A DNA stretch of 64,000 nt, from positions 4,331 to 68,330 of the forward strand of contig JAHFDA010000008.1 in assembly GCA_023249225.1 (NCBI GenBank), in the 5' to 3' direction. A program made the translations under genes and the position numbers. How positions within the stretch are numbered: the stretch's first letter is position 1; every line of letters starts with the position of its first letter. The notes under the pieces were generated by a model. It saw nothing but the letters and a program-made list of their open reading frames with translations, ran no database searches and was not told the DNA's origin. This stretch comes from a bacterium. Lineage in GTDB: Bacteria > Margulisbacteria > Marinamargulisbacteria > JAHFDA01. Shown piece after piece: positions 1 through 64,000 of this stretch.

Positions 1-27
1 AAACAGGGCGTCTTTATAGTACCCGCC

Positions 28-1221
28 ATGACGCGCAAGTACGTGTTGCTGATCCTGGACGGCCTGGGCGATTACCCCGTTGATGCTTTAGACGGAAAAA
101 CGCCTGTCGAAGCCGCGCACACCCCATACCTGGATCAGTTGGCCCAGAACGGCCAGACCGGCCTCTGTGTGACAACGCCAGTCGGCATGTATACCGGTTC
201 TGACAACTGTATTATGGGAATTCTAGGGTATGAACAACATAAATATTATACGGGTCGTGGCCCGCTTGAAGCGGCAGCTGTGGGTATTAAACTCCAGTCT
301 GGAGATGTTTGTTTTAGGTGTAATACCTTGACTATTGAAAATGGCGTGATGAAGGATTTTACAGCCGGACATATCCCCACGGAGGAATCTCGACAGATTA
401 TTTTGACTTTAGATGATGAAATTGGGAGTGAGGACATCCGTTTTTTTCCTGGCGTCAGCTACCGCCACTTGCTGGTGCTTAAAAATCGGGGTGCCCAGGT
501 TAAATGTACGCCCCCGCACGATATTACCGGTAAACCTGTGGCAGAATTTTTTCCCTGCCAGCATGACGATGCTGAATATCTGATAAAAATCATGAACCAA
601 GCCAAACCGGTCATTGAATCCCACCAGGTTAACCGGCGCCGTAAAGAAAATGGCAAGCTGCCGGTGACGGATATATGGTTGTGGGGAGCGGGCAGTGCAA
701 TAGTTATGCCCCCTTTTTTAGAAAGATTTGGTCTAAAAGGAGCCATGATTACCGCGGTGGATCTTTTGCGGGGCCTGGCGGTTCTGGTGGGCTTAAAGAA
801 TATCGTTGTTCCAGGAGCCACCGGATACATCGATACCGACTATGCGGCCAAAGGTCGCTATGCCATTGAAGCGCTTAAAGAAAATGATTTTGTGTGCGTG
901 CATATCGAAGCTCCCGATGAATCTGGCCACATGGGTAATCCCCACATCAAAACCAAAAGCATTGAGGAAATTGACGCTAAAATCGTTGGCCCAGTGTTGG
1001 CGCATCTCAAGCAGTCTTATCCAGACTTTAGGGTCTTGGTATTGCCAGATCATTACACGCCCTGCGTGCTTAAAACGCACTCTTCGGAACCGGTGCCCTT
1101 TCTGATTTATGGAACGGGCCTTGGGAGCAATGGATCTATGGGCTTTTCTGAAAAAGGGGTCAACCAGAACCATGTTGTAGCCCATGGCTATGACTTGCTT
1201 CCCATCCTTTTCAAACCTTGA
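28..1221 (+). CDS. Cofactor-independent phosphoglycerate mutase homolog, archaeal ApgM type (subfamily also annotated as proposed alternative homoserine kinase)
   Basis: 397-aa ORF. LLILDGLGD N-terminal metal-site motif, plus HIEAPDESGHMGN and LPDHYTP motifs of ApgM/alkaline-phosphatase-superfamily mutases. Ends 25 nt upstream of aspartate kinase. Confidence 0.85.
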   Translation: MTRKYVLLILDGLGDYPVDALDGKTPVEAAHTPYLDQLAQNGQTGLCVTTPVGMYTGSDNCIMGILGYEQHKYYTGRGPLEAAAVGIKLQSGDVCFRCNTLTIENGVMKDFTAGHIPTEESRQIILTLDDEIGSEDIRFFPGVSYRHLLVLKNRGAQVKCTPPHDITGKPVAEFFPCQHDDAEYLIKIMNQAKPVIESHQVNRRRKENGKLPVTDIWLWGAGSAIVMPPFLERFGLKGAMITAVDLLRGLAVLVGLKNIVVPGATGYIDTDYAAKGRYAIEALKENDFVCVHIEAPDESGHMGNPHIKTKSIEEIDAKIVGPVLAHLKQSYPDFRVLVLPDHYTPCVLKTHSSEPVPFLIYGTGLGSNGSMGFSEKGVNQNHVVAHGYDLLPILFKP

Positions 1222-1245
1222 GCAGGTTACAATAGAGGCATCTCT

Positions 1246-2481
1246 ATGGCTCTTATCGTTCAGAAATATGGCGGTACCAGCGTGGGCACCGTTGAACGCA
1301 TTAAGCATGTGGCCAAGCGTATTGTTGCCTCTAAACGCCAGGGCCATCAGCTGGTTGTGGTGGTTTCGGCCATGGGCAAGAGCACGGATGACTTGATTGC
1401 GCTCGCAAAGCAAATTTGTGATCCTCCGGTTCCGCGCGAGTATGATGCCCTGCTGGCGACCGGAGAAAAAGTGAGCGCTGCGCTTGTGGCCATGGCGATC
1501 CATGCCCAAGGTGAAAAAGCGGTATCGCTGACCGGCGGACAGGCCGGCGTGGTCACAGAAAGCGTGTACTCTAAAGCACGCATTCGCAAGGTCAATCCGG
1601 AACGTATTTTTAAAGAACTTGAAAAAGACCAGATTGTGATCGTGACAGGTTTTCAGGGCGAATCCCCCGAGGGTGACATCATCACCATTGGCCGCGGCGG
1701 GTCAGACACTTCGGCCGTGATTTTGGCTGCTGCCATCAAGGCAGATGTGTGCGAGATCTTTACCGATGTCGACGGCATCTACACCACTGACCCGCGGATA
1801 TGCCCGGCGGCGCGCAAGCTGGATAGCATCGCCTATGAAGAAATGCTCGAACTTGCCAGCCTGGGTGCGGGCGTCATGCACCCGCGTTCGGTTGAAGCCG
1901 GGCTTGAACACGGCATTGTGATCCATGTGCGCTCGAGCATGCACGAAAGCAGTGGAACTTTAATTAAGGAGGCCTCTACCATGGAAAGAGAAAAAGCAGT
2001 CACCGGCGTAGCCTTGGCAGATGAACAGGCCAAGATGGTGATCCGCGACGTGCCCGACAAACCCGGTGTAGCGGCCACCATTTTTTCAGCTTTGGGAGAA
2101 AACAAGATCAACGTGGATATGATCATTCAAGCCACTCAAAAAGACGGCACCAACAGTATTACATTTACCCTTGATCAGGATGACCTTAAGCCAGCCTTAA
2201 GGGTACTTGAAGAAATTGCCAAAATGTATTCTGGCTCAAAGATCGAATATAACGACCAGATTGCAAAGGTCAGCATTGTGGGCGTAGGCATGATCTCACA
2301 GCCGGGCGTGGCCGCTAAAATGTTTAAGACGCTGGCAGACAACGGCATTAACATTGAGCTGATCTCTACCAGCGAAATAAAAATTTCATGCGCGATTGCC
2401 AAGGCACAAGGTGTTAAAGCGGTGAACGCCTTGCACAAGGCCTTTGAGCTTGACACCGTACGTCAGCCCCAGTTGGTTTGA
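1246..2481 (+). CDS. lysC: Aspartate kinase (monofunctional, with C-terminal ACT domains)
   Basis: 411-aa ORF. IVQKYGGTSV, VVVVSAMGKSTD and GRGGSDTSAV motifs. C-terminal tandem ACT-like region (KVSIVGVGM...). Confidence 0.95.
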   Translation: MALIVQKYGGTSVGTVERIKHVAKRIVASKRQGHQLVVVVSAMGKSTDDLIALAKQICDPPVPREYDALLATGEKVSAALVAMAIHAQGEKAVSLTGGQAGVVTESVYSKARIRKVNPERIFKELEKDQIVIVTGFQGESPEGDIITIGRGGSDTSAVILAAAIKADVCEIFTDVDGIYTTDPRICPAARKLDSIAYEEMLELASLGAGVMHPRSVEAGLEHGIVIHVRSSMHESSGTLIKEASTMEREKAVTGVALADEQAKMVIRDVPDKPGVAATIFSALGENKINVDMIIQATQKDGTNSITFTLDQDDLKPALRVLEEIAKMYSGSKIEYNDQIAKVSIVGVGMISQPGVAAKMFKTLADNGINIELISTSEIKISCAIAKAQGVKAVNALHKAFELDTVRQPQLV

Positions 2482-3037
2482 ATTTCTTTTGAACAGCGCC
2501 GAATTCTGGACGGCCTTTATCGTGGCTGCAGGCGCAGGCGGCTTGTCTGTGCCTTGGATGATCGACCAGCTTTTTGATTCTAAACCCACCCGTTTCAGCC
2601 ATACCTTATTTTTTCCAGAAGCAGTCAAACAGTTTGCAGGATATTTATTGGAATTCTTTAAAGGTGCCGCGCTGATTCCAATTCTGAAAAGTGGATTTCA
2701 ACTTACCTGGTGGGGTCTGACATTGGTGTGTGTAGCCGCTTTAATCGCCTGCCTATGGTCGCCCTTGCGTCCAGCCACGCGACCAGGAGCCTTTGTGTGC
2801 GGACTGCTGTTGTTTATGCATCCCAATATTGCGCTGTTGGCGCTGGCCACCGGTCTTGTGACTCTGGCGCTTACTGCCAAACCGCACAGCTCTTTTTTGG
2901 TAGCCGTCTTTATCTACCCTGTGCTGAACTGGAGTTTTATTGTGGATTCTTATTTTCCGGTGCTCGGGCTGGTCATTGCCGGCTTGCTGTACGTCAAATG
3001 GGGAGCACTGGCCCAGCGCGAAAGGCCATGGGGATAG
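2444..3037 (+). CDS. Hypothetical polytopic membrane protein (weak PlsY-like resemblance only)
   Basis: 197-aa hydrophobic ORF with about 5 predicted TM stretches. The ATG at 2444 overlaps the lysC 3' end by 38 nt; an in-frame TTG at 2489 is an alternative start. The PlsY signature GSGNxGATN is absent. Confidence 0.5.
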
Positions 3038-3051
3038 ATTCATATAAAACC

Positions 3052-3128
<77 letters not shown>

Positions 3129-3162
3129 ATCCAAGGCTCCCATAGTAAAAAGAAATCAGAAA

Positions 3163-3651
3163 TTAATCAAAGTTGATTTCTAGGCAATCGGTAACTGTCC
3201 GGCTTGTGTTAAAGCGGATGGCCTTTTCCCAACGCGGAATGAGCGCCACATGAAAGGGCTGCGTAAGCGCCTGCGTTGTAAGACAATTTCTTCCGGGGGT
3301 GCTTTCTAAAACAGATACTTCCAGGATGGAATCACTGACTTTGACATCAGAGATTTCGATAATATAACCGCTGCTTGAACGGGTACCTAAGAAATCCGCA
3401 AGCACCATTTTCTGCCCGAAATCTATTTTGGGCAGTTCAGGCATGGGAGATTCCTGGGCATACATGCGCCCCCACAGTTGCTGCCAGTCTACGTTATTGG
3501 TAATCACGCGTTGTTCCGGATTTTCAAGTGCGCAGTAAGTGCCCCACACCACCGTTTCAAGGTCCTTGCCGCTGGGCGGTCCGCCCATGGCATAAGTCCG
3601 CGTTGAGTAAACACACAATCCCAAAACCAGTATCCAAAAAAACTGCCGCAT
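3163..3651 (-). CDS. Secreted protein with PrcB-C-terminal-like domain
   Basis: 162-aa ORF with N-terminal signal peptide ([17 protein letters not shown]). [29 protein letters not shown] ... [10 protein letters not shown] resembles the PrcB_C pattern. Confidence 0.55.
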
Positions 3652-3652
3652 T

Positions 3653-4342
3653 TTAGACCCCCCGGCGATTACGTCGATTGATTTCCAGTATTAGGCGGGC
3701 GATAAAATACCCCGAAAGAAATCCGCCTACGTGAACCCACCACGCCACGCCCCCCACTGATCCCCCCAACCAAGCAGTGGTGCCTGCATAAAATTGAATG
3801 ATAAACCACAAAAATAAAAATGCAACCGCAGGGATCTCAATAATTTGCACAAAGAAAAAAATCGGCACCAGGGTGACAATACGAGCCTGCGGATAAAAAA
3901 GAAAATACGCGCCCATCACGCCTGCAATGGCCCCGCTGGCGCCCAGGGTGGGCACTGGGCTGGAAGCGTGCAAAAGATAATGTGTGAAAAATGCAAAAAA
4001 TCCGGTGCTTAAAAAAAATAAAAGATACAGGCCGTGTCCCATGCTGTCTTCGACATTGTCACCAAAAATCCATAGGTAAAGCATGTTGCTTAAAAAATGC
4101 AACCAGCCGCCATGCAAAAAAATGGCTGTAAAAAAAGGCAGGTATCGCCCCATCCAGTTAAAGGGGTCTACGGCGGTAAGATACTGATAGCGCGCGGGAA
4201 TCAAGGCAAAAGTCAGTATGAAATTTTGAAAGTCTCTGCTAAAAAAAAACTGATAAAGAAAGACCAGCGTGCAAAGCACCATTAACCCGTAATTCACCAG
4301 CGGAGTATGCCGCGAGGGAATGGTGTCACGCAGGGGAATCAT
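3653..4342 (-). CDS. Rhomboid family intramembrane serine protease
   Basis: 229-aa polytopic ORF. FLHGGWLHFLSNMLYLWIFG (HxxxxHxxxN) and catalytic GASGAIAGVMGAYF motifs, with a downstream His in HVGGFLSG. Confidence 0.9.
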   Translation of the reverse strand: MIPLRDTIPSRHTPLVNYGLMVLCTLVFLYQFFFSRDFQNFILTFALIPARYQYLTAVDPFNWMGRYLPFFTAIFLHGGWLHFLSNMLYLWIFGDNVEDSMGHGLYLLFFLSTGFFAFFTHYLLHASSPVPTLGASGAIAGVMGAYFLFYPQARIVTLVPIFFFVQIIEIPAVAFLFLWFIIQFYAGTTAWLGGSVGGVAWWVHVGGFLSGYFIARLILEINRRNRRGV

Positions 4343-4360
4343 GGATGCTGGTTTAGTATA

Positions 4361-4447
4361 ACTTAACCCGCACTATTCATACTCTACTCGTCGCGGGTTC
4401 CCGTGTGTAATAGTCCGCTTCATATGCGTGAATAGTCCGGGTTAAGT
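4361..4447 (-). repeat. Copy A of an approximately 80-nt dispersed palindromic intergenic element (reverse orientation relative to copies B and C)
   Basis: The reverse complement aligns almost base for base with 10273-10352 and 36439-36517 (core ATTCACGCATATGAAGCGGA...ACACACGGGA.CCCGC...GTATGAATAGTGCGGG). Termini ACTTAACCC/GGGTTAAGT are inverted repeats. Confidence 0.85.
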
Positions 4448-4458
4448 ATGATTGCCCT

Positions 4459-5379
4459 ATGCTGGTGCCTTTAAACCGTCAAGAAATTGAACTTTGGCGC
4501 CGTGCCGGAAGGTTGGCGGCCGAAGCTCTGGCTTTTGGTGCTCCCCTTATTCATGTGGGCACAAGCTACCTTTCGGTGGTCATGGCGATTGAAGATTTTA
4601 TCCGCAGCCGTGGGGGTGAGCTGGCGTTTCCGATTAATATTTCGGTTAACGATACCGCCGCACACGATGCACCGCTGCCAGGAGATCCACGCTGCTTCGG
4701 ATCCGAAGATTTGGTTAAGCTGGACGTTGGGGTGCACATCAACGGTTACATTGGCGACAATGCCGTTACCGTAGATCTTTCGGGCAAACACCAGAAGTTG
4801 TGTCTTGCGTCGCGTGAGGCGCTCAACCGCGCAGTGGCCATGGCTGTGCCCGGCACACGCGTATGTGACCTGGGTGCCGAAATTGAAAGCGTTATCCGCA
4901 GCCATGGTTTTTTGCCGGTTAAAAATCTGGGCGGCCACCAAATGGGGCCTTACAAACTGCATCACGGTATCTTTGTGCCTAATTTTCTTAACAAGGATCG
5001 CCAGTACTTAAAGGAAGGCATGGTACTGGCCATTGAACCTTTTGCCGCCGAAAACTGCGATGCGGTCAAAGATGGCGATGCCTGTTACATTTTTAATTTG
5101 ATCAACAAAGTACCTGCACGGCCCAACGAAGTGGAGCCCACCTTAAGCTCCATCAAACAGCAGCGCGGTTTACCTTTTTCAATCCGTACGATTGAGAAAA
5201 AATTGCCGTTGCCCCTGTTGTCACAACAGCTTGAGTCTCTGGCACAGCAAGAGCTCATTCATTATTACCCGCCGCTGGTGACCAAGACGGGTTGCATGGT
5301 GTCGCAACACGAGCACACGGTGATTGTGGCTAATCCACCGATTGTGATAACGCGTGAAGCGTCCCCCCGTGAAGCGTGA
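4459..5379 (+). CDS. map: Methionine aminopeptidase, type 2 (archaeal/eukaryotic-like)
   Basis: 306-aa ORF. AFPINISVNDTAAHD, KLDVGVHINGYIGD, GGHQMGPYKLHHG, AIEPF and QHEHTV metal-ligand blocks, with the type-2 helical insert. Confidence 0.9.
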   Translation: MLVPLNRQEIELWRRAGRLAAEALAFGAPLIHVGTSYLSVVMAIEDFIRSRGGELAFPINISVNDTAAHDAPLPGDPRCFGSEDLVKLDVGVHINGYIGDNAVTVDLSGKHQKLCLASREALNRAVAMAVPGTRVCDLGAEIESVIRSHGFLPVKNLGGHQMGPYKLHHGIFVPNFLNKDRQYLKEGMVLAIEPFAAENCDAVKDGDACYIFNLINKVPARPNEVEPTLSSIKQQRGLPFSIRTIEKKLPLPLLSQQLESLAQQELIHYYPPLVTKTGCMVSQHEHTVIVANPPIVITREASPREA

Positions 5380-5449
5380 AGCGTCCCCCCGTGAAGCGTG
5401 AAGCGTAATTTGCATTTGCGCTTCACGAACGACGCTTCACGCTTCACGC
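5352..5449. repeat. Array of GTGAAGCG octamers: 5 direct copies followed by 3 inverted copies
   Basis: GTGAAGCG at 5354, 5369, 5376, 5391 and 5398. CGCTTCAC at 5419, 5433 and 5440. A 15-nt perfect inverted repeat pairs 5391-5405 with 5433-5447. The map stop codon (5377-5379) lies inside the array. Confidence 0.8.
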
Positions 5450-5480
5450 ATTCTACTGTCTCGAATAAAACGATTAAGTT

Positions 5481-7259
5481 ATGATTTCCACCATGCGACA
5501 AGATAACAACGCCGTGAAAATTGCCCTTAAAGACCACCCTATTTTCCGCAAGCCCAAGGGGCCTGTGGTGCAAATTATTCTGGACGGCTTTGGCTATGGC
5601 GACCTTGGCTTTGAATATAACGTCGTGACGCCGACCTATGTTCCGGCCTTCTTTAATTTGTTCCATCCGGACAGGCCGCATTGCGCCGTGATTGGCGCAA
5701 GTGCGCGTTACGTGGGGCTCGACAACGACGTGGTGGGCAATTCCGAAGTCGGTCACAACAGCGTTGGCGCGGGTCAGTACAAGGATCAGGGTGGGCGTCT
5801 GGTCAATCAGGGTGTGCAGTCGGGCAGTCTTATGAAAAGCCCGGTGTGGAATGACCACGTGATCGGGCCGATCTTGCAAAGTCAAAGCACTTCCAGCCAG
5901 CGCACGCTGCATCTGCTGGGTCTAATCCAAGATACCACCATCATCCACTCGGACGTACGCCACATGCTGGCGCTCATCGATGATGCGGCCGCCAAAGGCG
6001 TGCGCTCGCTCGCCATCCACGGTCTCACCGACGGGCGTGATGATCCCGATCGGCATGCGGTCGATCTCTTTCGTCAGCTCGAAGAAAAATGCGCGGCCAT
6101 CAACAAGAAACATTCCGGCTATCACTACCGCGTTGCCAGTGGCGGTGGGCGCATGCGTATGACCATGGACCGCTACGAAGATAACTGGAACATGGTCAAG
6201 CTGGGCTGGGATGCCCACGTACTCGGGCGCGTGAATACTTCCACCGGCGGCGTGTATACGCGCAAGGCTTCTGACGCCATCGCGGCCTACTATGTCAACC
6301 CCGACCCCAAGTTTGGCGAAATTGACCAGTACGTTTATCCCTTTGTGGTGGTTGACGAACATGGCCAACCCATTGGAACCATCCAAGATGGCGACTCGGT
6401 GGTGTTCACCAACTTTCGTGGCGACCGGGCGATTGAGATCAGCAAGGCTTTTGAAGATCCCAGCTTTAATGTTTTCGATCGCGAACGCATGCCCAAGGTG
6501 CAATATGCCGGCATGATGCTCTACGACGGCGACAACAATATCCCCCAACAATTTCTGGTTACCGCGCCGGGTTATACCAACACGATGGCCGAAATACTTA
6601 CATCCAACGGCGTGGCTATGTTCGCCATTTCCGAAACCGCCAAGTTTGGCCACGTCACCTACTTTGCCGACGGCAACCGCAGCAACGTCAAGGAGCGTTA
6701 CACCTACAAGCAAATCAAGGGCGACCCGGTAGAAATGTACGTGTCGCATCCGCAAATGAAGGTGGCCGAAATCACCCACCAGGCCATCGATTACATCCGC
6801 TCGGGCCGTTTTCGTTTTGGACGCATCAACCTGGCCAACCCCGACATGATTGGCCACACCGGCAACTGGGAAGCCGTCAAACACGCCATGGCTTCTGTTA
6901 ACCTGCAAATCGAAATGCTGCTCAAGGCTATTCAGGAAGCCGAAGGCATTGCGCTGGTTTTTGCCGATCACGGCAACGCCGACGAAATGGTGCGTCGTAA
7001 AAAAGATGGCTCTATCGAGATGCGTGAAGGCAAACCCGTGCCTAACATGAGCCACACCATGGCACCGGTTCCGCTGCTCGTGGTTGACGCCAGCGGCCAG
7101 CAAATTCCGTTTCGCCTCGACACCACAGACGCCGTGCCCGAAAAATTGCGCGGCGATGTCCCCGGCGCGGGGCTTTTAAATGTTGCGGCCACGACGCTGA
7201 ATCTAATGGGGTATGAGGCGCCGGAGTTTTATTGGCCGTCGTTGTTGCGTTCCCGTTAA
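5481..7259 (+). CDS. gpmI: 2,3-bisphosphoglycerate-independent phosphoglycerate mutase (long form)
   Basis: 592-aa ORF. ILDGFGYG, GNSEVGHNSVGAGQ, HGLTDGRDD, NPDMIGHTG and ADHGNADEM motifs of iPGM. Confidence 0.9.
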   Translation: MISTMRQDNNAVKIALKDHPIFRKPKGPVVQIILDGFGYGDLGFEYNVVTPTYVPAFFNLFHPDRPHCAVIGASARYVGLDNDVVGNSEVGHNSVGAGQYKDQGGRLVNQGVQSGSLMKSPVWNDHVIGPILQSQSTSSQRTLHLLGLIQDTTIIHSDVRHMLALIDDAAAKGVRSLAIHGLTDGRDDPDRHAVDLFRQLEEKCAAINKKHSGYHYRVASGGGRMRMTMDRYEDNWNMVKLGWDAHVLGRVNTSTGGVYTRKASDAIAAYYVNPDPKFGEIDQYVYPFVVVDEHGQPIGTIQDGDSVVFTNFRGDRAIEISKAFEDPSFNVFDRERMPKVQYAGMMLYDGDNNIPQQFLVTAPGYTNTMAEILTSNGVAMFAISETAKFGHVTYFADGNRSNVKERYTYKQIKGDPVEMYVSHPQMKVAEITHQAIDYIRSGRFRFGRINLANPDMIGHTGNWEAVKHAMASVNLQIEMLLKAIQEAEGIALVFADHGNADEMVRRKKDGSIEMREGKPVPNMSHTMAPVPLLVVDASGQQIPFRLDTTDAVPEKLRGDVPGAGLLNVAATTLNLMGYEAPEFYWPSLLRSR

Positions 7260-7360
7260 TACCAATCCTTAGACCAGCAAGAGTATTTATACTGATTTAA
7301 TAATTTATATAAATTTATACTTTACAGTAAATTTATATAAGCATATAATTTAATGGAAAT

Positions 7361-8569
7361 ATGCTTAGCCCCCAGAACCCATTCAGGCCAGGCGCGGGAC
7401 ACCCCCCGCCTTATCTTGCCGGACGAGACACGGAACAAAAAGACTTTGCCACCCTGCTTGAGCAGAAACCCATTCTGCAAAATCTTGTAATTACCGGATT
7501 GCGCGGAATTGGAAAAACCGTCCTGATGGAAAGTCTCAAGCCGCTTGCCGCTCAAAAGCAGTGGGCCTGGGTTGGAACCGATTTGTCCGAGAGCGCGGCG
7601 GTTTCTGAAGAGGCTTTTGCAGAAAGGCTGCTTACAGATCTTTCCGTCTTCAGTGCGTCAATCCGCATTCCCTCCAAAAAGGTTCAGTCTATTGGATTTA
7701 CGGGATCAACATCATCGGGGGAGATCCACCTCAACTACCTAACTTTGCGTGCCATCTTTGACCATACGCCAGGGCTGATATCTGACAAGCTGCGCAGTGT
7801 GTTGGAATTGGTTGGGACACGCGCTCATGCTGCCGGGGCGGCTGGAATAATATTTGCGTATGACGAAGCCCAGACGATGTTCGACAGTCCGGATGAGAAA
7901 CAATATCCCTTGGCCTTATTGCTGGATGTTTTCCAATCGATCCAGCGAAAGGGCATACCGGTCATGCTTTTGCTGACTGGGTTGCCGGCGCTCTTTCCAA
8001 AGCTCGTTCAGGCCCGTACTTTTGCAGAAAGGATGTTTGGTGTCATTGAGCTGCGTCCTTTATCGCTGGAGGAGTCACGTATGGCGATTCGGGAACCATT
8101 CAAGCTGAAAGCTGTACCCAAAGAGTTTTGCTTCAGCAAGGACATTGTCGAACTTATCGCCAAAACATCAGCAGGGTACCCCTACTTCATCCAATTTATA
8201 AGCAAGGCAGTTTTTGATGTTTGCGGAACCCGCCCTGCCCGAGTGAAATGGGTCGTTCCAATCAACGAAATTGTTAAAAAGCTGGATCAGGAATTTTTTG
8301 CCGGACGATGGGCAAGAGTCACTGATCGACAACGCGATTTAATTAAAATTATTGCCCGACTACCGACTGCTAATGATGAATTTACAGTCCAGGAAATTTC
8401 GGAAAAGTCGCTCGCATTAAAAACGGGGGTCCAATTCTTTAAGCCCAGCCAGATTGTGCAAATGCTGGCGGTACTTACAGAAAGGGGCCTGATATACAAG
8501 GATCGTCATGGAAAATACGTCTTTGCAGTCCCTTTGTTTGCCGATTTTGTCAGGCGTTTGCGTGAATGA
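7361..8569 (+). CDS. AAA/STAND-type ATP-binding protein (Arch_ATPase-like) with C-terminal winged-helix-like region
   Basis: 402-aa ORF. FAGRDTE-type N-terminus, Walker A GLRGIGKTVL, Walker B IIFAYDEAQ. The C-terminus (FTVQEISEKS...LTERGLIYKDRHGKYVF) looks wHTH-like. The 100-nt upstream region is very AT-rich. Confidence 0.75.
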   Translation: MLSPQNPFRPGAGHPPPYLAGRDTEQKDFATLLEQKPILQNLVITGLRGIGKTVLMESLKPLAAQKQWAWVGTDLSESAAVSEEAFAERLLTDLSVFSASIRIPSKKVQSIGFTGSTSSGEIHLNYLTLRAIFDHTPGLISDKLRSVLELVGTRAHAAGAAGIIFAYDEAQTMFDSPDEKQYPLALLLDVFQSIQRKGIPVMLLLTGLPALFPKLVQARTFAERMFGVIELRPLSLEESRMAIREPFKLKAVPKEFCFSKDIVELIAKTSAGYPYFIQFISKAVFDVCGTRPARVKWVVPINEIVKKLDQEFFAGRWARVTDRQRDLIKIIARLPTANDEFTVQEISEKSLALKTGVQFFKPSQIVQMLAVLTERGLIYKDRHGKYVFAVPLFADFVRRLRE

Positions 8570-8595
8570 AGCCCAGGGATTCTCGACTGAGGCAC

Positions 8596-8613
8596 TTTTT
8601 CGGCAGTCCCAAG
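8596..8613 (+). repeat. Copy 1 of 18-nt motif TTTTYGGCAGTCCCAAR in a gene 3' flank
   Basis: TTTTTCGGCAGTCCCAAG lies 27 nt after the stop of the 7361-8569 ORF. Near-identical strings occur at 21028-21045 and 58375-58392. Confidence 0.7.
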
Positions 8614-8633
8614 CTATGTATGGGGCAACATTA

Positions 8634-9764
8634 TTAAACTTCCAACACCTTTGGAAAATTCGTCAAATTCCGTACACCGGTTTTAGTCACCAGCGCCATG
8701 TCCTCTAGCCTTACCCCGCCCCAGGGGTAATACAACCCAGGTTCCACCGTCACCACCATGCCTGACTTTAATTTGCCCTCTCCACGCGGCGAAAGCGAGG
8801 GGGCTTCGTGGATTTCAAGGCCCACGCCGTGGCCAGTGCCGTGAAAAAACCCCGTCAGGTTGTTTCCGGCGCGTCTGGTTTTGTAACCGGCCTTGTCAAA
8901 ATAAGTACGGATTTTTTGGTCGGCAGTTTTTACCGGCAGACCAGCACGCATATTTTTAAGCGCCAGCGCCTGGGCATGCTGCACCGCTGCGTAAAGTTTT
9001 TTTAGCTTTTCCGGCGCGGGATCCTTGCAAAAGGTGCGTGTCATGTCTGCAAAATACCCGCTGGTTTTTGAGCGCGGAAAAATATCGACAATGATGGATT
9101 GACCGGCATACAGGGGTCCGCTGCCACGGTTGTGCGGGTCAGCGCAATGTTTGCCACAAGCAATAATGCTGTGTTCGGCCACGCAGTCGCGATCAAGCAG
9201 CACCAAATCAATTTCGCGTCGTACACGCTCCGACGTAAGTACTTCGTTTCCAACATACAAGATCCTGTTTTTGCCGCGTGTCACGGCCAGGGAGATCAGA
9301 TCCTGGACGCAGTGCATGGCCGCTTCATTGGCGCGTTGTACGGCTTTGATGCATTTAATCTCATGTGCAGTCTTGCACAGGCGGCCAGGGACAAATAAAC
9401 CCTTGGATGGCTCAAGCTTTAGACCTTTGTGCTCCAGCGCCCGCGCGAGTCCCAACGGAAAATCAGTAGGCACGGTAAGCTGCTTGACACCTGCATCGCC
9501 ACATAAAAAAACGATCATGTCAGATAACTTGACGGACCCATCCTTGACCCGTTTTTTATATTTCTTTTGAAGCGCAGAAAGCGACAGCACCTGCTTTACG
9601 CGGGCTTCTTTCTGACCGCGCCCGACTTCCAGGTCAGACAACAGCAGCAAAGTTTGACCCTTGAGTTTTAAATACACAAAGGGATCGGGAGCCAGAAAGC
9701 TGGTTAAGTAACGCACATCAGCGTCAGTTTCGGACGAGGCGTAGATGAGTTCGTTGCGGGACAC
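8634..9764 (-). CDS. M24 family Xaa-Pro aminopeptidase
   Basis: 376-aa ORF. DIFPRSKTSGYFADMTRTF, HGTGHGVGLEIHE, VTVEPGLY and GVRLEDM metal-ligand blocks. Confidence 0.9.
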   Translation of the reverse strand: MSRNELIYASSETDADVRYLTSFLAPDPFVYLKLKGQTLLLLSDLEVGRGQKEARVKQVLSLSALQKKYKKRVKDGSVKLSDMIVFLCGDAGVKQLTVPTDFPLGLARALEHKGLKLEPSKGLFVPGRLCKTAHEIKCIKAVQRANEAAMHCVQDLISLAVTRGKNRILYVGNEVLTSERVRREIDLVLLDRDCVAEHSIIACGKHCADPHNRGSGPLYAGQSIIVDIFPRSKTSGYFADMTRTFCKDPAPEKLKKLYAAVQHAQALALKNMRAGLPVKTADQKIRTYFDKAGYKTRRAGNNLTGFFHGTGHGVGLEIHEAPSLSPRGEGKLKSGMVVTVEPGLYYPWGGVRLEDMALVTKTGVRNLTNFPKVLEV

Positions 9765-9839
9765 GTCTTTTGATAATATTAACTTGATAACCCGCTCAAG
9801 GTCTTGCCACGGTTTTCAATAGTATAGAAGGAGGTTTCG

Positions 9840-10061
9840 ATGACACGGCAACTTACAGCCATTATTGAACGCGAAGGAGACGGCTATGTTTCCCTGTGTC
9901 CCGAGGTGGATATTGCCAGCCAGGGGGATACCATTGAGGAAGCGCGCGACAACCTCCGGGAAGCGATTGAACTTTTTTTTGAGACTGCATCACACGAGGA
10001 AATCAAGCAACGCCTTCATGAAGAAGTTTATATTACCCGCCTAGAGATCGTTGGTGGGTAA
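9840..10061 (+). CDS. hicB: Type II antitoxin, HicB family
   Basis: 73-aa ORF. LTAIIEREGDGYVSLCPEVDIASQGDTIEEARDNLREAIELFFE matches the HicB N-terminal fold pattern. Overlaps hicA by 11 nt. Confidence 0.85.
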   Translation: MTRQLTAIIEREGDGYVSLCPEVDIASQGDTIEEARDNLREAIELFFETASHEEIKQRLHEEVYITRLEIVGG

Positions 10062-10275
10062 ATTGCACGTGCTTTCGGGAAAGGAAGTTTGCGATATCCT
10101 TTCCCGGCATGGTTTTGCGACAGTACGTCAGCGGGGCAGCCACATCGTCATGCAAAAAAAACTTCCCGACACGACCATAACCGTTCCGGTACCGAACCAT
10201 GCGGAACTGCGTGTTGGTACGCTGCTGGCAATTATTCGGCAATCCGGTCTATCGCGGGATGAATTTGAATCCTAA
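10051..10275 (+). CDS. hicA: Type II toxin, HicA family mRNA interferase
   Basis: 74-aa ORF (TTG/GTG start). LSGKEVCDILSRHGFATVRQRGSHIVMQK is the YcfA/HicA signature. Confidence 0.85.
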   Translation: MVGKLHVLSGKEVCDILSRHGFATVRQRGSHIVMQKKLPDTTITVPVPNHAELRVGTLLAIIRQSGLSRDEFES

Positions 10276-10352
10276 CCCGGATTATTCACGCATATGAAGC
10301 GGATACCTACACACGGGAGCCCGCTGCAAGAAGGTATGAATAGTGCGGGCTA
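10273..10352 (+). repeat. Copy B of the approximately 80-nt dispersed palindromic element
   Basis: TAACCCGGATTATTCACGCATATGAAGCGGATACCTACACACGGGAGCCCGCTGCAAGAAGGTATGAATAGTGCGGGCTA. It starts on the hicA stop codon. The outer arms CCCGGATTATTCA / TGAATAGTGCGGG can pair. Confidence 0.85.
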
Positions 10353-10359
10353 AAAGTTT

Positions 10360-11133
10360 CTAGCGAAACCGGGTCACATGTCGCCCCACCAGATCTGCTG
10401 CTACGGCGTCCAAGTAGCCTGTACGCCCGGCAAAATAATGGGCAAGCTCGCTCTTTAGTACCTGTTCATCCAAGGCAGGCAAATGTTTCGTGAATTCAGC
10501 ATCTGCCCGATTCACAAAACCAGTCCATAGACCAGACAATCTTATTTCCCCCTCTGGGGCGTTTTGCAATGCTTGCGCATAAATTTTATTGAGCACAATC
10601 ATTTTAAATACGGTCTTTTCGTCTAACCTGGGCCAAACCGTCCGCATGGCCGGGCTGTCCAAGGCGGGCAAGCCTGGAATTCCAAACAATTTGGCGCTTA
10701 AAAACAGGGCGGCGGCAGGGCCATGGACCGAATACGCATAGCCCACCATCGCCTCAAAACAAGTTCCTAAATCAGCAAAATACGCAGAGCTCTTTTTACG
10801 GTGAACGTTCGCATGGGGTAATGCGATGCCATGTTCCTGAATCAGTTTGGCCAAGTACTTGTTGGTCACACTTGGATGGATACTACCGTTTAAATATTGG
10901 CTGCGGAAAGCATTGCGAAACAGGTAAATAAAAAGCTTTAAAAACGCATCGCCCAATAAGGCATAGCTTTGGATCGGCTGACGAGACCGGATATGACCAA
11001 TGCTCTCCGGACTAAAGATTTCTGGAACTGCATATCCCGGATTGCCCAGCGCCATACGCAGCAGCATGGGCATGGTCATACCGGCTGTAAGGGGGCTGGC
11101 GATATAACGCCACGTAAAACGAATCTGTCCCAC
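10360..11133 (-). CDS. Hypothetical protein with divergent RNase III-like domain
   Basis: 257-aa ORF. YALLGDAFLKL (compare ExLEFLGD), SVTNKYLAKLIQEHGI (compare vsNxxLaxxaxxxgl) and ADLGTCFEAMVGYAY (compare aDxfEAliGAiy). Two of the four canonical acidic catalytic positions appear substituted. Confidence 0.55.
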   Translation of the reverse strand: MGQIRFTWRYIASPLTAGMTMPMLLRMALGNPGYAVPEIFSPESIGHIRSRQPIQSYALLGDAFLKLFIYLFRNAFRSQYLNGSIHPSVTNKYLAKLIQEHGIALPHANVHRKKSSAYFADLGTCFEAMVGYAYSVHGPAAALFLSAKLFGIPGLPALDSPAMRTVWPRLDEKTVFKMIVLNKIYAQALQNAPEGEIRLSGLWTGFVNRADAEFTKHLPALDEQVLKSELAHYFAGRTGYLDAVAADLVGRHVTRFR

Positions 11134-11190
11134 GATGATGGAAAGTTATCGTCAGGATATTATTTTTTGATAAAGGTTTTTTTCTAAGTA

Positions 11191-11709
11191 TTATTTTCTA
11201 ATCGCAAAGGGCCCCGTATGACCGGCACGCCCAAGGCCAATCTCCTCATCCGTTACACCCAGGCGCACGGTGGTTTCAAGTTTAAGGCGCTCGACAATCA
11301 TGCGGTTGGCCTGCGGCATGGCCAGTTGGTCAAGCTGCTCAAGCGTCATCCAATCTATGGCCTGACCCTCCATGCTCTTAACCACGCCCGATTTAATGCT
11401 GCACAAAAACACGTTTAAGGTGACATCGTGGCTGTCGTCGGAATAACGCGAGAGCATATAAAAATCATCAATCTTTACCGTGACGCCCACTTCTTCCTGA
11501 ATCTCACGTATCAGGCCCACTTCGGGTGATTCATTAAGGTGGAGCTTGCCGCCTGGGAACTCCCACAACCCTCCCTGATGACCATCGGCATGGCGGCGGG
11601 CCACCAGAACCTTGCCATCTTTACGTAAAAGTCCAATGGCCACATTAACCTTTGTGCGCCGTACAGGTGTGGGTAAAAAACGTTTGCTGTAATCGGTTTT
11701 GCCGCCCAT
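11191..11709 (-). CDS. NUDIX hydrolase, MutT-like
   Basis: 172-aa ORF. Complete Nudix box GGKLHLNESPEVGLIREIQEEVGV, preceded by GGLWEFPGG as in MutT. Confidence 0.85.
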   Translation of the reverse strand: MGGKTDYSKRFLPTPVRRTKVNVAIGLLRKDGKVLVARRHADGHQGGLWEFPGGKLHLNESPEVGLIREIQEEVGVTVKIDDFYMLSRYSDDSHDVTLNVFLCSIKSGVVKSMEGQAIDWMTLEQLDQLAMPQANRMIVERLKLETTVRLGVTDEEIGLGRAGHTGPFAIRK

Positions 11710-11735
11710 ATCTCTGGTTTATTATGCAGGTCGCA

Positions 11736-11757
11736 GTGCTGCAAGACAATCACTAAA
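11736..11757 (+). promoter_or_regulatory. 22-nt conserved upstream motif GTRCTGCAAGACAATCACTAAA (copy 1, upstream of the PNP-like gene)
   Basis: GTGCTGCAAGACAATCACTAAA lies 53 nt before the ATG at 11810. It matches 12991-13012 at 21 of 22 positions. It sits in the divergent mutT-like/PNP-like intergenic region. Confidence 0.6.
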
Positions 11758-11809
11758 CCCTCTAAACTTACCAATAACACTTTTCGGATTTTTTACGAAA
11801 TATTGAGTA

Positions 11810-12964
11810 ATGTTTCTTAAGATAGTAGCCCTTACCCCCGCCGCCATTGGTGAAATATCCAAAATATCCAGCGGTGCGGAGGCATTACAATGTTGGCTTG
11901 GTGCCCGGAAACCGCAAGTCGTCATCGCCTTGGGTTCCGGACTGGGGGGTTTGGCGGACAGCCTTATTGATCCCATTGAATTACCATTCAACGAAGTTTC
12001 GGATTTTCCGCATAAAGAACTTACCATCGCTGGCCAAGACGGTATGTTTCGCTGCGGCCGTCTCAAGCACGAATCCGGCGTCGAGATCGAAGTGCTGGCC
12101 GTCTGCGGGCGCTGGCATATGTACGAGGGTTTTTCGGCCGTGGAAGTAGCCCGGCCCTGGCGCGCCATGCGGCTTTTAGGATTGCAAAACTTTTTGCTGA
12201 CCAATGCCACCGGTTCCATTTGGGGTTTTATAAAACCCGGTGACCTGGTACTTCAAGAAGATTTTTACGCTTGTTTCGAGCAAGCCTCACCGTTCTTTGA
12301 CGGTCCGCACCTGCCGCAGTTTGGCGAACTTTTTCCGGCCATGCAACCGCTTGCTGATGCTGAATTAAAAGAAGTTTTGCTCAAAGCTGCAAAAATTAAA
12401 AAGTTTTATTGTGGCGATGAACTTGCCAATGCCGGGCGCGCGGTAGCGGGCAGTTCCGTTAGCCATATTCACATCAAGGGGGGCGATACGTTTAACGTCT
12501 ATGTGCCCCCGCATTACAGCAGTGAAGCCGTTAACCCGCTATTTACTCTGCATAACACCACTTTGCAGCAGATTGAACGAGATGGATCTCGCCGCTATGA
12601 CGGACTTCTATGGACGGGCGGCGTCTATGCCATGCGTGCAGGCCGCAAGTACGAAACTCCCGCCGATGTGCATTTTCACCGTGTGATGGGTCACACCAAT
12701 GTGGCCATGTCCCTTGTGCCAGAGTGGCAGGCGTTAATCCACCGCTACCACGACGTAAGTGAAAAACCGGTTGATGCCCTGCCACCTGCGCGTGTGCTGG
12801 CGTTAAGCATTGTCGCTAACCCGGCTGCCAGCACGACCCATACCCCTACGCATGCCGAAGTTACCCGCGCCGTTGCCACCGCCACCCCGCGCTTTAACGC
12901 GCTGGTGCTGGAGTGGTTGTTTCAGCTGGCGGAACGCAGGTTGGTGGAATTTACAGTGGAATAG
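11810..12964 (+). CDS. Purine nucleoside phosphorylase family protein (trimeric PunA/PNP type) with large insertions
   Basis: 384-aa ORF. ALGSGLGGLAD, CGRWHMYEG, LLTNATGSI, RKYETPAD, VAMSLVPE and LSIVANPA align with the GSGLGG / GRFHxYEG / TNAAGG / SFETxAE / MSTVPE / ITN blocks of PNP. About 100 extra residues lie between the blocks and at the C-terminus. Confidence 0.8.
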   Translation: MFLKIVALTPAAIGEISKISSGAEALQCWLGARKPQVVIALGSGLGGLADSLIDPIELPFNEVSDFPHKELTIAGQDGMFRCGRLKHESGVEIEVLAVCGRWHMYEGFSAVEVARPWRAMRLLGLQNFLLTNATGSIWGFIKPGDLVLQEDFYACFEQASPFFDGPHLPQFGELFPAMQPLADAELKEVLLKAAKIKKFYCGDELANAGRAVAGSSVSHIHIKGGDTFNVYVPPHYSSEAVNPLFTLHNTTLQQIERDGSRRYDGLLWTGGVYAMRAGRKYETPADVHFHRVMGHTNVAMSLVPEWQALIHRYHDVSEKPVDALPPARVLALSIVANPAASTTHTPTHAEVTRAVATATPRFNALVLEWLFQLAERRLVEFTVE

Positions 12965-12990
12965 TAGTAAAAAAACCGTCCGAACCAACA

Positions 12991-13012
12991 GTACTGCAAG
13001 ACAATCACTAAA
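12991..13012 (+). promoter_or_regulatory. 22-nt conserved upstream motif (copy 2, upstream of the GAPDH-like gene)
   Basis: GTACTGCAAGACAATCACTAAA lies 67 nt before the ATG at 13079. An SD-like AGGAGG sits at 13064-13069. Confidence 0.6.
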
Positions 13013-13078
13013 ATATCAAATCCATATTTTTAAAACTTTGCCGATAAATCTTCACAGTCCACCAGGAGGTTACGCGTT

Positions 13079-14485
13079 ATGTTTTACAAAGTCATTCCAT
13101 TTAACATGATCATCGAAGGCACGGGCCGCATTGGTTTGCAGACCATTTGGCGTCTCGCGGAGCTCGAAAAGGCGCGTCTTGCCGAGGGTCGTGGTGGACA
13201 GAAGCCAGAGACGATTCTGGCGATCGACGTGATTTCCTTCGAAGATTTTGTGGCCGGCCTGACCGGGCGGCTCAAGGTCGAAAACGTTATTAAGGACGGC
13301 AAAGTGGCGCGTCATTCCGAAATTACCACCGAACCCTGCGAGTTTCAGCCGCATTTTTTTGATCCAGAGCGCCTGGGTATTGCGCCGCAGCACAATAACA
13401 CCATTAAAGTTTACGAAAGACCTTTTGTGGAACACGAGGATGACGGCGGCAGAGTCTTATTCACCATCAAGTACATCCAGGCCAAACGCCCCGATGGCAG
13501 CTTTATGAACGACGACGAAAAAATGGCCCTCGCCAAAGAGTACGACGCCAAAGTATGGGCCTCGTGTACGGGCATGAAGCCGCGCGTGGAAAAAGACGGT
13601 ATTTTGGCCTTTGCCGAAAGACTCAAGCAGCAGTCGCCCGGCACGGTGGTGCTGGTATCGGCGCCCACCAAGGGCAAGGACGTCAGTGAAGCAGCCAAGG
13701 CGCTTAAAAAAAAGATGGACATCACCGTCACACGCAACTTTTCGCGCACGGGAACTTTGTTTCGTTATGTGATTGACCTCAACTTTCCTGCCCCTGATGG
13801 GACTACAGATTACCAAGCGGCTTTTATTGCGAACTTGCGGAGACTGGCCGCGCATCCGCACTTTAAAAATTTTATCGGCCTTGATGAGGGTATCGAGCGC
13901 GCCGACCAGGTGGAAGGCAAGGAAACGCTCATCCACATTGACACGTCCAAAATTAAATTGATTCGTGTAGACAAGGATCATTACAAGCTCAAGCTGAACT
14001 TTTGGGAGGATAATGAGTACGGTTATTCCTGTGTGTACGCACGCAACGTTTTGGCGCTGGCGGCGGCCCTGCAGGATCGCACCCTCAACGCGTCCATACC
14101 AGCCACCACGCTGCTCACCGTCATTAACAGCTTGCACGGCGACGAATGGTTCGAGCAAAACATTGACGCCATTCTGGCCAACGGAAATGTGTCGGCCAGT
14201 TCCTGCACGACCAATGGCAATATTACGGGTCTCATCGCCAGTCTGATGCCGTTCAACATGTTGTTATTGCCTGAAAGCATCCAGAAGTTCAGTGATTTCA
14301 GCGTGGACGATATTCAGGCGATGTTCGCAAATGTGCTTGCCCGTATGGTGCGTTATGTCGACATTCACATGGAACATGGTCTGACGCTGACCGAAGATCC
14401 GAGAGTGGTACCTTTTGTGCGCGAAGTATCTTCTGGTTCGCAGACAGAAGTGCCGCTGGTGCTGGCGGATTTGCCGCGCGAGTAA
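13079..14485 (+). CDS. Divergent glyceraldehyde-3-phosphate dehydrogenase-like protein with non-canonical block order
   Basis: 468-aa ORF. GTGRIG (residues 14-19), VWASCTG (compare VVESTG), VVLVSAPTKG (compare VIISAPSKD), TGTLFRYVIDL...LKLNFWEDNEYGYS (residues 224-317; compare TGMAFRVP...VSWYDNEWGYS), then NVSASSCTTNGNITGL (residues 370-385; compare IVSNASCTTNCLAP). Confidence 0.7.
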   Translation: MFYKVIPFNMIIEGTGRIGLQTIWRLAELEKARLAEGRGGQKPETILAIDVISFEDFVAGLTGRLKVENVIKDGKVARHSEITTEPCEFQPHFFDPERLGIAPQHNNTIKVYERPFVEHEDDGGRVLFTIKYIQAKRPDGSFMNDDEKMALAKEYDAKVWASCTGMKPRVEKDGILAFAERLKQQSPGTVVLVSAPTKGKDVSEAAKALKKKMDITVTRNFSRTGTLFRYVIDLNFPAPDGTTDYQAAFIANLRRLAAHPHFKNFIGLDEGIERADQVEGKETLIHIDTSKIKLIRVDKDHYKLKLNFWEDNEYGYSCVYARNVLALAAALQDRTLNASIPATTLLTVINSLHGDEWFEQNIDAILANGNVSASSCTTNGNITGLIASLMPFNMLLLPESIQKFSDFSVDDIQAMFANVLARMVRYVDIHMEHGLTLTEDPRVVPFVREVSSGSQTEVPLVLADLPRE

Positions 14486-14502
14486 ATTCCCCTCACCCCT
14501 AA

Positions 14503-14524
14503 CCCCTCTCCCTTGGGAGAGGGG
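14503..14524. terminator. GC-rich hairpin between convergent genes (possible bidirectional terminator)
   Basis: CCCCTCTCCC-TT-GGGAGAGGGG is a perfect 10-bp inverted repeat between the 14485 and 14531 gene ends. No clear U-tract on either strand. Confidence 0.35.
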
Positions 14525-14530
14525 GCGTCA

Positions 14531-15673
14531 CTAAGATAAGAACCTCCCCTGCTCCAAAAACTTGCAGCAACGGGTGTAGTCCCAAAGTTGGCAGCGTGCC
14601 TTGGGATATTGTTTTTGAAACGCCGCCAGGCCGCTGTGTTTATCCTTAAATCCGGATTTAATTTCGATGGCGAATAAATCATTGGGCGTGCGCAGCACAA
14701 AATCAACTTCGGCGTTATTGTCACGCCAATAGAACAACTCCGTATCGGGCAACATGGCCAGGTGGGCGCCCATGATCGATTCGAACACAAAACCATACCA
14801 GCCGGGCTCCTTGATCAGGCGGGTTTGGGGTACGTAAGCATGAATCAGGGCCGGATTCAGCACTATAATCTTGGGGCTGGAATCCTTTATCCGTATTTCG
14901 GAGCCTGAATATTTTTGCAGGGCCCGTATCAGGTAACTTTTTTGCAACAAATCAAGATAGCCCTTGATGGTGGTGGCGTTGCCTCGATCCTGTAGCTGTC
15001 CCAACATTTTTTGCAAACTGATGATATGCGCCGGGTGCCGCACTGCCAGTTCAAACGTTTGCCGAAAAAGCGCCGGCTTATGCACCGGGTTCAGCTGATA
15101 AATATCCTTGCTGATCACCGTCTCCACAATGCTGTTTAAAATATAGTGTTTCCACCGGACAGCATCGCCCTTAAAAGGAATCGCGCCCGGATAAGCTCCC
15201 CACTTCATATAGGTATTTAGATCCCATCCAAAGGCCTGATGGCATTCCAGAAAAGACCAGTGCGGCACTTCGGTCAGCTCAAAACGTCCGGTTAAACTCT
15301 CGCTTAATCCCTTTTGTAAAAACAAGCTGGATGAACCCATCAGTGCCACCTTGATCCGGCCCCGGCCACGTTCCTGGTCAAACAACTGCTTGATGACTTC
15401 GCTCCAGCCGGTCACCTTTTGAATTTCATCAAAAATCAGCAGTGTGTTGGGACCTTGGGCCAGGGCTTCCTGCCAATGCACCCTGATCCAATCTGCTCCC
15501 GGCGGACTGGGATCGTCGGCGCTGACCATGAATTTGGGCCCCTTCCAGCGGTTAAAAATCCATTGGGCGCCCGTGGTTTTACCCACCTGGCGCGGGCCCA
15601 GAATCATTTGCAACAACGGGGCTTTTTCCTGTAAGCGTTTAAGCAGCGTTTTTTGAAATTCCCGTTCAATCAT
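14531..15673 (-). CDS. ATP-binding protein, AAA_14 + DUF4143 architecture
   Basis: 380-aa ORF. Walker A GPRQVGKTT, Walker B LLIFDEIQK. C-terminal restriction-endonuclease-like EVDFVL...AIEIKSG motif typical of DUF4143 ATPases. Paralog of 57213-58355. Confidence 0.85.
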   Translation of the reverse strand: MIEREFQKTLLKRLQEKAPLLQMILGPRQVGKTTGAQWIFNRWKGPKFMVSADDPSPPGADWIRVHWQEALAQGPNTLLIFDEIQKVTGWSEVIKQLFDQERGRGRIKVALMGSSSLFLQKGLSESLTGRFELTEVPHWSFLECHQAFGWDLNTYMKWGAYPGAIPFKGDAVRWKHYILNSIVETVISKDIYQLNPVHKPALFRQTFELAVRHPAHIISLQKMLGQLQDRGNATTIKGYLDLLQKSYLIRALQKYSGSEIRIKDSSPKIIVLNPALIHAYVPQTRLIKEPGWYGFVFESIMGAHLAMLPDTELFYWRDNNAEVDFVLRTPNDLFAIEIKSGFKDKHSGLAAFQKQYPKARCQLWDYTRCCKFLEQGRFLS

Positions 15674-15759
15674 AGCCTTATTTTATGAGATACACCTCAC
15701 AAAATCAATAAGTAAATCTAACAAAATAAATTGGGGTGCATGGGAGAGGGGGAAGCAGT

Positions 15760-17805
15760 CTAAGGCAAGCGCACTCCCCGCCGTTTCAAAAACGGACGCA
15801 ATAAGTTTTTGGCGTCTATTAGCTTTTGACAGATACGTTGACGCGTCACGTTTTTCTCGCTGACGCCCAGTTCCGCCGCGTGGTCGCCGATTTCCTGCAG
15901 GGACATTTTTTCGCAACCGTACCCGTGGGACAGGGCAATCAGGCGCGCCTCTACGGGATACTTTTGGCGGAACTGATCGAGCGCGTCCGCCACGGAGTGA
16001 TCCCATGAGCGTTTGGCCAGGATTTCGTCGTGCAGCTCGGCTTCGTCGGCCACATAATCGCCAAGGTCCGTATCGCCGTCTTCGGAAACGGGCTGGTCGA
16101 GCGAGGTCTTGTTGTCAAAATACAAGAACTCAATCACTCCGGGTTTAAGCACCTCGTGCAGCAGGCCCGGGGTTTCATCCAGTTCGGTGGCCAGGGCCTG
16201 CATTTGATCGTTGGAGTAATTCCGCAATTCTTCGAGCGTTAATGCGTTTACAAAACAGAAACGGTTAATCTTGCTGATGGCGACCGCAACATATCTGGGC
16301 ATGCTGCTAAGGTTGTCCCAGTAAAGTGACATGCGCTGAAAGGCCCAGTGGGAGGCATAGGTTGTAAATTTGTTTCCCGATTCCACGTCATAGGTTTTTG
16401 CGCCCCGCGTAAAGCCCTCGATGCATAAATCGACCAACGTGGTGACCAGCTCGGAGTCCGGCTCGAAGACGCCTTTACTATGGAGAAACGCATAAGTCAT
16501 TTTTTGCGCCAGCCGCAGGTGGCTTAGTACCAGACGGTCGCACAAAACCTTATCCATGCGGTCGTCGGCAATGTACTGCTGCCACAGCGCTTTTTCAGTT
16601 TCCCAGGGCAGGTGCTTGAAATCCTCCGGGGACACGGGCCGCGGCTGGGGTTTGCGTGCAAGCACGGGGTGCGGAGGTGATAGGTACTGCTCGCCTTCTT
16701 TGAGTACAAAGGTCAGCGTTTGGGTCTGGCGCGCAAGTACATTTTCCAAAGCATCCACTTCGATGCGCCACTGTCGGATACCGGCTTCCACGTGGCCATA
16801 ACAGCGCATCCAAAGTTCTTTGCCGCGCCACGAATCGGGCAAACCCGACAGCAGAAAGAAGATTCGCGTCCTGCGACCATTCACAACGGCCTGAATGCGC
16901 GTGACTTCAAACCCTTTTTTAACGATGCCCGACACGGTAGATTCTTCCAATGTTGGCAGGCGTTTGACGGTGACCATGTCAAATTTACCCGGACGAACGC
17001 GTTGCAACCACGCGCTCAACTGCATGCCAAACATATGCGGTTCGGCCTCGACCAGCCGTTGGAGTGGTTCAATGTAGGGATTCCATCGCAGGGCGTAGGG
17101 TAAAAAAACGCTGTCCTGGGTGATGAGGCGTTGGTCGTAAATTGCGGGCGCAATCCCGTCTTGCGGTTGAAGCTCCTCTAGTCGCACCGCATCGTAAACG
17201 TGAGCGCCAACTTTAATTTTAAAAGTTTGCGCCCGCACTTGAGTCACTTCCGGCGGCATGGGGCCCATGTCGACACATTGGCCGGCCTTTACGGCGGTGT
17301 ACAAGGACACCAGGTGGTTACTTGGATACACATCGAGCACATGCGCGGGTGGTGGCGCCAGTCGTGTGCCAGAAAAATATTCCAAAAGCCATTGCTTCCA
17401 AGACGCGGTCAGCGAGGGGCCGGCCAGCTGCTCGGCGCGTTCGAACAGTTTATTCCCCAGACGCAGCACAAAAATCATTTCGGGAGACTGGGGCCGCTTT
17501 AAGGGACGCACACATATTTGCCAGGCAGTTTGGTTCTCAAGTTTCGCGTTGAAGAAGCGTGCCTCCAAAGGCCTGTTTAGCCATTCCGGCGGAAATCCGC
17601 GCAGTTCCAAACCGATGCTTTTTCCGCGCCATTCTAGCAAGAGCACACGAACGTCATTGCGGATGCTAATGTCAAAACGGCGTGTCGGTGGCGGGGTGGT
17701 CGGAGCGTCGGCGAGCAGCCAGGCCCGCGCCTTTTTACCCCATAGGATATTCCACGACCGTCCGCCGTACTCGGGGGAGGTTGCAATTTGTTTTAGGCGG
17801 AACAC
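15760..17805 (-). CDS. Sigma-70 family protein with approximately 400-aa uncharacterised N-terminal extension
   Basis: 681-aa ORF (GTG start). The C-terminal 280 aa aligns by eye to sigma regions 2-4: NKFTTYASHWAFQRM (2.3/2.4), MPRYVAVAISKINR (3.0), SLDQPVSEDGDTDLGDYVADE (3.2), EARLIALSHGYG...MSLQEIG...VSEKNVTRQRICQKLIDAKNLLR (4). The N-terminus contains two copies of a G-x-P-x-x-W ... W-x-I-x-V ... FVL module. Confidence 0.8.
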   Translation of the reverse strand: MFRLKQIATSPEYGGRSWNILWGKKARAWLLADAPTTPPPTRRFDISIRNDVRVLLLEWRGKSIGLELRGFPPEWLNRPLEARFFNAKLENQTAWQICVRPLKRPQSPEMIFVLRLGNKLFERAEQLAGPSLTASWKQWLLEYFSGTRLAPPPAHVLDVYPSNHLVSLYTAVKAGQCVDMGPMPPEVTQVRAQTFKIKVGAHVYDAVRLEELQPQDGIAPAIYDQRLITQDSVFLPYALRWNPYIEPLQRLVEAEPHMFGMQLSAWLQRVRPGKFDMVTVKRLPTLEESTVSGIVKKGFEVTRIQAVVNGRRTRIFFLLSGLPDSWRGKELWMRCYGHVEAGIRQWRIEVDALENVLARQTQTLTFVLKEGEQYLSPPHPVLARKPQPRPVSPEDFKHLPWETEKALWQQYIADDRMDKVLCDRLVLSHLRLAQKMTYAFLHSKGVFEPDSELVTTLVDLCIEGFTRGAKTYDVESGNKFTTYASHWAFQRMSLYWDNLSSMPRYVAVAISKINRFCFVNALTLEELRNYSNDQMQALATELDETPGLLHEVLKPGVIEFLYFDNKTSLDQPVSEDGDTDLGDYVADEAELHDEILAKRSWDHSVADALDQFRQKYPVEARLIALSHGYGCEKMSLQEIGDHAAELGVSEKNVTRQRICQKLIDAKNLLRPFLKRRGVRLP

Positions 17806-17879
17806 AGTATAAATCGTTTAAGGCGGGGTTTGATTGCATGCAATTTTCTTTAATTTAGAACAGCTTGGGGCCAAGCACC

Positions 17880-18245
17880 CTATCCCAAATCCATTAACAC
17901 ACGAATGTTATCGCGCACCTGGCGCATGATGGATTCTGAAACCTGGCCCAATTGCTTTTTCAGCCGTTGGCAGTCAATGGCGCGTAACTGATCGATCAGG
18001 ATATCCGAGGGGACTTTTAAGCCAGAAACTTTTGAAGCGGCAACATGCACCCGTAGTAACGTGACGTTGAGTTTTACCAGGCTGCTAAGCGGGCAGACGA
18101 TGACGGTGGGATGTATGGGATTGAGCAGGTCGCTTTGAACCACCAACACCGGACGCTGTTTGCCGGGTTCAGCGCCCCGTTTGGGTTCTAAATCGGCCAC
18201 ATAAATGTGCCCGGATCTTGGCAGCAGGGTTTTAACCGATTTCAT
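17880..18245 (-). CDS. mazF: Type II toxin, MazF/PemK family endoribonuclease
   Basis: SGHIYVADLEPKRGAEPGKQRPVLVVQSDLLN ... QLRAIDCQRL pattern. I chose the ATG at 18245 (14-nt overlap with the upstream antitoxin). The longest ORF extends to 18296. Confidence 0.85.
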   Translation of the reverse strand: MKSVKTLLPRSGHIYVADLEPKRGAEPGKQRPVLVVQSDLLNPIHPTVIVCPLSSLVKLNVTLLRVHVAASKVSGLKVPSDILIDQLRAIDCQRLKKQLGQVSESIMRQVRDNIRVLMDLG

Positions 18246-18468
18246 CTTCCAGGGCTTCAAACTCCCGCAAGACATCCAGGCTTTCTGTAGAGACAAGGCG
18301 CGATTCGTATTGTAGTTGCTTGCCGAGCTGTTTGCGTTTTTGGTACTTATTCATAAATGCAATGGCCCGATTGATGTATGCGTTGCGCGAGATATCCAGC
18401 TTTTTAAGCACAGACTCGGTTTCTGAATAAACCGCATCATCGAGTTTTAAAGACAAGGCTTTCGACAT
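18232..18468 (-). CDS. Ribbon-helix-helix (CopG/MazE-like) antitoxin
   Basis: 78-aa ORF. The N-terminal LSLKLDDAVYSETESVLKKLDISRNAYINRAIAFMN is a typical RHH. Acidic C-terminus. Overlaps the mazF start. Confidence 0.75.
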   Translation of the reverse strand: MSKALSLKLDDAVYSETESVLKKLDISRNAYINRAIAFMNKYQKRKQLGKQLQYESRLVSTESLDVLREFEALEDEIG

Positions 18469-18481
18469 AGCAAACTCCTTT

Positions 18482-18505
18482 GGGTATTACCAATAGTATA
18501 TACCC
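18482..18505. promoter_or_regulatory. Inverted repeat GGGTAT-N12-ATACCC upstream of the RHH-mazF operon (operator candidate)
   Basis: GGGTATTACCAATAGTATATACCC lies 14-37 nt upstream of the antitoxin start. RHH antitoxins typically autoregulate through such palindromes. Confidence 0.4.
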
Positions 18506-18578
18506 ACTTAAGATGCACAAGAAACCTGCTTTGGCGCAGGAGGATTTCAGCGTGCGTGCATGGAGGTAAAAAATTGCC

Positions 18579-18608
18579 TGAAATTTATCACGATTCTTAT
18601 CGATAAAT
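18579..18608 (+). promoter_or_regulatory. Approximately 30-nt promoter-like element TGAAATTTAT-N8-TTATCGATAWWT (copy 1)
   Basis: TGAAATTTATCACGATTCTTATCGATAAAT lies 31 nt before the ATG at 18639. It aligns with 21791-21820. It contains the perfect palindrome TTATCGATAA. It can be read as -35 TGAAAT / 17-nt spacer / -10 GATAAA. Confidence 0.5.
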
Positions 18609-18638
18609 CTTAAAAGACCAATTCTAAAGGGGTTATTT

Positions 18639-19298
18639 ATGATCAACATGCTTTTCCGTAGAGTTTCATTGGCGCAGGTGCCCGTGGCTGCCGTTGAAGC
18701 CGCTCCCAGGATTGAAGTACCCAGGACGGCACTGGAATTGATAAACATAATTGGCGAAGTGCGGCAGATTGAATTACCCGGTGGACAAAAAGTCAGCATC
18801 ACTGTACTCAAGGCCCGTGAACTAATGGCGTATCTCGGAGTAGACAGCCTTACGTCTGTTTACCAGAAGGCTGGCTTAAGTATCCAGTTTGATGCGGACA
18901 ACATGATCAACAGATTCGGCATGTTGATTAATCAGGACAAGCCGATGACTGAAGCAATTCTTGACGCCGTTGTGGCCAAAGCCAAAGAACAAAATTTGAC
19001 GAAGGCCGATGCGCTGGGCATGTTAAACCTGCGCGCTTCCCGAATAGCGTATGAAAAACTGCACGCGGAAAACTTTCACAGTAAATCTGGTGTTTATTGG
19101 TTCTGGACTGCAGAAAAGTTTTTGGGGCACTTTGAGGAGAGTCGATATCCTAAAGCAGCAGTTGTAAGGTCAAATAATATTGATAGAAGTCGTGATAGCC
19201 GCTTTTGTCTGCGTAATGTTAGTAACGACAATTGGTATGGCTTCGTTCTTGCTAATCGTTACAACTATGAGGGTGTCGTCTTTGGCCTGCCCGATTAG
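18639..19298 (+). CDS. Hypothetical protein (no recognisable domain)
   Basis: 219-aa ORF with good SD (AAGGGG 8 nt upstream). Followed by two small hairpins and a T-rich tract at about 19325-19372. Confidence 0.6.
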   Translation: MINMLFRRVSLAQVPVAAVEAAPRIEVPRTALELINIIGEVRQIELPGGQKVSITVLKARELMAYLGVDSLTSVYQKAGLSIQFDADNMINRFGMLINQDKPMTEAILDAVVAKAKEQNLTKADALGMLNLRASRIAYEKLHAENFHSKSGVYWFWTAEKFLGHFEESRYPKAAVVRSNNIDRSRDSRFCLRNVSNDNWYGFVLANRYNYEGVVFGLPD

Positions 19299-19679
19299 AC
19301 TCAATTCAGTCCTTGGTTCTTGTCCGCCCGTGCGGATGCGCTTAAGGCGCAGAAAATTTGTTTTAATTTAAAGTGGGTGGCGCGGTTTCCGCGCTCACAA
19401 CGCTATGTGTTTGGCCCCGTGATTATATTTTTTGTGTCGGAGGCGTAAAAAACTTAAATCTGCGTCTGCGGGCAAAATACCGGGCCAAACTTTTAGTTCG
19501 GACGGCATCAAGAACGAGAAAACGACTTTTTCAACAGCCTAAAGCTGTCGCAACCAGACCCGCCTTGACGGCCTTAAGATGACGCGGATAGTTGGCTTTG
19601 ACTTGACGCATTCATCGGTATTAGGGATTAGGGATTGCCTGCAATTTCCCCCCAGATCACCCGATAAAGCCTTACTCCC

Positions 19680-21017
19680 ATGCTACGCAAGAAAATCAGC
19701 GTCCCGCCAGAAAACCAGGTGGTCGAAGAATTCTCCGGCGACACGCTGACGTTAAAACCGGGCATGGCGGTCAGTCTGGCCGAACTGATGGATTCTGTCG
19801 ACGCCAGCATGGATTTTTACTTGCGCCGACTAAAACAAGAAGGTAAAGCCGAAGCGTCGGTCTGGCTGGAAATATTTTCCAAAAAACCGCTCTCGGAACA
19901 GCTCCGCAATCTGTACAGCGGGCAACTGGATTTTTCTTCGGATCAAGTTCTGTCGGCTGCGGAACTTTACCACCTGTTGCACCAGGAGTTGGCGGGAGGT
20001 ACTTACAACATGTTTGCGCGTTGCCTGGGAGCAGCCCAAATTCAGCAAACAGCGCGCCTGAATAAAATTTCGCTGCTTGCCGCTGCCGGACGGTTGTGGT
20101 TTGAATGTGACGATATTACAAGTGCCGATCACATGTACATATTCGAAAATTATTTTGGCGACTATCTTATTAACGCCTACTTTGACCGCCATCCCAAGCC
20201 CCATAACTTTAAAATCGATTTACATTTGCTTATGACCCATCTGATTCCTGCGATTGCCATTTGCGACTTTAGCGAGGACGACAAGCTGCGTTTTATTCAC
20301 AGCCTATTGTTTTTACTCCACTCCGACGCCGATAACGCCACATTAGAAACATTTCTTAACACGGTCCTAAAAGCCAAAGAAACAATTCCCGAAAACGCGG
20401 TGTTGGTTGATTTGGACGCAGCGCTGGCTGAAATACGGGTTTTGTTCCAAACCCATTTTCCGTCCTGCTGGCTGGCGGGCGACTACGAACTCAAGGCCCG
20501 CATCGTCCGTTACAAGGGCCGGGACAAGGAGCATCTCGAAATCGTTCCGCCGGACAATATGTATTTTGACGAACCCCGAAACATCGAAGCGCCGGACGAC
20601 GAGTTTCCGCCCGACGGGAATATTGTGTCCCGCAACGAGTATTCCAAACTCATCTGCAAGGACGGATCGGTATTTCTTCCCAACGGGCAAAAAGTATTTT
20701 GGGGCGACTTGCGGCACGAGGATATCTGTCATCTCAAAGGTGTCTACTACGTGCTTAGTCAGGAAGATTCGTTTCACCAGGTGCCGGAGGATTTTGTGAT
20801 GGTGGAAGCCCTCTTTCCGGCGGATGACCCGCATCGTCCGTCTGAAGAAGAAAGAGCACACTTTCAGCGCGGGTTCGAAGAAGCAATGGGTATTCCGGAG
20901 GGACCGCTTCTACAGCCTAAACGCGACAAGGTGGCGCTGCATCCTGATTACGTGCGCCTCAAGGCCCGGGGGCGGATTGAAAATGGCGTGTTTGTGGAGA
21001 ATTCAATCAGGATTTAA
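19680..21017 (+). CDS. Hypothetical protein (no recognisable domain)
   Basis: 445-aa ORF, the only long ORF in this interval. No obvious SD. Acidic, helix-rich N-terminal half and a beta-like C-terminal half by composition. Confidence 0.6.
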   Translation: MLRKKISVPPENQVVEEFSGDTLTLKPGMAVSLAELMDSVDASMDFYLRRLKQEGKAEASVWLEIFSKKPLSEQLRNLYSGQLDFSSDQVLSAAELYHLLHQELAGGTYNMFARCLGAAQIQQTARLNKISLLAAAGRLWFECDDITSADHMYIFENYFGDYLINAYFDRHPKPHNFKIDLHLLMTHLIPAIAICDFSEDDKLRFIHSLLFLLHSDADNATLETFLNTVLKAKETIPENAVLVDLDAALAEIRVLFQTHFPSCWLAGDYELKARIVRYKGRDKEHLEIVPPDNMYFDEPRNIEAPDDEFPPDGNIVSRNEYSKLICKDGSVFLPNGQKVFWGDLRHEDICHLKGVYYVLSQEDSFHQVPEDFVMVEALFPADDPHRPSEEERAHFQRGFEEAMGIPEGPLLQPKRDKVALHPDYVRLKARGRIENGVFVENSIRI

Positions 21018-21027
21018 CCAAAGAGCC

Positions 21028-21045
21028 TTTTTCGGCAGTCCCAAG
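21028..21045 (+). repeat. Copy 2 of the 18-nt motif TTTTYGGCAGTCCCAAR
   Basis: TTTTTCGGCAGTCCCAAG lies 11 nt after the stop of the 19680-21017 ORF. Identical to copy 1. Confidence 0.7.
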
Positions 21046-21060
21046 TTGCCCATTAGCTTT

Positions 21061-21732
21061 TTAGCTTCGGATTTGCCGATACGCAAGATTGAATAGGTAC
21101 GCCAAAAATGCCAACGGAAAAACCGCCAGGTCAGCCACGTTATAAATACGTTCGTGGTAACGAATAAAATCCAGTGCGCCATCAATCAGCACTATGGATG
21201 GTAGCGTATTGCCCCCGATCATCACCGCTAGACCGGCCAAGCTGTAGTTGACCACATGTTGGAATTCAATGCAGGCACGCAAAGCCTTTGACTTAAAAGC
21301 TTCATCATAATTTGGATTTTGAGAAAAACTGGGCAGTGCCACCCGGTCAAGGCCATGCAGCATCAGGCGTAGTGCCAGCAAACTAACGCTGGCCCATAAA
21401 AAGATTTCTAGTTCCGCGTCCATGGTGAGCGTCAGCTGACGGCTGACCACCACGCCATATTGTTTTAAATAATCTTCTACAAACTGCCATCTAAAGAGAT
21501 TGATCGGTGTGCGGGCATAATGAAATTCGGGGTAAAAAGAAAACGGCCCCAGGCCGAAATAGCCTGTTTTGCTAAAGATCACGGGCACCCAGGCTTTGCT
21601 AAGCCAATCCAAGGCCAACATGCCAACGAAGTAACTTACATACTTGCGATCCGTCACGCTGATGGCGCGCAGTTCGGCCAGCGAAAATTGCAAAGGGTGC
21701 TCATGTTCGGCCAATTTACGGCAAAGCAACAT
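21061..21732 (-). CDS. Hypothetical membrane protein (about 4 TM)
   Basis: 223-aa ORF with four hydrophobic stretches. Divergently transcribed from the 778-aa sigma-like gene (93-nt spacer). Confidence 0.6.
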   Translation of the reverse strand: MLLCRKLAEHEHPLQFSLAELRAISVTDRKYVSYFVGMLALDWLSKAWVPVIFSKTGYFGLGPFSFYPEFHYARTPINLFRWQFVEDYLKQYGVVVSRQLTLTMDAELEIFLWASVSLLALRLMLHGLDRVALPSFSQNPNYDEAFKSKALRACIEFQHVVNYSLAGLAVMIGGNTLPSIVLIDGALDFIRYHERIYNVADLAVFPLAFLAYLFNLAYRQIRS

Positions 21733-21790
21733 ACTTTATATCGTTAACCGGGTGTAGGGGTTTCAATCGGGACTGGGTTTAGCAGATTTA

Positions 21791-21820
21791 TGAAATTTAT
21801 ATCTGATTTTATCGATATTT
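21791..21820 (+). promoter_or_regulatory. Approximately 30-nt promoter-like element (copy 2), immediately upstream of the 778-aa sigma-like gene
   Basis: TGAAATTTATATCTGATTTTATCGATATTT. The -10-like GATATT ends 7 nt before the ATG at 21826, and there is no SD, so the mRNA may be leaderless or nearly so. Confidence 0.5.
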
Positions 21821-21825
21821 AGTAC

Positions 21826-24162
21826 ATGGCTATTTCAGTCAGATTGCAACTGCGGCAACTGGCCGCACCACTTCGAAATGTGGATCCCACTGTTCCGCGT
21901 GTGGAGTCTAATCGTTCCGAAGTCAACGTTCCAGATGTAGGATCCGCAGGAGTGGCGCGTTGGCTGGTATTGGCGCCTGTAGACGACTATGGTGGTGTGA
22001 CGCTGCTGGTCGGCAAAAAACGTTTTTATCTGGGACAGCCCATTGGCAAGCGCTTTCAAGACCGCATACTTCCGCTGCTCGTGGTACAGAAGGGTTCCAA
22101 AGTGGAGGTCACCCAGCCACGTGCGCGAATTTCCAACGTGGAATTTTTGTGTCAGTGGGAGCTTGATCTTGAAAGCGATCAGGTGACGCTTCAACGCGGC
22201 CCACGGCAGTTTGTGGTCAGCGCGCCGGATCAGCGCCACATTAACGTTGATGGTGTACAGTATTTTTTGTTCACCGGCAATTCCCAGGGGCCGAGATATT
22301 TTGAACGGCAGGCGGATGGCACGCGGCGCGTGCTGGGGTTCAAACCGGAACTGCGTCCCATTGAGCCCAATTTTATTTTCCGTTCCGAAGATGGGCGCGC
22401 GGTGGCCTGGATGGTCAGCCATTCTGTGCATTACCGCGACATGGCGGAACTGAAAACGTTTTGCCGCAGCACGTATGTCTTTCGGTTTTTACGCCAAAAG
22501 GGCCGGCTGCCCCAGCTTTACGTTGATAACGCGCTGCATTACGAAGATGGCACTTCCGAGTCCATACGCCTCACCGAGAAGATGACCGCGGCAACGCTCA
22601 AAGCCAGTGGACTTCTTTCTGACGACAGCAATGTTGAAAGCGAAATAAATCGGTTGGCGGACAGTCGCGCCACCGTGCCGCTCGACGTCAGTTTTTCGGG
22701 CGGAATGCCTTATGCCGTGCATCTTTTGCAGAGCCAGGGTGGCCGGGCGCTTTGGTATTTTCGGCGTGTGCTGGATACGCGCACTTTGCAGGCCAGCGAA
22801 TTTTCGCTTAAATATTTCCGACAGATTGGCCATAGCAACCGGTTTTTGGTGGCCGAAAATCTGCCGACCCATATTGTTCAAAAAGGCAAATTTTTTTACG
22901 AAACGGCAGACATAATTAGCAAAACGTTTTATCTGCGCTCATCCGCCGAACCCATTGCTTCCCGCCGGGTTCATCTGGTTGTAGACAAAGAAAGCAACAC
23001 GGTGTTGGCGGCAGTGGCCGATCCAGCCGGCCCATTTAACCCGCAACTTGTATATCGCGTTATTAACCAACAGAGCTTTAAAAGTGAAAAGTTTTTACGT
23101 CAACTCGAAAAGCTGGGATGTTTTGGCATGGCGCAGCAGCTCCAAAAGGAACTGACTGCCGGGCAAAAACCAATTCATCTGCCCGGTTTGGAGTGGATCG
23201 ACGATCCAAGTTTGCGGGAACACGTGCGCGAGTGTGTGCGCTCGGCCCCATCCGAGGCTGAAAAATATGCGTTGTGGACCCAATTCGTGCGCGGTGGGCG
23301 TAAAGACATGGGATTGCTGCATGAGTTAGTGGCATACGAACTCGGTTACATTCTGATGATCACCCGGCGGGAAGTAGGTGCTTATCCCCGCCAGCTCTTT
23401 ACCGAATTCTTCAAATCGGCCATCGAAGGCGCTGTCATTGCCGGTTTGCCTGGTCCCAAGCGCGAAGGTTATGCCCCTGGTCGCGGCACGCCCTTTAGAA
23501 CTTACATGGAAATGTGGTGCGTGGCATACATCCAGCAGAATGACGCCTACAAACGTGGCGTGGTACCCATGGATCAGCGGCGCGTGTGGCGAATCAATCA
23601 GGTGATCGAGGCCATGCAGTATTTGCGCGTTAGCAAAGATCAAGCGCTGGAGGACCTCCAGAAGCTGGACGAAATTGCCGGACTGCTCAAAATGAGGCCG
23701 GGCGAAGTAAAACTTATTCTTCAGCACGATTTGGATACCTACCAGCAAAACCGTGGTCCACGCTCGTTCGACGCGCCGGTCGGCAACGAACACGATGGCG
23801 ACAACGAAACTTCCCTGCTTGATCTGACCGGCTCAGACGAAGGTTCGCAGATTATCGAAAAGCAAGCCGTCCACAGAACCTTGCGACAACTCTTGGACAC
23901 GTTGGCATCCGAACTGCCCCGCGAAGCTGCTGTGGTGGCCCTGGCCTTTGGCCAGCATCCGCAGGTACCAAACGAAGTGGCAGGCAATGAAATCGGCAAG
24001 CAGTATTACCACTTGATTCCCAGGACTTCCAAATACACAGGCCCAGCGCAACCTTTAAGTTCCACGGCCGTCCGAAAACTGCTACAAGACGGTCTGGCGC
24101 GCTTGCGTGCACTGATGGATGTCCAAGGGTTAACCGCCCTTGATTTTGATCTGGCGGGTTGA
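21826..24162 (+). CDS. Highly divergent sigma-70 family protein with approximately 490-aa uncharacterised N-terminal region
   Basis: 778-aa ORF. The C-terminal 280 aa parallels sigma regions 2-4: LFTEFFKSAIEGAVIAG (2.2-like), TPFRTYMEMWCVAYIQ (2.3/2.4), VPMDQRRVWRINQVIEA (3.0), SFDAPVGNEHDGDNETSLLDLTG (3.2), REAAVVALAFG ... LSSTAVRKLLQDGLARLRA (4). Confidence 0.7.
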   Translation: MAISVRLQLRQLAAPLRNVDPTVPRVESNRSEVNVPDVGSAGVARWLVLAPVDDYGGVTLLVGKKRFYLGQPIGKRFQDRILPLLVVQKGSKVEVTQPRARISNVEFLCQWELDLESDQVTLQRGPRQFVVSAPDQRHINVDGVQYFLFTGNSQGPRYFERQADGTRRVLGFKPELRPIEPNFIFRSEDGRAVAWMVSHSVHYRDMAELKTFCRSTYVFRFLRQKGRLPQLYVDNALHYEDGTSESIRLTEKMTAATLKASGLLSDDSNVESEINRLADSRATVPLDVSFSGGMPYAVHLLQSQGGRALWYFRRVLDTRTLQASEFSLKYFRQIGHSNRFLVAENLPTHIVQKGKFFYETADIISKTFYLRSSAEPIASRRVHLVVDKESNTVLAAVADPAGPFNPQLVYRVINQQSFKSEKFLRQLEKLGCFGMAQQLQKELTAGQKPIHLPGLEWIDDPSLREHVRECVRSAPSEAEKYALWTQFVRGGRKDMGLLHELVAYELGYILMITRREVGAYPRQLFTEFFKSAIEGAVIAGLPGPKREGYAPGRGTPFRTYMEMWCVAYIQQNDAYKRGVVPMDQRRVWRINQVIEAMQYLRVSKDQALEDLQKLDEIAGLLKMRPGEVKLILQHDLDTYQQNRGPRSFDAPVGNEHDGDNETSLLDLTGSDEGSQIIEKQAVHRTLRQLLDTLASELPREAAVVALAFGQHPQVPNEVAGNEIGKQYYHLIPRTSKYTGPAQPLSSTAVRKLLQDGLARLRALMDVQGLTALDFDLAG

Positions 24163-24174
24163 TTGAACCAAAGC

Positions 24175-24912
24175 CTAGTTTTCCGTGAGTATCTTGTGTA
24201 AAGCTTCCAGATGTCCTGCCGTCACCGCCGCCAGCATGCTGGTTTTGTTGGGATTCTGGGCAAACATTTCAACAATGGTTTTGGTTTTATAACGCTCCCA
24301 AGGTTCATCAAGGCCTGACAGCCAGTTGCCAAACTGGTTTACTCCCAATGTGGCTATTTGATAAACAATGCCAGAAAGTCCAAACAGTGCCACTACGCCA
24401 GCAGCCCATAAAAGCTCTCTGCGACTTAAAGCCATCTCCCACAGTGCCCGTCGATATATCAGCGCTGCGCTTGTGGCTGCCAAAAGTGCTGGTGGCCAGT
24501 ACAGCAACGCACGCGTGCGTACGCCCGGAACCCAACCCGCTTCCAGATGAAAGGCGTGATGTTTTTCTTCAAGGTGCCGCATGAACTGTTCACTTGTGGA
24601 CGCCAGGCCCAAATAACGAAAGCCGGTATCGATCAGCATCTGAAGAATTTGCCCCTCCCATGCTCCACGCAAGTCACGCCGTTCAAAGCCGTAAAGGTCA
24701 AAGTCGTTTGTATCACACACACGTTCGGCGCTTTGAAGGTCGGCCTCACCTGCGCCATTCGCAATGCCTAAAAGCACCAGCTGGCGGGGGATACCCTCAA
24801 CGGTCAACGGGACATAAAGCGCCTGAACTTTACCGGCCTGCGCATTGATCTGTTCAACAAGCAGCACACGAAAAGGTTCAGTGCTTACGGCAATCTGGCG
24901 ATGATGCATCAC
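24175..24912 (-). CDS. Hypothetical protein with soluble N-terminal half and 2-3 C-terminal TM segments
   Basis: 245-aa ORF, convergent with the sigma-like gene (12-nt gap). Hydrophobic stretches ALLYWPPALLAATSAALIY and LLWAAGVVALFGLSGIVYQIATLGV. Confidence 0.55.
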   Translation of the reverse strand: MMHHRQIAVSTEPFRVLLVEQINAQAGKVQALYVPLTVEGIPRQLVLLGIANGAGEADLQSAERVCDTNDFDLYGFERRDLRGAWEGQILQMLIDTGFRYLGLASTSEQFMRHLEEKHHAFHLEAGWVPGVRTRALLYWPPALLAATSAALIYRRALWEMALSRRELLWAAGVVALFGLSGIVYQIATLGVNQFGNWLSGLDEPWERYKTKTIVEMFAQNPNKTSMLAAVTAGHLEALHKILTEN

Positions 24913-24944
24913 GTACTATTTATCGTGGCAGGGCAAAGAAAGTT

Positions 24945-25142
24945 TCATTTTGCTTTCTTTCGTTCAAGTTCCAATGCTTTCTCAACCGGCATCCACACAG
25001 CCTTACCCTTATGCATGACTGCAATGGGAATACCGAGTCGGCGGTTTTCTTCGAGTACTTTACGTACGGCATCTTGCAGGGATTTTTCGGCCCGACGTCC
25101 TTCGGCAGAAGGGCGCGAGTCGATTTTTTTTGGTTTAGCCAT
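24945..25142 (-). CDS. Small basic protein, putative partner/antitoxin of the zeta-like ATPase
   Basis: 65-aa ORF whose ATG overlaps the stop of the upstream ATPase gene by 8 nt (ATGGCTAA), suggesting translational coupling. Confidence 0.55.
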   Translation of the reverse strand: MAKPKKIDSRPSAEGRRAEKSLQDAVRKVLEENRRLGIPIAVMHKGKAVWMPVEKALELERKKAK

Positions 25143-25725
25143 AGTTTGCCTGCTTCTTGATAAGCGAAAAAATCTTTGGTTGCACTATTTTCTCATGGCC
25201 GTTTGATTTCTCATAAATGAGTTTCGGATGAGCCGAGGTGTTATCCAAAATTGCAACATAATCCAATACCGAAAGGTAGTGGTGAAATAAATTAAAAATT
25301 CCTTTTTGATAACGGCGTTTTATAACGTGGTTGGGAATATGATGGCCGCCACGTTTCACGCGCTGCGCAACCCTTTTAATCGCCAAAGTAGCTTCTGGAA
25401 CCCATAAAAAGTACAGATGAAAGCGATATCCTTTTTGGCGTAGCTTACCAAGGAGTTGAACGTACGATAGACCCGATAGCGTGGTTTCAAAAGCAAAATC
25501 AACGCCTAACGTAATCTGAAGGGCGATCTGTTTTAAAAACAAACGGCCGGCTTGCATCGCAGCGGTATCAACACTAAGGGGCGAGAGTCCGTGCGCTAAA
25601 AGGTCGGCGTTTATAAAATTTCGACAACCCGCGATCACAGGCAGGTAATTAAGGGCAAACGTGGTTTTTCCAGACCCGTTTGGGCCAGCGATAATGTAGA
25701 CGGATTTGGTGTTTTTGGATGTCAT
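25135..25725 (-). CDS. Zeta-toxin-like / predicted ABC-type P-loop ATPase (COG4185-like)
   Basis: 196-aa ORF. Walker A GPNGSGKTTF near the N-terminus, FAFETTLSG and YFLWVP blocks, and RVKRGGHHIP characteristic of this kinase-like family. Confidence 0.8.
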   Translation of the reverse strand: MTSKNTKSVYIIAGPNGSGKTTFALNYLPVIAGCRNFINADLLAHGLSPLSVDTAAMQAGRLFLKQIALQITLGVDFAFETTLSGLSYVQLLGKLRQKGYRFHLYFLWVPEATLAIKRVAQRVKRGGHHIPNHVIKRRYQKGIFNLFHHYLSVLDYVAILDNTSAHPKLIYEKSNGHEKIVQPKIFSLIKKQANYG

Positions 25726-25857
25726 GAGCGGGCCGTACTTTATTGTATCGCGAGACTTGGGTCAGGGTTATTTATATCATTTTTTGACTGTAGATTTTTT
25801 CCTGAATTCTTTTTTACCAATCTCCGATAATAAACAAATTCTTACGGAGGTTGTCCT

Positions 25858-26409
25858 ATGACTTCAGTGATAGGTTTAGCGGTAGCCTTGGCGGCATGTA
25901 CCCCCAGGCCAGTTCAAATTCAGGATGTCTGTGAGCAGACCCCGAGCTTTGGTTGCTATCAAAAGGTGCTTTGGAATTCCAATGTTTTTCCTGAACAATC
26001 ATTCAAGGCACTGGAGTGGATGTGGAATCAAGCCGTGCTTGAAAATGCGCGTATGATTTCGGGCGAGAAAGATGTCAAAACGCCCGCCACCGAAATGCTT
26101 TATGAAACTGCCGAAGACAATGCCATTCCCGCTGTCCGGAATCAGGCACGTGAATATCTCAAAGCTTTATACCCGCACACCGCACGCACGATATACCAGT
26201 TACTGCGGGTGATCTATCAGGTATCGCCAGAACATCCGACGCCAGCGCAACGGATTGAAGCCTTGCAATGGTTGCTGCAGAACAATAGCAACGAACCGGA
26301 GATTGTGGATTTGAAAGCCAATTACACAAAATATTTTTCGGATGCCAACGATCCGGTACATCAATTTCTCGATCAACATGTGGGTGTATCAGTTCCTCTG
26401 CCAGATTGA
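25858..26409 (+). CDS. Hypothetical lipoprotein
   Basis: 183-aa ORF. Signal peptide with lipobox LAAC (GLAVALAAC). SD GGAGG 7 nt upstream. Confidence 0.6.
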   Translation: MTSVIGLAVALAACTPRPVQIQDVCEQTPSFGCYQKVLWNSNVFPEQSFKALEWMWNQAVLENARMISGEKDVKTPATEMLYETAEDNAIPAVRNQAREYLKALYPHTARTIYQLLRVIYQVSPEHPTPAQRIEALQWLLQNNSNEPEIVDLKANYTKYFSDANDPVHQFLDQHVGVSVPLPD

Positions 26410-26448
26410 AATCTAAATGGATCTGCGACCCCATCTAATATAGAAAAC

Positions 26449-27471
26449 ATGCGCCTTCAATACCGACATTTAGCCAGCTCACTGGATCTTTGCCTTGTCC
26501 AAAAGGCATACAAAAATCTTTCACCCAATCTATCCCCCACCCCGCTGACCCGCAAGGCACTCAAGGTGTACTTCAACTTTTTGGCGCTGGGACATTCTAA
26601 AGAGTGGCTGCTGTGGGCAGCCGAGTGGTCCCGCTTTCCAGAAGCCCTTATTGTCGAAGATCCGGCATCCTTGCAGGCGCTGATTAACCTAAGCGAGTTC
26701 TTTAACAGGCATCGTGCTTGCCCCGTTGCCCAGGCCATGTACCGCGCACTCGAGTTTCCAAACCTGCACGTCCCCCAACACTTGCGAGATGCCGAATCCT
26801 TAAAAATCTTGCGGCGTTATTTTTTGCGGCACAGCAATCCGTGGCAGGCGCACGAAATTCATCAGGCCATGCACACGCGTTTTTGTGAACCCCATGACAA
26901 ACCGTTGATTCCCGGCGGTACACCCTTGCAATATTCGGTACAGCGAGCCGGAAGTTTTGCCGGAGCGGTTGCCCGTATTCAACACGGCAAAAGTTTTGTG
27001 CCCCAGTGGTTGCGCGAGACAAATGACTTTGCCGCGCACGTAAGCGAAAAACGAAAAGCCGAAATGGCAGGGCTGGATCTCACCTTAGGATATGCCAATA
27101 CCCTCGCCATGTCATACATTCAGGATATCCGCAGGTATAACGGCGGCCCCGAGGCCATGCTGGGTTTTGAATTTAAGGGGGGTTGGGGTGTCCTGTGTTT
27201 GGCCACGTATTACCGTAACGCCCAGCGGGTGGGTGAAATTGTTTTCGTCAGCCTTAATCCCGCCTGGCGCGGACAAGGCTTAGGCCGAAAGCTGATTGAT
27301 TTCGGCAGTCGGGTCCTGGCCCAGGATGCCAACGCGGAACGTATCATTTTAAAACTGGTGAATGCAGGCATGGTTCCGCATTACGAAAAACGTGGCTTCC
27401 AATATGAGGGGCTGGAGCGGGTTTCGGGCACGCAGTTTTTGGCGGTGCTGGGGCAAGACATAAAGCTTTGA
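26449..27471 (+). CDS. Protein with C-terminal GNAT N-acetyltransferase domain
   Basis: 340-aa ORF. The C-terminal VFVSLNPAWRGQGLGRKLIDF ... YEKRGF is the GNAT acetyl-CoA-binding motif A/B. The N-terminal 220 aa are uncharacterised. Confidence 0.7.
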   Translation: MRLQYRHLASSLDLCLVQKAYKNLSPNLSPTPLTRKALKVYFNFLALGHSKEWLLWAAEWSRFPEALIVEDPASLQALINLSEFFNRHRACPVAQAMYRALEFPNLHVPQHLRDAESLKILRRYFLRHSNPWQAHEIHQAMHTRFCEPHDKPLIPGGTPLQYSVQRAGSFAGAVARIQHGKSFVPQWLRETNDFAAHVSEKRKAEMAGLDLTLGYANTLAMSYIQDIRRYNGGPEAMLGFEFKGGWGVLCLATYYRNAQRVGEIVFVSLNPAWRGQGLGRKLIDFGSRVLAQDANAERIILKLVNAGMVPHYEKRGFQYEGLERVSGTQFLAVLGQDIKL

Positions 27472-27534
27472 TTTCGAGAGGGGTCAGGCAGAATGGTTTG
27501 CATCCCTGCATATCATTAGTGCATCATAATCTGC

Positions 27535-27726
27535 ATGAGAACTACATTAAACCTTAATGACCAGAAAATAGCCGAGGCCATGAAAGCCACCGGCATCCAC
27601 GAAAAAACCAGCCTGATCCACCATGCGCTGGATCTGGTCTTGCAGGAACAGGCACGGCAAAATCTGATTAAAATGCATGGTATTTACAAACACGCCTCCG
27701 CCCCCCGCAGACGCCGTTTTTCATGA
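27535..27726 (+). CDS. vapB: Type II antitoxin, VapB family (DUF2191-like)
   Basis: 63-aa ORF. MRTTLNLNDQKIAEAMKATGIHEKTSLIHHALDLVL pattern. 4-nt overlap (ATGA) with vapC. Confidence 0.8.
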   Translation: MRTTLNLNDQKIAEAMKATGIHEKTSLIHHALDLVLQEQARQNLIKMHGIYKHASAPRRRRFS

Positions 27727-28097
27727 TCGTGGTCGACACCTCTGTCTGGATCGACTATTTTGCCGATCCCGGTAGAGTATCCAATCTGGAGCAGCTCCTG
27801 CGTGACAACGTTGTTGTGGTGCATCCATGGATTCTGGGAGAAATTGCTTTGGGCCATCTGGGATCACAACGTCGTGCAATTTTGGGTAATTTAAGCCGTC
27901 TTCCCAAAACCAATGTCCATCTTGAATCAGAGATCATGCTCTTTATGGACAAGCTCACCTTGTGGGGCCAAGGGCTTTCATGGACGGACATTCAGATCCT
28001 GTACACCTGTCAGATCGGATCATTGAAATTGTGGACACTCGACAAGGCGTTGAAGCGATCTGCCCAAAAGCTGGATTGTACCTACGTGCCCGGTTAA
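27723..28097 (+). CDS. vapC: Type II toxin, VapC family PIN-domain ribonuclease
   Basis: 124-aa ORF. MIVVDTSVWIDYF N-terminus (PIN Asp), HPWILGEIALG, and a C-terminal acidic residue in WTLDKAL. Confidence 0.85.
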   Translation: MIVVDTSVWIDYFADPGRVSNLEQLLRDNVVVVHPWILGEIALGHLGSQRRAILGNLSRLPKTNVHLESEIMLFMDKLTLWGQGLSWTDIQILYTCQIGSLKLWTLDKALKRSAQKLDCTYVPG

Positions 28098-28131
28098 GTT
28101 GCCTGTACAAACGCAATTCCAGCAACTTGCG

Positions 28132-28863
28132 TTAAGACCCAATATCTTTTAAATCAAAAACATAGCCTTGCTTTCGGGGACGGTTTTGGGTAGCCACAAT
28201 TAAAAAGCGTTTTTCAGCGATTCGGTCAGGGCTGCAATGCAGTTCGGTGCCACCCCAAAAATAGATGATGCCTGGGTCAAAGCGTATGACATTCAATAAA
28301 CCATCATCGAGCAATGTTTGTAGTTTCTCTTGAAAGTCCCCCCCTGCCCAAGGGATGCGCGCCACATCAAGGAACTCGGTTGAGCCACCAAAAGAAATTC
28401 CAAAACGGCTGTCAACCGCATCGGTATGCCACTTGTTAGTGCTTTGTCTTGGACCGACACGCAAGTCAATTTCTAACCGTTGACGGTAGAGTTTTTCGCT
28501 TCCATATAGATTTTCAAGCGCTTGGACAAAAGCTTTTAACAAAGGATTCAACCCACGGACATTCCACTGATCGATCTGGCCATGCGTCATGCCGTTGAAT
28601 CTTGCACTGGGGCCCAAATACAAAGCAGAATCCGCATTTTGAATTTCAACCAGCGGGTTTGGAAAATACACCAAGGGCTTGCTGCAACGGGGCCGGGGTG
28701 TAAATAAGCGTACACCATCGGGATATCCCAGGGTTCTACGGATGGTCAAAATCCGTTCCGCAAGTTCTGCAGATACGCCGGGATCTGAAAGGTCCGTATA
28801 AAAATCAGGCCGTGTCACCTCAAGAGGTCGGTGGGCAATATGTTTTTGATGGCTTCTAACCAT
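28132..28863 (-). CDS. Hypothetical protein, possible Fe(II)/2-oxoglutarate-oxygenase-like (HxD...H) fold
   Basis: KWHTDAVD and GGTELHCSP give an HxD...H pattern. The longest ORF runs to 28965 but would overlap the mnmG start head to head by 48 nt, so the internal ATG at 28863 is preferred. Confidence 0.5.
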   Translation of the reverse strand: MVRSHQKHIAHRPLEVTRPDFYTDLSDPGVSAELAERILTIRRTLGYPDGVRLFTPRPRCSKPLVYFPNPLVEIQNADSALYLGPSARFNGMTHGQIDQWNVRGLNPLLKAFVQALENLYGSEKLYRQRLEIDLRVGPRQSTNKWHTDAVDSRFGISFGGSTEFLDVARIPWAGGDFQEKLQTLLDDGLLNVIRFDPGIIYFWGGTELHCSPDRIAEKRFLIVATQNRPRKQGYVFDLKDIGS

Positions 28864-28917
28864 GTAAAAACTATCGTATTTTTTGGGCTTTTGAATCAAG
28901 GTTGTTAAAATCTCCCC

Positions 28918-30792
28918 ATGCCCTCTGCCCAAACCTACCAAGTTATCGTCATCGGTGCCGGACATGCCGGTATCGAGGCGTCTCTGGCGTCGGCGCGGAT
29001 GGGCTGCCCTACCCTGTTGCTGACAGCCAGTATCAATACCATCGGAAAAATGTCCTGTAACCCGGCTATCGGCGGACCCGCCAAGTCACATCTTGTTTTT
29101 GAGATGGATGCTCTGGGGGGTTACATGGGCTGGGCAGCAGACCAGACCGCCTTGCAACTTAAAATGCTGAACACCTCAAAGGGCCCGGCCGTTTGGTCGC
29201 TGCGGGCCCAAAGCGACATGTACGCCTACCAGCGTTTGGCACAACAGACCGTATGTGGGCAGGCCAATCTGGATGTGCGGGAAAGCATGGTGCTTCGTTT
29301 CCTATATGAAAACGAAGCAGGCAGCTCCAAACGGGTCTATGGTGTTTGCACCCAGGACGGAACCGAATACCGGGCACAGGCCGTGGTTCTGACGACCGGA
29401 ACCTTTATGCGTGGCTTGCTGCATACCGGACTGGTGCATACGCCCGGCGGCCGGGTAGGCGAACAAGCGTCGAATGATATTTCAAGCGCGCTACGCGATC
29501 TGGGAGTCGAACTTGGGCGCCTAAAAACCGGCACGCCTCCGCGCTTGCATCGCGATTCGATCAATTTCTCTGCCATGAAACTTGAGCCCGGAGACGTGCA
29601 GCCTTATCAGTTCAGCACACGTACCGAAAAATTAGACTGTCCTAACATACCGTGCCACCTGACCTACACCAGCGATAAAACGCATCAGATCATTCGTGAT
29701 CACCTGCACGAAAGCCCAATGTACACTGGCAAGATCGAAGGCACGGGGCCGCGTTACTGCCCTTCCATCGAAGATAAAGTGGTCAAATTTGCCGATAAAG
29801 ACCGCCACCAGATTTTTATCGAACCCACTGGGAGGGATCACGTCGAGATGTACCCTTCTGGTTTTTCGACCAGCCTGCCGGCTGAAGCGCAACTTAAAGC
29901 CATGCGCACGTTGCCAGGGCTTGAACAGGTAGAATTTGTGCGCCCGGGTTACGCCGTGGAATATGATTTTGTGTTTCCGCATCAACTTAAGAACACCTTT
30001 GAACTGCAGCGCGTTGAGGGTTTGTATTGCGCCGGCCAAATTTGCGGTACGTCCGGCTACGAAGAAGCTGCCGCCCAAGGCCTGTATGCAGGCATCAACG
30101 CCGCGCTTAAAGTTCAAAGTAAACCAGCCATGGTGCTGACGCGCGACAGTGCATACATCGGCTGTATGATCGACGACCTGATCACCAAAGAGATTACCGA
30201 ACCTTACCGTATGTTTACGGGACGTTCTGAATTTCGTTTGTTGCTTAGACAAGACAATGCCGACATACGTCTGACTTCTTATGGCAGGCGTGTGGGGCTG
30301 GTGGCAGACAGCCAGTGGAATAAATTTGAGCAAAAAAAGATGCACATGCAAGCGTATGTGCAAAAATTAAAAGCGTTGCGCCTCAATCCAGACTCCCCTA
30401 CCCTAGAACGTCTGCATGTTTTGGGTATCTCGATCAAAAAAACACATGCGCTTGATGAAATTCTGAAACGGCCTGAAATCACGCTGGATCGTCTGATTGC
30501 ACTAGGGTTTATTGACGATGGCCTTGACCGGCTTACCCGTCTTAATGTGGAAACAGACATCAAGTACGCAGGCTTTGTTGCGCGGCAACAAGAGCAAGTC
30601 CGTGATTTTCAACAGCTCGAGCGCATACCGCTTCCGGCAAATTTTTCCTATCTGAACTTGACTGGGCTGCGTAAGGAAGCCATGCAAAAACTAGAAAAAT
30701 TACGGCCTGCCAATTTAGGACAGGCTTCGCGGATTGCAGGCGTCAACCCAGCCGATCTTACTGTGCTGATGGTTCAGTTAAAACGCCGGTAA
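28918..30792 (+). CDS. mnmG: tRNA uridine-5-carboxymethylaminomethyl modification enzyme MnmG (GidA)
   Basis: 624-aa ORF. YQVIVIGAGHAGIEA FAD motif, GGPAKSHLV, GPRYCPSIEDK, and a conserved C-terminal QASRIAGVNPAD. Confidence 0.95.
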   Translation: MPSAQTYQVIVIGAGHAGIEASLASARMGCPTLLLTASINTIGKMSCNPAIGGPAKSHLVFEMDALGGYMGWAADQTALQLKMLNTSKGPAVWSLRAQSDMYAYQRLAQQTVCGQANLDVRESMVLRFLYENEAGSSKRVYGVCTQDGTEYRAQAVVLTTGTFMRGLLHTGLVHTPGGRVGEQASNDISSALRDLGVELGRLKTGTPPRLHRDSINFSAMKLEPGDVQPYQFSTRTEKLDCPNIPCHLTYTSDKTHQIIRDHLHESPMYTGKIEGTGPRYCPSIEDKVVKFADKDRHQIFIEPTGRDHVEMYPSGFSTSLPAEAQLKAMRTLPGLEQVEFVRPGYAVEYDFVFPHQLKNTFELQRVEGLYCAGQICGTSGYEEAAAQGLYAGINAALKVQSKPAMVLTRDSAYIGCMIDDLITKEITEPYRMFTGRSEFRLLLRQDNADIRLTSYGRRVGLVADSQWNKFEQKKMHMQAYVQKLKALRLNPDSPTLERLHVLGISIKKTHALDEILKRPEITLDRLIALGFIDDGLDRLTRLNVETDIKYAGFVARQQEQVRDFQQLERIPLPANFSYLNLTGLRKEAMQKLEKLRPANLGQASRIAGVNPADLTVLMVQLKRR

Positions 30793-30909
30793 AAAATGGT
30801 AAATTCAAGACAGTAAAACGGTTGGTAACTTTTTATTTTGTATTGTAGTATTTGTTCTCGGTAATTGGTTTTACCCAGTTATTAATTTCAAAGTAAGGGA
30901 GTGAAATAC

Positions 30910-31086
30910 ATGAACAATCGCAAACTAGTCGTTTTGGCTCTTATGCTTTGCGCTGTGACCCTGGTCGTCGGCTGCAAGAAAAAAGAAGAAGCTTCTCAAG
31001 CTCCGGAACAGCCTGCTGCTGAACAGCAAGCCCCTGCTGCTGAACAAGCCCCGGCTGATGCCGCTGCTCAAGCTCCGGCTCAATAA
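30910..31086 (+). CDS. Small lipoprotein with Ala/Pro/Gln-rich low-complexity tail
   Basis: Lipobox VVGC after a signal peptide. AAGGGA SD 9 nt upstream of the ATG at 30910 (the ORF track starts at GTG 30901). Followed by a strong terminator. Confidence 0.55.
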   Translation: MNNRKLVVLALMLCAVTLVVGCKKKEEASQAPEQPAAEQQAPAAEQAPADAAAQAPAQ

Positions 31087-31137
31087 GACAGCTTTGTCTT
31101 AAAAGGTTTTATTTAGTTTAAACTAAGTAACTGCAAA

Positions 31138-31176
31138 GACCGCCAAGTTAGTAATAATTTGGCGGTTTTTCTTTTT
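31138..31176 (+). terminator. Rho-independent terminator
   Basis: ACCGCCAA-N12-TTGGCGGT stem followed by TTTTTCTTTTT. Confidence 0.7.
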
Positions 31177-31187
31177 CGTCAGTAAAA

Positions 31188-32423
31188 TTGTTCCAGTTAT
31201 TCATGTTCCCTCTTTCATCTATTGTCAATTCTTTGGTTGTCATTGCGGCACTAGGTTATTTTGTCGACATCTATGATCTGGTGTTGTTTAGCATTGTCCG
31301 AGTGCCCAGCCTCAAAGATCTTGGAATTTCGGGCCAAGCACTTTTTGATCAGGGTGTGCTATTGCTTAACATGCAAATGGCCGGGATGCTGATGGGTGGA
31401 ATTTTGTGGGGCATCCTGGGGGATAAAAAAGGGCGCCTTTCAGTTTTATTCGGGTCCATTTTTTTATATTCTATCGCCAATATCGGTAACGGTTTTGCCC
31501 ACAGCGTAGGTGCTTATGCCGTTTGGCGTTTTATCGCTGGACTTGGTTTGGCAGGTGAACTGGGTGCAGGAGTAACCTTGGTAGCCGAAACACTGCCTAA
31601 AGAAACCCGCGGTTACGGCACCATGATTATTGCCACAGTAGGCATTATGGGCGCCGTGTTTGCCGGCTATATTGCAGAGCACTTTCACTGGCGCATCAAT
31701 TATTTTATCGGCGGGGGTTTGGGCTTACTGCTGTTGTTACTACGCATTGGCGCGTACGAATCTGGCATGTACAAACAAATTGCGCAGGCCGACGTTTTGC
31801 GCGGTCAGTTTTTTAGTTTATTTACCAATGCCAAACGATTTTTAAAATACCTAAAGTGCATATTAATTGGAATGCCTATCTGGTTTGTGATTGGCATTTT
31901 AATTACTTTTTCACCCGAGTTTGCCCTGGCCCTCAACCTCCCCGACCCGATCAGCGCCGGCCGTGCCATCATGTTTAGTTATACTGGCCTCGTGCTGGGA
32001 GATTTTGTAAGTGGATTTATAAGTCAGTATCTTAAAAATCGCAAGAAAGTTGTTTTTGTTTTTATGCTGCTCACCACTATATTTATGAGCATTTACTTTA
32101 TGCTTCCGCCAGTAAGCGCTCCCCTATTTTATGGGGTATGTCTGGCGCTTGGATTTGGCATCGGATACTGGGCTGTCTTTGTCACGATAGCTTCTGAACA
32201 ATTTGGTACCAACCTGCGCGCCACCGTGACAACCACCGCGCCTAACTTTATCCGTGGGTCTGTGGTGCCGCTGACATTTTTATTTCAGTTTTTAAAACGT
32301 CATTTTGGAGTGATTCCCGGAGGGGCCATGGTAGGCGCGCTGTGTGTTTTAATTGGGTTATTGGCCTTGTATGGGCTTGAAGAAACGTATGGAAAAGAAT
32401 TGAATTATGTAGAATCTGTCTAA
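31188..32423 (+). CDS. MFS transporter
   Basis: 411-aa ORF with about 12 TM. GILGDKKGR (MFS loop 2-3 motif). TTG start at 31188, with an alternative ATG at 31203. Confidence 0.85.
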   Translation: MFQLFMFPLSSIVNSLVVIAALGYFVDIYDLVLFSIVRVPSLKDLGISGQALFDQGVLLLNMQMAGMLMGGILWGILGDKKGRLSVLFGSIFLYSIANIGNGFAHSVGAYAVWRFIAGLGLAGELGAGVTLVAETLPKETRGYGTMIIATVGIMGAVFAGYIAEHFHWRINYFIGGGLGLLLLLLRIGAYESGMYKQIAQADVLRGQFFSLFTNAKRFLKYLKCILIGMPIWFVIGILITFSPEFALALNLPDPISAGRAIMFSYTGLVLGDFVSGFISQYLKNRKKVVFVFMLLTTIFMSIYFMLPPVSAPLFYGVCLALGFGIGYWAVFVTIASEQFGTNLRATVTTTAPNFIRGSVVPLTFLFQFLKRHFGVIPGGAMVGALCVLIGLLALYGLEETYGKELNYVESV

Positions 32424-32574
32424 ACGCGGCTATGAAGTTTGGGGCTATCGAAAAACATGTCATTCTCGCACGGTTTTAGCGGGTATCCAGCATTGTTCCT
32501 TAAATTCATACATGGGATTTCAGAAAAATTCAATTTTTCAGGCCAATACACTAAAAATGATTTTCACTTCACGA

Positions 32575-33309
32575 TTAATTACCAAAGAAAATAAACAAAA
32601 AAATAGAAGCATTATAAGCCCGATGTAAACGCACTGCTTCGTCTATCCCATGTATTCGGGCTTGTCGCCAACAAGCCATCCCTAGACCAAATTGCATCCA
32701 CGGAAGAATGATGCTGCCTGACAAGACGGACGCAATGAGCATCAGCGGCCAATGTGCAGCAGCAAATATAAGCGATGAAGTTAAACCCATTGGCCAATGC
32801 ATACGGTCTTTGGTTTTATTCAGATCATTGAGCCACAACAATTTATCCCAGTGTTTTTCTTTTTTCATCCAATTTAAATATAACAAGTTGAAATCAAACA
32901 ACTTTCCAATATTTTTATGAATTATTTCTTTGACCACACTCAAATCTTTTGGATTCTGATGAATAAAATCCATGATGTCGGACGGAATTTTACGCATCAT
33001 ATTTTCTTCAATTCTAGGCCCATTGATGATTGCTAGTCGTATGAATAAGAGGGCGAAAGCCCATCCCATCAACGATTTATGCAGTGCTGCATCCAGGATT
33101 CGTTCTGGGTACGGAATCCAATTCATACGGGGATCAAAAATAGAGAATACCGCCGTCGCGAGAATGATACCTGCCAATGCCGATCGCGCGCGCACCGCCC
33201 AAGTCGTTTGCTGTGGGCTGGCATACAGGTGGGTGCGTAGAACAAGATTTTCTACGGTGACAAACAGGGTTTCCTGGCTACTCGCAACAGTTTTAAGGTT
33301 AAATAGCAT
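32575..33309 (-). CDS. CPBP (CAAX/Abi) family intramembrane glutamic endopeptidase
   Basis: 244-aa polytopic ORF. EENMMRK matches the EExxxR motif and SSLIFAAAHW matches the FxxxH motif. Confidence 0.65.
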   Translation of the reverse strand: MLFNLKTVASSQETLFVTVENLVLRTHLYASPQQTTWAVRARSALAGIILATAVFSIFDPRMNWIPYPERILDAALHKSLMGWAFALLFIRLAIINGPRIEENMMRKIPSDIMDFIHQNPKDLSVVKEIIHKNIGKLFDFNLLYLNWMKKEKHWDKLLWLNDLNKTKDRMHWPMGLTSSLIFAAAHWPLMLIASVLSGSIILPWMQFGLGMACWRQARIHGIDEAVRLHRAYNASIFLFIFFGN

Positions 33310-33448
33310 TTGTTTGATTTGTCGTATTTTTTAAAAGGGTGTCCCATATTTTTGGGAGTCTCACAGTCTACCCCTCTCCATGCCGAGAGAGTTTGACTTT
33401 GATAATCCAGGTTAGATCATTTAAATTTACTCTGTTATATTTAAATCA

Positions 33449-34273
33449 ATGGCTTATGTCGTCAGCATCATGAATCAAAAAGGCGGCGTCGGAAAAACAA
33501 CCACGGCCATCAATCTTAGTTCATACCTGGCGTTACGAAATAGAAAAGTCCTTTTGATTGATATGGATCCGCAGGGAAACGCCACTTGCGGCGTTGGGAT
33601 TGATCCTAAAAATATGGAGCTGACAGTTTATGACACCCTTATTTCCGGGGTCAATTTAATCGACGTTATTCATCCCACATCATTTGATCATTTGCACATG
33701 GTTCCCGCCAATCAAGATTTAGCAGGCGCTGAAATTGAATTGATTTCAAATGTTTCACGTGAAACAGTGCTTAAGGAAGCAATCAAAAACTACAAGGATT
33801 CTTATGATTACGTCATTATCGACTGCCCACCTTCTTTGGGGCTTTTAACCATCAATAGTTTGGTAGCTGCTGAGGGCATCGTCATTCCATTACAGTGTGA
33901 GTATTTTGCCCTCGAGGGTATTGGGCACATGTTTCAAACTGTCGAACTTATTCGAGATAGCTTTAATCCTGCGATCAAAATTCTTGGAATTTTATATACC
34001 ATGTTTGACAAGCGTACCAACCTGAACCAGCAGGTTGTGGACGAGGTTAAAACACACTTTGAAGGCTATATTTTTAAAACCATGATTCCTAGAAGCGTGC
34101 GTTTAAGCGAAGCGCCTAGCCATGGCCTTCCGATCGCTCTATACAGCCCAGAATCTGCCGGGGCAGTTGCTTATCAAATGTTTTCTGACGAATTCATCAG
34201 TATAATGGAACCAATAGACAATCCGGATGTTGCGATTGTTTCACGTGAAACAGTTTCCGAGAAAATTTATTAG
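33449..34273 (+). CDS. parA: Chromosome partitioning ATPase ParA/Soj
   Basis: 274-aa ORF. Deviant Walker A NQKGGVGKTTT, and IDMDPQGN and IIDCPPSLG blocks. Confidence 0.95.
   Translation: MAYVVSIMNQKGGVGKTTTAINLSSYLALRNRKVLLIDMDPQGNATCGVGIDPKNMELTVYDTLISGVNLIDVIHPTSFDHLHMVPANQDLAGAEIELISNVSRETVLKEAIKNYKDSYDYVIIDCPPSLGLLTINSLVAAEGIVIPLQCEYFALEGIGHMFQTVELIRDSFNPAIKILGILYTMFDKRTNLNQQVVDEVKTHFEGYIFKTMIPRSVRLSEAPSHGLPIALYSPESAGAVAYQMFSDEFISIMEPIDNPDVAIVSRETVSEKIY
33751..33766. promoter_or_regulatory. parS centromere-like site (perfect consensus)
   Basis: TGTTTCACGTGAAACA is a perfect 16-nt palindrome identical to the canonical Bacillus/Thermus-type parS. Located inside parA coding sequence. Confidence 0.85.
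34237..34252. promoter_or_regulatory. parS centromere-like site (perfect consensus), second copy
   Basis: TGTTTCACGTGAAACA near the 3' end of parA, 34 nt upstream of the parB start. Confidence 0.85.
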
Positions 34274-34285
34274 GGAGTAAAGGGG

Positions 34286-35161
34286 ATGGGCAAAGTGATC
34301 AAAAAAGGGCTTGGAAGGGGATTGGATGCCATTATCCCCAAGACCGGTTTGTCATCGGGACGCACCGTTATGAATGTGCCTTTAGAAGAAATTGAACCTA
34401 ATCAATATCAACCCAGAATGGATTTTGATATTAAAGGCCTGCAAGAACTGGCCGCATCGATTAGAACTTATGGAGTTACTCAACCAGTTATTGTTAGAAA
34501 AAAAGAATTGGGTTATGAGCTCATTGCCGGAGAACGACGCCTTAGAGCCTCAAAATTAGCCGGAAAAGAGACTATTCCCGTCATTGTTAAAGAATATAGT
34601 GATCAAGAAGCGCTCGAGGTTGCTTTAATCGAAAACATTCAGCGGCAAGATTTAACACCGCTCGAAGAAGCCGAAGCCTATAAAGAATTAAGTCTCAAAT
34701 TTGGCCTAACCCAAGAGGAAATCGCTTTTAAGGTTAGTAAGAGCCGTTCCCAGGTGGCTAATATGATGCGCCTGCTTGATTTACCATCAGAAATTCAAGA
34801 GAGTATTCGTAAAAAAGAAATGACCGCTTCACATGCCAGAACAATTCTTAGTTTAGAATCAGACGAAGAGCGCCTGACAATGTGGCGCCAAATTTTGCAA
34901 GATAAATTGAATGTCCGTCAGGTTGAGGTGCATGTCAAAGAGAAACATGCACCTAAAAAAAATAGAGAATCTAAAAAAGATATTAAAGAAGATTTAGATA
35001 TTTTTTTGAAAAATTTACAAGAAGACATCAGCCAAATCTTAAAAACAAGGATTAAGATTCAGGGGAACCATAGCAGCGGAAAAATTGAAATTGAATATTA
35101 TGCCTTTGAGGATTTAGAGCGGATATCAGAATTCTTTCGGACGCATCCCAACGCATTCTGA
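34286..35161 (+). CDS. parB: Chromosome partitioning protein ParB/Spo0J
   Basis: 291-aa ORF. QPRMDFD, LIAGERRLRAS (GERRxRA box) and the HTH LTQEEIAFKVSKSRSQVANMMRLL. Confidence 0.95.
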   Translation: MGKVIKKGLGRGLDAIIPKTGLSSGRTVMNVPLEEIEPNQYQPRMDFDIKGLQELAASIRTYGVTQPVIVRKKELGYELIAGERRLRASKLAGKETIPVIVKEYSDQEALEVALIENIQRQDLTPLEEAEAYKELSLKFGLTQEEIAFKVSKSRSQVANMMRLLDLPSEIQESIRKKEMTASHARTILSLESDEERLTMWRQILQDKLNVRQVEVHVKEKHAPKKNRESKKDIKEDLDIFLKNLQEDISQILKTRIKIQGNHSSGKIEIEYYAFEDLERISEFFRTHPNAF

Positions 35162-35222
35162 CATTGGCCTGCTTACAGAGAGATGTTATCATTTCTATTC
35201 CAACCAATGATGGAGGTTTTTA

Positions 35223-35540
35223 ATGGCTGATTATGAGATCTTATACATTCTAAGCACCGCCCAAACAGAGGCTCAATGGGAGGCTTCGCGTAAATATATT
35301 ACCGAGACCATTACAAAAAGTAGTGGAGAAATTCAAAAAGAAGATATTTGGGGGTTGCGTCCTCTGGCTTCTGAAATCAAAGGTCAACGGCAGGGTTACT
35401 TTGTGCACATTTATTTTACCTTGCCCACACCCAAGGTGGCTGAATTTAAGTTTGCCTTAAACATTCATGAATCGATGCTACGTTTTCTGCTGACCACCCG
35501 CATTCCGGATCCTACGCCCAAGTTAGCAACCACTAAATAG
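35223..35540 (+). CDS. rpsF: 30S ribosomal protein S6
   Basis: 105-aa ORF. YEILYIL ... WGLRPLASEIKGQRQGYFV pattern. SD GGAGG upstream. Confidence 0.9.
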   Translation: MADYEILYILSTAQTEAQWEASRKYITETITKSSGEIQKEDIWGLRPLASEIKGQRQGYFVHIYFTLPTPKVAEFKFALNIHESMLRFLLTTRIPDPTPKLATTK

Positions 35541-35548
35541 GATCAAAT

Positions 35549-36022
35549 GTGAGCAACGTAAACCGCATTTTCTTGATTGGGCGACTCACTGCAGATCCTG
35601 AATTACGCTATGTCAGCGAAGGCTTGCCGCTGGCTAAGTTTACTTTGGCCGTTGATCGCCCAAAGCGCAATGATGGGGCCAGCATGGCAGATTTCATTTC
35701 AGTCGTCACATGGCGTTCATTAGCTGAAATATGCGGCAAATACCTAAAAAAAGGTCGTTTAATCTATATCGGCGGTCGTATTCAAATTCGCAAATACCAG
35801 ACCACCCAAAACGAAACCCGTTTTGTTACCGAAGTTCTGGCCAACGAAATGAAAATGCTCGATAAGGGCAGTGGTCAGGAACAGGAGCACTTTAAAAAAG
35901 ATGATTTTTCATCGGAACCTGCACATCCGGTAGGGGAGGATCCAGGCTTTTCTGAAAGCAGTGTACCCTTTGGTGAGCCTTTGGGCGAAGCAGTTGCTGT
36001 GGAGGACGATATTCCGTTTTAG
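35549..36022 (+). CDS. ssb: Single-stranded DNA-binding protein (canonical, with acidic tip)
   Basis: 157-aa ORF (GTG start). OB-fold NRIFLIGRLTADPELRY ... FISVVTWRSLAE ... RLIYIGGRIQIRKY. C-terminal EDDIPF tail. Confidence 0.9.
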   Translation: MSNVNRIFLIGRLTADPELRYVSEGLPLAKFTLAVDRPKRNDGASMADFISVVTWRSLAEICGKYLKKGRLIYIGGRIQIRKYQTTQNETRFVTEVLANEMKMLDKGSGQEQEHFKKDDFSSEPAHPVGEDPGFSESSVPFGEPLGEAVAVEDDIPF

Positions 36023-36024
36023 CC

Positions 36025-36441
36025 ATGATGAATAAAGTGATCCTTGTTGGGCGTCTGACCAAAGACCCAGAGCTTAAGTACACCCCAAGTGGTATCGCTG
36101 TAGCCCGTTTTACCGTGGCTATTAACCGCCCTCCGCGCAGCAAAGATAGCGCTGATGCCGGTTCGGTAAATCCTGGTGGGCAAGAAAACAGTGCGGGCAC
36201 TCAAAATCAAGAAGCTGATTTCATCCGTGTGGTGGCTTGGCGCCGTTTAGGCGAAATCTGCAGCGAATATTTAAGTAAGGGACGTCTGGTTTACATCGAA
36301 GGTCGCTTGACCATTGATTCCTATGAAAAAGACGGTATCAAGCGTTGGACATCTGAAGTGATTGCTGACCAGATGCAAATGCTTGAGCGCAAGGGTACAA
36401 TGTCGCCTGCGGCGGTTACGGCAGATGCCGTTAATGCTTAG
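36025..36441 (+). CDS. SSB-like OB-fold protein lacking the C-terminal acidic tip
   Basis: 138-aa ORF starting 2 nt after the ssb stop. NKVILVGRLTKDPELKY ... FIRVVAWRRLGE ... RLVYIEGRLTIDSY. Ends ...AAVTADAVNA with no D-D-I-P-F motif. Confidence 0.85.
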   Translation: MMNKVILVGRLTKDPELKYTPSGIAVARFTVAINRPPRSKDSADAGSVNPGGQENSAGTQNQEADFIRVVAWRRLGEICSEYLSKGRLVYIEGRLTIDSYEKDGIKRWTSEVIADQMQMLERKGTMSPAAVTADAVNA

Positions 36442-36517
36442 CCCGGATGATTTGTACTTATGAAGCGGACACCTACACACGGGAGCCCGCTACAAGAAAG
36501 TATGAATAGTGCGGGCT
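36439..36517 (+). repeat. Copy C of the approximately 80-nt dispersed palindromic element (inside the rpsF-rplI operon)
   Basis: TAGCCCGGATGATTTGTACTTATGAAGCGGACACCTACACACGGGAGCCCGCTACAAGAAAGTATGAATAGTGCGGGCT. It starts on the stop codon of the second ssb gene. Confidence 0.85.
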
Positions 36518-36555
36518 CGGTTCAGAAAAATTAAATGAATACGGAGTATTGAGTT

Positions 36556-36831
36556 ATGGCTAAGAAATTAAAGCTCACGGTTAAAAAGGGTAAAAAAGTA
36601 AAGAAAAGCTTGATCATCCGCAAGCGGAAGATCAAGCCGGATCCTTTTTTGCATGCGGGATATGCCGAAGTCGATTTTAAAGACCTTAATAATTTGAAAC
36701 GTTATTTAACTGACCGTGGCAAAATTGTTCCCCGCCGCAGTAGTGGTCTAACGGCGGTACGTCAGCGCCAAGTGGCCAAGGCCATTAAACGCGCCAGGTT
36801 GATCGGGTTGATTCCATTTCAGGTAGATTAA
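36556..36831 (+). CDS. rpsR: 30S ribosomal protein S18
   Basis: 91-aa ORF. VDFKDLNNLKRYLTDRGKIVPRRSSGLTAVRQRQVAKAIKRARLIGLIPF. Confidence 0.9.
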   Translation: MAKKLKLTVKKGKKVKKSLIIRKRKIKPDPFLHAGYAEVDFKDLNNLKRYLTDRGKIVPRRSSGLTAVRQRQVAKAIKRARLIGLIPFQVD

Positions 36832-36850
36832 TGACAGAGGAGAACAATGT

Positions 36851-37474
36851 ATGAAATCGGTTCGTAAAAATCTTGAAGTCATTTTAACGCGTACAGATGA
36901 TCATCTTGGGATCGAAGGCGATCTGATTCGCGTGCGTACAGGTTTTGCCCGTAACTGGCTTATTCCCCGTGGCCTTGCGGTGCTGGCCAACCAGGCCAAC
37001 CGCCAACTTTTTGAGCGCAGCAAGCAACGTCGGCAGTCTAAACTGCAAAAAGAAAAACAGGAATATGAAACGCGCGCCAAGCAGATCACCGGAAAATCCC
37101 TTACCCTTAAAGTGCGGGTCTCTGAAGCCGGTAAGTTATACGGTGCGGTGACTTCACAGTTGATCGCCGAACGAATTTTGGCAGAATTTGGTTATTCAAT
37201 TCCAAAACGCAAGATTGTGATTGAAAAACCCATTAAAGAACTTGGCCGTTTTCAGGTCAAGTTAAACCCTTATCCGGGTGTCAATGAAGTGATGGCCATT
37301 GAGGTCATTAAGGATGATTCTGTGGCAGTTGCAGCAGCTACCGATGAGCCCCGCCGTGGCCGCAAAAAGAAACGGCTTGAGGATCTGGTGTTAACGCCAG
37401 GCGCGCTTTCTGCACCTACAGTTGAAACGGATGAGGCCCACTCCAGCCCAACCAGCAGCGACGAAGAAGAATAG
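36851..37474 (+). CDS. rplI: 50S ribosomal protein L9 with approximately 55-aa charged C-terminal extension
   Basis: 207-aa ORF. LEVILTRTDDHLGIEGDLIRVRTGFARNWLIPRGLA N-domain. The tail ...DEPRRGRKKKRLEDL...SSDEEE lies beyond the usual approximately 150 aa. Confidence 0.9.
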   Translation: MKSVRKNLEVILTRTDDHLGIEGDLIRVRTGFARNWLIPRGLAVLANQANRQLFERSKQRRQSKLQKEKQEYETRAKQITGKSLTLKVRVSEAGKLYGAVTSQLIAERILAEFGYSIPKRKIVIEKPIKELGRFQVKLNPYPGVNEVMAIEVIKDDSVAVAAATDEPRRGRKKKRLEDLVLTPGALSAPTVETDEAHSSPTSSDEEE

Positions 37475-39272
37475 TTTTCTAACAGCGTTACCGCCCCAAC
37501 CGGGCGTATATCTCATGAAAGACGCCCATGGCGTCATTATTTACGTAGGTAAGGCTAAAAACCTTCGTAAGCGCGTATCTTCCTATTTCAAAGCGGGCAG
37601 CCAGACATTTAAGACCACGGTATTGGCCTCGACCGTGGTCGACATTGACACGGTGGTGACTCGTACCGAAATCGAAGCGCTCTTGCTTGAAAATACGCTC
37701 ATCAAAGCACATCAGCCCCGTTTTAACGTCATGCTTAAGGACGATAAGACCTACCCCTACATCAAAGTTACTTGCCGTGAACCCTTTCCACGGGTATTTA
37801 AAACCAGAATTCGCCTTAACGATGGTGCCCGGTATTTTGGCCCTTATCCAAGCGATGGCGTGCTTAACCGTATTGTGGCGTTGCTCGACGATGTTTTTGC
37901 TTACCGAAAATGTGGCAATCCCTTGCCAAACAAAGTGTGCCTTAGTTACCACCTTAAACGCTGTGTGGGCCCTTGTGAGTTTTTAGATGCCCAAGCAGAA
38001 CATGGTCGTATTATCGAACAGGTTTTGCTGGTTTTAAATGGCGAAGGCGGGCATGTCATCACTCAACTGGGCACTCAAATGCATGCGCTCTCTGCCCAGC
38101 AGCGTTTCGAAGAAGCGGCTTTGATTCGTGACAGAATCCTGGCGCTCAAAAAAATGCATGCCGTGCAGCATGTGGTTTTGGCAGATACCCGTGACATGGA
38201 TATTTTTGCCTTTGCGGCACAGGGACGCCGGACCTATATCAGCGTGTTGGAATACCGTGGCGGCCGTCTGGTCAATCAGACGGGATATCATGGAACTCGG
38301 GCCACAGCAGATCAAGGTTTGGCTGAATACGATTTTTTAAATCAAGCCCTGGTACAACACTATCTTGTCCATGAAACCTTGCCGGCTGAAATTGTGGTTG
38401 AAAAAAATCCTGCCGATGCTCACCTGCTCGCCCAGTGGCTGGAAGGCAAGTATGGACATAAGGTCGAAATTCTGGAACCCCAAAAAGGCGTTAAACGTCA
38501 ACTGGTACTGCTGGCCAAACGCAACGCCCTGGAAAAAGTCAGACAGGGAGATCGGTCGATGCTTGCGGATAAGGCCGATGCCCATGAGTTGCTAGGGGTT
38601 CTGAAATCAGAATTTAATCTACGCCAGCTTCCACGGCACATCGAATGTATTGATATCAGTAACCTTGGCGGACGTGTGGTGACAGGTGCCACGGTGGCCT
38701 TTTATGACGGACGGCCCGAAAAAAGATTTTATCGCCACTATTCCATCACTTTGCCAGGCAATAAACCAGACGATTACCAGGCCATGCGTGAAGTGGTGAA
38801 AAGGCGCTATGCCCAAAATGAGCTTCCTAAGCCGCACTTGTTGCTTGTGGATGGTGGCGCCGGGCACGTTGCCGTTGTCTTAGAAACGTTGAACCGTTTG
38901 CATGGGCATGAAACCGATGTGCTTGGACTTGCCAAACAAGAAGAAAATATCGTTCATCCAGATCTTAAAAAACGCACGCCGTTATCGCCGGGCCATCCTG
39001 CGCACCGGCTGCTGCTTGCGTTGCGCGATGAAGCGCACCGATTTTCAAACCGTCTGCGTAAAACCCAATTCAGTCATGTGACGCTGCGCAGCACGCTTGA
39101 TGAGATTCCCGGCATAGGTAAAAAACGGTTGGCTACCGTGCTTTCAAAATTTGGGAGCGTCGAAAATATTGCTAAAGCATCTCTGGCACAGTTGCGATTG
39201 GTCGAGGGTTTGCCCAAGATGGTAGCAGACAATATCTACCGCCATTTTCACGCGTCGGCGGCAAAGGAATAA
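37422..39272 (+). CDS. uvrC: Excinuclease ABC subunit C
   Basis: 616-aa ORF. GIY-YIG (PGVYLMKDAHGVIIYVGKAKNLRKRVSSYF), UVR domain (FEEAALIRDRILALK), C-terminal (HhH)2. The ATG at 37422 overlaps rplI by 53 nt, so the true start is uncertain, but it must precede the GIY-YIG strand at about 37500. Confidence 0.9.
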   Translation: MKRMRPTPAQPAATKKNSFLTALPPQPGVYLMKDAHGVIIYVGKAKNLRKRVSSYFKAGSQTFKTTVLASTVVDIDTVVTRTEIEALLLENTLIKAHQPRFNVMLKDDKTYPYIKVTCREPFPRVFKTRIRLNDGARYFGPYPSDGVLNRIVALLDDVFAYRKCGNPLPNKVCLSYHLKRCVGPCEFLDAQAEHGRIIEQVLLVLNGEGGHVITQLGTQMHALSAQQRFEEAALIRDRILALKKMHAVQHVVLADTRDMDIFAFAAQGRRTYISVLEYRGGRLVNQTGYHGTRATADQGLAEYDFLNQALVQHYLVHETLPAEIVVEKNPADAHLLAQWLEGKYGHKVEILEPQKGVKRQLVLLAKRNALEKVRQGDRSMLADKADAHELLGVLKSEFNLRQLPRHIECIDISNLGGRVVTGATVAFYDGRPEKRFYRHYSITLPGNKPDDYQAMREVVKRRYAQNELPKPHLLLVDGGAGHVAVVLETLNRLHGHETDVLGLAKQEENIVHPDLKKRTPLSPGHPAHRLLLALRDEAHRFSNRLRKTQFSHVTLRSTLDEIPGIGKKRLATVLSKFGSVENIAKASLAQLRLVEGLPKMVADNIYRHFHASAAKE

Positions 39273-39274
39273 AT

Positions 39275-40396
39275 GTGCAGCATCTGATCCAATGGGGAGT
39301 GCGTGTCTTGCTAGGGCTGGTCATGATTGGCCTAACCTATGCCTACGCGTTGAATGATCCCGATCAACACAACCGCTTGCTCCAAATTGAGCAAGAAAAA
39401 CAGGAGCTTCAAGAACGCCTCGAACAAACCGTTGAAAAAGAAAAAAATGTGCTCTTTAAAGTGTCACAGCTACGTACGGAACTTAGAAAAAAACAAGGCG
39501 ATTTTCAGTTTGTCAGTCAGCGGCTTAACAAGCAACAGGGTCGGGTAGGGCAGTTGCAACGATCGCTGGCACAATCTTCACAAAGTCTTAAGACTCACCG
39601 GCAGGCTTTTTCGCAAAGGATGCGCGAAATCTACATGAGCCAGAATCTGGGATACCTGACTTTTTTATTTTCGGCCAACGGTTGGGATCAGCTTGTGCAG
39701 CATCAATATACTTTTCAACGCATGATCGAACTCGACACGGGATTACTGGAACGTATGAATAAGGAGTATCAGGCATTAAAGCGCCGCCGTGATTACTTGC
39801 GGCAAGAAGAGCTAGAACTCAATAAGTTAAAGCAGAACCTGGTGGGTACGATGCAGGATATTTCTTATAAAGAAACCTTGCAATCGGCATTCAAGGAGAA
39901 ACTCCGTCAGGAGCGTGAGGCCTACGAGCGTCGGCTTGAGGAGCTTGAACGTACGTCACATGAAATTGAACAAATGTTGCAACGCATTGCTCCCGGAAAC
40001 CGATTGGGTACCGGCGAGATGATCATGCCCGCGCGGGGTTGGTTGTCTTCTTATTTTGGCAATCGCCGCCATCCCATTTTTAAGGTAGTCAAATTTCACA
40101 CAGGCATCGATGTTGCCGCTCCACGCGGACGAAAAATTGTGGCCGCTGACTCTGGCAAAGTGGTGCATGCGGGCTGGTGGGGAGGCTATGGCCAAGCCAC
40201 GATTATCGATCACGGCGATGGTCTGACCACTGTGTACGCACATCAGTCTCGTATTGTCGTGACACCAGGACAGATTGTAAGCCGTGGGGAAACCATTGGG
40301 TATGTGGGATCCACGGGCAATTCCACGGGCCCGCACCTGCACTTTGAAGTACGTAAAAATGGAAAACCGGTAGACCCCATGGGTTATGTAAACTGA
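39275..40396 (+). CDS. M23 family peptidoglycan metalloendopeptidase with N-terminal coiled coil (EnvC-like)
   Basis: 373-aa ORF (GTG start). Long Q/E/L-rich coiled coil, HTGIDVAAPRG and GSTGNSTGPHLHFEV LytM motifs. Confidence 0.85.
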   Translation: MQHLIQWGVRVLLGLVMIGLTYAYALNDPDQHNRLLQIEQEKQELQERLEQTVEKEKNVLFKVSQLRTELRKKQGDFQFVSQRLNKQQGRVGQLQRSLAQSSQSLKTHRQAFSQRMREIYMSQNLGYLTFLFSANGWDQLVQHQYTFQRMIELDTGLLERMNKEYQALKRRRDYLRQEELELNKLKQNLVGTMQDISYKETLQSAFKEKLRQEREAYERRLEELERTSHEIEQMLQRIAPGNRLGTGEMIMPARGWLSSYFGNRRHPIFKVVKFHTGIDVAAPRGRKIVAADSGKVVHAGWWGGYGQATIIDHGDGLTTVYAHQSRIVVTPGQIVSRGETIGYVGSTGNSTGPHLHFEVRKNGKPVDPMGYVN

Positions 40397-40400
40397 TGAT

Positions 40401-41633
40401 ATGATTAAAATCAGAACTGTGAAATATTGGTCTAAAAAGATTGTTCTTTGGATTTGTGTCTTAACATTTTCTGTTGCGGGACTGGGTCTTGGAACTTATG
40501 TAGCTGCCGAAACCTTTCATCCTTCGAGTCAATGGGCTTTGCTGTGGCAGGTCATCGACATTGTTAAAGCACACTTTGTTAACAAGGATATCCAGACCGA
40601 AGACCTGATTCAGGGTGCCATCGAGGGATCGCTGAAAGCGCTTAACGACCCCTATTCGCGTTACCTGCCCCCTAAGGGTTTTAGTGAAATGAAAATCCGT
40701 CTTGACGGTGAACTTCAGGGCATTGGCATCGAAATCGGCATCAAAGACGATCACCTTATGGTCATTTCTCCCATTGAAGGCACCCCAGCCTCCAAAGCTG
40801 GACTGCAGCCACTGGATCAGATCCTTAAAGTGGATGGCGAATCCATGGAAGGTATCAGCCTGCAGGAGGCGGTTTCCAAAATCCGCGGAACGGTGGGATC
40901 CAAAGTGATTCTAACCATTCTTCGTTCCGGACAAGAGAAGCCTTTTGATGTTGAAATCATTCGCGACGTGATCAAGATATCAAGCGTGGACAAGACCCAG
41001 CGCTTTGATGGAAATATTGGGTACGTGCGCCTCGTCACGTTTGAATCCAAAGCCGCTTACGACGAACTCGAGGAGGCTGTAGCAAAGCTTGATAAACCCA
41101 AAAAACTCGATGCGCTGATTTTAGATTTACGCTATAACGGCGGGGGTTTGCTCGACAATGCGGTCAAAATATCCAGTTATTTTATGGATGAAGGCGCAGT
41201 GGTTCACACCGTAAACCGTGAGGGCTCGCGTGAAACACTTTCGATTAAAAATGGTGGCGTTAAATTTAAGCGCCCGCTGGTGGTACTGATTAACCATGCC
41301 AGCGCCAGTGCTTCAGAAATCTTGGCAGGTGCCATTCAAGACCATAAACGGGGTGTGATCTTAGGCCAAAAATCCTTTGGTAAGGCATCAGTGCAAAATA
41401 TTTTCCCCTTGGCTGACGGATCCGCTGTGCTCATTACAGTGGCCAAATACCTGACGCCCAATGGAAGTGATATTACCGAAAAAGGCATTGTGCCCAATAT
41501 TGAAGTTGAAATTCCCACGGCCAACTTAGAAAAAATGCGGCAACCGGGATATGTATATACCTACGACGATGACCTGCAATTACAAGAAGCCTTAAAGCTG
41601 TTGCGGGCGCAGTTGGTCCAGCCGACTGCTTGA
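40401..41633 (+). CDS. ctpA: S41 family carboxyl-terminal processing protease
   Basis: 410-aa ORF. PDZ segment (GIGIEIG...VISPIEGTPASKAGL), NGGGLLDNAV, and catalytic SASASEILAG ... K. Confidence 0.9.
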   Translation: MIKIRTVKYWSKKIVLWICVLTFSVAGLGLGTYVAAETFHPSSQWALLWQVIDIVKAHFVNKDIQTEDLIQGAIEGSLKALNDPYSRYLPPKGFSEMKIRLDGELQGIGIEIGIKDDHLMVISPIEGTPASKAGLQPLDQILKVDGESMEGISLQEAVSKIRGTVGSKVILTILRSGQEKPFDVEIIRDVIKISSVDKTQRFDGNIGYVRLVTFESKAAYDELEEAVAKLDKPKKLDALILDLRYNGGGLLDNAVKISSYFMDEGAVVHTVNREGSRETLSIKNGGVKFKRPLVVLINHASASASEILAGAIQDHKRGVILGQKSFGKASVQNIFPLADGSAVLITVAKYLTPNGSDITEKGIVPNIEVEIPTANLEKMRQPGYVYTYDDDLQLQEALKLLRAQLVQPTA

Positions 41634-42553
41634 GCCCCTCATTTAAATCCCTTAAACTTTTTGTTTTTTTAACGTTTTGTGTCGGCGGCGTTTTTAGCCA
41701 GGGTTTGTTTTTTTCTGGTCCCATTGGCGATCGGCCCTTGCGGCTGCAAAATGCTGTGTCTGCGCCCGAGCAGATCCGTTATGACAGCGGCACGGCCTCT
41801 CGGCCCATGCGTAGGAAACTTTTTAACCACAGCCAAACCTTGAGAGGTGTTAAACCAAAAGTGGCCATTGTGGTCGATGACTTCATGTACGATCCAGCAC
41901 GTTATGCCACCATTTTTGCGGTGCCGGTATCACTTAACATGGCAGTGATTCCAGGCTTTCTGCACAGCCGCGCTAACGCCTTAAGAGCTCACGCACTGGG
42001 GCACGAGGTGCTTATTCATATGCCCATGGAGGCGTTGCAACATAATATGCAACGTTATCCGCTTAAAATCATGCGTGGTATGTCGGCTGATCAGATGATG
42101 AAAACGCTCACCAAGGCCATGGACGATGTGCCCTTTGCCTGTGGCCTGAATAACCATGTGGGATCTTTGGCAACCTCTGATAAAAATCTGATGGCGCTTT
42201 TTATGGGTTGTTATGCCAAAGCCACCGAGCCTCTTTCGGAACGCCGGTATTTTTTGGATTCACGCACCAGCGGTGGGAGTCAAGCTGCCACCGTTGCCGC
42301 ACGGCTGTTTATTGCCAGCTATCACCGTGACGTGTTTTTAGATGGACAGACCGATACCCAGTACATACAAGAAAAACTACATGAGTTGGTTTTGATTGCC
42401 AAGCGCCATGGATCGGCTATCGGCATTTGCCATGTGCGTCCAGAAACCATGGCCGTGATGGCCCGAGAACTGCCGCGGTTGAGCCATGAAGTGGAGTTTG
42501 TGCATGTATCATCCTTGCTCCCAGATAGCGGGGCAAGGTTTGCCAGTCGGTGA
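41630..42553 (+). CDS. Divergent polysaccharide deacetylase family protein (YibQ-like)
   Basis: 307-aa ORF. KVAIVVDDF, EVLIHMPME and GLNNHVGS blocks. Follows an EnvC-like gene, as yibQ follows envC in E. coli. Confidence 0.8.
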   Translation: MSPSFKSLKLFVFLTFCVGGVFSQGLFFSGPIGDRPLRLQNAVSAPEQIRYDSGTASRPMRRKLFNHSQTLRGVKPKVAIVVDDFMYDPARYATIFAVPVSLNMAVIPGFLHSRANALRAHALGHEVLIHMPMEALQHNMQRYPLKIMRGMSADQMMKTLTKAMDDVPFACGLNNHVGSLATSDKNLMALFMGCYAKATEPLSERRYFLDSRTSGGSQAATVAARLFIASYHRDVFLDGQTDTQYIQEKLHELVLIAKRHGSAIGICHVRPETMAVMARELPRLSHEVEFVHVSSLLPDSGARFASR

Positions 42554-42599
42554 CAGTAGTCGAAAGTCCAAAGTCTAAAGTGTAAAGTAAAGGGGGTCG

Positions 42600-44024
42600 A
42601 TGTTGAACCAGCTTGAACCGATTTTTTTTGGAACCGACGGTTGGCGGGCACGCATGGACGGTGCCTTTCATACATCCAATGTCCGGCGTGTGAGTCAGGC
42701 CTATGCCGCCTATGTGCTTTCACAAAATGGAGCCCAGCAGGGGGTGGTAGTAGGTTACGATTTCCGGCAACATTCCGAGAACTTTGCGGTACTTACAGCG
42801 GAGTGCCTTGCGGCGTGTGGTATCCGTGTATGGTTGTCACCGGAAGCCTGTCCCACGCCGGCGGTGTCGGTGGCAGTACTCGAAAAAAAAGCGTTTGGTG
42901 GTGTGATGATCACCGCCAGCCACAACCCGGCCCAATATAACGGTTTTAAAATCAAGGATCGCTACGGAAAATCGGCTGGTTCCGAGGTTACTGGTTTTGT
43001 AGAAACCCATCTGGATCGGCCTTTGAGCGGGTTATCAGATGCTCCGTCCACGATTGCCAGCCTGGATCTTAAAACCTTGTATTTAACGAGATTACAAGGG
43101 GCGGTAGACATGGCCCGCATTGCGGAACAACCCCAAAAGGTGCTCGTCAACTGTTTGTATGGCAGCGGTGCGGGTGTGATGGCCAAAGCCTTTGCAGATT
43201 CAAAGTTGCAGGTGGTGGAGATGAACGCCACGCGCGATATGCACTTTGGCGGTATCAACCCCGAGCCACTCGAAGTCAATGTCAAGGATATGCAAGCACG
43301 CATGCGTCAGGAAAAGTTTGATCTGGGCTTGATCTACGATGGTGATGCCGACCGTATTGGCGCCATGACCCCGGACGGCATCTTTTTAAACTCGCAGGAT
43401 ATATATGTTCTTTTGCTCTGGCACCTGTTGCAGCATCGTCACATGCAGGGCAGGGTAGTCAAATCCTTTAACATCACCGACCGCGTGGATCGTCTGGCCC
43501 GCCAGCACGGATGTCCTTTGCAGGTTACGCCCATTGGCTTTAAGCAGATTGCCCCCTTTTTACTCCAGCCCGATTGTTTGATAGGAGGGGAGGAATCGGG
43601 TGGTTATGGCGTGCGTTTTTATCTGCCAGAGCGCGATGGCATATTCTGCGGACTGCTCCTGCTTGAATCTATGGCCATGGGTGGCAAAGGGATCAAGGCG
43701 CTTTTAGACCAGGCAGCGTCCGAAATTGGAGCTACTTTTTATCACCGCCTGGATGTTCAACTCAATGCGGGTACAGACCCACAGGCCCTTATGGCACAAT
43801 TCAAAAATCCCTCTGGAATGCGGTTTGCCAACCTAAAAATCCAGTCGGTCGAAACCTTGGACGGCATCAAGTACCGTTTTGGTGACGGGCACTGGATACT
43901 TTTCCGTTTTTCGGGGACAGAACCGCTACTGCGGATTTATGCCGAAGGACCGCAACAGGAAGCCGTGACGTTGTTGTTGGATGAGGCGCAGAAGCTATTC
44001 CCAGATGTGAATAGTGCAAGCTAA
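42600..44024 (+). CDS. Phosphoglucomutase/phosphomannomutase family protein (alpha-D-phosphohexomutase)
   Basis: 474-aa ORF. FGTDGWR, active-site ITASHNPAQYNGFK, metal loop YDGDADR, sugar loop GGEESGG, phosphate loop RFSGTEPLLRIY. Confidence 0.9.
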   Translation: MLNQLEPIFFGTDGWRARMDGAFHTSNVRRVSQAYAAYVLSQNGAQQGVVVGYDFRQHSENFAVLTAECLAACGIRVWLSPEACPTPAVSVAVLEKKAFGGVMITASHNPAQYNGFKIKDRYGKSAGSEVTGFVETHLDRPLSGLSDAPSTIASLDLKTLYLTRLQGAVDMARIAEQPQKVLVNCLYGSGAGVMAKAFADSKLQVVEMNATRDMHFGGINPEPLEVNVKDMQARMRQEKFDLGLIYDGDADRIGAMTPDGIFLNSQDIYVLLLWHLLQHRHMQGRVVKSFNITDRVDRLARQHGCPLQVTPIGFKQIAPFLLQPDCLIGGEESGGYGVRFYLPERDGIFCGLLLLESMAMGGKGIKALLDQAASEIGATFYHRLDVQLNAGTDPQALMAQFKNPSGMRFANLKIQSVETLDGIKYRFGDGHWILFRFSGTEPLLRIYAEGPQQEAVTLLLDEAQKLFPDVNSAS

Positions 44025-44087
44025 AATCTCGTGGTATGCTTACCCGACTTCGTTAAGCCATAGTTCCACGGGGTCATTAGGAAGCGC

Positions 44088-45014
44088 ATGGCAAAACTAG
44101 GCAAGGATTTTATCGCCATCCGGGATCTGCCTAAAGCTCATTTAAATTACTTGTTGAGCCAAGCCAAACATTTTAAAACTTTCTTTAGTCGGCCTAATAA
44201 ACAATCCCCGGCCTTGCGTGGCAAAACCATTGCCAATATTTTTTTCGAACCCAGCACACGCACCCGTTCGGCTTTTGAGATGGCCGGAAAGATGCTGGGT
44301 GCCGGTATCATGAACTTGCAGATGTCTGCCACATCGATCAACAAGGGCGAAACCATTATTGACACCGTTAAAAACCTGCATGCCCTGGGGGTAGACGTGC
44401 TGGTGGTACGGCATCATATTGCCGGCGTACCTAAAATGATTGCTGACCATATTCCCATTCCCGTGTGCAATGCGGGTGATGGTTATAACGAACATCCTAC
44501 CCAAGGCTTGCTGGATATCTTTACCATGCTGGAACATTGCAAATCCTTAAAGGACAAGCATGTGACCATTGTGGGCGATATCAAACACAGTCGTGTGGCG
44601 CGGTCGAACATATACGGTCTTACCATGCTGGGGGCCAAAGTGACGGTCTGCGGTCCACCGTCACTGATCCCCATGGGCATTGAGTCTTTGGGTGTCAAGA
44701 TCGAAACAAATCTTAAAAAAGCCATCACTAAGGCTGATTTTATTAATGTGCTGCGAATTCAAATCGAACGCCAACAGTCGGGGCATTTTCCGTCGCTGCG
44801 CGAATACAACGAAGTGTTTGGAATCACCTCGCACAGCTTGGCATACGCGCCGCCGCATACCATTGTGATGCATCCCGGTCCCATTAACCGTGGCGTTGAG
44901 CTATCATCAGAAGTCATCGACTCTGACCGCAACGTTATTCTTGATCAGGTCACCAACGGTATTGCGGTGCGCATGGCCGTCTTGTTTTATCTGTTAACCG
45001 GAGCGGAAGCATGA
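44088..45014 (+). CDS. pyrB: Aspartate carbamoyltransferase catalytic subunit
   Basis: 308-aa ORF. FFEPSTRTRSAFE, HPTQGLLD and HPGPINRG motifs. Confidence 0.95.
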   Translation: MAKLGKDFIAIRDLPKAHLNYLLSQAKHFKTFFSRPNKQSPALRGKTIANIFFEPSTRTRSAFEMAGKMLGAGIMNLQMSATSINKGETIIDTVKNLHALGVDVLVVRHHIAGVPKMIADHIPIPVCNAGDGYNEHPTQGLLDIFTMLEHCKSLKDKHVTIVGDIKHSRVARSNIYGLTMLGAKVTVCGPPSLIPMGIESLGVKIETNLKKAITKADFINVLRIQIERQQSGHFPSLREYNEVFGITSHSLAYAPPHTIVMHPGPINRGVELSSEVIDSDRNVILDQVTNGIAVRMAVLFYLLTGAEA

Positions 45015-46360
45015 GGGGAAACCGTTTTAATGCCGGTCAAGACGCACGCAGTAATCCCAGCCCAGGGCAGGAGGGTTCCCGTGTGTTGATTTTAAACGGT
45101 ACCGTCATTGATCCGTCACAAAACCTAAACAAAAAAACCGATGTATTGATTGAAGATGGCAAAATAGGTTCGCTTGAAAAACTTTCTGCGGCTGACCGTT
45201 CTTCGGCCGATGAGGTCATTGACGCGCAGGGTCTGTGGGTTTTTCCGGGTTTTGTTGATATCCATGTGCACTTTCGTGAACCCGGAAACGAGGGATCAGA
45301 AACGCTGGCCACGGGCTCCCGTGCCGCTGCCCGTGGTGGGTTTACATCGGTGCTGGTGATGCCCAACACCACGCCACCGATCGACACCCCCGAAATGGTG
45401 CGTTGGGTAAGTGAACGCGCCAAAGATGAATCGCTGGTTGATATTTATGTCTGTGGTGCCATTACGGTAGGCCGCCAAGGGCAGCAGCTCACCGACATGA
45501 TGCGCATGCGCCGCGTGGGTGCAATGGCGTTCAGCGATGACGGGGATCCCGTGTCGAACGCCTTTATGATGCGGCAGGCTCTGGAATACGCTCAACTGAC
45601 GGGTGCCCCGGTCATGGATCACTGTGAAGACCATGCCTTAAGTTGCGGGGGTTGCATGAACGAGGGCAAGATCGCGACCCTGCTGGGGCTTTCGGGCATA
45701 CCGCACAGTTCTGAAGATACCATCGTGGCCCGCGATCTGTTGCTGGCCGAGGAATTTGGCGGACGCATTCACATTTGTCACATCAGTTCGGGGCGGTCGG
45801 TGGAGCTTGTGCGCCAGTTTAAAGCGCGGGGCGTTAAAGTCAGCTGCGAAACGGCGCCACACTATTTTTCGGTGACCGATGCAATGGTGCAAGGCTACAA
45901 CACTTATGCCAAAATGAACCCCCCGCTGCGTGAATCTCATGACCAGGCCGAAATCATCCGTGGCCTGGCCGATGGCACCATTGACGCCATTGCCACCGAT
46001 CACGCGCCGCATCATGATGACTGCAAAAATCTTGAATTTCCTTCGGCTGCCTTTGGCATTATCGGATTAGAAACGTCTTGGGCGCTGACTTATACGCAGC
46101 TGGTAAAAACTAAAAAACTAAGTCTGGATCAAGCCGTGTCTTTGCTGACGCACCGGCCTGCCGGGGTCATTGGTGTTGAACGTGGCACACTGAAAGTCGG
46201 CAGTATGGCCAATGTGACTTTGGTAGATGCGGCACAGCGCTGGCGACTTGAACCCAAGCACATTGCTTCCAAGTCGAAAAATTCACCCTTCTATGGCTGG
46301 GATCTTGAGTCTAAAGTCATGCGCACGCTTTACGCCGGTAAGACGATTTACAACGCGTAG
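45011..46360 (+). CDS. pyrC: Dihydroorotase (multifunctional-complex type)
   Basis: 449-aa ORF. FVDIHVHFREPG, HICHISS and ATDHAPH metal ligands. 4-nt overlap with pyrB. Confidence 0.9.
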   Translation: MRGNRFNAGQDARSNPSPGQEGSRVLILNGTVIDPSQNLNKKTDVLIEDGKIGSLEKLSAADRSSADEVIDAQGLWVFPGFVDIHVHFREPGNEGSETLATGSRAAARGGFTSVLVMPNTTPPIDTPEMVRWVSERAKDESLVDIYVCGAITVGRQGQQLTDMMRMRRVGAMAFSDDGDPVSNAFMMRQALEYAQLTGAPVMDHCEDHALSCGGCMNEGKIATLLGLSGIPHSSEDTIVARDLLLAEEFGGRIHICHISSGRSVELVRQFKARGVKVSCETAPHYFSVTDAMVQGYNTYAKMNPPLRESHDQAEIIRGLADGTIDAIATDHAPHHDDCKNLEFPSAAFGIIGLETSWALTYTQLVKTKKLSLDQAVSLLTHRPAGVIGVERGTLKVGSMANVTLVDAAQRWRLEPKHIASKSKNSPFYGWDLESKVMRTLYAGKTIYNA

Positions 46361-46375
46361 TTCATAATTCCTTTA

Positions 46376-47971
46376 GTGAAGCGCGTTTCCATAACCGCAG
46401 GGATACTGTGTCTCGTGCTCTTGTGTACGGCCTTGCTCCGCTGGCGCCTGCTTGATGTTCCCTTTGAACGCGACGAAGGTGAGTTTGCCTATGCCGGGCA
46501 ACTGCTGCTGCAAGGGGTAGCGCCTTTTACGCAGGCCTACAACATGAAGATGCCGGGAATTTATGTGGTCTATGCGCTTATGATGGCGGTGTTTGGCGAA
46601 AGTATCCGTGGCGTGCATCTGGGATTGCTCGTGGCCAATTGGGTATCCATCGTGCTCATGTATTTTTTAGGTCGGCGGCTTTATGGCTCCATGATCGGGC
46701 TTATATCAGCCATCTTTTTTGCATTGCTTGCCATCGGTCAGTGGGTGCAGGGAGTGTTCGCACAATCCGAGCATTTTGTGTTGGTGTTTGCGCTGGCTGG
46801 GATTCTACTGGCCCTGCACGCACGTGAGTCTAAAACAGTTTGGGCCTATTTGATCAGCGGTGTGTTGCTGGGAATGGCGGTCGTGGTCAAACAGCATGGG
46901 GCCATGTTTGCGGCATTTACGGGCGTGTTTTTACTGGCCGATCAGATCAATCAACGCAAACAAAATCATCTGGGTCAGGCCGCGCTGCGCTTGGGTGTTT
47001 TTGGTACCGGGCTTGCCTTGCCGTTTGGACTTATTTGCTTTTGGCTCTGGCGGGGGGGCGTCTTTGCGCGATTCTGGTTTTGGACTTATTCCTATGCCCA
47101 GGAATATGTCTTGATGATGCCACCTAATCTTGGGTGGGTATTCTTTTCTTTTCGCATGTCCAATATTGTGCCGACCGCAGGGTTTGTGTGGCTGCTTGCC
47201 CTGGCTGGTTTGGTGGTCTTGATATTAGACCGGGCCCGCCCCAAACGTTGCCTAGGGGTGCTTGGGTTTTTTTGTTTTTCTTTTTTGGCGCTTTGTCCGG
47301 GTTTGTATTTTAGACCACATTATTTTGTACTTTGGTTACCCGCTATTGCATTGCTGGCGGGGGTAGGCGTTTGTGGCATCACAGAAAAATGGCCTGTTAA
47401 GGCTGCCTATAAAATGGCAGGATGCATCATGCTTGTCTCAATGACGCTGGTACAGTCTTTGTACACACAACAACACTATTTGTTTGGTATGGATATGACC
47501 CAGGTGTGTCGCAGTATCTACGGTACCTGTCCGTTTCCAGAGTCGCTGAAAATTGCCGCTTATATAAAGGCGCACACCCGTCCAGATGAAAAAATCGGTA
47601 TCTTTGGTTCTGAACCGCAGATTTGTTTTTACGCCCAGCGCCGGTCGGCCACAGGATATATTTATATGTACGCACTGCTTGAAAATCAGCGTTTTGCGGG
47701 TTTGATGCGCCAGGAAATGATTGCAGAGATCGAAGCACAAAGGCCTGCGTATATGGTTTATGTCCACGTGAGTAATTCCTGGTTCTCTACGCAGCATTTC
47801 GAACCGGGGGTCTTTATTTGGGCACAGGAGTATCTTCAGAGAAATTACCAGCGGGTCGGTCTTGTTGATATGCACGTAAGCGGCACACGTTATTTGTGGG
47901 ATGACGCAGCTGCAAACGTCCAACCCACATCAAAAAACTGGCTGGCGATTTTTAAACGCGCAGAAACATAA
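46376..47971 (+). CDS. ArnT/GT39-like membrane glycosyltransferase
   Basis: 531-aa polytopic ORF (GTG start). The N-terminal loop FERDEGEFAYAGQLLLQG resembles the DE(x) motif of GT-C enzymes. About 11 TM plus a soluble C-terminal domain. Confidence 0.75.
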   Translation: MKRVSITAGILCLVLLCTALLRWRLLDVPFERDEGEFAYAGQLLLQGVAPFTQAYNMKMPGIYVVYALMMAVFGESIRGVHLGLLVANWVSIVLMYFLGRRLYGSMIGLISAIFFALLAIGQWVQGVFAQSEHFVLVFALAGILLALHARESKTVWAYLISGVLLGMAVVVKQHGAMFAAFTGVFLLADQINQRKQNHLGQAALRLGVFGTGLALPFGLICFWLWRGGVFARFWFWTYSYAQEYVLMMPPNLGWVFFSFRMSNIVPTAGFVWLLALAGLVVLILDRARPKRCLGVLGFFCFSFLALCPGLYFRPHYFVLWLPAIALLAGVGVCGITEKWPVKAAYKMAGCIMLVSMTLVQSLYTQQHYLFGMDMTQVCRSIYGTCPFPESLKIAAYIKAHTRPDEKIGIFGSEPQICFYAQRRSATGYIYMYALLENQRFAGLMRQEMIAEIEAQRPAYMVYVHVSNSWFSTQHFEPGVFIWAQEYLQRNYQRVGLVDMHVSGTRYLWDDAAANVQPTSKNWLAIFKRAET

Positions 47972-48031
47972 AATTTGGCGGATATCCTTGCGCTGCCGAT
48001 GGAACCCTTTAATTAAAGGCAGAGTTTGCGC

Positions 48032-48250
48032 CTACCACATCTGCCCCGAGCGGCGCTCGCGGCTTTGGCGTTGCGAAACAGCCATTGCATAGTAGTTTTC
48101 CTCAAGTTCCTTGAGTAACACTTTTACCAGGCCATCGTCTTTTTGGTATAAACTGGCTTCGTCATTGTCAGAAAAACCCAAAAACATGTATTTTTTTCCG
48201 CTGGGTCTATGAATGACGGTACCGCCTTTGCGAAAATCCTTCTTGGGCAT
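48032..48250 (-). CDS. Hypothetical small protein
   Basis: 72-aa ORF in an otherwise empty 340-nt gap. No clear SD, so coding status is uncertain. Confidence 0.35.
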   Translation of the reverse strand: MPKKDFRKGGTVIHRPSGKKYMFLGFSDNDEASLYQKDDGLVKVLLKELEENYYAMAVSQRQSRERRSGQMW

Positions 48251-48311
48251 GCGATTATTGTACCGGACGAGTCAAAAAAATACTGGGATAGTTATAGGGG
48301 TGTTTCGATAG

Positions 48312-49118
48312 ATGCTTGTGTCTATGAACTGTAAACAGATCGGGATTGTCCCAGAAACTCCGCAGCAAGATGATTCCGTGTTTTCCTGGCCCGTGCGGGG
48401 TTTGGTTTTGTATGTCTCTTTTGTAGGCGGGCTGTTTCTTTTGCGCTGGCTGTCATGGGCCTGGTATAACCCCTGTGTTTTTAAAAAAGATTCTGATGCA
48501 TGTGAGACTGAACGGGCCGTGTCGCAAATGCAGGCGCAGCGCGATCTGATCTACCAGTTGGCAGCGCAAAACGCCACGCTAAAAGATTATTTACCCGACC
48601 ATCCGTCACCGGTGGTGCCTATGCCCGAAATAGAACAACTCTTATGTAAACCCAGAGATTTTGGATATGTGATTGCCGTATCTCATCAGCATGGAATTAG
48701 CCCGTGTGCGCACAATTGGCTGGACGTTCAGTGGCGGGCGGGCAATGAATCGGTTACCTTAAGCACCACCTTGCATGAACTGCATCATGTTTGGTTCGGA
48801 GAAAAAGGCTTCTATTTATTTTTTTGCCGTTCGCAAGCCTGCGAGGAATTTATTACCTATGCGCGTGAACTTGACGCGATCTATGCCGTATCTGCTTTCG
48901 AACAAGCGCTGGACAAAGAGAATTTTCCGCATGTGCAAGACAATATCGCTGAGGGGATGGCAGAATATTACGCTCAAATGAATGCCTTCGAAAAATCTTT
49001 TACACGCGAACAGCTCACGCATCACTTGCACAGCCCGCTTACACAGGCATTTTTAGACAGCCAGCCCTGGTACAACGTAGAGCCTGTGGGCGATGATATA
49101 GGTTGGGCGGACAGATAA
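48312..49118 (+). CDS. Membrane-anchored putative zinc metalloprotease (peptidase MA-like)
   Basis: 268-aa ORF. One TM (LVLYVSFVGGLFLLRWLSWAW). HELHH (HExxH) followed by NIAEGMAEYY (EGxAxY-type third-ligand motif). Confidence 0.6.
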   Translation: MLVSMNCKQIGIVPETPQQDDSVFSWPVRGLVLYVSFVGGLFLLRWLSWAWYNPCVFKKDSDACETERAVSQMQAQRDLIYQLAAQNATLKDYLPDHPSPVVPMPEIEQLLCKPRDFGYVIAVSHQHGISPCAHNWLDVQWRAGNESVTLSTTLHELHHVWFGEKGFYLFFCRSQACEEFITYARELDAIYAVSAFEQALDKENFPHVQDNIAEGMAEYYAQMNAFEKSFTREQLTHHLHSPLTQAFLDSQPWYNVEPVGDDIGWADR

Positions 49119-49180
49119 GTAAGCACTATCTAATAAATTAGATACGTATTGTTTTAAATGATTTCGACATACATAGGTAA

Positions 49181-51145
49181 ATGACTGAATTCATTCTTTC
49201 TGATTATTATGCTCAGCGCGCCGTCCGATTGAATCCGTATAAATTACCGGTACCGCAACTGATCTCTGATAAGGATCCCATCAGGGACAGTCACGCAGAG
49301 CTGCAAGCCCCTGTACCCGAAACCGGCTTATCGTTTGATGAGTATCAGCGGGCGCGGTTGCAGCTTTATTCAAAATATTTTCCGGCAGCAGAAGATGCCA
49401 ACTCCCAAAATTATTCAGATATACCGGATGCTGATATTGATGTAGAAGCTCTAAGACAAGGGGTCGTGTATACCAAACGTGTTGTCCATGCGATCCGTCA
49501 ATTACCCACTCCCCAGATCACCATCGGTGGAAACTTTTTACATTCCAGTGCCCAAGTCAACATGCCTACCGATCTTAGCCCAGACGATGATACAACTCCG
49601 TTTAATATTCCTGATTTTGCGTATAGCTTTGATAATATTTTTACCGAAGCTCAATCCATGCTTTTTGGTATTTACCCCCAACTGATAGACATCTACGCCG
49701 ATGGATACGATCCCGATACAGATGCTGACGCGCTGGCGAGCGCCATCAATGATTACTATGCAAATTGGGAAGACATCCAAGGCGAATTTAAAGACTTTGA
49801 AACCGAAGCAGATTTTAATTCTTCTTTTTCCAACAGCGCCATGCTCATGGTGGCATTTCCAGGTTTGTTTACCTACGATGCCTGGTGGGGTGCCGTTCAA
49901 TCTGCATCGGGACGGTTATCGACAGACATTAAAACCGATAACCTTCCAGAAGATGCAGCCTGGGAAAGCTATCCTTTGCAGTCTATTTTTCGGCTAAAAG
50001 ATGCCTCCATAAGCCTTCAGGCTAAGGCTGAAGCCACCGTGGGCAACAACCTCTTTTTTAAACCGCTGGGTTTAGACAGGGCTTTAAATCGCCATCTGAA
50101 TTTTAGATTCGACTTGTATTACGAGGAGATTTTGGAAGAAAGCTATCAAGACATCTGGAAATATGACGCCACAATGCATAGCGTGGATGCCCATGGCGTT
50201 AATTTTGAACAATCCTATTCATTTACGGAGAAACACACGTTGCGTTCTTACGAACAATGGGATACTCATTTTATTTTAAAGACAGAGCTTTTACCGCCGT
50301 TGTTTTTGGAATTTAACTATTTCGGGTCTGCACGCAAAGGCCTGCTTCAAGACAGCACCGATGTCAGTGGCACGGCACAAACCACTGCGCCTGCTTTAAC
50401 AACGGATTTATACGATTTCAGTCTGGTTGAAACAGATCTCAACGACTATACCCTTCATCCCTATGAGACCGTTTTTTACACGCCCCGCCTGGGACGCTTT
50501 TCGGGTGCTACAGCACTCACGGGTCACGTCGACCTGGGCGGCGACCGATTGACAGGTCAATTTCAAACAGGGGGTTACTTTCAGGGTGCTTCCTTAATGA
50601 TGATGGATGCTTTTAAAAGCCCACGCCATGGCTGGGGATCCTTTGTATATGCCCAGGGCATGGCCTCACCCTATGAAGGTCATCCGCTGCTTGGCGGAAC
50701 TCCGTATAACGGCACCGTGGGCATCTATTTTTCGGACAAGCCTGCATTATGTAAACAGCAGCTTCAGCAACGTTTTATGGGAGCCTATGCCATCGAAGTT
50801 AATCCGATTCACCCCGATGCGCGCGGCATCATGTTGCAAAATTTTATGGATGCCAGTTTTGTGTACGGATTAGGCTTTTCTTATCTTATCGATCAAAATG
50901 CTCTGAACATAGATTACGCCACCGACCGCGCGTATGGCCAATTTCAATTTGGATACCTGGATCATCGTAGTACCGCCATGATTGATTTGGGCGTACGTGA
51001 TCTGTTTTACAAGAATACGGATAAGTACCGGGGTCATTTTGATGTGTACGGGCGTTACAAGTACAGTTTTATCGACTGGGATAAGACCGAATCCATCAGT
51101 GATGGCGCCGAAGTTTTTGTGGGCGCGCGCTGGCGTTTTTTTTAA
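49181..51145 (+). CDS. Large hypothetical protein with beta-barrel-like C-terminal half (paralog of 51188-53656)
   Basis: 654-aa ORF. Alternating aromatic/polar strands and a terminal ...VFVGARWRFF (OMP-like C-terminal Phe). No N-terminal signal peptide is visible. Aligns with the next ORF over about 450 aa. Confidence 0.65.
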   Translation: MTEFILSDYYAQRAVRLNPYKLPVPQLISDKDPIRDSHAELQAPVPETGLSFDEYQRARLQLYSKYFPAAEDANSQNYSDIPDADIDVEALRQGVVYTKRVVHAIRQLPTPQITIGGNFLHSSAQVNMPTDLSPDDDTTPFNIPDFAYSFDNIFTEAQSMLFGIYPQLIDIYADGYDPDTDADALASAINDYYANWEDIQGEFKDFETEADFNSSFSNSAMLMVAFPGLFTYDAWWGAVQSASGRLSTDIKTDNLPEDAAWESYPLQSIFRLKDASISLQAKAEATVGNNLFFKPLGLDRALNRHLNFRFDLYYEEILEESYQDIWKYDATMHSVDAHGVNFEQSYSFTEKHTLRSYEQWDTHFILKTELLPPLFLEFNYFGSARKGLLQDSTDVSGTAQTTAPALTTDLYDFSLVETDLNDYTLHPYETVFYTPRLGRFSGATALTGHVDLGGDRLTGQFQTGGYFQGASLMMMDAFKSPRHGWGSFVYAQGMASPYEGHPLLGGTPYNGTVGIYFSDKPALCKQQLQQRFMGAYAIEVNPIHPDARGIMLQNFMDASFVYGLGFSYLIDQNALNIDYATDRAYGQFQFGYLDHRSTAMIDLGVRDLFYKNTDKYRGHFDVYGRYKYSFIDWDKTESISDGAEVFVGARWRFF

Positions 51146-51187
51146 GCCTGCCAGACTTTATGGAGACGACCCCACAGGTCGCATGAC

Positions 51188-53656
51188 ATGGCTGAACCCG
51201 CAGGCTTGCCCGGGGGGGCACAGAACAGTTGTCGTTTAGAAGCTGCGTCTGCGACAAATATTTCTGCTGCTACTTCAAAAAACGCTCACCTGCTAAAAAA
51301 AATATTCCGGCATGGTTGGCCTGGTATTTCAGATCTTCAAACGGCCTTACAAAAAATCGACTTGATTTCAGACACATTCATGGCGCTAAAAAACCGCATG
51401 ATGGTCTTTAAAATCATTGACCAGGCACTCAAAGCCGAGCAACAAACACCCCTGCAAACGCAACAACGCGGTTCGGTTTACAAATTTCTGATGGCTTACC
51501 AACAAACCCTTTGGGCCGATCAACAGGGTTTAAGCGAAACAGCCCCTCCCCCAGAAGAAGCGCGCTATGCGCTTGCCAGAGCCCTGCAGCTTGTACAAAC
51601 GCTGGATGCGCCTGCCCAGGACTTGGTGAGTACGCTGCTGTTTTCGGTCATCAACCGGCACCAGACTTTTTTTGATCTGCGTCAAAATGTCCGCCACATT
51701 GTGTGTAGCCCATCCTGGCAAGAGCCGAAAGACGCCGATCAAAACGCGTTTAACCCGCACCAGGGAAATTTTGATTTTGAAAAATACCTGCTTAGTCAAA
51801 GGCGCTTGTATCCACTGCCCGAGCCAGATTACCAGGCAATCTTACAGGCTGATCAATGGCAGCGTTTGGATCCATTGCTTTCTGACCCAGCCCCTTTTAA
51901 GCCGATCAATCAATTTGATTGGGAGCTCCCTCGCATCCGCTGGTCGCTCGACAACCCTTCTTTAAGACCCAAAGCACTGCAGATCCCCAGTCCTTTGGTG
52001 GTCTTTCAGCAGTATTATCAGCTTAGTGCTAAGGCCAATGCCCCTGGCCAGTTTAATTTGACGGATGATTATCCAGACCCTTTTATGCTGGATGCCTTTA
52101 TCGGTGACCTGGAAGATTTTGCCAACGCGGTTTCGCCCGAATATGAATCCATGCTTGAAAACGCGGAAAGCACGACGCCTACCGAGGACGAAGTTAAAAA
52201 TAATCTATATGACCTTGATCAAGTCGTCGATGATTATTACAACACATTTGATGATCTTGTGACCCAGGCACAAAGTTTTGACGAACAGGCTCACGTGCGG
52301 GGAACCTACGAGCACAGTTGGTTTTTTAATATGGAATTTCCGGGCTGGTTTGCTTACAGCGCCTTTGGCGGGCACCGTGATGTGACGGCTTTAAGCGGAT
52401 CCGTGGGATACGACATCACTGATCTGCCGACTTCGGACTTTGTTGAAAACAATCCTGTCGATTCAGTTTTTTTGGCTCAAGATGTTTCGGCCAGTTTAGA
52501 AGCTGCTTACACAGACTTGTGGGTAGATAATGATTTTGCGAAACCTGTGGGTCTTGAGTTTTTATTTTTTAAAAAACACCCTTTTGGATTTGACCTTTAT
52601 TCTAGTGACGTGGCTGAAAAAAAAGTAACGTATTCTTTTGACTACACCGCGCAGTTACACGACGTCACCGAAACCAGCCTGGATTTTTCCCATCAGTATG
52701 AAATTCGCAAAACAGTCGACTTTTTGCGTTACAAAGATTGGGATGCGCACTTATTTTCTGACCATCACCTTGAACCCTGGCTAGACCTGCGCTTTGACGT
52801 TTTTTTAAACAATAAATATGCCGGATGGGATCTTGACTACACACAGATCGATGGATATTCGTTTCAGACCATACCTTGGGCCGAAGAAATTCCTGAAACC
52901 GCATACGACATTCCCAAGTATGTAAAGTACGACAACGATATGACCCTTTCGCCTTATGCTACCTACCGGTTTTATCCGCAGAACAAAGCCATGCAGTTGC
53001 AGCTGCTTTTAAGCGGACATTACCATATCGGTTATGACGCCATGCAAATTTACGGAGTTTCGGCTTATCAATGGATTGGCATGCCCTTTTCAAACCAATG
53101 GGTTTTGCCTGACCTGAATGTCTATGGCGAACTGATGCATTCCTGGAGCCCCGGTCAACCTTTAGCCAACCAAGCGCTTTATCGCGGTCGGGTGGGAGCC
53201 GTGTTTTCTAAAGATGGCATGCAAACGCGGCTCGATCTCACCCGTCGTTTTTATGAAGAATATCAGGTTGAAAATGAACCCCTTTATAAAGATATAAAGG
53301 TCATGGAACTCACACACCTGCACCAGTTAAACACGGTTGCTGGCGTAGGCGTGGCGTTTTTGCTTCCAGAAGCAACCCTGGCTTTAGAAATAGCTTCGCC
53401 CCATGGCGTTTTAAACTTTTATCACACCGTGGACGGAAACTTTCGCATTAGCGAAATTGATTTTGGCATGCTCGACTTTTTATCCGTCTCGCATGCCAAG
53501 CACCGTCCGTATTTTGATTTGATTGGTTCTTACCAATATCGTTATGACGAAATCACCATCCTGGGTCAAAAAATTCTCGTGCCGCCAGAAAACGCAGTTG
53601 AGCGCATCGAAGAGCAAGGCACGCTCATGTTCGGATTTCGGACGAGTTATCGGTAA
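51188..53656 (+). CDS. Large hypothetical protein, paralog of 49181-51145 with an extra approximately 280-aa N-terminal region
   Basis: 822-aa ORF. VDDYYNTFDDL...FPGWFAYSAFGG matches INDYYANWEDI...FPGLFTYDAWWG in the paralog, with colinear matches through to the C-terminal ...LMFGFRTSYR. Confidence 0.65.
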   Translation: MAEPAGLPGGAQNSCRLEAASATNISAATSKNAHLLKKIFRHGWPGISDLQTALQKIDLISDTFMALKNRMMVFKIIDQALKAEQQTPLQTQQRGSVYKFLMAYQQTLWADQQGLSETAPPPEEARYALARALQLVQTLDAPAQDLVSTLLFSVINRHQTFFDLRQNVRHIVCSPSWQEPKDADQNAFNPHQGNFDFEKYLLSQRRLYPLPEPDYQAILQADQWQRLDPLLSDPAPFKPINQFDWELPRIRWSLDNPSLRPKALQIPSPLVVFQQYYQLSAKANAPGQFNLTDDYPDPFMLDAFIGDLEDFANAVSPEYESMLENAESTTPTEDEVKNNLYDLDQVVDDYYNTFDDLVTQAQSFDEQAHVRGTYEHSWFFNMEFPGWFAYSAFGGHRDVTALSGSVGYDITDLPTSDFVENNPVDSVFLAQDVSASLEAAYTDLWVDNDFAKPVGLEFLFFKKHPFGFDLYSSDVAEKKVTYSFDYTAQLHDVTETSLDFSHQYEIRKTVDFLRYKDWDAHLFSDHHLEPWLDLRFDVFLNNKYAGWDLDYTQIDGYSFQTIPWAEEIPETAYDIPKYVKYDNDMTLSPYATYRFYPQNKAMQLQLLLSGHYHIGYDAMQIYGVSAYQWIGMPFSNQWVLPDLNVYGELMHSWSPGQPLANQALYRGRVGAVFSKDGMQTRLDLTRRFYEEYQVENEPLYKDIKVMELTHLHQLNTVAGVGVAFLLPEATLALEIASPHGVLNFYHTVDGNFRISEIDFGMLDFLSVSHAKHRPYFDLIGSYQYRYDEITILGQKILVPPENAVERIEEQGTLMFGFRTSYR

Positions 53657-55334
53657 ACAGTTCTTTACTGACTTCAGCCATGAGCGGCGCAAGCACACCC
53701 GGTTTAAAGGGGTCTTCCAGACCTACCAAGCCGATCATTGCAAGAAAAGATTGGGTGCCGCCCAATTTGCATAAAGCCGTGTATACATCCATGGCATGTT
53801 TGGGATCCCTCCGACGCAGCAGCCAAAGCTGCAGGGCGCAGGTTTCGGCCAGTGCGTAATCAATGTAATAAAACGGTGAGGCATAAATATGCAGTTGCCG
53901 CTGCCACAGGCGCGCCTTATACGCTTCTAGTCCGCTAAAGTCATCTCCCGGAAGATATTCGTCCCACAAACTGGCCCAGCATTCAGCCCGTTTTTGCGCC
54001 GTCCAAGCGGGGTTGGAATATACGTTGTGCTGAAACTCGTCGACCAGGCAAATGTAAGGAAAATAAGTAACGGTCTGGATCAGGCGCTCTTTTTTAAACT
54101 TGTCCGCATCTTGAGCGTTAAAAAACATTTCCAGGTGATCCAGTGCCAAAAACTCCATGCCCATGGAATGAATTTCACAGGCTTCGTAGGTGGGAGATTG
54201 TAGCTCCACCAGATCAATCCACTGGCTTTCCCAGGCCTGAAAAGCATGGCCGCTTTCGTGCGTCAGAGCAGAAATATCATCGGCATCTCCGGTGCTGTTG
54301 CAAAACAGGCGTACCTTTTGCTCATCAGGCATGGTGATGCAAAACGCGCCGGCCCGCTTGCCTTTGCGGTTTTCTAAATCAATCAGCCCTTCGCGCTGCA
54401 TACGACGAAAGTGCTCGGCCAGTTTTGGGTGCAACGCTTCAAACAAGGCTGCCGCTTTTTCAAGTTGGCTGGCAGCGGGAACAATTTTGGAGGGCAGGGT
54501 TATCCCCGGGTAGTAGTCACGATTCCAGGGTTTCACCGACAAGGCCCCCAGCTGCTTGGCATGCTGGGCGCGCAATTTGGCGTAGACTGGGACACAGTGT
54601 TTTTTAACCTCGTCACGAAAATGTTTAACCTCGCGGGGCGTGTAATCGCTGCGGTTCATGGTGGTATAACCCAGGGGAATAAAATTGGGCAGGCCAATGT
54701 TGTCAGCCATCTGCTGACGTAAGGTCACCATCTCGCTGTATATGGCGTCCATTTTTTGGGCATGTTCAGCCCAAAAGAGCCGCAACTTTTCAAAGGCCGC
54801 CTGACGCGTGTTTTCGTCTTTTTCAATGAGCTTGGCCTGTAGCTGTGTCAGCGTCAGTTTCTCTCCGCCAAACTCAAACTCGGCCTGGGCCTTGATGCGG
54901 CTGTAATCCGAATACAGTTCTCCAATCTTGATCTGCTGCGGAATATTTACCGGATGGGCAGACGTTTCCTGCGCCTGCCAGATGTTAAAAACCTGCTTGC
55001 CCAGCTTGTTTTCGAGCTCCTTGCGGATGGGAGCATTTAAAACGACTTTGCGCGCTTCAGCATCGTACTGCGTGGCCAGCGGAATAATTTTTTCGCGAAA
55101 CCAACGCATGCGTGCCTCAACCTCTGGGTCAAGCGCATTGCTGGCTTCGGCCAGGTTGCGGCGGGCACTTTCGCCTTCGAGATAGGCTTTGATCTCGTTC
55201 CAATGCTGGATAAAGTCGAGCCACTCGGGCAGCGCCATAAACAAGCGTGCGGTACGCATGAGCAAATTCTGATAAAGTTCCTGAACTACGCTTTCCGTCA
55301 AGTTTGGCGGACGGGTGACATGATTGAAATGCAT
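53625..55334 (-). CDS. M3 family oligoendopeptidase (PepF-like)
   Basis: 569-aa ORF. HESGHAFQ zinc motif with a downstream E in YEACEIHSMGMEF. 3' end overlaps the convergent 51188-53656 ORF by 32 nt. Confidence 0.9.
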   Translation of the reverse strand: MHFNHVTRPPNLTESVVQELYQNLLMRTARLFMALPEWLDFIQHWNEIKAYLEGESARRNLAEASNALDPEVEARMRWFREKIIPLATQYDAEARKVVLNAPIRKELENKLGKQVFNIWQAQETSAHPVNIPQQIKIGELYSDYSRIKAQAEFEFGGEKLTLTQLQAKLIEKDENTRQAAFEKLRLFWAEHAQKMDAIYSEMVTLRQQMADNIGLPNFIPLGYTTMNRSDYTPREVKHFRDEVKKHCVPVYAKLRAQHAKQLGALSVKPWNRDYYPGITLPSKIVPAASQLEKAAALFEALHPKLAEHFRRMQREGLIDLENRKGKRAGAFCITMPDEQKVRLFCNSTGDADDISALTHESGHAFQAWESQWIDLVELQSPTYEACEIHSMGMEFLALDHLEMFFNAQDADKFKKERLIQTVTYFPYICLVDEFQHNVYSNPAWTAQKRAECWASLWDEYLPGDDFSGLEAYKARLWQRQLHIYASPFYYIDYALAETCALQLWLLRRRDPKHAMDVYTALCKLGGTQSFLAMIGLVGLEDPFKPGVLAPLMAEVSKELFTDNSSEIRT

Positions 55335-55368
55335 CCTTCAATTATAGCCCGCACTATTTAGACCTTAA

Positions 55369-57108
55369 TCAAAGGTCCAGTTCTTTTTGCAGTACCCGCA
55401 TCAACTTTGCAAGCACACCCGGTTTAAAGGGGCTTTGGAGACCGACCGTATTTAACAACTCCAAAAAGGGCTTGGTACCTCCTAGGCGGCACAGCTGCAG
55501 GTAAATTTTCATGGCGCGGGCGGGATTTTTGCGCTGGATCAACCAAAGCTGCAGGGCACAGATTTCAGCCATGGCGTAGTCGATGTAATAAAACGGATTG
55601 CCATAAATATGCCCTTGATATTGCCACCAATGCGCTTGGGTATTTTCATAATGGGTCCAATCTTCGCCCACAAGGTATTTTTTCCAAACCTGTACCCAGG
55701 CCTCTGCGCGTTTATCCGGAGTCCACTTGGGGTGTTCATAGACGTGGTGTTGAAATTCATCCACCACGCAACCATACGCCAATCCGGTAATGGCTTGCAT
55801 TAGCCGATCCCGCCTAAACTTTTCGGCATCGGCTTGGTTAAAAAAGACATTCAAATGGTCTAATGTCATAAATTCCATACTCACGGAAGGAATTTCACAG
55901 GCTTCATATGACGGGTTCTGCAGTTCCACATGCGGAATTGAAAAACTTTCCAAACTTTGAAAGGCGTGTCCACATTCGTGTGTCAGATCTAAAACATTCT
56001 CGGCCATACCCGTACTGTTGCAAAACAGGCGTGCCAGGTTTTCATCCGGAAAGTCCTCGCAAAAGAGTTCGGGGCTTTTTCCGGGGCGGTTTTCAATGTC
56101 TACCAGGTTTTCGGCATGCAAACGTTTAAAATGTGCGCCAAGGGTGGGGTGTAAGCGGCTAAACACGGATTGTAGTTTTTCCATCTGGGTTTCTACGGGA
56201 ACCATATCGGGAGGCAGGGCCACGTCCGGAAAAAAAGATCGGTTCCATGGTTTGACACTGCTTGCGCCTAGTTCTTTGGCCTGTTTTGCACGGAGCCTGG
56301 CAAGCAGGGGCACCACATGTTTTTGAATTTCTTTGCGGAACAGGGCTACCTGGCGCGGGCCATAATCCAGGCGTTGCAAAGTAGCGTAACCGAGCGGAAT
56401 ATAGTTTGGCAGATCCAGTTTACGGGCCATGGCATGCCGTAGACCCACCATTTGGTCATAGATATCATCTAATTTTTCACGCTGTTCCGTAAGCCACCGG
56501 GCACGCAATTCAAAGGCCAGCTGCCGGGTGGTTTCATTTGGATGCAGCAGCATATTTTGAACCTGGATGTGGCCGATACGCGTTCCGGCAAAGTCAAATT
56601 CAGATTGGCTGCGGGCAAAGTCATATTCATAGAACAATTCATCGATGCGTGTGACCTCGGGGATGTTTAAGGGATGGTCAGCGAGGTCATTAGCCTCCCA
56701 GACTGCAAACAACTGCGTTCCGACCCGTGCCGCGAGTTCACTTTGCAAGGGTGAATGCAACACGCGGCGGCGCACCTGGGCATCAAAGCGGGTGGTCAAA
56801 GGCGTCACGATTTCACAAAACCAGGTTTGGCGTCGTGCCGCATGGGTATCGCGGGTATCTTGTGATGCGGCAAAATAACGCCGGGATCTCTCGCTTTTAA
56901 AATAAGCCTTAATTTCGTCCCAGTGGTCGATATAGCCAAGCCAATCTTCGACCGTTTTTAGCCGGTGTCCCCGCACCCTTAACCCGGCATACAGGCGTTT
57001 AACGTCTTGGGCCCTTAGGTTTTTTGGAACCCGGATATAGCGGAAGCGTCCAGGCTCTGGCCCGGCATCACGTAGCGCCACGCGGCGAAAACACAGGCAC
57101 ATTGACAC
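55369..57108 (-). CDS. M3 family oligoendopeptidase (PepF-like), tandem paralog
   Basis: 579-aa ORF. HECGHAFQ motif. Colinear with 53625-55334 along its whole length (for example PFYYIDYA.AE.CALQLWL and KPWNR blocks). Confidence 0.9.
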   Translation of the reverse strand: MSMCLCFRRVALRDAGPEPGRFRYIRVPKNLRAQDVKRLYAGLRVRGHRLKTVEDWLGYIDHWDEIKAYFKSERSRRYFAASQDTRDTHAARRQTWFCEIVTPLTTRFDAQVRRRVLHSPLQSELAARVGTQLFAVWEANDLADHPLNIPEVTRIDELFYEYDFARSQSEFDFAGTRIGHIQVQNMLLHPNETTRQLAFELRARWLTEQREKLDDIYDQMVGLRHAMARKLDLPNYIPLGYATLQRLDYGPRQVALFRKEIQKHVVPLLARLRAKQAKELGASSVKPWNRSFFPDVALPPDMVPVETQMEKLQSVFSRLHPTLGAHFKRLHAENLVDIENRPGKSPELFCEDFPDENLARLFCNSTGMAENVLDLTHECGHAFQSLESFSIPHVELQNPSYEACEIPSVSMEFMTLDHLNVFFNQADAEKFRRDRLMQAITGLAYGCVVDEFQHHVYEHPKWTPDKRAEAWVQVWKKYLVGEDWTHYENTQAHWWQYQGHIYGNPFYYIDYAMAEICALQLWLIQRKNPARAMKIYLQLCRLGGTKPFLELLNTVGLQSPFKPGVLAKLMRVLQKELDL

Positions 57109-57212
57109 GGAAAATTATCGGAAAAACAGGTAAATTTATGCATCTTAATTAATCGACATACCAGAATCGCGTTAATTATAGAGTATAATATAAATGATAT
57201 ATTTATATTATC

Positions 57213-58355
57213 ATGATAAAACGAGCACAGATTTTAGCAGATAGCCAAAAATACAGTTGCTTTTTATGGGGTCCGCGGCAGGTTGGTAAGTCCACGCTGC
57301 TTAAGCAAATTTTTCCAAAAGCAAAGATTTACGACCTGCTACTGGCAAGCGAATATCAACGTTTGATCAATGATGTCGGTTTGATCCGCCAGGAGCTGTT
57401 GGCCGCAAATGATCATCGGTACCCAGTCATTATTGACGAAGTACAAAAGTGTCCAGCCCTGCTGGATGAGGTTCAGTGGTTGATCGTGAATCACAGTTTT
57501 CGTTTTATCCTGTGCGGTTCCAGTGCCCGTAAGTTAAAACAGACGGGTGCCAACCTACTGGGCGGACGGGCCGTACGATACGAACTTTTTCCGCTGGTGT
57601 CGGCCGAAATACCCAATTTTGATTTACTCAAGGCCTTAAACCACGGATTGATTCCGCTACATTATTTGAACGAGCAGCCCATGGTGCTGGCCCAGGCCTA
57701 TATTGGAACGTACTTAAAAGAAGAAATCGCTGCTGAAGCGCTAACCCGCAATTTGCCTTCGTTTGCCCGATTTTTGGAATCGGCCGCTTTTAGTAACGGA
57801 GAAATGGTGGTGTACAAGAACATTGCCAGTGACTGTGGTGTTTCGGCGCCAACGGTAAAGGAATATTTTCAAATACTCGAAGATACGCTACTGGGGCGGT
57901 TTTGTCCGGTCTTTCAAAAAAAACCTAAACGCAAGGTCATATTGTCGCCCAAGTTTTACTATTTTGATGTGGGCGTGGCTAACTTTTTATTAAAGCGTGG
58001 CCGTATTGAATGGGGCGGAGAGAATTTTGGCAAACCTTTTGAACACTTCATATACATGGAACTTTGTGCGTACAGTCATTATTCGGCCAAGCAGTTTTCG
58101 GTTGCCTATTGGCGCACCACTTCGGATATCGAAGTAGATTTTATTTTGGGTGATCATCAAGTTGCCCTCGAGGTCAAAGGCGTCACCCAGGTACAAGACA
58201 AACACCTGCGAGGGCTTAAGGCGTTTAATGAGGAATATACTGTAAAACAATCTATTGTCGTGTCCCTGGATCTCGCTCCCCGCCTATGTGGAAAGATTTT
58301 GGTGTTGCCTTGGAAGGATTTTTTAGCGCGATTATGGGCGGGAGAAATTGTGTAG
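57213..58355 (+). CDS. ATP-binding protein, AAA_14 + DUF4143 architecture
   Basis: 380-aa ORF. Walker A GPRQVGKST, Walker B VIIDEVQK, C-terminal EVDFIL...ALEVKG motif. The upstream 100 nt are very AT-rich. Confidence 0.85.
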   Translation: MIKRAQILADSQKYSCFLWGPRQVGKSTLLKQIFPKAKIYDLLLASEYQRLINDVGLIRQELLAANDHRYPVIIDEVQKCPALLDEVQWLIVNHSFRFILCGSSARKLKQTGANLLGGRAVRYELFPLVSAEIPNFDLLKALNHGLIPLHYLNEQPMVLAQAYIGTYLKEEIAAEALTRNLPSFARFLESAAFSNGEMVVYKNIASDCGVSAPTVKEYFQILEDTLLGRFCPVFQKKPKRKVILSPKFYYFDVGVANFLLKRGRIEWGGENFGKPFEHFIYMELCAYSHYSAKQFSVAYWRTTSDIEVDFILGDHQVALEVKGVTQVQDKHLRGLKAFNEEYTVKQSIVVSLDLAPRLCGKILVLPWKDFLARLWAGEIV

Positions 58356-58374
58356 TACGACAGGATTTCTAGAC

Positions 58375-58392
58375 TTTTTTGGCAGTCCCAAA
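58375..58392 (+). repeat. Copy 3 of the 18-nt motif TTTTYGGCAGTCCCAAR
   Basis: TTTTTTGGCAGTCCCAAA lies 20 nt after the stop of 57213-58355. The preceding GGATTTCTAGAC resembles GGATTCTCGAC before copy 1. Confidence 0.65.
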
Positions 58393-58429
58393 TTGAATAA
58401 AGTTACTTTGCCAGTTTATACTCTCGTCA

Positions 58430-59557
58430 GTGTCTAAACCGGCAGTTTTGTATCTAGAAGATGGCAGCCGCTTTGATGGTGATGCCTTTGGTTCAGAACG
58501 CGAGGTTTGCGGGGAAACGGTTTTTAATACTTCCATTACCGGCTACCAGGAAATATTGACCGATCCCTCCTATACCGGACAAATGGTAACCATGACCTAC
58601 CCGCATATCGGCAACGTGGGTGTTAATCCCGAAGACGCCGAATCTGCCAAACCCTGGGTCAGCGCCTTTATCGTTAAAGAAGCCAACGCCAGCTACTCCA
58701 ACTTTCGTGGCCGTCAAACCCTGGATGCGTATTTAAAACAACACGGCATTCCTGGTATCGAGGGCATTGATACGCGCGCACTGGTCAAACATCTGCGTGA
58801 TCGGGGGGCCATGCGCGGCATTGTTTCGTCGAGCCATTTTGACTCGGTTGCCTTGCTTAAAAAAGTCAAAGCCAGCCCCGACATGAATGGCCTTGATCTG
58901 GCCAAGGATGTCACCACAGATAAGCCTTATGTGTGGAACACCAGTTCGTTTGATAATTGCAGCCTGGTAGCCGACAACCTGCGTGTGATCGAGAAACGTA
59001 AAAAAGTAGTGGTTTTAGATTTTGGCGTTAAGCACAATATTCTGCGCCGCTTGTATGACGAAGGCTGTGAACTTGAAGTTCTGCCCGCTCAAACTCCAGC
59101 GGCTGAAATTCTTAAACGTAAGCCCGATGGCGTGTTTCTCTCCAATGGCCCCGGAGACCCGGCGGCGGTCACTTATGGTATTGAAACCACCAAGGTGCTG
59201 ATTCAATCTGGCCTGCCCATTTTTGGCATCTGCCTCGGTCACCAGATTCTTTCGCTGGCGCTGGGCTGCCGCACTTTTAAGCTTAAATTTGGGCACCGGG
59301 GTGGAAATCACCCCGTGAAAAACTTGTCCACAGGCGCTGTGGAAATTACCTCGCAAAACCATGGGTTTGCTGTGGATAGCCAAGGATTTCCTGTGGATAA
59401 GGTGGAAATCACACACATTAACCTAAACGATCAGACTGTAGAGGGTTTACGTCTTAAAGGTCGGCCAGTTTTTTCGATTCAGTATCATCCCGAGGCCAGC
59501 CCAGGACCGCATGATGCCTCAAAATATTTTGCACAGTTTGTGCAGTCGCTGTGCTGA
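58430..59557 (+). CDS. carA: Carbamoyl-phosphate synthase small (glutaminase) subunit
   Basis: 375-aa ORF (GTG start). [25 protein letters not shown] catalytic Cys, and HGFAV and QYHPEA triad blocks. Confidence 0.95.
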
Positions 59558-60786
59558 CAGATTCTGAAACTTTAGAGTCACCTGGCCAAGCGGCCCGCCA
59601 AGTCGTTAGCGTGGCAGAAGCCAATGCCTACATTAAACAGGTGCTCGAAGGTGATGTATTGCTGCGCAATCTATGGATCGAAGGCGAGGTTTCAAATTTT
59701 AAAGATTATGGCTCGGGAGGACAGCTTTATTTTACGCTTAAAGACAGCGAAAGCCAGATCAACTGTGTGGTGTTTGCCAACTATCGCAACCAGATTCCAC
59801 ATGATTTAGCCGACGGACAAAAAATTACGGCGCGCGCCAGTGTGGGTGTTTACCACAAGCGTGGTTATTACAACTTGCAGGTCTATTACGCCGAGTCAGC
59901 GGGCACAGGGGCCCTGGCGCAGGCTTTTGAGCGGCTCAAAAAAAAGCTTCATGCCGAGGGCTTGTTTGATTCGGAGCGCAAAAAAACCTTGCCTCAATTT
60001 CCGCGTGTCATCGGTGTGCTGGCTGCGCCGCAGGGTGCCGCTGTGCGGGATATTGTGCAAATTGCCCAGCGCCGCGATGCTACCGTGCAAATCTATGTCA
60101 TTCCGTCGCAAGTGCAGGGCGAAGGCGCAGTCGATTCTATTTGTGATGGCATTTTGCTTGCCAATCAGTGTGCCAGGCTAGAGGTCCTGGTGCTGGCGCG
60201 TGGCGGGGGTTCGCTAGAAGATTTGTGGGCCTTTAATGAAGAAGCGGTGGCGCGGGCAATTGCCGCGTCAACCATTCCGGTGGTATCGGCCATTGGGCAT
60301 GAAGTTGATTTCACCATTGCTGATTTTGTGGCCGACTTGCGCGCGCCCACGCCTTCGGCTGCGGCCGAACTGGCCATACCCGAGCGGGCGCAGCTATCTT
60401 TGCAGTTAGACGAGTACCATGAGCGCTTTCAAAACCGGCTTAAAAATCTACTCGTCTTAGGACACGAAAAACTTAAGGGCATCGAAAGCAGGCTGCGTGC
60501 GTTCAGCCCCCGTCAGGCGCTGATCCACATGCAAGAGCGGGTCAGGCATATAGAGCAACGCTGCCAACAGGCATTGCGCCAGAACTTACAGCAAAAAAAC
60601 CAGCGGCTTGTGCAGCTGGCCAAGACCTTTGAACTTTTAAATCCCCTGCAAATTCTGAACCGCGGGTTTTCGATCACGCGCCTGGCAGCCAGCGGAAAAA
60701 TCATCTGCAGGGCGTCTGACGTGCATGCCGGTCAGGAAATTGAAACCTTGTTGGCGGACGGGCATTTAACGTCGAAGGTGCTTTGA
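59551..60786 (+). CDS. xseA: Exodeoxyribonuclease VII large subunit
   Basis: 411-aa ORF (GTG start, 7-nt overlap with carA). N-terminal OB fold ([11 protein letters not shown]...GQLYFTLKD), [15 protein letters not shown] and [17 protein letters not shown]. Confidence 0.9.
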
Positions 60787-60801
60787 ATCAACTTGGAAAG
60801 A

Positions 60802-62709
60802 TTAAATATCCACCTGAATTCCCACTTCGACAGCACGGTCAAAGGGGATACGGAAGTATTCGGTAGGGTTTTGCGCATTGCGGGCCATGAACACGAACAA
60901 TTTTTCACGCCATAGCGCCATGCCAGGACGATTGGTGGCTTGGACCGATTCGCGGCCCATAAAAAATGTAATCTCGCCAAGCTCAAGTTTTAAACCCTTG
61001 TCTTCGCAACTGATCAGCACATCGATCACATTGGGGTCGTCCATAAAACCAAAATAAGCCACCACGCGCGTCATACCCTCTACCAGCGGACTGATCTGAA
61101 TATGATCATCGGCCGCCACGCGCGGCATGTCTTCGATCACCATTGAAAGGATGATGATGTTTTTATGCAACACTTTGTTGTGTTTTACGTTGTAATACAG
61201 CGCTTGCGGCATGCTCTCGGGGTCGGCGGTCATATAGATCGCTGTTCCGGATACCATGGTATGTGGCATTTTAAGCATGTCTCCGATAAAACGTTGCACC
61301 GAAATACGCTTGAGCCGAAGGCGCTGGGCCAGCAAGCGCCGTCCATCCATCCAGGTGGACATGCAAATATATACCCCCAGACCAATCAGTAATGCCAGCC
61401 AACCTCCGTGGATAAACTTTAAGGCGTTGGCAGTAAAAAACATTCCGTCGATCAGTACAAATACGGATATGATCAAAACCACAGTGGGCATGTTCCAATG
61501 CCACAGTTTTCGGGCGGCCACTCCGGTCAACAGCGTTGTCACCAACATGGTGAGCGAGACGGCTACGCCATAAGCGGCCGCCATGGCGCTGGATGTCCTA
61601 AAAAACATCACCAATCCAATGGTTCCCACGCACAGCGCCCAATTGATAAACGGTACATAGATTTGGCCGATGGTGTCGGGCGAGGTATGAATGATGGCCA
61701 TGCGAGGCGAATAACCCAGTTGAATGGCCTGCCGCGTCAACGAAAAGACACCCGAAATTAAAGCCTGGGAGGCAATCACCGTGGCGGCAGTGGCCAGCAG
61801 TATCAAAGGAATTTGCAACCACCCGGGGGCCAGTTGATAAAACGGGTTAAATACGTTTTCGGGATGCATCATGATCAGCGCACCCTGACCCAGATAGTTA
61901 AGCATAAGTGCTGGCAAAACGAATACCAGCCATGTAATTCGTATGGGCGTGCGTCCAAAATGTCCCATGTCGGCATACAGGGCTTCGCCGCCGGTCACCA
62001 CCAAAAAAACAGCGCCTAAAATACCAAAGGCATGCCAGCCATGTTCTAACAGAAGTTGCAGCGCGTATCCCGGCATCAATGCATTAAGGATCTGGGGATA
62101 GGCCATAATCTGGCGTAGTCCCAAAAGCGCCAGCACTCCGAACCAAAGCAGCATCACGGGTCCAAAAGCGGATCCAATGCGGGCGGTGCCAAAGTGCTGC
62201 ACGGTAAACAAGGCTACCAGCACCACCAGGGTTAACGGAATCACAAAAGGCTGTAACGCCGGAGCGGCAAACTGCAAGCCTTCAATCGCGCTTAACACCG
62301 AAATAGCTGGCGTAATCATGCCATCACCATACAGCAGCGCGGCTCCGATAATTCCAAGTCCAATCACCAGACTGCGTACCTTTAGATTCTTAAAATGCTT
62401 GCGCGCGCTTACCAGTGCCATCAGGGCCAGAATGCCGCCCTCGCCCTTGTTGTCGGCCCGCAAGATAAGCAGTAGGTACTTTATTGTGATGATCAGCAGC
62501 AGGGACCAAAACACCAGTGACAAAACACCAAACACATGAGCAGCCGAAACTGCGATTTTATGCGGCCCGTGAAAACATTCCCGCAGGGCGTACAGCGGGC
62601 TGGTGCCGATATCGCCAAACACCACTCCCAAGGCCCCCAACGACAGGGTGGCAAGCGCAGGTCGATGGGCGGAGTTTGCTTCAGAAGAATCTGTGTGCAT
62701 GGATGCCAT
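60802..62709 (-). CDS. kup: Potassium uptake protein Kup (KUP/HAK/KT family)
   Basis: 635-aa ORF. GVVFGDIGTSPLYAL signature, about 12 TM, and a cytoplasmic C-terminal domain. Confidence 0.95.
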   Translation of the reverse strand: MASMHTDSSEANSAHRPALATLSLGALGVVFGDIGTSPLYALRECFHGPHKIAVSAAHVFGVLSLVFWSLLLIITIKYLLLILRADNKGEGGILALMALVSARKHFKNLKVRSLVIGLGIIGAALLYGDGMITPAISVLSAIEGLQFAAPALQPFVIPLTLVVLVALFTVQHFGTARIGSAFGPVMLLWFGVLALLGLRQIMAYPQILNALMPGYALQLLLEHGWHAFGILGAVFLVVTGGEALYADMGHFGRTPIRITWLVFVLPALMLNYLGQGALIMMHPENVFNPFYQLAPGWLQIPLILLATAATVIASQALISGVFSLTRQAIQLGYSPRMAIIHTSPDTIGQIYVPFINWALCVGTIGLVMFFRTSSAMAAAYGVAVSLTMLVTTLLTGVAARKLWHWNMPTVVLIISVFVLIDGMFFTANALKFIHGGWLALLIGLGVYICMSTWMDGRRLLAQRLRLKRISVQRFIGDMLKMPHTMVSGTAIYMTADPESMPQALYYNVKHNKVLHKNIIILSMVIEDMPRVAADDHIQISPLVEGMTRVVAYFGFMDDPNVIDVLISCEDKGLKLELGEITFFMGRESVQATNRPGMALWREKLFVFMARNAQNPTEYFRIPFDRAVEVGIQVDI

Positions 62710-62753
62710 CTACCTATTATGGAATCCATGGTAATCTTTGAAAATATAAATTT

Positions 62754-63701
62754 ATGGTTGCGATCCATATACCCGTCGTCCAGGCTGAAAACCTTTGCAA
62801 GCACTATGGCGAGCTTAAAGCGGTCGACGGGGTCAGTTTTAATGTTCAACGGGGGGAGTGTTTTGGCATTTTAGGACCCAACGGCGCCGGTAAAACCACC
62901 ACCATGAAGATGCTGTATGGGGTGGCCATTCCCACAGCGGGTCATTTACGGGTGCTGGATTTTGATGTCTTACAGGAGATTAGGCAGCTTAAAAGCCACC
63001 TGGGCGTGATTGCCCAGGAAAACAACCTGGATCCCGACCTCACGGTGCGCGAGAACCTGGTGATCTTTGCACGTTACTTTGGCATCACGGGTCGAGAGGC
63101 ACAAAGGCGGGCAGACGAACTGCTTGGTTTTTCGGATTTAACCGAAAAAGCCAAGGTACGCGTCGATAAGCTTTCGGGGGGAATGAAACGCAAGCTGATG
63201 ATTGTGCGCGGCTTGATCCATCACCCTAAACTTTTAATTCTGGATGAACCCACCACAGGCCTTGATCCTGGGGCGCGCCTCGGGATCTGGAAGTTGCTCA
63301 AAAATTTGCAGCAAGAAGAGCAAGTGACGCTCATGTTGACGACCCACTACATGGAAGAAGCCCAGCGCCTGTGTGACCGCCTGGTATTTATGGATCGTGG
63401 AAAAATCATTTGCGAAGGCCGACCCGACGAGGTGGTGCAAAAACAAGTCGGTGCATGGGTACTTGAGCTTGATGTTGAATTGTCCGGCGCAGCGCTGGCC
63501 GAGTTACAGCCGCGTCTGGTGGCTTTTCGCGTAGAAAAGGGACAAACCTATCTTTATTCCTCTGATGGCGAGGCGTTGTTTCAGCATTTAAGGCAACGTC
63601 CAGAACTGTCACAAAGTTCACGTCTTACCCAACGCAAGACCTCGCTTGAGGATGTGTTTATTCATTTAACGGGCACACGGCTTTCGGGAGACTTGCCATG
63701 A
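62754..63701 (+). CDS. ABC transporter ATP-binding protein (ABC-2/DrrA/NodI-like exporter)
   Basis: 315-aa ORF. Walker A GPNGAGKTT, signature LSGGMKRKL, Walker B LLILDEPT, H-loop TTHYMEEA. Confidence 0.9.
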   Translation: MVAIHIPVVQAENLCKHYGELKAVDGVSFNVQRGECFGILGPNGAGKTTTMKMLYGVAIPTAGHLRVLDFDVLQEIRQLKSHLGVIAQENNLDPDLTVRENLVIFARYFGITGREAQRRADELLGFSDLTEKAKVRVDKLSGGMKRKLMIVRGLIHHPKLLILDEPTTGLDPGARLGIWKLLKNLQQEEQVTLMLTTHYMEEAQRLCDRLVFMDRGKIICEGRPDEVVQKQVGAWVLELDVELSGAALAELQPRLVAFRVEKGQTYLYSSDGEALFQHLRQRPELSQSSRLTQRKTSLEDVFIHLTGTRLSGDLP

Positions 63702-64000
63702 TGCAGGTTTTTAAAAATATTTCGCTGCGGCATGCTTTACGCGTTTGGTATCGGAATGCTTTTGTGTACAAGCGCCTTATTAAGGTTGGTATTTTGCCTA
63801 ATTTTCTCGAGCCGCTGCTCTATCTTTTAAGCATGGGCATTGGTGTCGGGCGTTATGTCGATGGAATTCAGGGCATGAGTTATCTGCAATTCATTGGCCC
63901 GGGCTTTATAGCCTCGACCGCCATGTTTGGCGCCACCTTTGAAATTACATTTTCAAGTTACGTGCGCATGATTTGGCAGAAAACATTTGATTCTATTATT
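63698..64000 (+). CDS. ABC-2 type transporter permease (5' partial, runs off the window)
   Basis: The ATG overlaps the ATPase stop (ATGA). Translated MMQVFKNISLRHALRVWYRNAFVYKRL...LEPLLYLLSMGIGVG resembles NodJ/DrrB-type ABC-2 permeases. Confidence 0.7.
   Translation, partial: MMQVFKNISLRHALRVWYRNAFVYKRLIKVGILPNFLEPLLYLLSMGIGVGRYVDGIQGMSYLQFIGPGFIASTAMFGATFEITFSSYVRMIWQKTFDSII

Follow-up and report, generated by a model that had tools for sequence, protein, structure and literature searches.

In canonical glyceraldehyde-3-phosphate dehydrogenase (GAPDH), the nucleophile motif SCTTN precedes the WYDNEWGYS motif in the chain. This enzyme is among the best studied and most conserved, and the order of its motifs, on which the Pfam and TIGRFAM models are built, is regarded as fixed. 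An open reading frame at positions 13079 to 14485 of the window (the whole 64,000-nucleotide stretch of contig JAHFDA010000008.1 analyzed here) encodes these motifs in a different order and raises the question of whether its product is a GAPDH relative with a rearranged chain. The ORF, which like its parts described below lies on the plus strand, encodes 468 aa plus a stop codon; a Shine-Dalgarno-like AGGAGG (13065 to 13070; plus strand), visible in the sequence itself 8 nt upstream of the ATG, supports a start at 13079, whereas the public gene call starts at Met10 and gives 459 aa. The motifs run GTGRIG (residues 14 to 19; nt 13118 to 13135), ASCTG (161 to 165; nt 13559 to 13573), VSAP (193 to 196; nt 13655 to 13666), FWEDNEYGYS (308 to 317; nt 14000 to 14029), SSCTTN (374 to 379; nt 14198 to 14215), and then HGLT (nt 14375 to 14386), the first five all being found where the initial annotation had read them. 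Taking together the ORF, its family, in silico de-permutation, a structural model, and fold searches, we consider it very probable that this is a GAPDH-superfamily protein in which an internal block (GapA ~123 to 221) has been moved to the C terminus. It belongs to a family of about 100 uncharacterized bacterial "hypothetical" proteins without a Pfam or NCBIfam family, most of which are 588-aa long forms found in MAGs of Desulfomonilia or other deltaproteobacteria; short forms such as the window protein are rare.

The protein can be divided into three blocks. Block A (residues 1 to 199; 13079 to 13675), recognized by hhalign and by invariant residues, corresponds to GapA ~1 to 122, the Rossmann NAD-binding part, and contains GTGRIG, Asp50 at the end of strand B (nt 13226 to 13228), ASCTG replacing ESTG, and VSAP; in hhalign, its residues 8 to 30 matched GapA 3 to 25 (E = 2.8e-4) and residues 142 to 199 matched GapA 76 to 125 (E = 4.9e-4). 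The large NAD-domain insertion proposed in the initial annotation is real, with low model confidence (pLDDT of <50 at residues 37 to 127 of the AF2 model): it is family specific, covers residues ~52 to 150 (13232 to 13528), and has no canonical counterpart of such length, Asp50 and ASCTG being ~108 residues apart in the window protein against ~60 residues over the equivalent span of canonical GAPDH. Block B (residues 200 to 336; 13676 to 14086) corresponds to GapA ~222 to 331, i.e., catalytic-domain strands beta3 to beta8, and contains an invariant Arg219 (nt 13733 to 13735; the proposed Arg231 equivalent), FWEDNEYGYS, and the "C-terminal" helix, modeled at residues 314 to 331. It was matched by hhalign (residues 209 to 327 to GapA 222 to 329; E = 2.2e-5), by a HMMER domain of 15.1 bits, by TIGR01534 (at 249 to 318), and by phmmer against PDB sequences (at 223 to 322), and its pLDDT in the AF2 model is 79 to 93. 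Block C (residues 337 to 468; 14087 to 14482) is the transposed block, assigned to GapA ~123 to 221, including the last two NAD-domain strands, by hhalign, de-permutation, and secondary structure. It contains SSCTTN with the catalytic-type Cys376, SSGSQTEVP (nt 14429 to 14455), and, in the modeled secondary structure, a helix at 376 to 396, two inserted helices at 398 to 423 (nt 14270 to 14347), and a strand at 424 to 433 ending at His433-Gly-Leu-Thr436, with VDIHMEHGLTLTED at residues 427 to 440. In hhalign, residues 352 to 380 matched GapA 131 to 154 (E = 1.5e-4), and the matches of this block were restricted to GapA segments containing SCTTN.

Comparison with a single GapA sequence in hhalign found the SCTTN decapeptide alone, and we therefore built a canonical GAPDH profile from 15 sequences (E. 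coli, one MAG, and 13 plasmid genes). Its HMM, used for the coordinate-based alignment that the initial annotation had proposed as a check, gave matches that are not colinear, with profile positions 6 to 23, 88 to 129, 217 to 331, and 147 to 156 falling on residues 11 to 28, 154 to 202, 203 to 328, and 371 to 380, respectively; local hhalign matches to GAPDH were likewise in non-colinear order. In the main test, the blocks of the family alignment were reordered in silico from A-B-C to A-C-B and compared by hhalign with the canonical profile. The native order scored 43.1 (probability, 63.8%; E = 6.6e-5), block B being the only part aligned, against 86.8 to 89.5 for A-C-B (probability, 97.2 to 97.3%; E = 1.6e-11 to 3.9e-11), which aligned colinearly in one piece, over 238 columns to GapA 86 to 329 or, at low mact, over 324 columns to GapA 2 to 331. 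This gain held for four choices of cut point. Control orders C-A-B and B-C-A scored 43, with no gain, and B-A-C (60.7) and C-B-A (62.2), each with one junction restored, showed about half the gain; restoring the C-to-B junction gave 192 colinear columns to GapA 132 to 329. For the single window sequence, de-permutation raised the TIGR01534 score from 19.2 to 27.7 bits (E = 5.6e-4 to 1.4e-6), with the match (profile 84 to 159) spanning the new junction, and a HMMER cut-point scan raised the score from 18.4 to 34.0 bits, mainly through joining of the SCTTN motif. TIGR01534 gained nothing from de-permuting the short-form relative P0101 and did not match the long form at all, and block HMMs run against single GAPDH sequences scored above the shuffled-decoy mean and below or at the decoy maximum. 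These profile comparisons establish, at the level of sequence, the block order and the homology to GAPDH; the earlier suggestion that a block equivalent to residues ~128 to 205 is transposed to the C terminus is supported, the profile-profile tests placing it at GapA ~123 to 221. The change is an internal segment transposition rather than a whole-protein circular permutation, because the N terminus (GxGRIG) is unchanged. Only blocks B and C are swapped, unlike in a strict circular permutation, and the rearrangement amounts to a circular permutation confined to the GapA 123 to 331 region.

An initial AF2 model, made from 21 sequences, was of insufficient quality (pLDDT, 50.6). The model retained here has a pTM of 0.72 and a pLDDT mostly of ~60 to 93 over residues 140 to 440 and is weak at residues 37 to 127 and 442 to 468. 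This predicted structure has the GAPDH secondary-structure elements in permuted order: betaE, alphaE, and betaF (SAP) in block A; a helix, beta3 ending at Arg219, beta4, alpha3, beta5 to beta8, and helix 314 to 331 in block B; and two short strands, the helix starting at Cys376, and the strand ending at His433 in block C. In a Foldseek search of the PDB, the top 50 matches were all GAPDH or E4PDH (E = 6e-8 to 1e-6; probability, 1.0), so that the prediction is closest to GAPDH-fold proteins and the unrelated fold that the initial annotation had named as grounds for withdrawal was not what was found. The TM scores of these 50 matches normalized to target (0.38 to 0.48) fit the inability of a sequential aligner to place the moved block.

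In the chain path that we propose, the NAD domain would run to SAP and then directly into catalytic-domain strands beta3 to beta8, followed by the EDNEYGYS motif, the helix that normally ends GAPDH, and then the missing NAD strands, the Cys helix, and the His strand. The moved block would supply the last two NAD-domain strands, the Ser-Cys-Thr-Thr-Asn helix, the His-bearing strand, and a region aligning with the GapA S-loop and Ser-Thr-Gly phosphate loop. We infer that the folded protein reassembles a catalytically competent GAPDH-type active site in three dimensions, where Cys376 would be the nucleophile, passing through a thiohemiacetal to a thioester, His433 would be the general base, Asn312 and Glu313 would hold the nicotinamide, and Ser375, Thr377, Thr436, and Arg219 would form the anion (phosphate) sites. 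An aldehyde could thus be oxidized with NAD(P)+ and the acyl group released to phosphate, or the protein could work in reverse as an acyl-phosphate reductase; a phosphorylated or otherwise anionic substrate is probable. Because Cys376, His433, Arg219, and the NAD-site residues are conserved, the protein would appear to be an active thioacyl-forming dehydrogenase.

The conservation is extensive. GTGRIG conforms to the GxGRIGR dinucleotide-binding motif, with its Gly, Arg, and Gly invariant in the 15- and 21-sequence family alignments. Invariant between the window protein and 20 long forms are Gly14, Gly16, Arg17, Gly19, Cys163, Ser194, and Pro196 in the N-terminal part, Arg219, Asn220, and Glu310 to Gly315 in block B, and Cys376 to Asn381, His433 to Thr436, Arg448, and Ser452 to Gln455 in block C. 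Most of these are also found in P0101 (which has Gly for Asp50 and SHP for SAP), as are most of those within the C-terminal stretch that the P0105 fragment covers. The Cys of S375-C376-T377-T378-N379 stands at a helix start in the model and at a non-canonical position in the sequence. In hhalign, Arg219 aligned with the Arg of the GapA R-V-P motif (canonical Arg231), where phmmer against the PDB put Arg223, and SSGSQ aligned, at low confidence, in the SSTGAAK zone. The resemblance of VDIHMEHGLT to the His176 strand, claimed in the initial annotation, holds in predicted secondary structure and conservation (His433 and Thr436 are conserved in three lineages, with the intervening Gly and Leu varying in P0101 and P0105) and not in any significant alignment.

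It is improbable that the permuted fold is real and yet not a GAPDH-type catalyst, being instead a pseudoenzyme, a regulator or scaffold, or a protein of other chemistry (e.g., Cys163/Cys376 redox or persulfide). Such a role would suit the second invariant Cys, Cys163, which replaces the Ser/Thr of the canonical E-S-T-G motif, and the invariant motifs RNxSxTGTLFR and SSGSQTEVP and the coiled-coil tail of the long forms, for which there is no clear GAPDH counterpart. It would likewise suit the putative status of the His433 equivalence (in hhalign, where the gap falls elsewhere, His433 and GapA His177 are not paired) and the LhgO/GlpO-like flavoenzyme gene that divergently adjoins the long forms in 32 of 46 loci. 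However, the nucleophile motif, His-x-x-Thr, Arg219, and EDNE are kept across lineages that are 25 to 32% identical, as is usual where purifying selection maintains a functional GAPDH-type site. For a rearranged GAPDH relative that is a catalyst, we can offer one tentative scenario: an unrecognized family of ~100 proteins, in which the rebuilt GAPDH-type site plus Cys163 might catalyze something other than the oxidation of G3P or E4P (e.g., oxidize or reduce another anionic aldehyde or acyl-phosphate) and in which the Desulfomonilia-type long forms might work with the divergent flavoenzyme in one metabolic step.

That the protein is merely a divergent, colinear GAPDH-like protein, with a fortuitous late SCTTN and an unrelated C-terminal extension of 130 residues, is very unlikely. 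Pfam-A gave no match at E ≤ 10 (nor did it for the de-permuted sequence), hhalign at low mact can be forced into 279 colinear columns (residues 7 to 329 to GapA 2 to 331), and the HH signal of block C alone is short, mostly ~25 residues ending at SCTTN, all of which a colinear protein could accommodate. Nevertheless, the forced alignment scores 43.1, no better than block B alone, whereas restoring either junction adds 18 to 19 score units and restoring both adds ~44. Moreover, the gap of ~22 residues between SAP and beta3 is too small for ~100 GAPDH residues, and there is no family-conserved Cys between SAP196 and Arg219. The Cys376-Thr-Thr-Asn segment does not vary in either the 15- or the 21-sequence family alignment, and SCTTN occurs once among the 127,996 (~128,000) six-frame residues of the window and is therefore not a common string here.

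Searches for homologs with the same order, another check proposed at the outset, were productive: the block order recurs in P0101, in the P0105 fragment, and in ~100 long forms from independent assemblies (NCBI, JGI, ENA, and Logan). The six-motif order is kept in 84 of 87 full-length members, also from independent assemblies, and in 59 of the 60 members reporting both GAPDH-HMM matches the SCTTN match lies C-terminal to the WYDNE match. An assembly or gene-calling artifact, such as a chimeric join or frameshift near 14.05 to 14.15 kb, has a negligible chance of explaining the order: the window protein has no close relative for a direct cross-check of its assembly, but the ORF is single and uninterrupted, without a compositional break or a GC discontinuity at 14.0 to 14.2 kb, and the recurrence of the order in independently assembled homologs excludes a chimera. 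The best full-length relatives are 25 to 32% identical to the window protein, and a 135-aa fragment reaches 48%. P0101 and the P0105 fragment were the sole short-form relatives in an exhaustive representative search; a metagenome scan with the short-form alignment found nothing, and one with the full alignment found long forms alone. An exhaustive HMMER search with the family profile recovered no canonical GAPDH at E ≤ 1e-3, and we found no description of a permuted GAPDH in the literature.

We compared the protein with type I GAPDH (GapA; TIGR01534; Gp_dh_N, PF00044, plus Gp_dh_C, PF02800) and its paralogue Epd (erythrose-4-phosphate dehydrogenase). It shares with them the predicted two-domain fold, GxGRIG, an acidic residue ending strand B, SAP, S-C-T-T-N, and (W/F)-x-D-N-E-x-G-Y with a long helix after it; H-x-x-T and the Arg ending beta3 are proposed equivalents. 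It departs from the colinear order of type I GAPDH, its 19.2 bits fall far below the TIGR01534 cut-off of 367.2, and it differs from GapA in the C-terminal location of block ~123 to 221, ~50 extra NAD-domain residues (more in long forms), an inserted pair of helices that separates the Cys helix from the His strand, SC(T/V)G (its Cys invariant) in place of ESTG, and an S-loop-equivalent region that appears shorter. Aspartate-semialdehyde dehydrogenase (ASADH), ArgC, and DapB have a GAPDH-like two-domain (Rossmann plus alpha/beta) architecture, and the former two form a thioacyl-enzyme on Cys, but they are colinear and lack SCTTN and WYDNE motifs. Matches of the ASADH/ArgC/DapB type covered the first ~40 residues only and were not significant (E = 0.015 to 2), including weak N-terminal Rossmann matches of the long form to DapB; the family profile recovered a nonsignificant DapB Rossmann match alone among PDB sequences. 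The cpRAS and YlqF/YawG GTPases are single-domain proteins with a circular permutation (PMC2430557). As in the window protein, their catalytic motifs stand in rotated sequence order in a fold thought to be retained, but theirs are true single-domain circular permutations, whereas here the N terminus is unchanged and an internal block spanning the domain boundary has moved to the end.

If this reading is true, the two-domain GAPDH fold tolerates a drastic change in connectivity, with a nucleophile-bearing block of ~100 residues crossing the domain boundary. The permuted order would explain why ~100 proteins are annotated as "hypothetical" without a domain match and would give studies of folding, of assembly, and of how segments come to be transposed in evolution through partial duplication and deletion a natural example to work on. 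It may also be a lead to a dehydrogenase function, so far unassigned, of anaerobic deltaproteobacteria and of the sparsely sampled lineage from which the window comes.

The gene neighborhood in the window (a PNP-like gene upstream and a DUF4143 ATPase downstream) indicates no pathway for the window protein, and there is no DAO or NIF3 homolog within the window. P0101 loci have rsmH/trmB, prepilin peptidase, and hem genes as neighbors, none in common with the window. A role in defense was rejected, there being no PADLOC match for the window protein or the long-form P0009. In the long-form locus L008, the second gene upstream of the family member is a canonical Gp_dh_N/Gp_dh_C gene; because of this nearby gap gene, the family protein is, at least in this one long-form genome, an extra paralogue and not the housekeeping GAPDH.

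The permuted GAPDH-like protein (hereafter, the window protein) is the 468-aa product of an uninterrupted ORF at positions 13079 to 14485 (+), preceded by an AGGAGG box (13065 to 13070, +) 8 nt upstream of its ATG; in the public gene call, translation begins at Met10 and the product has 459 aa. Each motif string of the initial annotation was located at the residues and nucleotides reported there: GTGRIG (residues 14 to 19), ASCTG (161 to 165), VSAP (193 to 196), FWEDNEYGYS (308 to 317), SSCTTN (374 to 379), and VDIHMEHGLTLTED (427 to 440). Six-frame translation of the window (127,996 residues) contains SCTTN only once. A Pfam-A search with the window protein gave no match at E ≤ 10, and its only NCBIfam match was a subthreshold one to type I GAPDH (19.2 bits versus a cut-off of 367), pairing residues 249 to 318 with the final 70 profile positions. 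Searches of PDB sequences with phmmer recovered weak GAPDH matches over residues 223 to 322 and a separate, nonsignificant pairing of residues 361 to 379 with GAPDH 140 to 159 (the vSagSCTTN region). No Pfam, NCBIfam, or PADLOC model covers this family, and we found no description of a permuted GAPDH in the literature searched.

We compared the protein with a canonical GAPDH profile built from 15 sequences, namely, Escherichia coli gapA, a gap gene from one metagenome-assembled genome (MAG), and 13 genes of gap, epd, and ArsJ type carried on bacterial and haloarchaeal plasmids. The resulting HMM matched at four places in noncolinear order, with profile positions 6 to 23, 88 to 129, 217 to 331 (15.1 bits), and 147 to 156 falling on residues 11 to 28, 154 to 202, 203 to 328, and 371 to 380, respectively. 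Alignments with hhalign of three blocks, A (residues 1 to 199), B (200 to 336), and C (337 to 468), likewise paired residues 8 to 30 with GapA 3 to 25 (E = 2.8e-4) and 142 to 199 with GapA 76 to 125 (E = 4.9e-4) in block A, 209 to 327 with GapA 222 to 329 (E = 2.2e-5) in block B, and 352 to 380 with GapA 131 to 154 (E = 1.5e-4) in block C.

The claim that a block had been transposed to the C terminus was supported when an 87-sequence family alignment was cut into these blocks and every reordering was scored against the GAPDH profile with hhalign, the control orders being cut at 199/336. In the native order, A-B-C, block B alone aligned (score, 43.1; probability, 63.8%; E = 6.6e-5). The order A-C-B gave a single colinear alignment with a score of 86.8 to 89.5, a probability of 97.2 to 97.3%, and an E value of 1.6e-11 to 3.9e-11, the ranges covering four choices of cut points, all of which reproduced the gain. 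This alignment placed 238 columns on GapA 86 to 329 and, at low mact, 324 columns on GapA 2 to 331. There was no gain with C-A-B (43.1; 63.8%; E = 6.6e-5) or B-C-A (43.0; 63.6%; E = 6.7e-5). Intermediate scores came from B-A-C (60.7; 93.6%; E = 2e-7), which restores only the A-to-C junction (GapA 86 to 154), and C-B-A (62.2; 94.1%; E = 1.3e-7), which restores only the C-to-B junction (GapA 132 to 329; 192 columns). Each correct junction thus added about 18 to 19 score units and both together about 44, as would be expected if the segment equivalent to GapA ~123 to 221 had moved behind that equivalent to ~222 to 331. The single-sequence version of the experiment was weaker: depermuting the window protein raised its score with our 15-sequence HMM from 18.4 to 34.0 bits and its score with the type I GAPDH model TIGR01534 from 19.2 to 27.7 bits (E values, 5.6e-4 and 1.4e-6, respectively); the TIGR01534 match then crossed the restored SAP-to-SCTTN junction. 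Pfam still returned no match to the depermuted sequence, depermuting P0101 (a second short form; see below) gave no TIGR01534 gain, and a long form went undetected.

A search of 5.8 billion proteins recovered 24 relatives, extended to 97 by a profile search. Nearly all are "hypothetical" proteins of about 588 aa (long forms) without a Pfam domain, are encoded in MAGs of Desulfomonilia, Deltaproteobacteria, or Syntrophaceae, and share 24 to 30% identity with the window protein. When 1.84 billion cluster representatives were searched exhaustively with HMMER, 17 matches were returned, with no canonical GAPDH among them; these included P0101 (454 aa, 32% identity) and P0105, a fragment with 48% identity across the C-terminal part. 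All further members from metagenome scans were long forms. The order GxGRxG, S[AH]P, EDNExG, CT[TS]N, M[QE]H[GA]xT, SG[SA][QS]xEVP is found in 84 of the 87 full-length members, the other three lacking the last pattern alone. Homologs with the same order, for which the initial annotation had proposed a search, therefore exist, and this recurrence rules out an assembly chimera; no break in GC content was seen around 14.0 to 14.2 kb. Two relatives are probably assembly or gene-call artifacts and were excluded from later family alignments: P0094 (661 aa), in which the first 443 residues of a long form are followed by the unrelated domains PF12904 and PF13204, and P0024 (575 aa), which has out-of-frame sequence close to its C terminus.

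Structure prediction also argues against a fold unrelated to GAPDH. The AF2 model obtained from 21 sequences was poor (pLDDT, 50.6); for that obtained from 96, P0101 included, pLDDT was 66.8 and pTM 0.72, residues 140 to 440 being mostly at ~60 to 93. The model runs from strand A, a helix, and strand B (to Asp50) through a hairpin and a low-confidence insertion to strand 159 to 163 (ASCTG), helix 172 to 185, and strand 190 to 194 (SAP). There follow helix 204 to 211, strands 213 to 219 (to Arg219) and 225 to 235, helix 245 to 258, and four strands, the last being 301 to 311 (FWEDNE), and then helix 314 to 331. Short strands at 346 to 347 and 370 to 372 precede helix 376 to 396, whose first residue is exactly Cys376, two additional helices, and strand 424 to 433 (to His433). 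We take this to be the canonical GAPDH element list with the elements of GapA 123 to 221 placed last. The top 50 Foldseek matches in the PDB are exclusively GAPDH and erythrose-4-phosphate dehydrogenase (E = 6e-8 to 1e-6; probability, 1.0), with target-normalized TM scores of 0.38 to 0.48, roughly as expected when a sequential aligner can fit no more than some two-thirds of the target.

The residues invariant in the window protein and 20 long forms alike are G14, G16, R17, G19, C163, G165, S194, and P196 in the NAD-domain part; R219, N220, S222, T224 to R229, F308, and E310 to G315 in the middle; and C376 to N381, M431, H433 to T436, R448, E449, and S452 to Q455 in the C-terminal part. P0101 retains most of these, as does P0105 over its C-terminal span. 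Besides the GxGRxG motif, Ser375, Cys376, and Thr377 correspond to canonical Ser148, Cys149, and Thr150; Asn312 and Glu313 to Asn313 and Glu314; Arg219 to Arg231 (two alignments lie 4 residues apart); and, tentatively, His433-x-x-Thr436 to His176 and Thr179. Such residues suggest an NAD(P)-dependent thioester-forming dehydrogenase or acyl-phosphate reductase with an anionic substrate. Asp50 ends strand B in the window protein and long forms, suggesting that these prefer NAD; P0101 has Gly there. Four features have no canonical explanation: the RNxSxTGTLFR loop, the long forms' coiled-coil tail, the SSGSQTEVP C-terminal motif (a low-confidence alignment into the SSTGAAKAV zone), and the invariant Cys163. 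This second cysteine (nucleotides 13565 to 13567) stands where the canonical E-S-T-G motif has Ser/Thr; neither the 15- nor the 21-sequence family alignment shows any variation at this position, and P0101 has the cysteine too.

The C-terminal helix of GAPDH packs back onto the NAD domain, and therefore a chain continuing past it could supply the two missing NAD-domain strands, from which the Cys helix would lead into the catalytic domain; the permutation would thus be topologically economical. The N terminus is unchanged, and so the rearrangement does not amount to a strict circular permutation. Compared with its nearest known families, type I GAPDH and Epd, the window protein scores below the cut-offs and is not colinear, whereas the catalytic motifs and predicted fold are kept. 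We consider it probably a genuine permuted GAPDH-fold protein and give about even chances to its being an active GAPDH-type catalyst; any particular substrate would be a doubtful assignment.

The gene immediately upstream of the long-form gene, on the opposite strand, encodes an FAD oxidoreductase in 32 of 46 metagenomic loci; the best matches of this oxidoreductase are L-2-hydroxyglutarate oxidase (269 bits; cut-off, 299) and type 2 glycerol-3-phosphate oxidase. Similar LhgO/GlpO-like genes diverge from long-form genes at loci L002 (6651 to 7913, −) and L005 (6531 to 7667, −). The pairing, which holds where downstream genes differ, offers a functional lead for the long forms rather than proof. 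Downstream, after gaps of >200 bp, NIF3 is found in 35 and a Zn-ribbon gene in 31 of the 46 loci; pyrR-pyrB-pyrC lies further upstream in many long-form loci. In one genome, the second gene upstream of the long-form gene is a normal gap gene, and the permuted member is therefore an additional paralog there.

The window contains no canonical GAPDH, and the housekeeping neighbors of P0101 differ from those of the window protein. Upstream of the latter is a 384-aa purine-nucleoside-phosphorylase (PNP)-like protein (11810 to 12964, +), ~110 aa longer than the ~250- to 275-position PNP models and matched in two separate stretches below the cut-off (151 versus 218 bits). Downstream, on the opposite strand, is an AAA_14/DUF4143 ATPase (14531 to 15673, −) matching the PADLOC candidate defense model PDC-S01 (E = 1e-130); a second such ATPase is at 57213 to 58355 (+). 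A 681-aa sigma-70-like protein (15760 to 17805, −) weakly matches RpoD and RpoS models over its C-terminal ~280 residues, with no match for the N-terminal ~380, and weakly matches MzaA, the MZA antiphage sigma factor (E = 1.7e-7). Elsewhere are two cofactor-independent phosphoglycerate mutases of different Pfam families (PhosphMutase [PF10143] and iPGM_N; 28 to 1221, +, and 5481 to 7259, +) less than 7 kb apart, an AAA_16/nSTAND6-type STAND NTPase (7361 to 8569, +), a phosphoglucomutase/phosphomannomutase family protein (42600 to 44024), and tandem M3-family oligopeptidase genes (53625 to 55334, −, and 55369 to 57108, −). When 185,579 species-representative genomes were searched, the best matches to MnmG (28918 to 30792, +) reached only 50 to 52% identity and came from Poribacteria, Nitrospira, Verrucomicrobia, Planctomycetes, and Chlamydiota MAGs; by this measure, a poorly sampled lineage is the apparent source of the window.

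Follow-up and report, generated by a model that had tools for sequence, protein, structure and literature searches.

Bacteria usually control their sigma factors through anti-sigma factors acting in trans, and control domains fused in cis are best known from the minimal ECF group. A 64 kb stretch of DNA (the window) encodes a sigma-70-family protein with a long N-terminal extension, hereafter sigma1, raising the question of whether this protein is a working sigma factor with a control domain of its own and, if so, which genes it serves. The host is a deeply branching uncultured groundwater bacterium. Its MnmG is no more than ~52% identical to that of any GTDB representative, with the best matches spread over Poribacteria, Nitrospira, and Verrucomicrobia, so that this marker gave no phylum assignment. 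A first-pass annotation of the window had described the 681-amino acid (aa) open reading frame (ORF), which is present as reported (Table 1), and the identical product is called in a public ENA annotation. Just four sense codons separate its GTG start from an upstream stop codon.

Table 1. Sigma1 and neighbouring features in the window (+, forward strand; -, reverse strand).
Feature	Coordinates	Strand	Basis and remarks
AAA_14/DUF4143 ATPase	14531-15673	-	Pfam; PADLOC candidate family PDC-S01, E 2e-131
sigma1 gene (N-terminally extended sigma-70-family protein)	15760-17805	-	681 aa, GTG start; ORF list, sigma models
sigma core, regions 2.1-2.4, 3.0-3.2, 4.1-4.2	15760-16620	-	NCBIfam RpoH from residue 396; PDB; RpoD-type alignment
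Family-specific core inserts			Between 2.1 and 2.2; 8 aa inside region 4.2 helix-turn-helix; RpoD-type alignment
Proline-rich linker, residues ~376-395	16621-16680	-	8 Pro in 25 aa; alignment with P0002, composition
Beta-module copy 2, residues ~313-379, G-L-P-D-S-W ... F-V-L-K-E-G	16669-16869	-	hhalign, four-row alignment, AF2
Beta-module copy 1, residues ~62-127, G-F-P-P-E-W ... F-V-L-R-L-G	17425-17622	-	hhalign, alignment; pI 10.7
Motif, sigma1 (TGCAAT-N17-GATTTA)	17810-17838	-	4 nt before GTG; pattern and weight-matrix scans
Palindrome ATTGCATGCAAT	17833-17844		TGCAAT half is the -35-like box of the sigma1 motif
MazF/PemK toxin, probably 121-aa form	17880-18245	-	Pfam PemK_toxin E 2e-27; gene call; lacks shared motif
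Putative antitoxin, 78 aa	18232-18468	-	RHH-like by eye, good Shine-Dalgarno sequence; no HMM support
Motif, 219-aa ORF (18639-19298)	18579-18607	+	31 nt upstream
Motif, 445-aa ORF (19680-21017)	19640-19668	+	11 nt upstream; exact match to P0002 promoter boxes
Motif, 223-aa ORF (21061-21732)	21737-21765	-	4 nt upstream; non-training, 16.0 bits
Motif, sigma2	21791-21819	+	6 nt upstream of ATG
sigma2, N-terminally extended, more divergent sigma-like protein	21826-24162	+	778 aa; core ~residues 451-763; 4 kb from sigma1
Motif, 245-aa ORF (24175-24912)	24919-24947	-	6 nt upstream; non-training, 16.5 bits
Motif, 183-aa ORF (25858-26409)	25803-25831	+	26 nt upstream; non-training, 14.7 bits

A divergent sigma core

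The C-terminal part of sigma1 contains the sigma regions that the first-pass annotation had placed at residues ~405-681. NCBIfam models of RpoS, RpoD, and RpoH match residues ~386-679 (E 1e-10 to 1e-7), the PHROG family phrog_351 ("RNA polymerase sigma factor") matches with an E-value of 2.4e-20, and a profile of sigma1 and its homolog P0002 aligns with solved SigA/RpoD/RpoS chains over regions 2.1-4.2 (E 3e-20). Regions 2, 3, and 4 occur in order, as single alignments with the RpoS, RpoD, and RpoH models and with PDB chains span 2.1-4.2. Pfam recovers Sigma70_r2 and Sigma70_r3 in sigma1 below threshold only (E ~0.03), with Sigma70_r2 scoring 14.2 against a threshold of 24, which P0002 passes with 27.8.

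Sigma1 is 22-26% identical to RpoD-type proteins and reaches 39.6 bits with the RpoD C-terminal equivalog TIGR02393 (cut-off 354). As all its scores lie far under the RpoD cut-offs, it is not the housekeeping sigma factor, for which it had already been judged too divergent. Membership in the sigma-28/FliA-WhiG class is equally contradicted by its score (TIGR02479, 17.4 bits vs. a cut-off of 189.6, E 0.003), and no FliA chain is found among the 60 listed of 61 PDB matches to the family profile (E <= 0.01). An ECF (group 4) assignment is not indicated either, as domain 3 aligns and TIGR02937 scores 28.4 vs. a cut-off of 42.9. Pfam yields no match to Sigma70_r1_1, r1_2, or ner in sigma1. Judged from these alignments, residues ~396-681 are a complete, highly divergent sigma-70-type core of a non-primary, group-3-like factor without region 1.1. 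Like the group 2/3 alternative sigmas (RpoS, RpoH, SigB-type), sigma1 has regions 2.1-4.2 in order within ~285 aa and no region 1.1, and the models and structures it matches best are RpoS, the C-terminal part of RpoD, RpoH, and SigA. In contrast to these proteins, it scores ~10% of the family cut-offs and carries a structured N-domain of ~385 aa, an insert between 2.1 and 2.2, and the 8-aa insert in region 4.2.

The core-binding 2.2 segment G-x-K-F-[ST]-T-Y-A-x-x-W is kept in the family, region 3.2 is well conserved in sigma1, and the region 4.2 motif T-R-x-R-I aligns. Because conservation is poor at the positions of regions 2.4 and 4.2 that contact DNA, and an insert interrupts the region 4.2 helix-turn-helix, classical sigma function may have been lost. 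Sigma1 could then be a sigma-derived fossil or a re-purposed protein that kept the fold but not initiation, serving as an RNA-polymerase-binding regulator or a domain-4 DNA-binding protein, a reading that fits the extreme divergence with sub-threshold Pfam domains, the replacement of key residues in 2.3/2.4 and 3.0, the inserts, and the tiny size of the family. We consider this quite unlikely, as no sigma region is missing or out of order, the 2.2 segment and region 3.2 being among those kept, both halves of the protein are conserved between two distant genomes, and strain variants of sigma1 favour synonymous changes (12 synonymous vs. 7 non-synonymous codons). Instead, sigma1 would be a functional, non-primary member of the sigma-70 family.

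The N-terminal domain and its single homolog

When 1.84 billion cluster representatives were searched exhaustively, one homolog emerged, P0002 (844 aa), which is ~30% identical to sigma1 in both halves, with the N-domain conserved over its full length. A further candidate from this search, P0003, was discarded as a degenerate tandem-repeat translation. Word-indexed searches with the full protein, the N-terminal 400 aa, or the two-sequence alignment retrieved only sigma1 itself or generic RpoD; GTDB genomes, JGI metagenome contigs, and IMG/VR contained no relatives when queried with sigma1, the alignment, or P0002; and phages and plasmids yielded no tblastn match to the N-domain. Sigma1 and P0002 are, as far as these searches extend, a tiny, previously undescribed sigma family, although with just two members known out of ~15 billion proteins, and a lineage that has been sampled poorly, comparative power and general significance are limited. 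The fusion of N-domain and sigma core is genuine, because P0002 from an independent genome has the same architecture, the junction lies within a single assembly unitig, and the strain variants show the codon pattern given above. In a metatranscriptome of the same sample, no contigs covered the sigma1 locus.

Residues 1-385 of sigma1 have no match in Pfam, NCBIfam, PHROG, or PDB and contain no region 1.1 or 1.2, bearing out the initial impression that sigma region 1 features are lacking. By these comparisons the N-domain is previously unseen. It is basic and beta-rich, and its two related modules of ~70-95 aa flank a middle segment of ~150 residues. The duplication, also proposed in the first-pass annotation, is marginal in sigma1 alone (27% identity over 55 aa, a score reached in 43 of 2000 shuffles), but with P0002 added, hhalign aligns the module-1 pair with the module-2 pair at 91% probability (E 1e-6, 69 columns), pairing sigma1 residues ~62-127 with ~313-379. 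The pattern G-x-P-x-x-W-x4-L-x2-R ... W ... L-x2-G is invariant in all four module copies. Together, the alignments make a convincing case for a true internal repeat.

Structure prediction was informative for the module only. The AF2 model of copy 2 is all-beta (pLDDT 83.7), whereas that of the whole protein is too poor to use (pLDDT 43), and Foldseek found no significant match to the module model (best E 0.14 in BFVD and 1.2 in PDB; TM <= 0.38). The lipocalin or OB-fold likeness of the top PDB matches is noise at these values, and no ligand-binding or signalling fold was recognised in the N-domain by Foldseek against PDB and BFVD. Given the lack of a recognisable fold and the unusable full-length model, a regulatory role of the domain is pure inference.

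The modules are basic in both family members (pI 9-10.7), and neither protein has a transmembrane segment. The proline-rich linker would be flexible and tether the sigma core to the N-domain; in P0002 it holds an insertion of ~110 aa, which is thus tolerated there. The N-domain may act in cis in a regulatory or targeting role, for example by holding the core back from RNA polymerase or DNA until it is freed by a signal or partner; alternatively, the domain may bind nucleic acid or a partner. Region 1.1 of primary sigmas is an acidic helical DNA mimic. Like region 1.1 or the non-conserved region of primary sigmas, the N-domain precedes region 2, and an autoinhibitory role would be a further parallel, but region 1.1 differs from it in being neither basic nor beta-rich.

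A promoter-like motif shared by seven genes

A bipartite motif, TG[C/A]AA[T/C]-N17-GAT[A/T]3, usually with a C before GAT, is located 4-31 nt 5' of seven neighbouring genes, including sigma1, and also upstream of P0002 and of P0002's neighbour gene. The statistics are partly post hoc, since the motif was first spotted by eye in these very upstream regions: the strict pattern has four matches in 64 kb vs. 0.28 expected, all four upstream of, and pointing at, genes in the 17.8-21.8 kb interval; a pattern taken from the P0002 genome only has one exact match in the window, 5' of the 445-aa ORF (~0.008 expected from pattern length); and seven of the eight top positions of a weight-matrix scan of the whole window are those of the seven genes, three of them non-training. 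In the P0002 genome, the best non-training match of the weight matrix (20.3 bits) is found 9 nt 5' of the gene adjoining P0002. The upstream regions of sigma1 and P0002, anchored at the start codon and aligned without gaps, are identical at 24 of 42 positions (p 5e-5). Housekeeping genes, mazE, and the DUF4143 gene lack the motif in the weight-matrix scan.

As the motif ends 4 nt before the GTG and sigma1 has no Shine-Dalgarno sequence, its mRNA is predicted to be leaderless or near-leaderless; GTG would be an unusual start codon for a leaderless message. A generic scan of the 74-nt gap between mazF and sigma1 for sigma-70 promoters and terminators gave nothing useful.

The genes sharing the motif include a second sigma-like gene, sigma2, whose product is related to sigma1 (BLASTP E 1e-8; hhalign 96% probability, E 6e-9) and matches NCBIfam rpoS (E 1.5e-5) and phrog_351 (E 3.4e-6). 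Its N-terminal region of ~450 aa is unrelated to the N-domain of sigma1. The neighbouring 468-, 445-, 219-, and 223-aa ORFs have no match in PDB, Pfam, or NCBIfam. A prophage origin of the locus was considered and rejected, as no neighbour matches PHROG save sigma1 and sigma2.

Sigma1 would thus be transcribed from its own promoter in the gap after mazF, in a row of about seven transcription units with a common promoter type, the others being sigma2 and four to five uncharacterised ORFs. Sigma1, alone or in a cascade with sigma2, may recognise these promoters, and would therefore autoregulate and drive the local gene set. A competing assignment comes from the motif itself, which agrees with the sigma-28/FliA consensus in its -10 core, (G)CCGATAA, and in its spacing, while the sigma1 protein is closer to SigA/RpoS than to FliA. 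The sigma-28 consensus consists of a -10 element, GCCGATAA, and a -35 element, TCTAAAG (PMC12784957); the motif shares with it the -10 core CGATAA/T, often preceded by (G)C, and the same N15 distance to an A-rich -35. Its sites differ from sigma-28 promoters in lying 4-31 nt from start codons. It is possible, though not probable, that the motifs are ordinary promoters of this class, read by a canonical sigma-28 (FliA/WhiG/SigD-class) encoded elsewhere in the genome, with sigma1, sigma2, and the uncharacterised ORFs as targets in a late-gene or developmental set, and the low FliA scores of sigma1 would agree with this. On the other hand, the -35 box TG[C/A]AA[T/C] differs from TCTAAAG, and no flagellar or FliA gene was seen in the 64 kb. 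The motif also accompanies members of the sigma1 family in two settings that have nothing else in common, which would be expected if the sigma factor regulated its own gene.

Toxin-antitoxin neighbours and known fused sigma factors

The first-pass annotation had read sigma1 in the context of an RHH-mazF pair upstream and a DUF4143 ATPase downstream. The MazF/PemK toxin and the AAA_14/DUF4143 ATPase are both supported by Pfam, whereas the RHH assignment of the 78-aa ORF has no HMM match behind it. This ORF and the 121-aa toxin gene share 14 nt, and a PemK/MazF domain with a small overlapping upstream ORF is the arrangement of a type II toxin-antitoxin pair. The DUF4143 gene comes with a sigma-70-like promoter match of its own; a second copy of the gene is at 57213-58355. 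The palindrome noted in the 74-nt gap exists but is not significant alone, because the window contains 25 perfect 12-nt palindromes vs. ~16 expected; as it is also not kept upstream of P0002, we rejected ATTGCATGCAAT as an operator.

Sigma1 might nevertheless be a one-component sensor-sigma co-transcribed and coupled with mazEF, and perhaps with the DUF4143 gene, for instance in a stress or anti-phage module. The genes lie 74 and 86 nt apart on the same strand, mazF is not followed by a strong terminator, the ATPase matches a PADLOC candidate defence family, and sigma1 weakly resembles MzaA (NCBIfam NF041931; E 1.7e-7), which serves the mzaABCDE anti-phage system as its sigma factor (PMC9523054). 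The homolog survey makes such coupling very unlikely: P0002 is surrounded by housekeeping genes, with neither mazEF nor DUF4143 nearby, so the linkage is not conserved, and it is the motif in the gap, missing at mazE and DUF4143, that sigma1 shares with P0002. The window also has toxin-antitoxin pairs and DUF4143 genes at other places. MzaA does resemble sigma1 in having a sigma-70 core after an N-terminal extension of ~440 profile positions (model length 726), but the N-domains are unrelated, and only the generic core is matched (profile positions 441-698; 30.5 bits vs. a cut-off of 800). PADLOC found no MzaB-E or other system, returning only PDC-S01 (the DUF4143 ATPase) for seven neighbouring proteins. 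The mazEF pair and the ATPase would then be unrelated insertions beside an independently transcribed sigma1.

A domain fused to a sigma factor had been considered unusual. The fusion is real and its domain new, but the principle is known from MzaA and from ECF sigmas with fused regulatory extensions, located C-terminally in ECF41/42 and N-terminally in ECF121 BldN and ECF36 SigC (PMC7826278, PMC8999054). Some ECF N-terminal extensions, which are generally short (PMC7826278), hinder contact with DNA or are cut away by proteolysis (PMC7826278, PMC8999054). Sigma1 may follow the same principle of a regulatory domain in cis in place of a separate anti-sigma factor; in contrast to ECF sigmas, which lack domain 3, it has domain 3 and a duplicated, beta-rich extension of 385 aa.

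Taken as a whole, the proposal that sigma1 is an alternative sigma factor that has a promoter of its own, belongs to a local regulon, and carries a tethered regulatory or targeting N-domain seems to us about evenly poised between right and wrong. The bolder version, a new sigma class whose built-in, signal-receiving domain of new fold consists of the duplicated basic beta-module, and in which sigma1 and sigma2 form a self-contained, autoregulated circuit driving a few uncharacterised leaderless genes from sigma-28-like promoters, is rather doubtful. If true, a three-domain sigma factor with a large duplicated N-domain would extend the principle of control in cis and add a new signalling domain. 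With two extended sigma genes and five uncharacterised ORFs behind one promoter type, the locus is a compact and testable system.

The sigma core and its duplicated N-terminal domain

The gene described in the first-pass annotation, here sigma1, was recovered as reported (681 aa); it has a GTG start, with four sense codons only between the GTG and the preceding upstream stop, and an identical product is called in a public ENA groundwater assembly. Its assignment to the sigma-70 family holds. NCBIfam models of RpoS, RpoD, RpoH, and other sigma factors align to residues ~386-679 (E 1e-10 to 1e-7), PHROG 351 ("RNA polymerase sigma factor") matches with E 2.4e-20, and a profile of sigma1 and its homolog P0002 (844 aa, from another genome) aligns with solved SigA/RpoD/RpoS chains over regions 2.1-4.2 (E 3e-20); the Pfam matches to regions 2 and 3 are sub-threshold only. 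Alignment with RpoD-type proteins reveals a conserved core-binding region 2.2 (G-x-K-F-[ST]-T-Y-A-x-x-W), recognisable regions 3.2 and 4.1, divergent regions 2.3/2.4, and an extra insert separating regions 2.1 and 2.2. An 8-aa insert in the region 4.2 helix-turn-helix is common to sigma1 and P0002. Sigma1 falls outside the families defined by the models for the RpoD C-terminal part (score 39.6, cut-off 354), FliA (17.4, cut-off 189.6), ECF (28.4, cut-off 42.9), and MzaA (30.5, cut-off 800). Since these scores lie far under the curated cut-offs, sigma1 belongs to the sigma-70 family, is laid out like a group-3 factor, lies outside every named subfamily and is not a primary sigma factor, in line with the earlier view that it is not the housekeeping RpoD.

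Residues 1-~385 have no match in Pfam, NCBIfam, PHROGs, PADLOC, or PDB sequences, which agrees with the reported lack of sigma region 1 features. The duplicated module proposed for this N-domain is marginal from sigma1 alone (27% identity over 55 aa, a score reached by 43 of 2000 shuffles), but is borne out once P0002 is added: hhalign matches the module-1 pair to the module-2 pair with 91% probability (E 1e-6, 69 columns), and the invariant signature is G-x-P-x-x-W-x4-L-x2-R...W...L-x2-G. The AlphaFold2 model of the whole of sigma1 (two-row alignment) is too poor to use, with a pLDDT of 43, but a single module (four-row alignment) gave a usable all-beta model with a pLDDT of 83.7 and a pTM of 0.74; the module model has no significant structural match in the PDB or BFVD. 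Sigma1 and P0002 alike have basic modules (pI 9-10.7), and neither contains a transmembrane segment. A proline-rich linker, with a ~110-aa insertion in P0002, joins the N-domain to the sigma core, suggesting that the N-domain is a tethered, independently folding unit.

Relatives and genomic setting

Word-indexed searches retrieved no relative beyond sigma1 itself. Exhaustive phmmer searching with residues 1-400 among 1.84 billion cluster representatives yielded one true homolog, P0002 (E 7e-37), which is ~30% identical to sigma1 in both halves (N-domain E 9e-42, sigma core E 2e-38). Each is a singleton at the 90% identity cluster level, and searches of GTDB genomes, JGI metagenomes, IMG/VR, phages, and plasmids gave no relatives. 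The fusion is genuine and not an artefact, because it recurs in the second genome and its junction lies on a single unitig of uniform depth. Two parts of the gene are also represented, at ~93-96% identity, by low-depth strain-variant contigs from the same groundwater sample; their N-domain codons differ by 12 synonymous and 7 non-synonymous changes, and in one variant the otherwise conserved R83 is replaced by C. Sigma1 and P0002 form a two-member family whose architecture joins a novel, internally duplicated N-domain to a divergent sigma of three domains.

The window is chromosomal, carrying genes for MnmG, UvrC, CarA, aspartokinase, phosphoglycerate mutases, and tRNA-Pro. Its MnmG shares no more than ~52% identity with that of any of 185,579 GTDB species representatives, and the best matches are scattered across several phyla, which places the organism in a poorly sampled, deeply branching groundwater lineage.

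Among the neighbours, MazF/PemK and the AAA_14/DUF4143 ATPase were confirmed, the latter matching PADLOC candidate PDC-S01; the small ORF upstream of mazF exists, but its RHH identity lacks HMM support. P0002 is flanked by the genes for QueG and a ComB-like phosphatase, amid tsaE, tsaB, rimI, and ssb, in a locus with no toxin-antitoxin pair and no DUF4143 gene, so the proposed linkage to mazEF is not conserved. The window also encodes a HicA-like toxin (68 aa) with a 73-aa partner (ENA gene calls), a second toxin-antitoxin pair ~8 kb from mazEF, as well as a second AAA_14/DUF4143 paralog, and such multi-copy occurrence weakens the DUF4143 link. Given these copies elsewhere and the absence of both features at P0002, the adjacency is most simply incidental. 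The palindrome between mazF and sigma1 is present but not a special feature, as the window contains 25 perfect 12-nt palindromes (~16 expected). An AAA_16/nSTAND6 NTPase, possibly a STAND-type defence or signalling protein, is encoded ~7 kb from sigma1, and two tandem SSB-like genes are 41-47% identical to the SSB gene beside P0002.

Coordinates of features in the window and, where marked L081, in the P0002 locus
Feature	Position	Strand
sigma1	15760-17805	-
Strain-variant contig matches	16857-16969; 17495-17742	
sigma2	21826-24162	+
ORF without confident match	13079-14485	
ORF without confident match	18639-19298	
ORF without confident match	19680-21017	
ORF without confident match	21061-21732	
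ORF without confident match	24175-24912	
ORF without confident match	25858-26409	
Seven motif sites, upstream of seven adjacent genes	17810-25831	
Motif sites upstream of P0002 and its neighbour	L081 5782-5810 and 9061-9089	
Exact sigma-28 -10 sequence	13040-13048	
Weaker full motif site	57114-57125	
AAA_16/nSTAND6 NTPase gene	7361-8569	+
HicA-like toxin gene and partner	~9840-10275	
MnmG gene	28918-30792	
Tandem SSB-like genes	35549-36022; 36025-36441	
Second AAA_14/DUF4143 gene	57213-58355	+

A second sigma-like gene and a shared promoter-like motif

All-against-all comparison of the window and P0002 loci led to the recognition of sigma2 (778 aa), which has no Pfam match. It resembles sigma1 in BLASTP (E 1e-8) and the sigma1/P0002 profile in hhalign (96% probability, E 6e-9, 272 columns, the whole core), and matches NCBIfam rpoS (E 1.5e-5) and phrog_351 (E 3.4e-6). 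Its region 4.2 insert occupies the same place as in sigma1 and is even longer; its N-terminal region of ~450 aa is unrelated to the sigma1 N-domain or anything found. These similarities mark sigma2 as another N-terminally extended sigma-like gene close to sigma1, and a more divergent one. Neither the window nor the P0002 locus holds further core or beta-module copies. A run of six further ORFs had no confident match in Pfam (several were also searched in NCBIfam, PHROGs, PADLOC, or PDB), the only sub-threshold matches being to DUF4131 (245-aa ORF) and a GAPDH model (468-aa ORF). Five of the six share an upstream motif, the exception being the 468-aa ORF at 13079.

Comparison of upstream regions gave the pattern TG[C/A]AA[T/C]-N17-GAT[A/T]3, with a C preceding GAT at every site found. 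In its strict form it occurs four times in 64 kb (0.28 expected; four reached in 0 of 200 shuffles), always upstream of and facing a gene: sigma1, the 219-aa ORF, the 445-aa ORF, and sigma2. Because this pattern was derived from the same regions on which it was scored, fairer tests were added. The boxes derived solely from the P0002 genome (TGCAAT-N17-GATAAA) match the window exactly once (~0.008 expected from pattern length), at a site 11 nt ahead of the 445-aa ORF, and twice with one mismatch allowed (0.51 expected). A weight matrix run over both strands scored eight positions at 14 bits or more (shuffles: mean 1.7, maximum 4), seven of which each precede, by 4-31 nt, one of seven genes clustered at 17.8-25.9 kb; three of these sites, those of the 223-, 245-, and 183-aa ORFs, were outside the training set. 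The same scan found no motif at housekeeping genes, mazE, or DUF4143. At the P0002 locus, the strongest match outside the training set (20.3 bits) falls 9 nt before the adjacent ComB-like gene, and the upstream regions of sigma1 and P0002, anchored at the start codon and compared ungapped, are identical at 24 of 42 positions (p 5e-5). A position-specific, promoter-like motif common to the seven adjacent genes and the ortholog P0002 is thus statistically supported at the sequence level. At five sites the motif stops 4-6 nt short of the start codon and there is no Shine-Dalgarno sequence, which is present at the two longest-leader sites (26 and 31 nt); leaderless or near-leaderless mRNAs are therefore predicted for the sigma genes, and leaderless ones for five of the nine motif-bearing genes.

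The main rival explanation is that a canonical sigma-28 reads these promoters. Its consensus comprises GCCGATAA at -10 and TCTAAAG at -35 (PMC12784957), so that the -10 core and the spacing agree with the shared motif, whereas the -35 box is unlike it. The heptamer CGATAAA shows a 2.3-fold enrichment across the window (21 vs. 9.1 +/- 2.8). One exact copy of GCCGATAA, with the -35 box absent, is located 31 nt ahead of the 468-aa ORF, and the weaker full site TCCGATAAT (10.9 bits) lies 5 nt upstream of an M3 peptidase gene starting at 57108.

Proposed mode of action

The sigma1 gene probably has its own promoter. We propose that sigma1 and/or sigma2 read the shared promoters, which would give autoregulation and a local regulon, and the N-domain may serve as a cis-acting regulatory or targeting module. 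By analogy, sigma1 would work like an alternative sigma factor with a fused control domain, similar in principle to ECF sigmas with extensions (PMC7826278) and to MzaA (PMC9523054), although it belongs to neither family. Members of the sigma1 family are exceedingly rare, and the mechanism set out here is a proposal; what is new, and testable, is the N-domain together with a two-sigma, shared-promoter cluster.

Follow-up and report, generated by a model that had tools for sequence, protein, structure and literature searches.

In the 64,000-nt stretch of bacterial DNA analysed here (the window), a 778-aa protein ends in ~300 residues that sequence comparison shows to be a highly diverged sigma-70-family domain, with sigma2, sigma3 and sigma4 all represented. 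The gene lies 4 kb from that of a second giant sigma-like protein of 681 aa, and both carry a promoter-like motif found also at neighbouring orphan genes. The best explanation of the locus as a whole, to which we give a probability of roughly 0.4, is an orphan co-regulated set around diverged sigma-like proteins, not a classical sigma/anti-sigma pair.

A diverged sigma-70 domain behind a novel N-terminal region

The 778-aa gene and its two flanking genes, one divergent and one convergent, match the ORF list exactly at the positions first given for them (Table 1), with spacers of 93 nt (21733-21825) and 12 nt (24163-24174). The 245-aa frame starts with GTG; independent gene callers take the ATG one codon on, giving 244 aa. 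An open frame of 778 codons at ~52% GC is far beyond chance expectation, and the gene is also called in two other assemblies, with a 100% identical copy in a second assembly. By sequence criteria the product is a lineage-specific protein. Among 1.84 billion representatives searched exhaustively with HMMER there were no homologs apart from a sigma fragment (the single non-self match, E = 7e-6), the protein is the sole member of its 90%-identity cluster, and no homologs of the 223-, 778- or 245-aa proteins were detectable in public data. A word-index search likewise found no homologs of the 681-aa protein. Since the MnmG encoded in the window shares at most 52% identity with that of any GTDB species representative, the host lineage is unsampled.

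The sigma relationship of the 778-aa protein is visible by profile methods only. NCBIfam RpoS/RpoD models match residues 547-727 (E = 1.5e-5 to 8e-4) and PHROG 351, 'RNA polymerase sigma factor', matches with E = 3.4e-6, while Pfam Sigma70_r3 reaches only E = 0.049 (14 bits against a cut-off of 25). All of these matches are far under the curated family cut-offs (NCBIfam, 25 bits against 350-580), and the protein alone barely matches single sigma sequences (E = 0.11). An HMM-HMM comparison with sigma families, proposed in the initial annotation, was run with hhalign against a profile of E. coli RpoD, RpoS, RpoH and FliA, and the sigma-70 relationship was recovered with the 778-aa protein alone (probability 92.8%, E = 3.9e-7, residues 546-770) and with its 681-aa paralog added (97.7%, E = 2.5e-12, residues 498-770). 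The best PDB matches were actinobacterial HrdB/SigA, found with the profile of the paralog pair (E = 3e-7). Several profile and alignment comparisons agree on one collinear mapping from region 2.1 to 4.2, at ~20-27% identity to known sigmas. The earlier reading of the C-terminal ~280 residues as sigma-70 regions 2-4 of very low identity thus holds; collinearity with the paralog and the E. coli sigmas begins at about residue 470-476, slightly upstream of nt 23314.

The region 2.2-2.3 core reads EGYAPGRGTPFRTY against EKFDPERGYRFSTY in E. coli, with the Y430 and W434 equivalents kept. Like group 2/3 sigmas (RpoS, RpoH, FliA), the protein has a collinear sigma2-sigma3-sigma4 with regions 2.1 to 4.2 recognisable, and it keeps the F-x-T-Y-x-x-x-W of region 2.3, an acidic DGD sigma-finger segment and the 'EIG...LRxLR' outline of region 4.2; the layout resembles groups 2 and 3 because region 1.1 is absent. 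Unlike them, it has no homologs outside the contig, bears a ~470-residue N-terminal extension where they have nothing or region 1.1, and is interrupted by insertions. These break up regions 2.2-2.3 and 2.4, and a further one of 13-15 residues separates the two sigma4.2 helix-turn-helix helices; the latter is not found in the four E. coli sigmas and is far shorter in the 681-aa paralog. Substitutions also affect several DNA-contact positions (W433 to M, Q437 to A, T440 to Q, R584/E585 to S/T). Because of the insertions and changed contacts, core binding and promoter recognition are only predicted; we lean, by a small balance, towards the protein being a working sigma factor that binds the RNA polymerase core.

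The N-terminal stretch had been described as novel and not obviously related to that of the 681-aa protein, and this was borne out over ~470 residues by Pfam (nothing at E ≤ 1 for residues 1-468), the homolog search and direct comparison, in which no significant similarity to the 681-aa N-terminal part was found. A single-sequence AF2 model (pLDDT 36) and a second one (pLDDT 44) were both too poor for use; with low confidence, the former suggests that the first 200 residues may be beta-rich, followed by helices. The second giant sigma of the initial annotation was also confirmed: the 681-aa protein has the same layout and is 25% identical to the 778-aa protein over ~250 residues (BLASTP, E = 1e-8).

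Table 1. Features of the sigma-like locus (nucleotide positions are those of the window)
Feature	Position	Strand	Basis
Second giant sigma-like gene, 681 aa	15760-17805	-	NCBIfam RpoS 9e-11; PHROG 351 2.4e-20
Promoter-like site of 681-aa gene: TGCAA-N17-CGATTTATACT, then GTG	17812-17844	-	
Motif copy ahead of 219-aa orphan gene (18639-19298)	18579-18605	+	
Motif copy ahead of 445-aa orphan gene (19680-21017)	19640-19666	+	
223-aa gene, 3-4 hydrophobic segments, divergent from 778-aa gene	21061-21732	-	ORF list, hydropathy
Promoter-like site of 223-aa gene: TGAAA-N17-CGATATAAAGT, then ATG	21732-21765	-	
Promoter-like site of 778-aa gene: TGAAA-N17-CGATATTTAGTAC, then ATG	21791-21825	+	
778-aa sigma-like protein gene	21826-24162	+	ORF list
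N-terminal ~468 residues of 778-aa protein, no known fold	21826-23229	+	null searches
Sigma-70-family domain of 778-aa protein (residues ~476-770)	23251-24135	+	profile matches and alignments
778-aa regions 1.2/2.1-like; 2.2; 2.3; 2.4	residues 476-515; 525-549; 550-571; 572-590		
778-aa regions 3.0-3.1; 3.2; 4.1; 4.2	residues 591-633; 643-667; 683-709; 719-763		
Insertion of 13-15 residues in sigma4.2, IPRTSKYTGPAQP	24016-24054	+	alignments
245-aa gene, 1-2 C-terminal hydrophobic segments, convergent on 778-aa gene	24175-24912	-	ORF list, hydropathy
Promoter-like site of 245-aa gene: TGAAA-N17-CGATAAATAGTAC, then GTG ATG	24913-24947	-	
Motif copy ahead of 183-aa orphan gene (25858-26409)	25803-25829	+	
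One-mismatch motif copy, CGATAGTTTTTAC before ATG, ahead of 243-aa orphan gene (28132-28863)	28872-28898	-	
Sole well-placed copy outside the block, 12 nt upstream of GTG of M3 peptidase gene (55369-57108)	57116-57142	-	

A promoter-like motif common to the sigma-like genes and their neighbours

A bipartite motif, TGMAW-N17-CGATW, occurs in nine intergenic copies in the window, seven of them closely upstream, and in the sense direction, of both sigma-like genes and five orphan neighbours. The sites had been seen before the pattern was defined, and its counts are to be read so: 10 exact matches in the whole window against 1.6 expected, and the nine intergenic copies where 2000 dinucleotide-preserving shuffles gave 0.15 on average and never more than 2. 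Within intergenic DNA, seven copies fall in the 1,949 nt of the block and two in the 4,176 nt elsewhere. The two halves are coupled, since CG is present in 8 of the 11 intergenic TGMAW-N17-NNATW sites and TGMAW stands exactly 17 nt upstream of 8 of the 28 intergenic CGATW sites. Leave-one-out matrix scores of the sites were 16-23. In an unbiased 4-mer dyad scan TGAA-N18-CGAT came first among non-palindromic dyads with P ~1.5e-5, a value that falls to non-significance on correction for ~4.6e5 dyads.

An extended form, CGATAWWWAGTA(C), is common to the 223-, 778- and 245-aa genes and, loosely, the 243-aa gene. Three exact copies of CGATAWWWAGTA occur in the 64 kb (0.04 expected), all at the starts of the first three genes. 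Its end lies 0-1 nt from the start codon, which is a leaderless register; at the 778-aa gene the C of CGAT takes position -13 if transcription begins at the A of ATG, and the distance from this C to the start codon is a constant 11-13 nt in six genes. The housekeeping-type leaderless genes of the window have TATAAT, CATAAT or TATACT in place of CGAT, and position -12 in its other leaderless-type genes is T, C or A, not G. A 12-nt palindrome, ATTGCATGCAAT, overlaps the -35 half of the 681-aa site. The N-terminus of the 183-aa orphan protein is lipoprotein-like. The motif is missing from the toxin-antitoxin and DUF4143 genes interspersed in the block.

Because of this common motif the trio, the 681-aa gene and the other orphans look like one co-regulated module, and the sites probably form a distinct promoter class with the genes behind them as one co-regulated set. 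The dedicated transcription module suggested by the initial annotation thereby gains new support, the motif being shared by both sigma-like, both membrane-protein and three or four other orphan genes.

The flanking membrane proteins

The arrangement had been likened to a sigma/anti-sigma pair, in which the 223-aa and/or 245-aa protein would be a membrane-anchored anti-sigma that keeps the 778-aa sigma inactive as long as there is no signal. The genes are directly adjacent (gaps of 93 and 12 nt), their common extended motif suggests co-expression, and in the 245-aa protein a soluble N-terminal part of ~130 residues precedes the membrane segments, loosely as in single-pass anti-sigmas. Kyte-Doolittle profiles upheld three of the four transmembrane segments claimed for the 223-aa protein as strong, the fourth being weaker, and of the C-terminal helices claimed for the 245-aa protein one is strong (165-192) and one weak (134-153), both in its C-terminal half. 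However, as noted at the outset, neither has a recognisable anti-sigma domain; Pfam, NCBIfam and PADLOC found none, and there is no HxxxCxxC motif in either. No family, PDB or plasmid match was found for the 223-aa protein and no PDB or plasmid match for the 245-aa protein, whose sole Pfam match is a sub-threshold DUF4131 over the membrane segments; neither has a homolog.

Known sigma/anti-sigma pairs are typically co-transcribed. In RseA-RpoE, RsiW-SigW and FecR-FecI, which are membrane anti-sigma/sigma pairs, the sigma gene adjoins small membrane-protein genes as here, but here both flanking genes are opposite in strand to the sigma-like gene, neither is co-transcribed with it, each has its own promoter-like site, and an anti-sigma domain or zinc motif is lacking. 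Regulation could also come in cis from the protein's own 470-residue extension. An anti-sigma role is thus improbable, and we infer that the two proteins are co-regulated targets or partners.

Which sigma reads the motif

There is an almost even prospect that this promoter class is read by the 778-aa protein, the 681-aa protein or both, their own promoters included (positive autoregulation). Tentatively, the CGATA-class promoters might instead be read by another host sigma (sigma-28/FliA-type, stress or a tolerant housekeeping sigma), the giant proteins being mere regulon members, either true sigmas with unseen targets or ex-sigmas no longer acting so. The sigma-28 promoter is TAAA-N15-GCCGATAA, with (-36)TCTAAAG(-30) and (-15)GCCGATAA(-8) at P. 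aeruginosa fliC, and sigma-28 reads -12G with an Arg at the W434 position (PMC12784957). If transcription starts at the start codon, C-13 G-12 A-11 T-10 A-9 in the -10 half of the block motif and A-33 to A-31 in its -35 half match fliC in sequence and register (PMC12784957), and the 778- and 681-aa proteins hold W at the W434 position, not the Arg used by sigma-28. One copy lies beyond the block, ahead of the M3 peptidase gene, and with 64 kb of genome in view the class could mark the genome-wide regulon that another host sigma controls. The carA promoter keeps the TGAAT-N17 frame with TT for CG, so the -35 half may be generic. On the other hand, eight of the nine well-placed copies (including the one-mismatch 243-aa copy) fall within 11 kb around both sigma-like genes, and copies are present at those genes themselves. 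The motif has G, not T, at -34, the extended -10 GC (-15/-14) required by sigma-28 is not conserved, and none of the genes involved is a flagellar or stress gene, all being lineage-specific orphans.

Toxin-antitoxin and defence-type genes abound in the block (MazF-like, zeta-like, VapBC, PDC-S01/DUF4143 ATPase), and MzaA of mzaABCDE is described as a sigma factor inside a defence system (PMC9523054). By analogy the giant proteins might be anti-phage or abortive-infection components, the N-terminal domain sensing infection and the sigma domain redirecting or blocking transcription. MzaA (NCBIfam NF041931) is likewise a sigma-like protein of ~700 aa whose N-terminal extension is long and whose gene lies among defence and toxin-antitoxin genes, and its model matches the 681-aa protein (E = 1.7e-7). 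This match is limited to the generic sigma part and scores 30.5 bits where the cut-off is 800; the 778-aa protein has none. PADLOC assigned neither an Mza component nor any other defence family to the sigma-like proteins or orphan neighbours, no mzaBCDE-like genes are nearby, and there are no relatives among phage or viral contigs, making a defence role very unlikely.

In ECF41 and ECF42 sigmas an additional fused domain exerts control in cis without a separate anti-sigma, and the regulon of ECF sigmas with fused extensions is usually small, local and autoregulated. The 778-aa protein resembles ECF41 and ECF42 in its fused extra domain; those are group 4 sigmas without sigma3 and with C-terminal extensions, whereas it has sigma3 and an N-terminal, far larger extension. 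That this region acts in cis as a sensor or autoinhibitor, in place of a separate anti-sigma, is conceivable but rather unlikely. In the co-regulated set that we favour, the 778-aa and/or 681-aa proteins may themselves read TGMAW-N17-CGATW at their own genes and at those of their orphan neighbours, with the N-terminal extension perhaps regulating the sigma domain in cis.

Sigma-70 homology of the 778-aa protein

The trio of genes encoding the 778-aa sigma-like protein and its two flanking membrane proteins was recovered by an ORF scan where the initial annotation had placed it, with a spacer of 93 nt on the side of the 223-aa gene and of 12 nt on the side of the 245-aa gene. The same trio is called in two independent assemblies, the third gene as 244 aa from an ATG one codon in. 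A Kyte-Doolittle scan gave three strong and one weaker hydrophobic segments for the 223-aa protein, a strong segment (residues 165-192) and a weak one (134-153), both in the C-terminal half, for the 245-aa protein, and none for the 778-aa protein.

Coordinates of genes, modules and repeated elements in the window
Feature	Position (nt)	Strand	Basis
223-aa gene	21061-21732	-	ORF scan
778-aa gene	21826-24162	+	ORF scan
245-aa gene	24175-24912	-	ORF scan
681-aa gene	15760-17805	-	
219-aa orphan gene	18639-19298	+	
445-aa orphan gene	19680-21017	+	
183-aa orphan gene	25858-26409	+	
243-aa orphan gene	28132-28863	-	
DUF4143/PDC-S01 ATPase	14531-15673	-	
DUF4143/PDC-S01 ATPase, second copy	57213-58355	+	
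MazF-like toxin and 78-aa partner	17880-18468	-	
Zeta-like kinase and 65-aa partner	24945-25725	-	
VapBC	27535-28097	+	
MnmG	28918-30792		
Two SSB-like genes (157, 138 aa)	35549-36441		translations only
Tandem orphan paralogs (654, 822 aa)	49181-51145, 51188-53656		
Tandem M3 peptidases	53625-55334, 55369-57108		
12-nt palindrome	17833-17844		
Gene-free region, 595 nt	9765-10359		
Gene-free region, ~340 nt	19299-19639		
AATAGTSCGGGYTA	4364-4377	-	
AATAGTSCGGGYTA	4431-4444	+	
AATAGTSCGGGYTA	10273-10286	-	
AATAGTSCGGGYTA	10339-10352	+	
AATAGTSCGGGYTA	36505-36518	+	
AATAGTSCGGGYTA	55345-55358	-	

By its sequence, the C-terminus of the 778-aa protein is sigma-like in a way that is visible to profile methods only. 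The sole Pfam report was Sigma70_r3 (E = 0.049; 14.2 bits against a gathering threshold of 25.3), with regions r2 and r4 not reported. The NCBIfam RpoS, RpoD and SigB models match residues 547-727 (E = 1.5e-5 to 8e-4), with scores an order of magnitude under the curated cut-offs (at best 24.6 bits against 378.7). The protein thus falls short of sigma-70 membership at every curated threshold, Pfam gathering and NCBIfam cut-off alike. PHROG 351 ('RNA polymerase sigma factor') matches residues 585-725 with E = 3.4e-6. The second giant sigma-like protein that the initial annotation had pointed to, of 681 aa, shares 25% identity over ~250 residues (E = 1e-8) and is more clearly sigma-like (NCBIfam RpoS, 9e-11; PHROG 351, 2.4e-20).

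The proposed HMM-HMM comparison with sigma families was run as hhalign against the aligned products of E. coli rpoD, rpoS, rpoH and fliA. The 778-aa C-terminus alone gave a probability of 92.8% (E = 3.9e-7) over residues 546-770, from late region 2.2, and together with its 681-aa paralog 97.7% (E = 2.5e-12) over residues 498-770, from region 2.1 onward. A profile of the two C-termini matches solved HrdB/SigA chains (E = 3e-7). Matches from tblastn against plasmids were all rpoD or group 2 sigma genes (E about 8e-3), and the sole non-self match in an exhaustive phmmer search of 1.84e9 representatives was a sigma fragment (E = 7e-6).

The parallel with the sigma-70 regions drawn earlier was borne out by a six-sequence alignment, in which collinearity begins in region 1.2/2.1 near residue 476 and runs on into region 4.2 near residue 763. 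Sigma2 (regions 2.1-2.4) is detectable by profile, with sigma3 and sigma4 collinear with it; region 1.1 is absent. Retained features include the region 2.2-2.3 core (EGYAPGRGTPFRTY in the 778-aa protein against EKFDPERGYRFSTY), the F-x-T-Y-x-x-x-W core of region 2.3 with equivalents of Y430 and W434, an acidic DGD finger segment, PREAAVVALAFG in region 4.1 and EIGKQY...VRKLLQDGLARLR in region 4.2. Departures from the family are W433 to M, Q437 to A, T440 to Q and R584/E585 to S/T, together with insertions in regions 2.2-2.4 and one of 13-15 residues in the turn of the sigma4.2 helix-turn-helix; region 4.2 aligns with this insertion in it. Since sigma3 is present the protein is not an ECF sigma, and an origin from a transposase or other HTH-only source was rejected, as sigma2 and sigma3 align as well as sigma4. 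Given the profile matches and the collinear alignment, homology of the C-terminus to the sigma-70 family is well supported, and the 778-aa protein descends from that family and would work like it, with a putative sigma function. AlphaFold2 models of the C-terminal domain from a two-sequence alignment (pLDDT 44) and of the full protein without homologs (pLDDT 36) were unusable; Foldseek found nothing in the PDB under E = 0.85, the top match, sigma-70 in 7mkj, being not significant.

The N-terminal ~470 residues proved as novel as first described, with nothing in Pfam at E ≤ 1, no match in NCBIfam, PADLOC or PHROG and no notable PDB sequence match. Nor do they show significant similarity to the N-domain of the 681-aa protein (z = 0.9, within chance), and a weak internal repeat of the 681-aa protein (z = 2.7) is unmatched in the 778-aa protein (hhalign probability 0.1%). 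The full-length model hints, at most, at a fold rich in beta structure over the first 200 residues and helical beyond them. Our guess, more economical than an anti-sigma factor, is that this extension may regulate in cis; ECF sigmas with fused extensions offer a conceptual likeness.

A promoter-like motif shared by the sigma-like genes and their orphan neighbours

Upstream regions were printed and then aligned, revealing a motif of two conserved halves at fixed spacing, TGMAW-N17-CGATW(WW). With the pattern defined after the sites had been seen, the whole window holds 10 exact matches against 1.6 expected, and intergenic DNA 9 copies, where 2000 dinucleotide-preserving shuffles averaged 0.15 and never gave more than 2. 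Seven copies fall in the 1,949 nt of intergenic DNA of the block, each in sense orientation just 5' of a gene (681- and 778-aa sigma-like, 219, 445, 223, 245 and 183), and the 243-aa orphan gene is preceded by a copy with one mismatch. Of the copies outside the block, one stands 5' of an M3 peptidase gene and another, probably due to chance, lies inside rpsR. The two halves are coupled: CG is present at 8 of 11 intergenic TGMAW-N17-NNATW sites, and TGMAW stands exactly 17 nt upstream of 8 of the 28 intergenic CGATW sites. In 64 kb there are exactly three occurrences of an extended form, CGATAWWWAGTA (0.04 expected), at the starts of the 223-, 778- and 245-aa genes.

In the 223, 778, 245, 243, 681 and M3 peptidase genes, the C of CGAT is positioned 11-13 nt ahead of the start codon, as it would be for leaderless mRNAs whose predicted -10 hexamer is GATAWW. 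Other leaderless-type genes carry TATAAT, CATAAT, TATACT or TATATT, with T, C or A at -12, so CG at -13/-12 marks a separate class. In an unbiased dyad enumeration TGAA-N18-CGAT was the top non-palindromic dyad, not significant after multiple-test correction, and leave-one-out scoring of the matrix gave 16-23, which runs into the higher of the shuffle maxima (11-20). The case for the motif rests on count, coupling, orientation and fixed start-codon distance combined. A generic scan for sigma-70 promoters gave 5 promoter-like sites, fewer than the shuffles (9.3); because it requires T as the sixth base of the hexamer, it missed the CGATA class. Terminator-like sites were within the shuffle range (14 against 11.4).

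The sites form two sub-classes, ATTGCnTGMAA before the 681, 219 and 445 genes and CGATAWWWAGTAC before the 223, 778, 245 and 243 genes, which coincide with two neighbourhoods; two sub-regulons or an added operator are speculative explanations. At the 681-aa gene, the -35 half of the promoter-like site is overlapped by ATTGCATGCAAT, a perfect palindrome of 12 nt. The 219- and 445-aa genes have imperfect copies, ATTGCCTGAAA and ATTGCCTGCAA, at the corresponding position. A dimeric regulator may use the palindrome as its operator.

Across the window, ~20 of 50 gene starts, for example 58430 (carA), 62709 (kup), 55334, 33449 (parA) and 46376, have an nATAnn hexamer ending 4-9 nt upstream and few have a Shine-Dalgarno sequence, which suggests widespread leaderless mRNAs in the source organism. 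A second repeated motif, AATAGTSCGGGYTA, has six copies with at most one mismatch (0.06 expected). They include two inverted pairs, spaced at 66-67 nt, in intergenic regions that are long or divergent, and one copy that adjoins the TATAAT at the second gene for an M3 peptidase. The motif resembles a further class of promoter or operator.

Flanking genes, genomic setting and lineage

The initial annotation had likened the trio to a sigma/anti-sigma pair while recognising no anti-sigma domain in either membrane protein. The latter point stands: no such domain (ASD/ZAS, RskA, FecR or similar) was found in Pfam or NCBIfam at E ≤ 1, or in PADLOC. The likeness itself did not hold up. Neither protein has an HxxxCxxC or CxxC motif, a homolog or a PDB sequence match, and both genes lie on the strand opposite to the 778-aa gene, so are not co-transcribed with it, each with its own promoter-like site. 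Anti-sigma membership was rejected on domain, zinc motif and strand, and a classical anti-sigma role for the two proteins is improbable. The shared motif argues for co-expression of the trio, with which a role as partner or target would fit as well as that of an anti-sigma factor. Identity with MzaA of the MZA anti-phage system was also rejected: only the 681-aa paralog matches NF041931, far under the cut-off (30.5 bits against 800), the 778-aa protein gives no match, mzaBCDE neighbours are absent and PADLOC finds no Mza proteins.

The window is chromosomal, carrying mnmG, parAB and rpsF-ssb-rpsR-rplI. Between ~13 and 29 kb, orphan genes are interleaved with mobile-type modules, among them three of toxin-antitoxin type (MazF-like, zeta-like and VapBC), a GNAT-domain protein and one of two DUF4143/PDC-S01 ATPase copies, the other lying at 57 kb. 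The GC content of this block is not distinctive, and the CGATA-class motif is absent from the toxin-antitoxin genes and both ATPase copies. Further along lie two neighbouring SSB-like genes between rpsF and rpsR, a tandem pair of orphan paralogs (26% identity over 540 residues, no Pfam domain) and tandem M3 peptidases (50% identity). The 595-nt gene-free region has GC-rich palindromic dyads and an inverted pair of AATAGTSCGGGYTA, and that of ~340 nt a short tandem repeat, ATTAGGGATTAGGGATT; Rfam found a tRNA-Pro alone in the window and nothing in either region. A generic repeat search gave short, chance-level repeats, except for the pair that led to the promoter-like motif.

No match came from a word-index search queried with the two sigma-like proteins, of 778 and 681 aa, and with an alignment of their C-termini. 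No homolog was found in a GTDB genome scan, two metagenome scans and a viral-contig scan, tblastn against phages gave nothing, and 80 mnmG loci from GTDB representatives held no match to any block protein. Of eight proteins looked up in clusters among 15 billion sequences, seven, MnmG included, were singletons at 90% identity, and a 468-aa orphan belonged to a cluster of 2 members. Among 185,579 GTDB r232 species representatives, none has more than 52% identity to the MnmG of the window, and the best matches are scattered over Poribacteria, Nitrospira, Verrucomicrobia, Chlamydiota and Planctomycetes. The source organism therefore belongs to an essentially unsampled lineage, which in part accounts for the absence of homologs. 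A Logan contig (L001) matches over 8,457 nt at 100% identity and therefore carries no information on selection.

Candidate sigma factors and the module model

If the start codon is the transcription start, the motif reads T-35 G-34 M-33 A-32 W-31 ... C-13 G-12 A-11 T-10 A-9. The sigma-28 promoter of P. aeruginosa fliC has (-36)TCTAAAG(-30) and (-15)GCCGATAA(-8) (PMC12784957). By the definition used, a sigma-28-type promoter would have CGATAA as its -10 core, at -13 to -8, with TAAA spanning -34 to -31. If the mRNAs are leaderless, the register of the block motif coincides with that of sigma-28 promoters and CGATA is invariant in it. In place of TAAA, the -35 half has GAAA/GCAA/GAAT, and GC at the extended -10 is not conserved. 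Sigma-28 reads -12G by an Arg at the W434 position, where the 778- and 681-aa proteins keep W. That one or both of these local proteins read the CGATA class, with autoregulation, is a tentative reading that we place just short of even odds; autoregulation is usual for alternative sigmas. Another host sigma as the reader is somewhat less likely than that, and the remaining probability goes to a tolerant housekeeping sigma.

Taken jointly, the steps of the following model have a probability of about 0.25. The 17.8-28.9 kb block would be a self-contained, autoregulated transcription module of an undescribed kind, built on two orphan giant sigmas. Instead of relying on a separate anti-sigma factor, each would have a large, novel N-terminal domain acting as sensor or autoinhibitor. 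Through both, RNA polymerase would be guided to leaderless promoters of a private class, TGMAW-N17-CGATAWW, whose sites lie in front of the two sigma-like genes themselves and of five or six orphan neighbours. Possibly, the 681-aa protein would serve the ATTGCnTGMAA sites (681, 219 and 445 genes) and the 778-aa protein the CGATAWWWAGTAC sites (223, 778, 245 and 243 genes).

The scope is one genome, with no homologs found, and if the model does not hold the finding is mostly ordinary: for a lineage so poorly sampled, an accessory sigma paralog that evolves fast is nothing unusual in itself. If the two proteins are active sigmas, the sigma-70 architecture would be extended by an N-terminal domain of ~470 residues of undescribed fold and would include an interrupted sigma4 helix-turn-helix, possibly with regulation in cis and no anti-sigma factor. 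The block is a rare test case, since candidate sigma, promoters and regulon all lie within 11 kb and one experiment could test the module model. Shared cis-elements can, moreover, link orphan genes functionally where phylogenetic co-occurrence is inapplicable.
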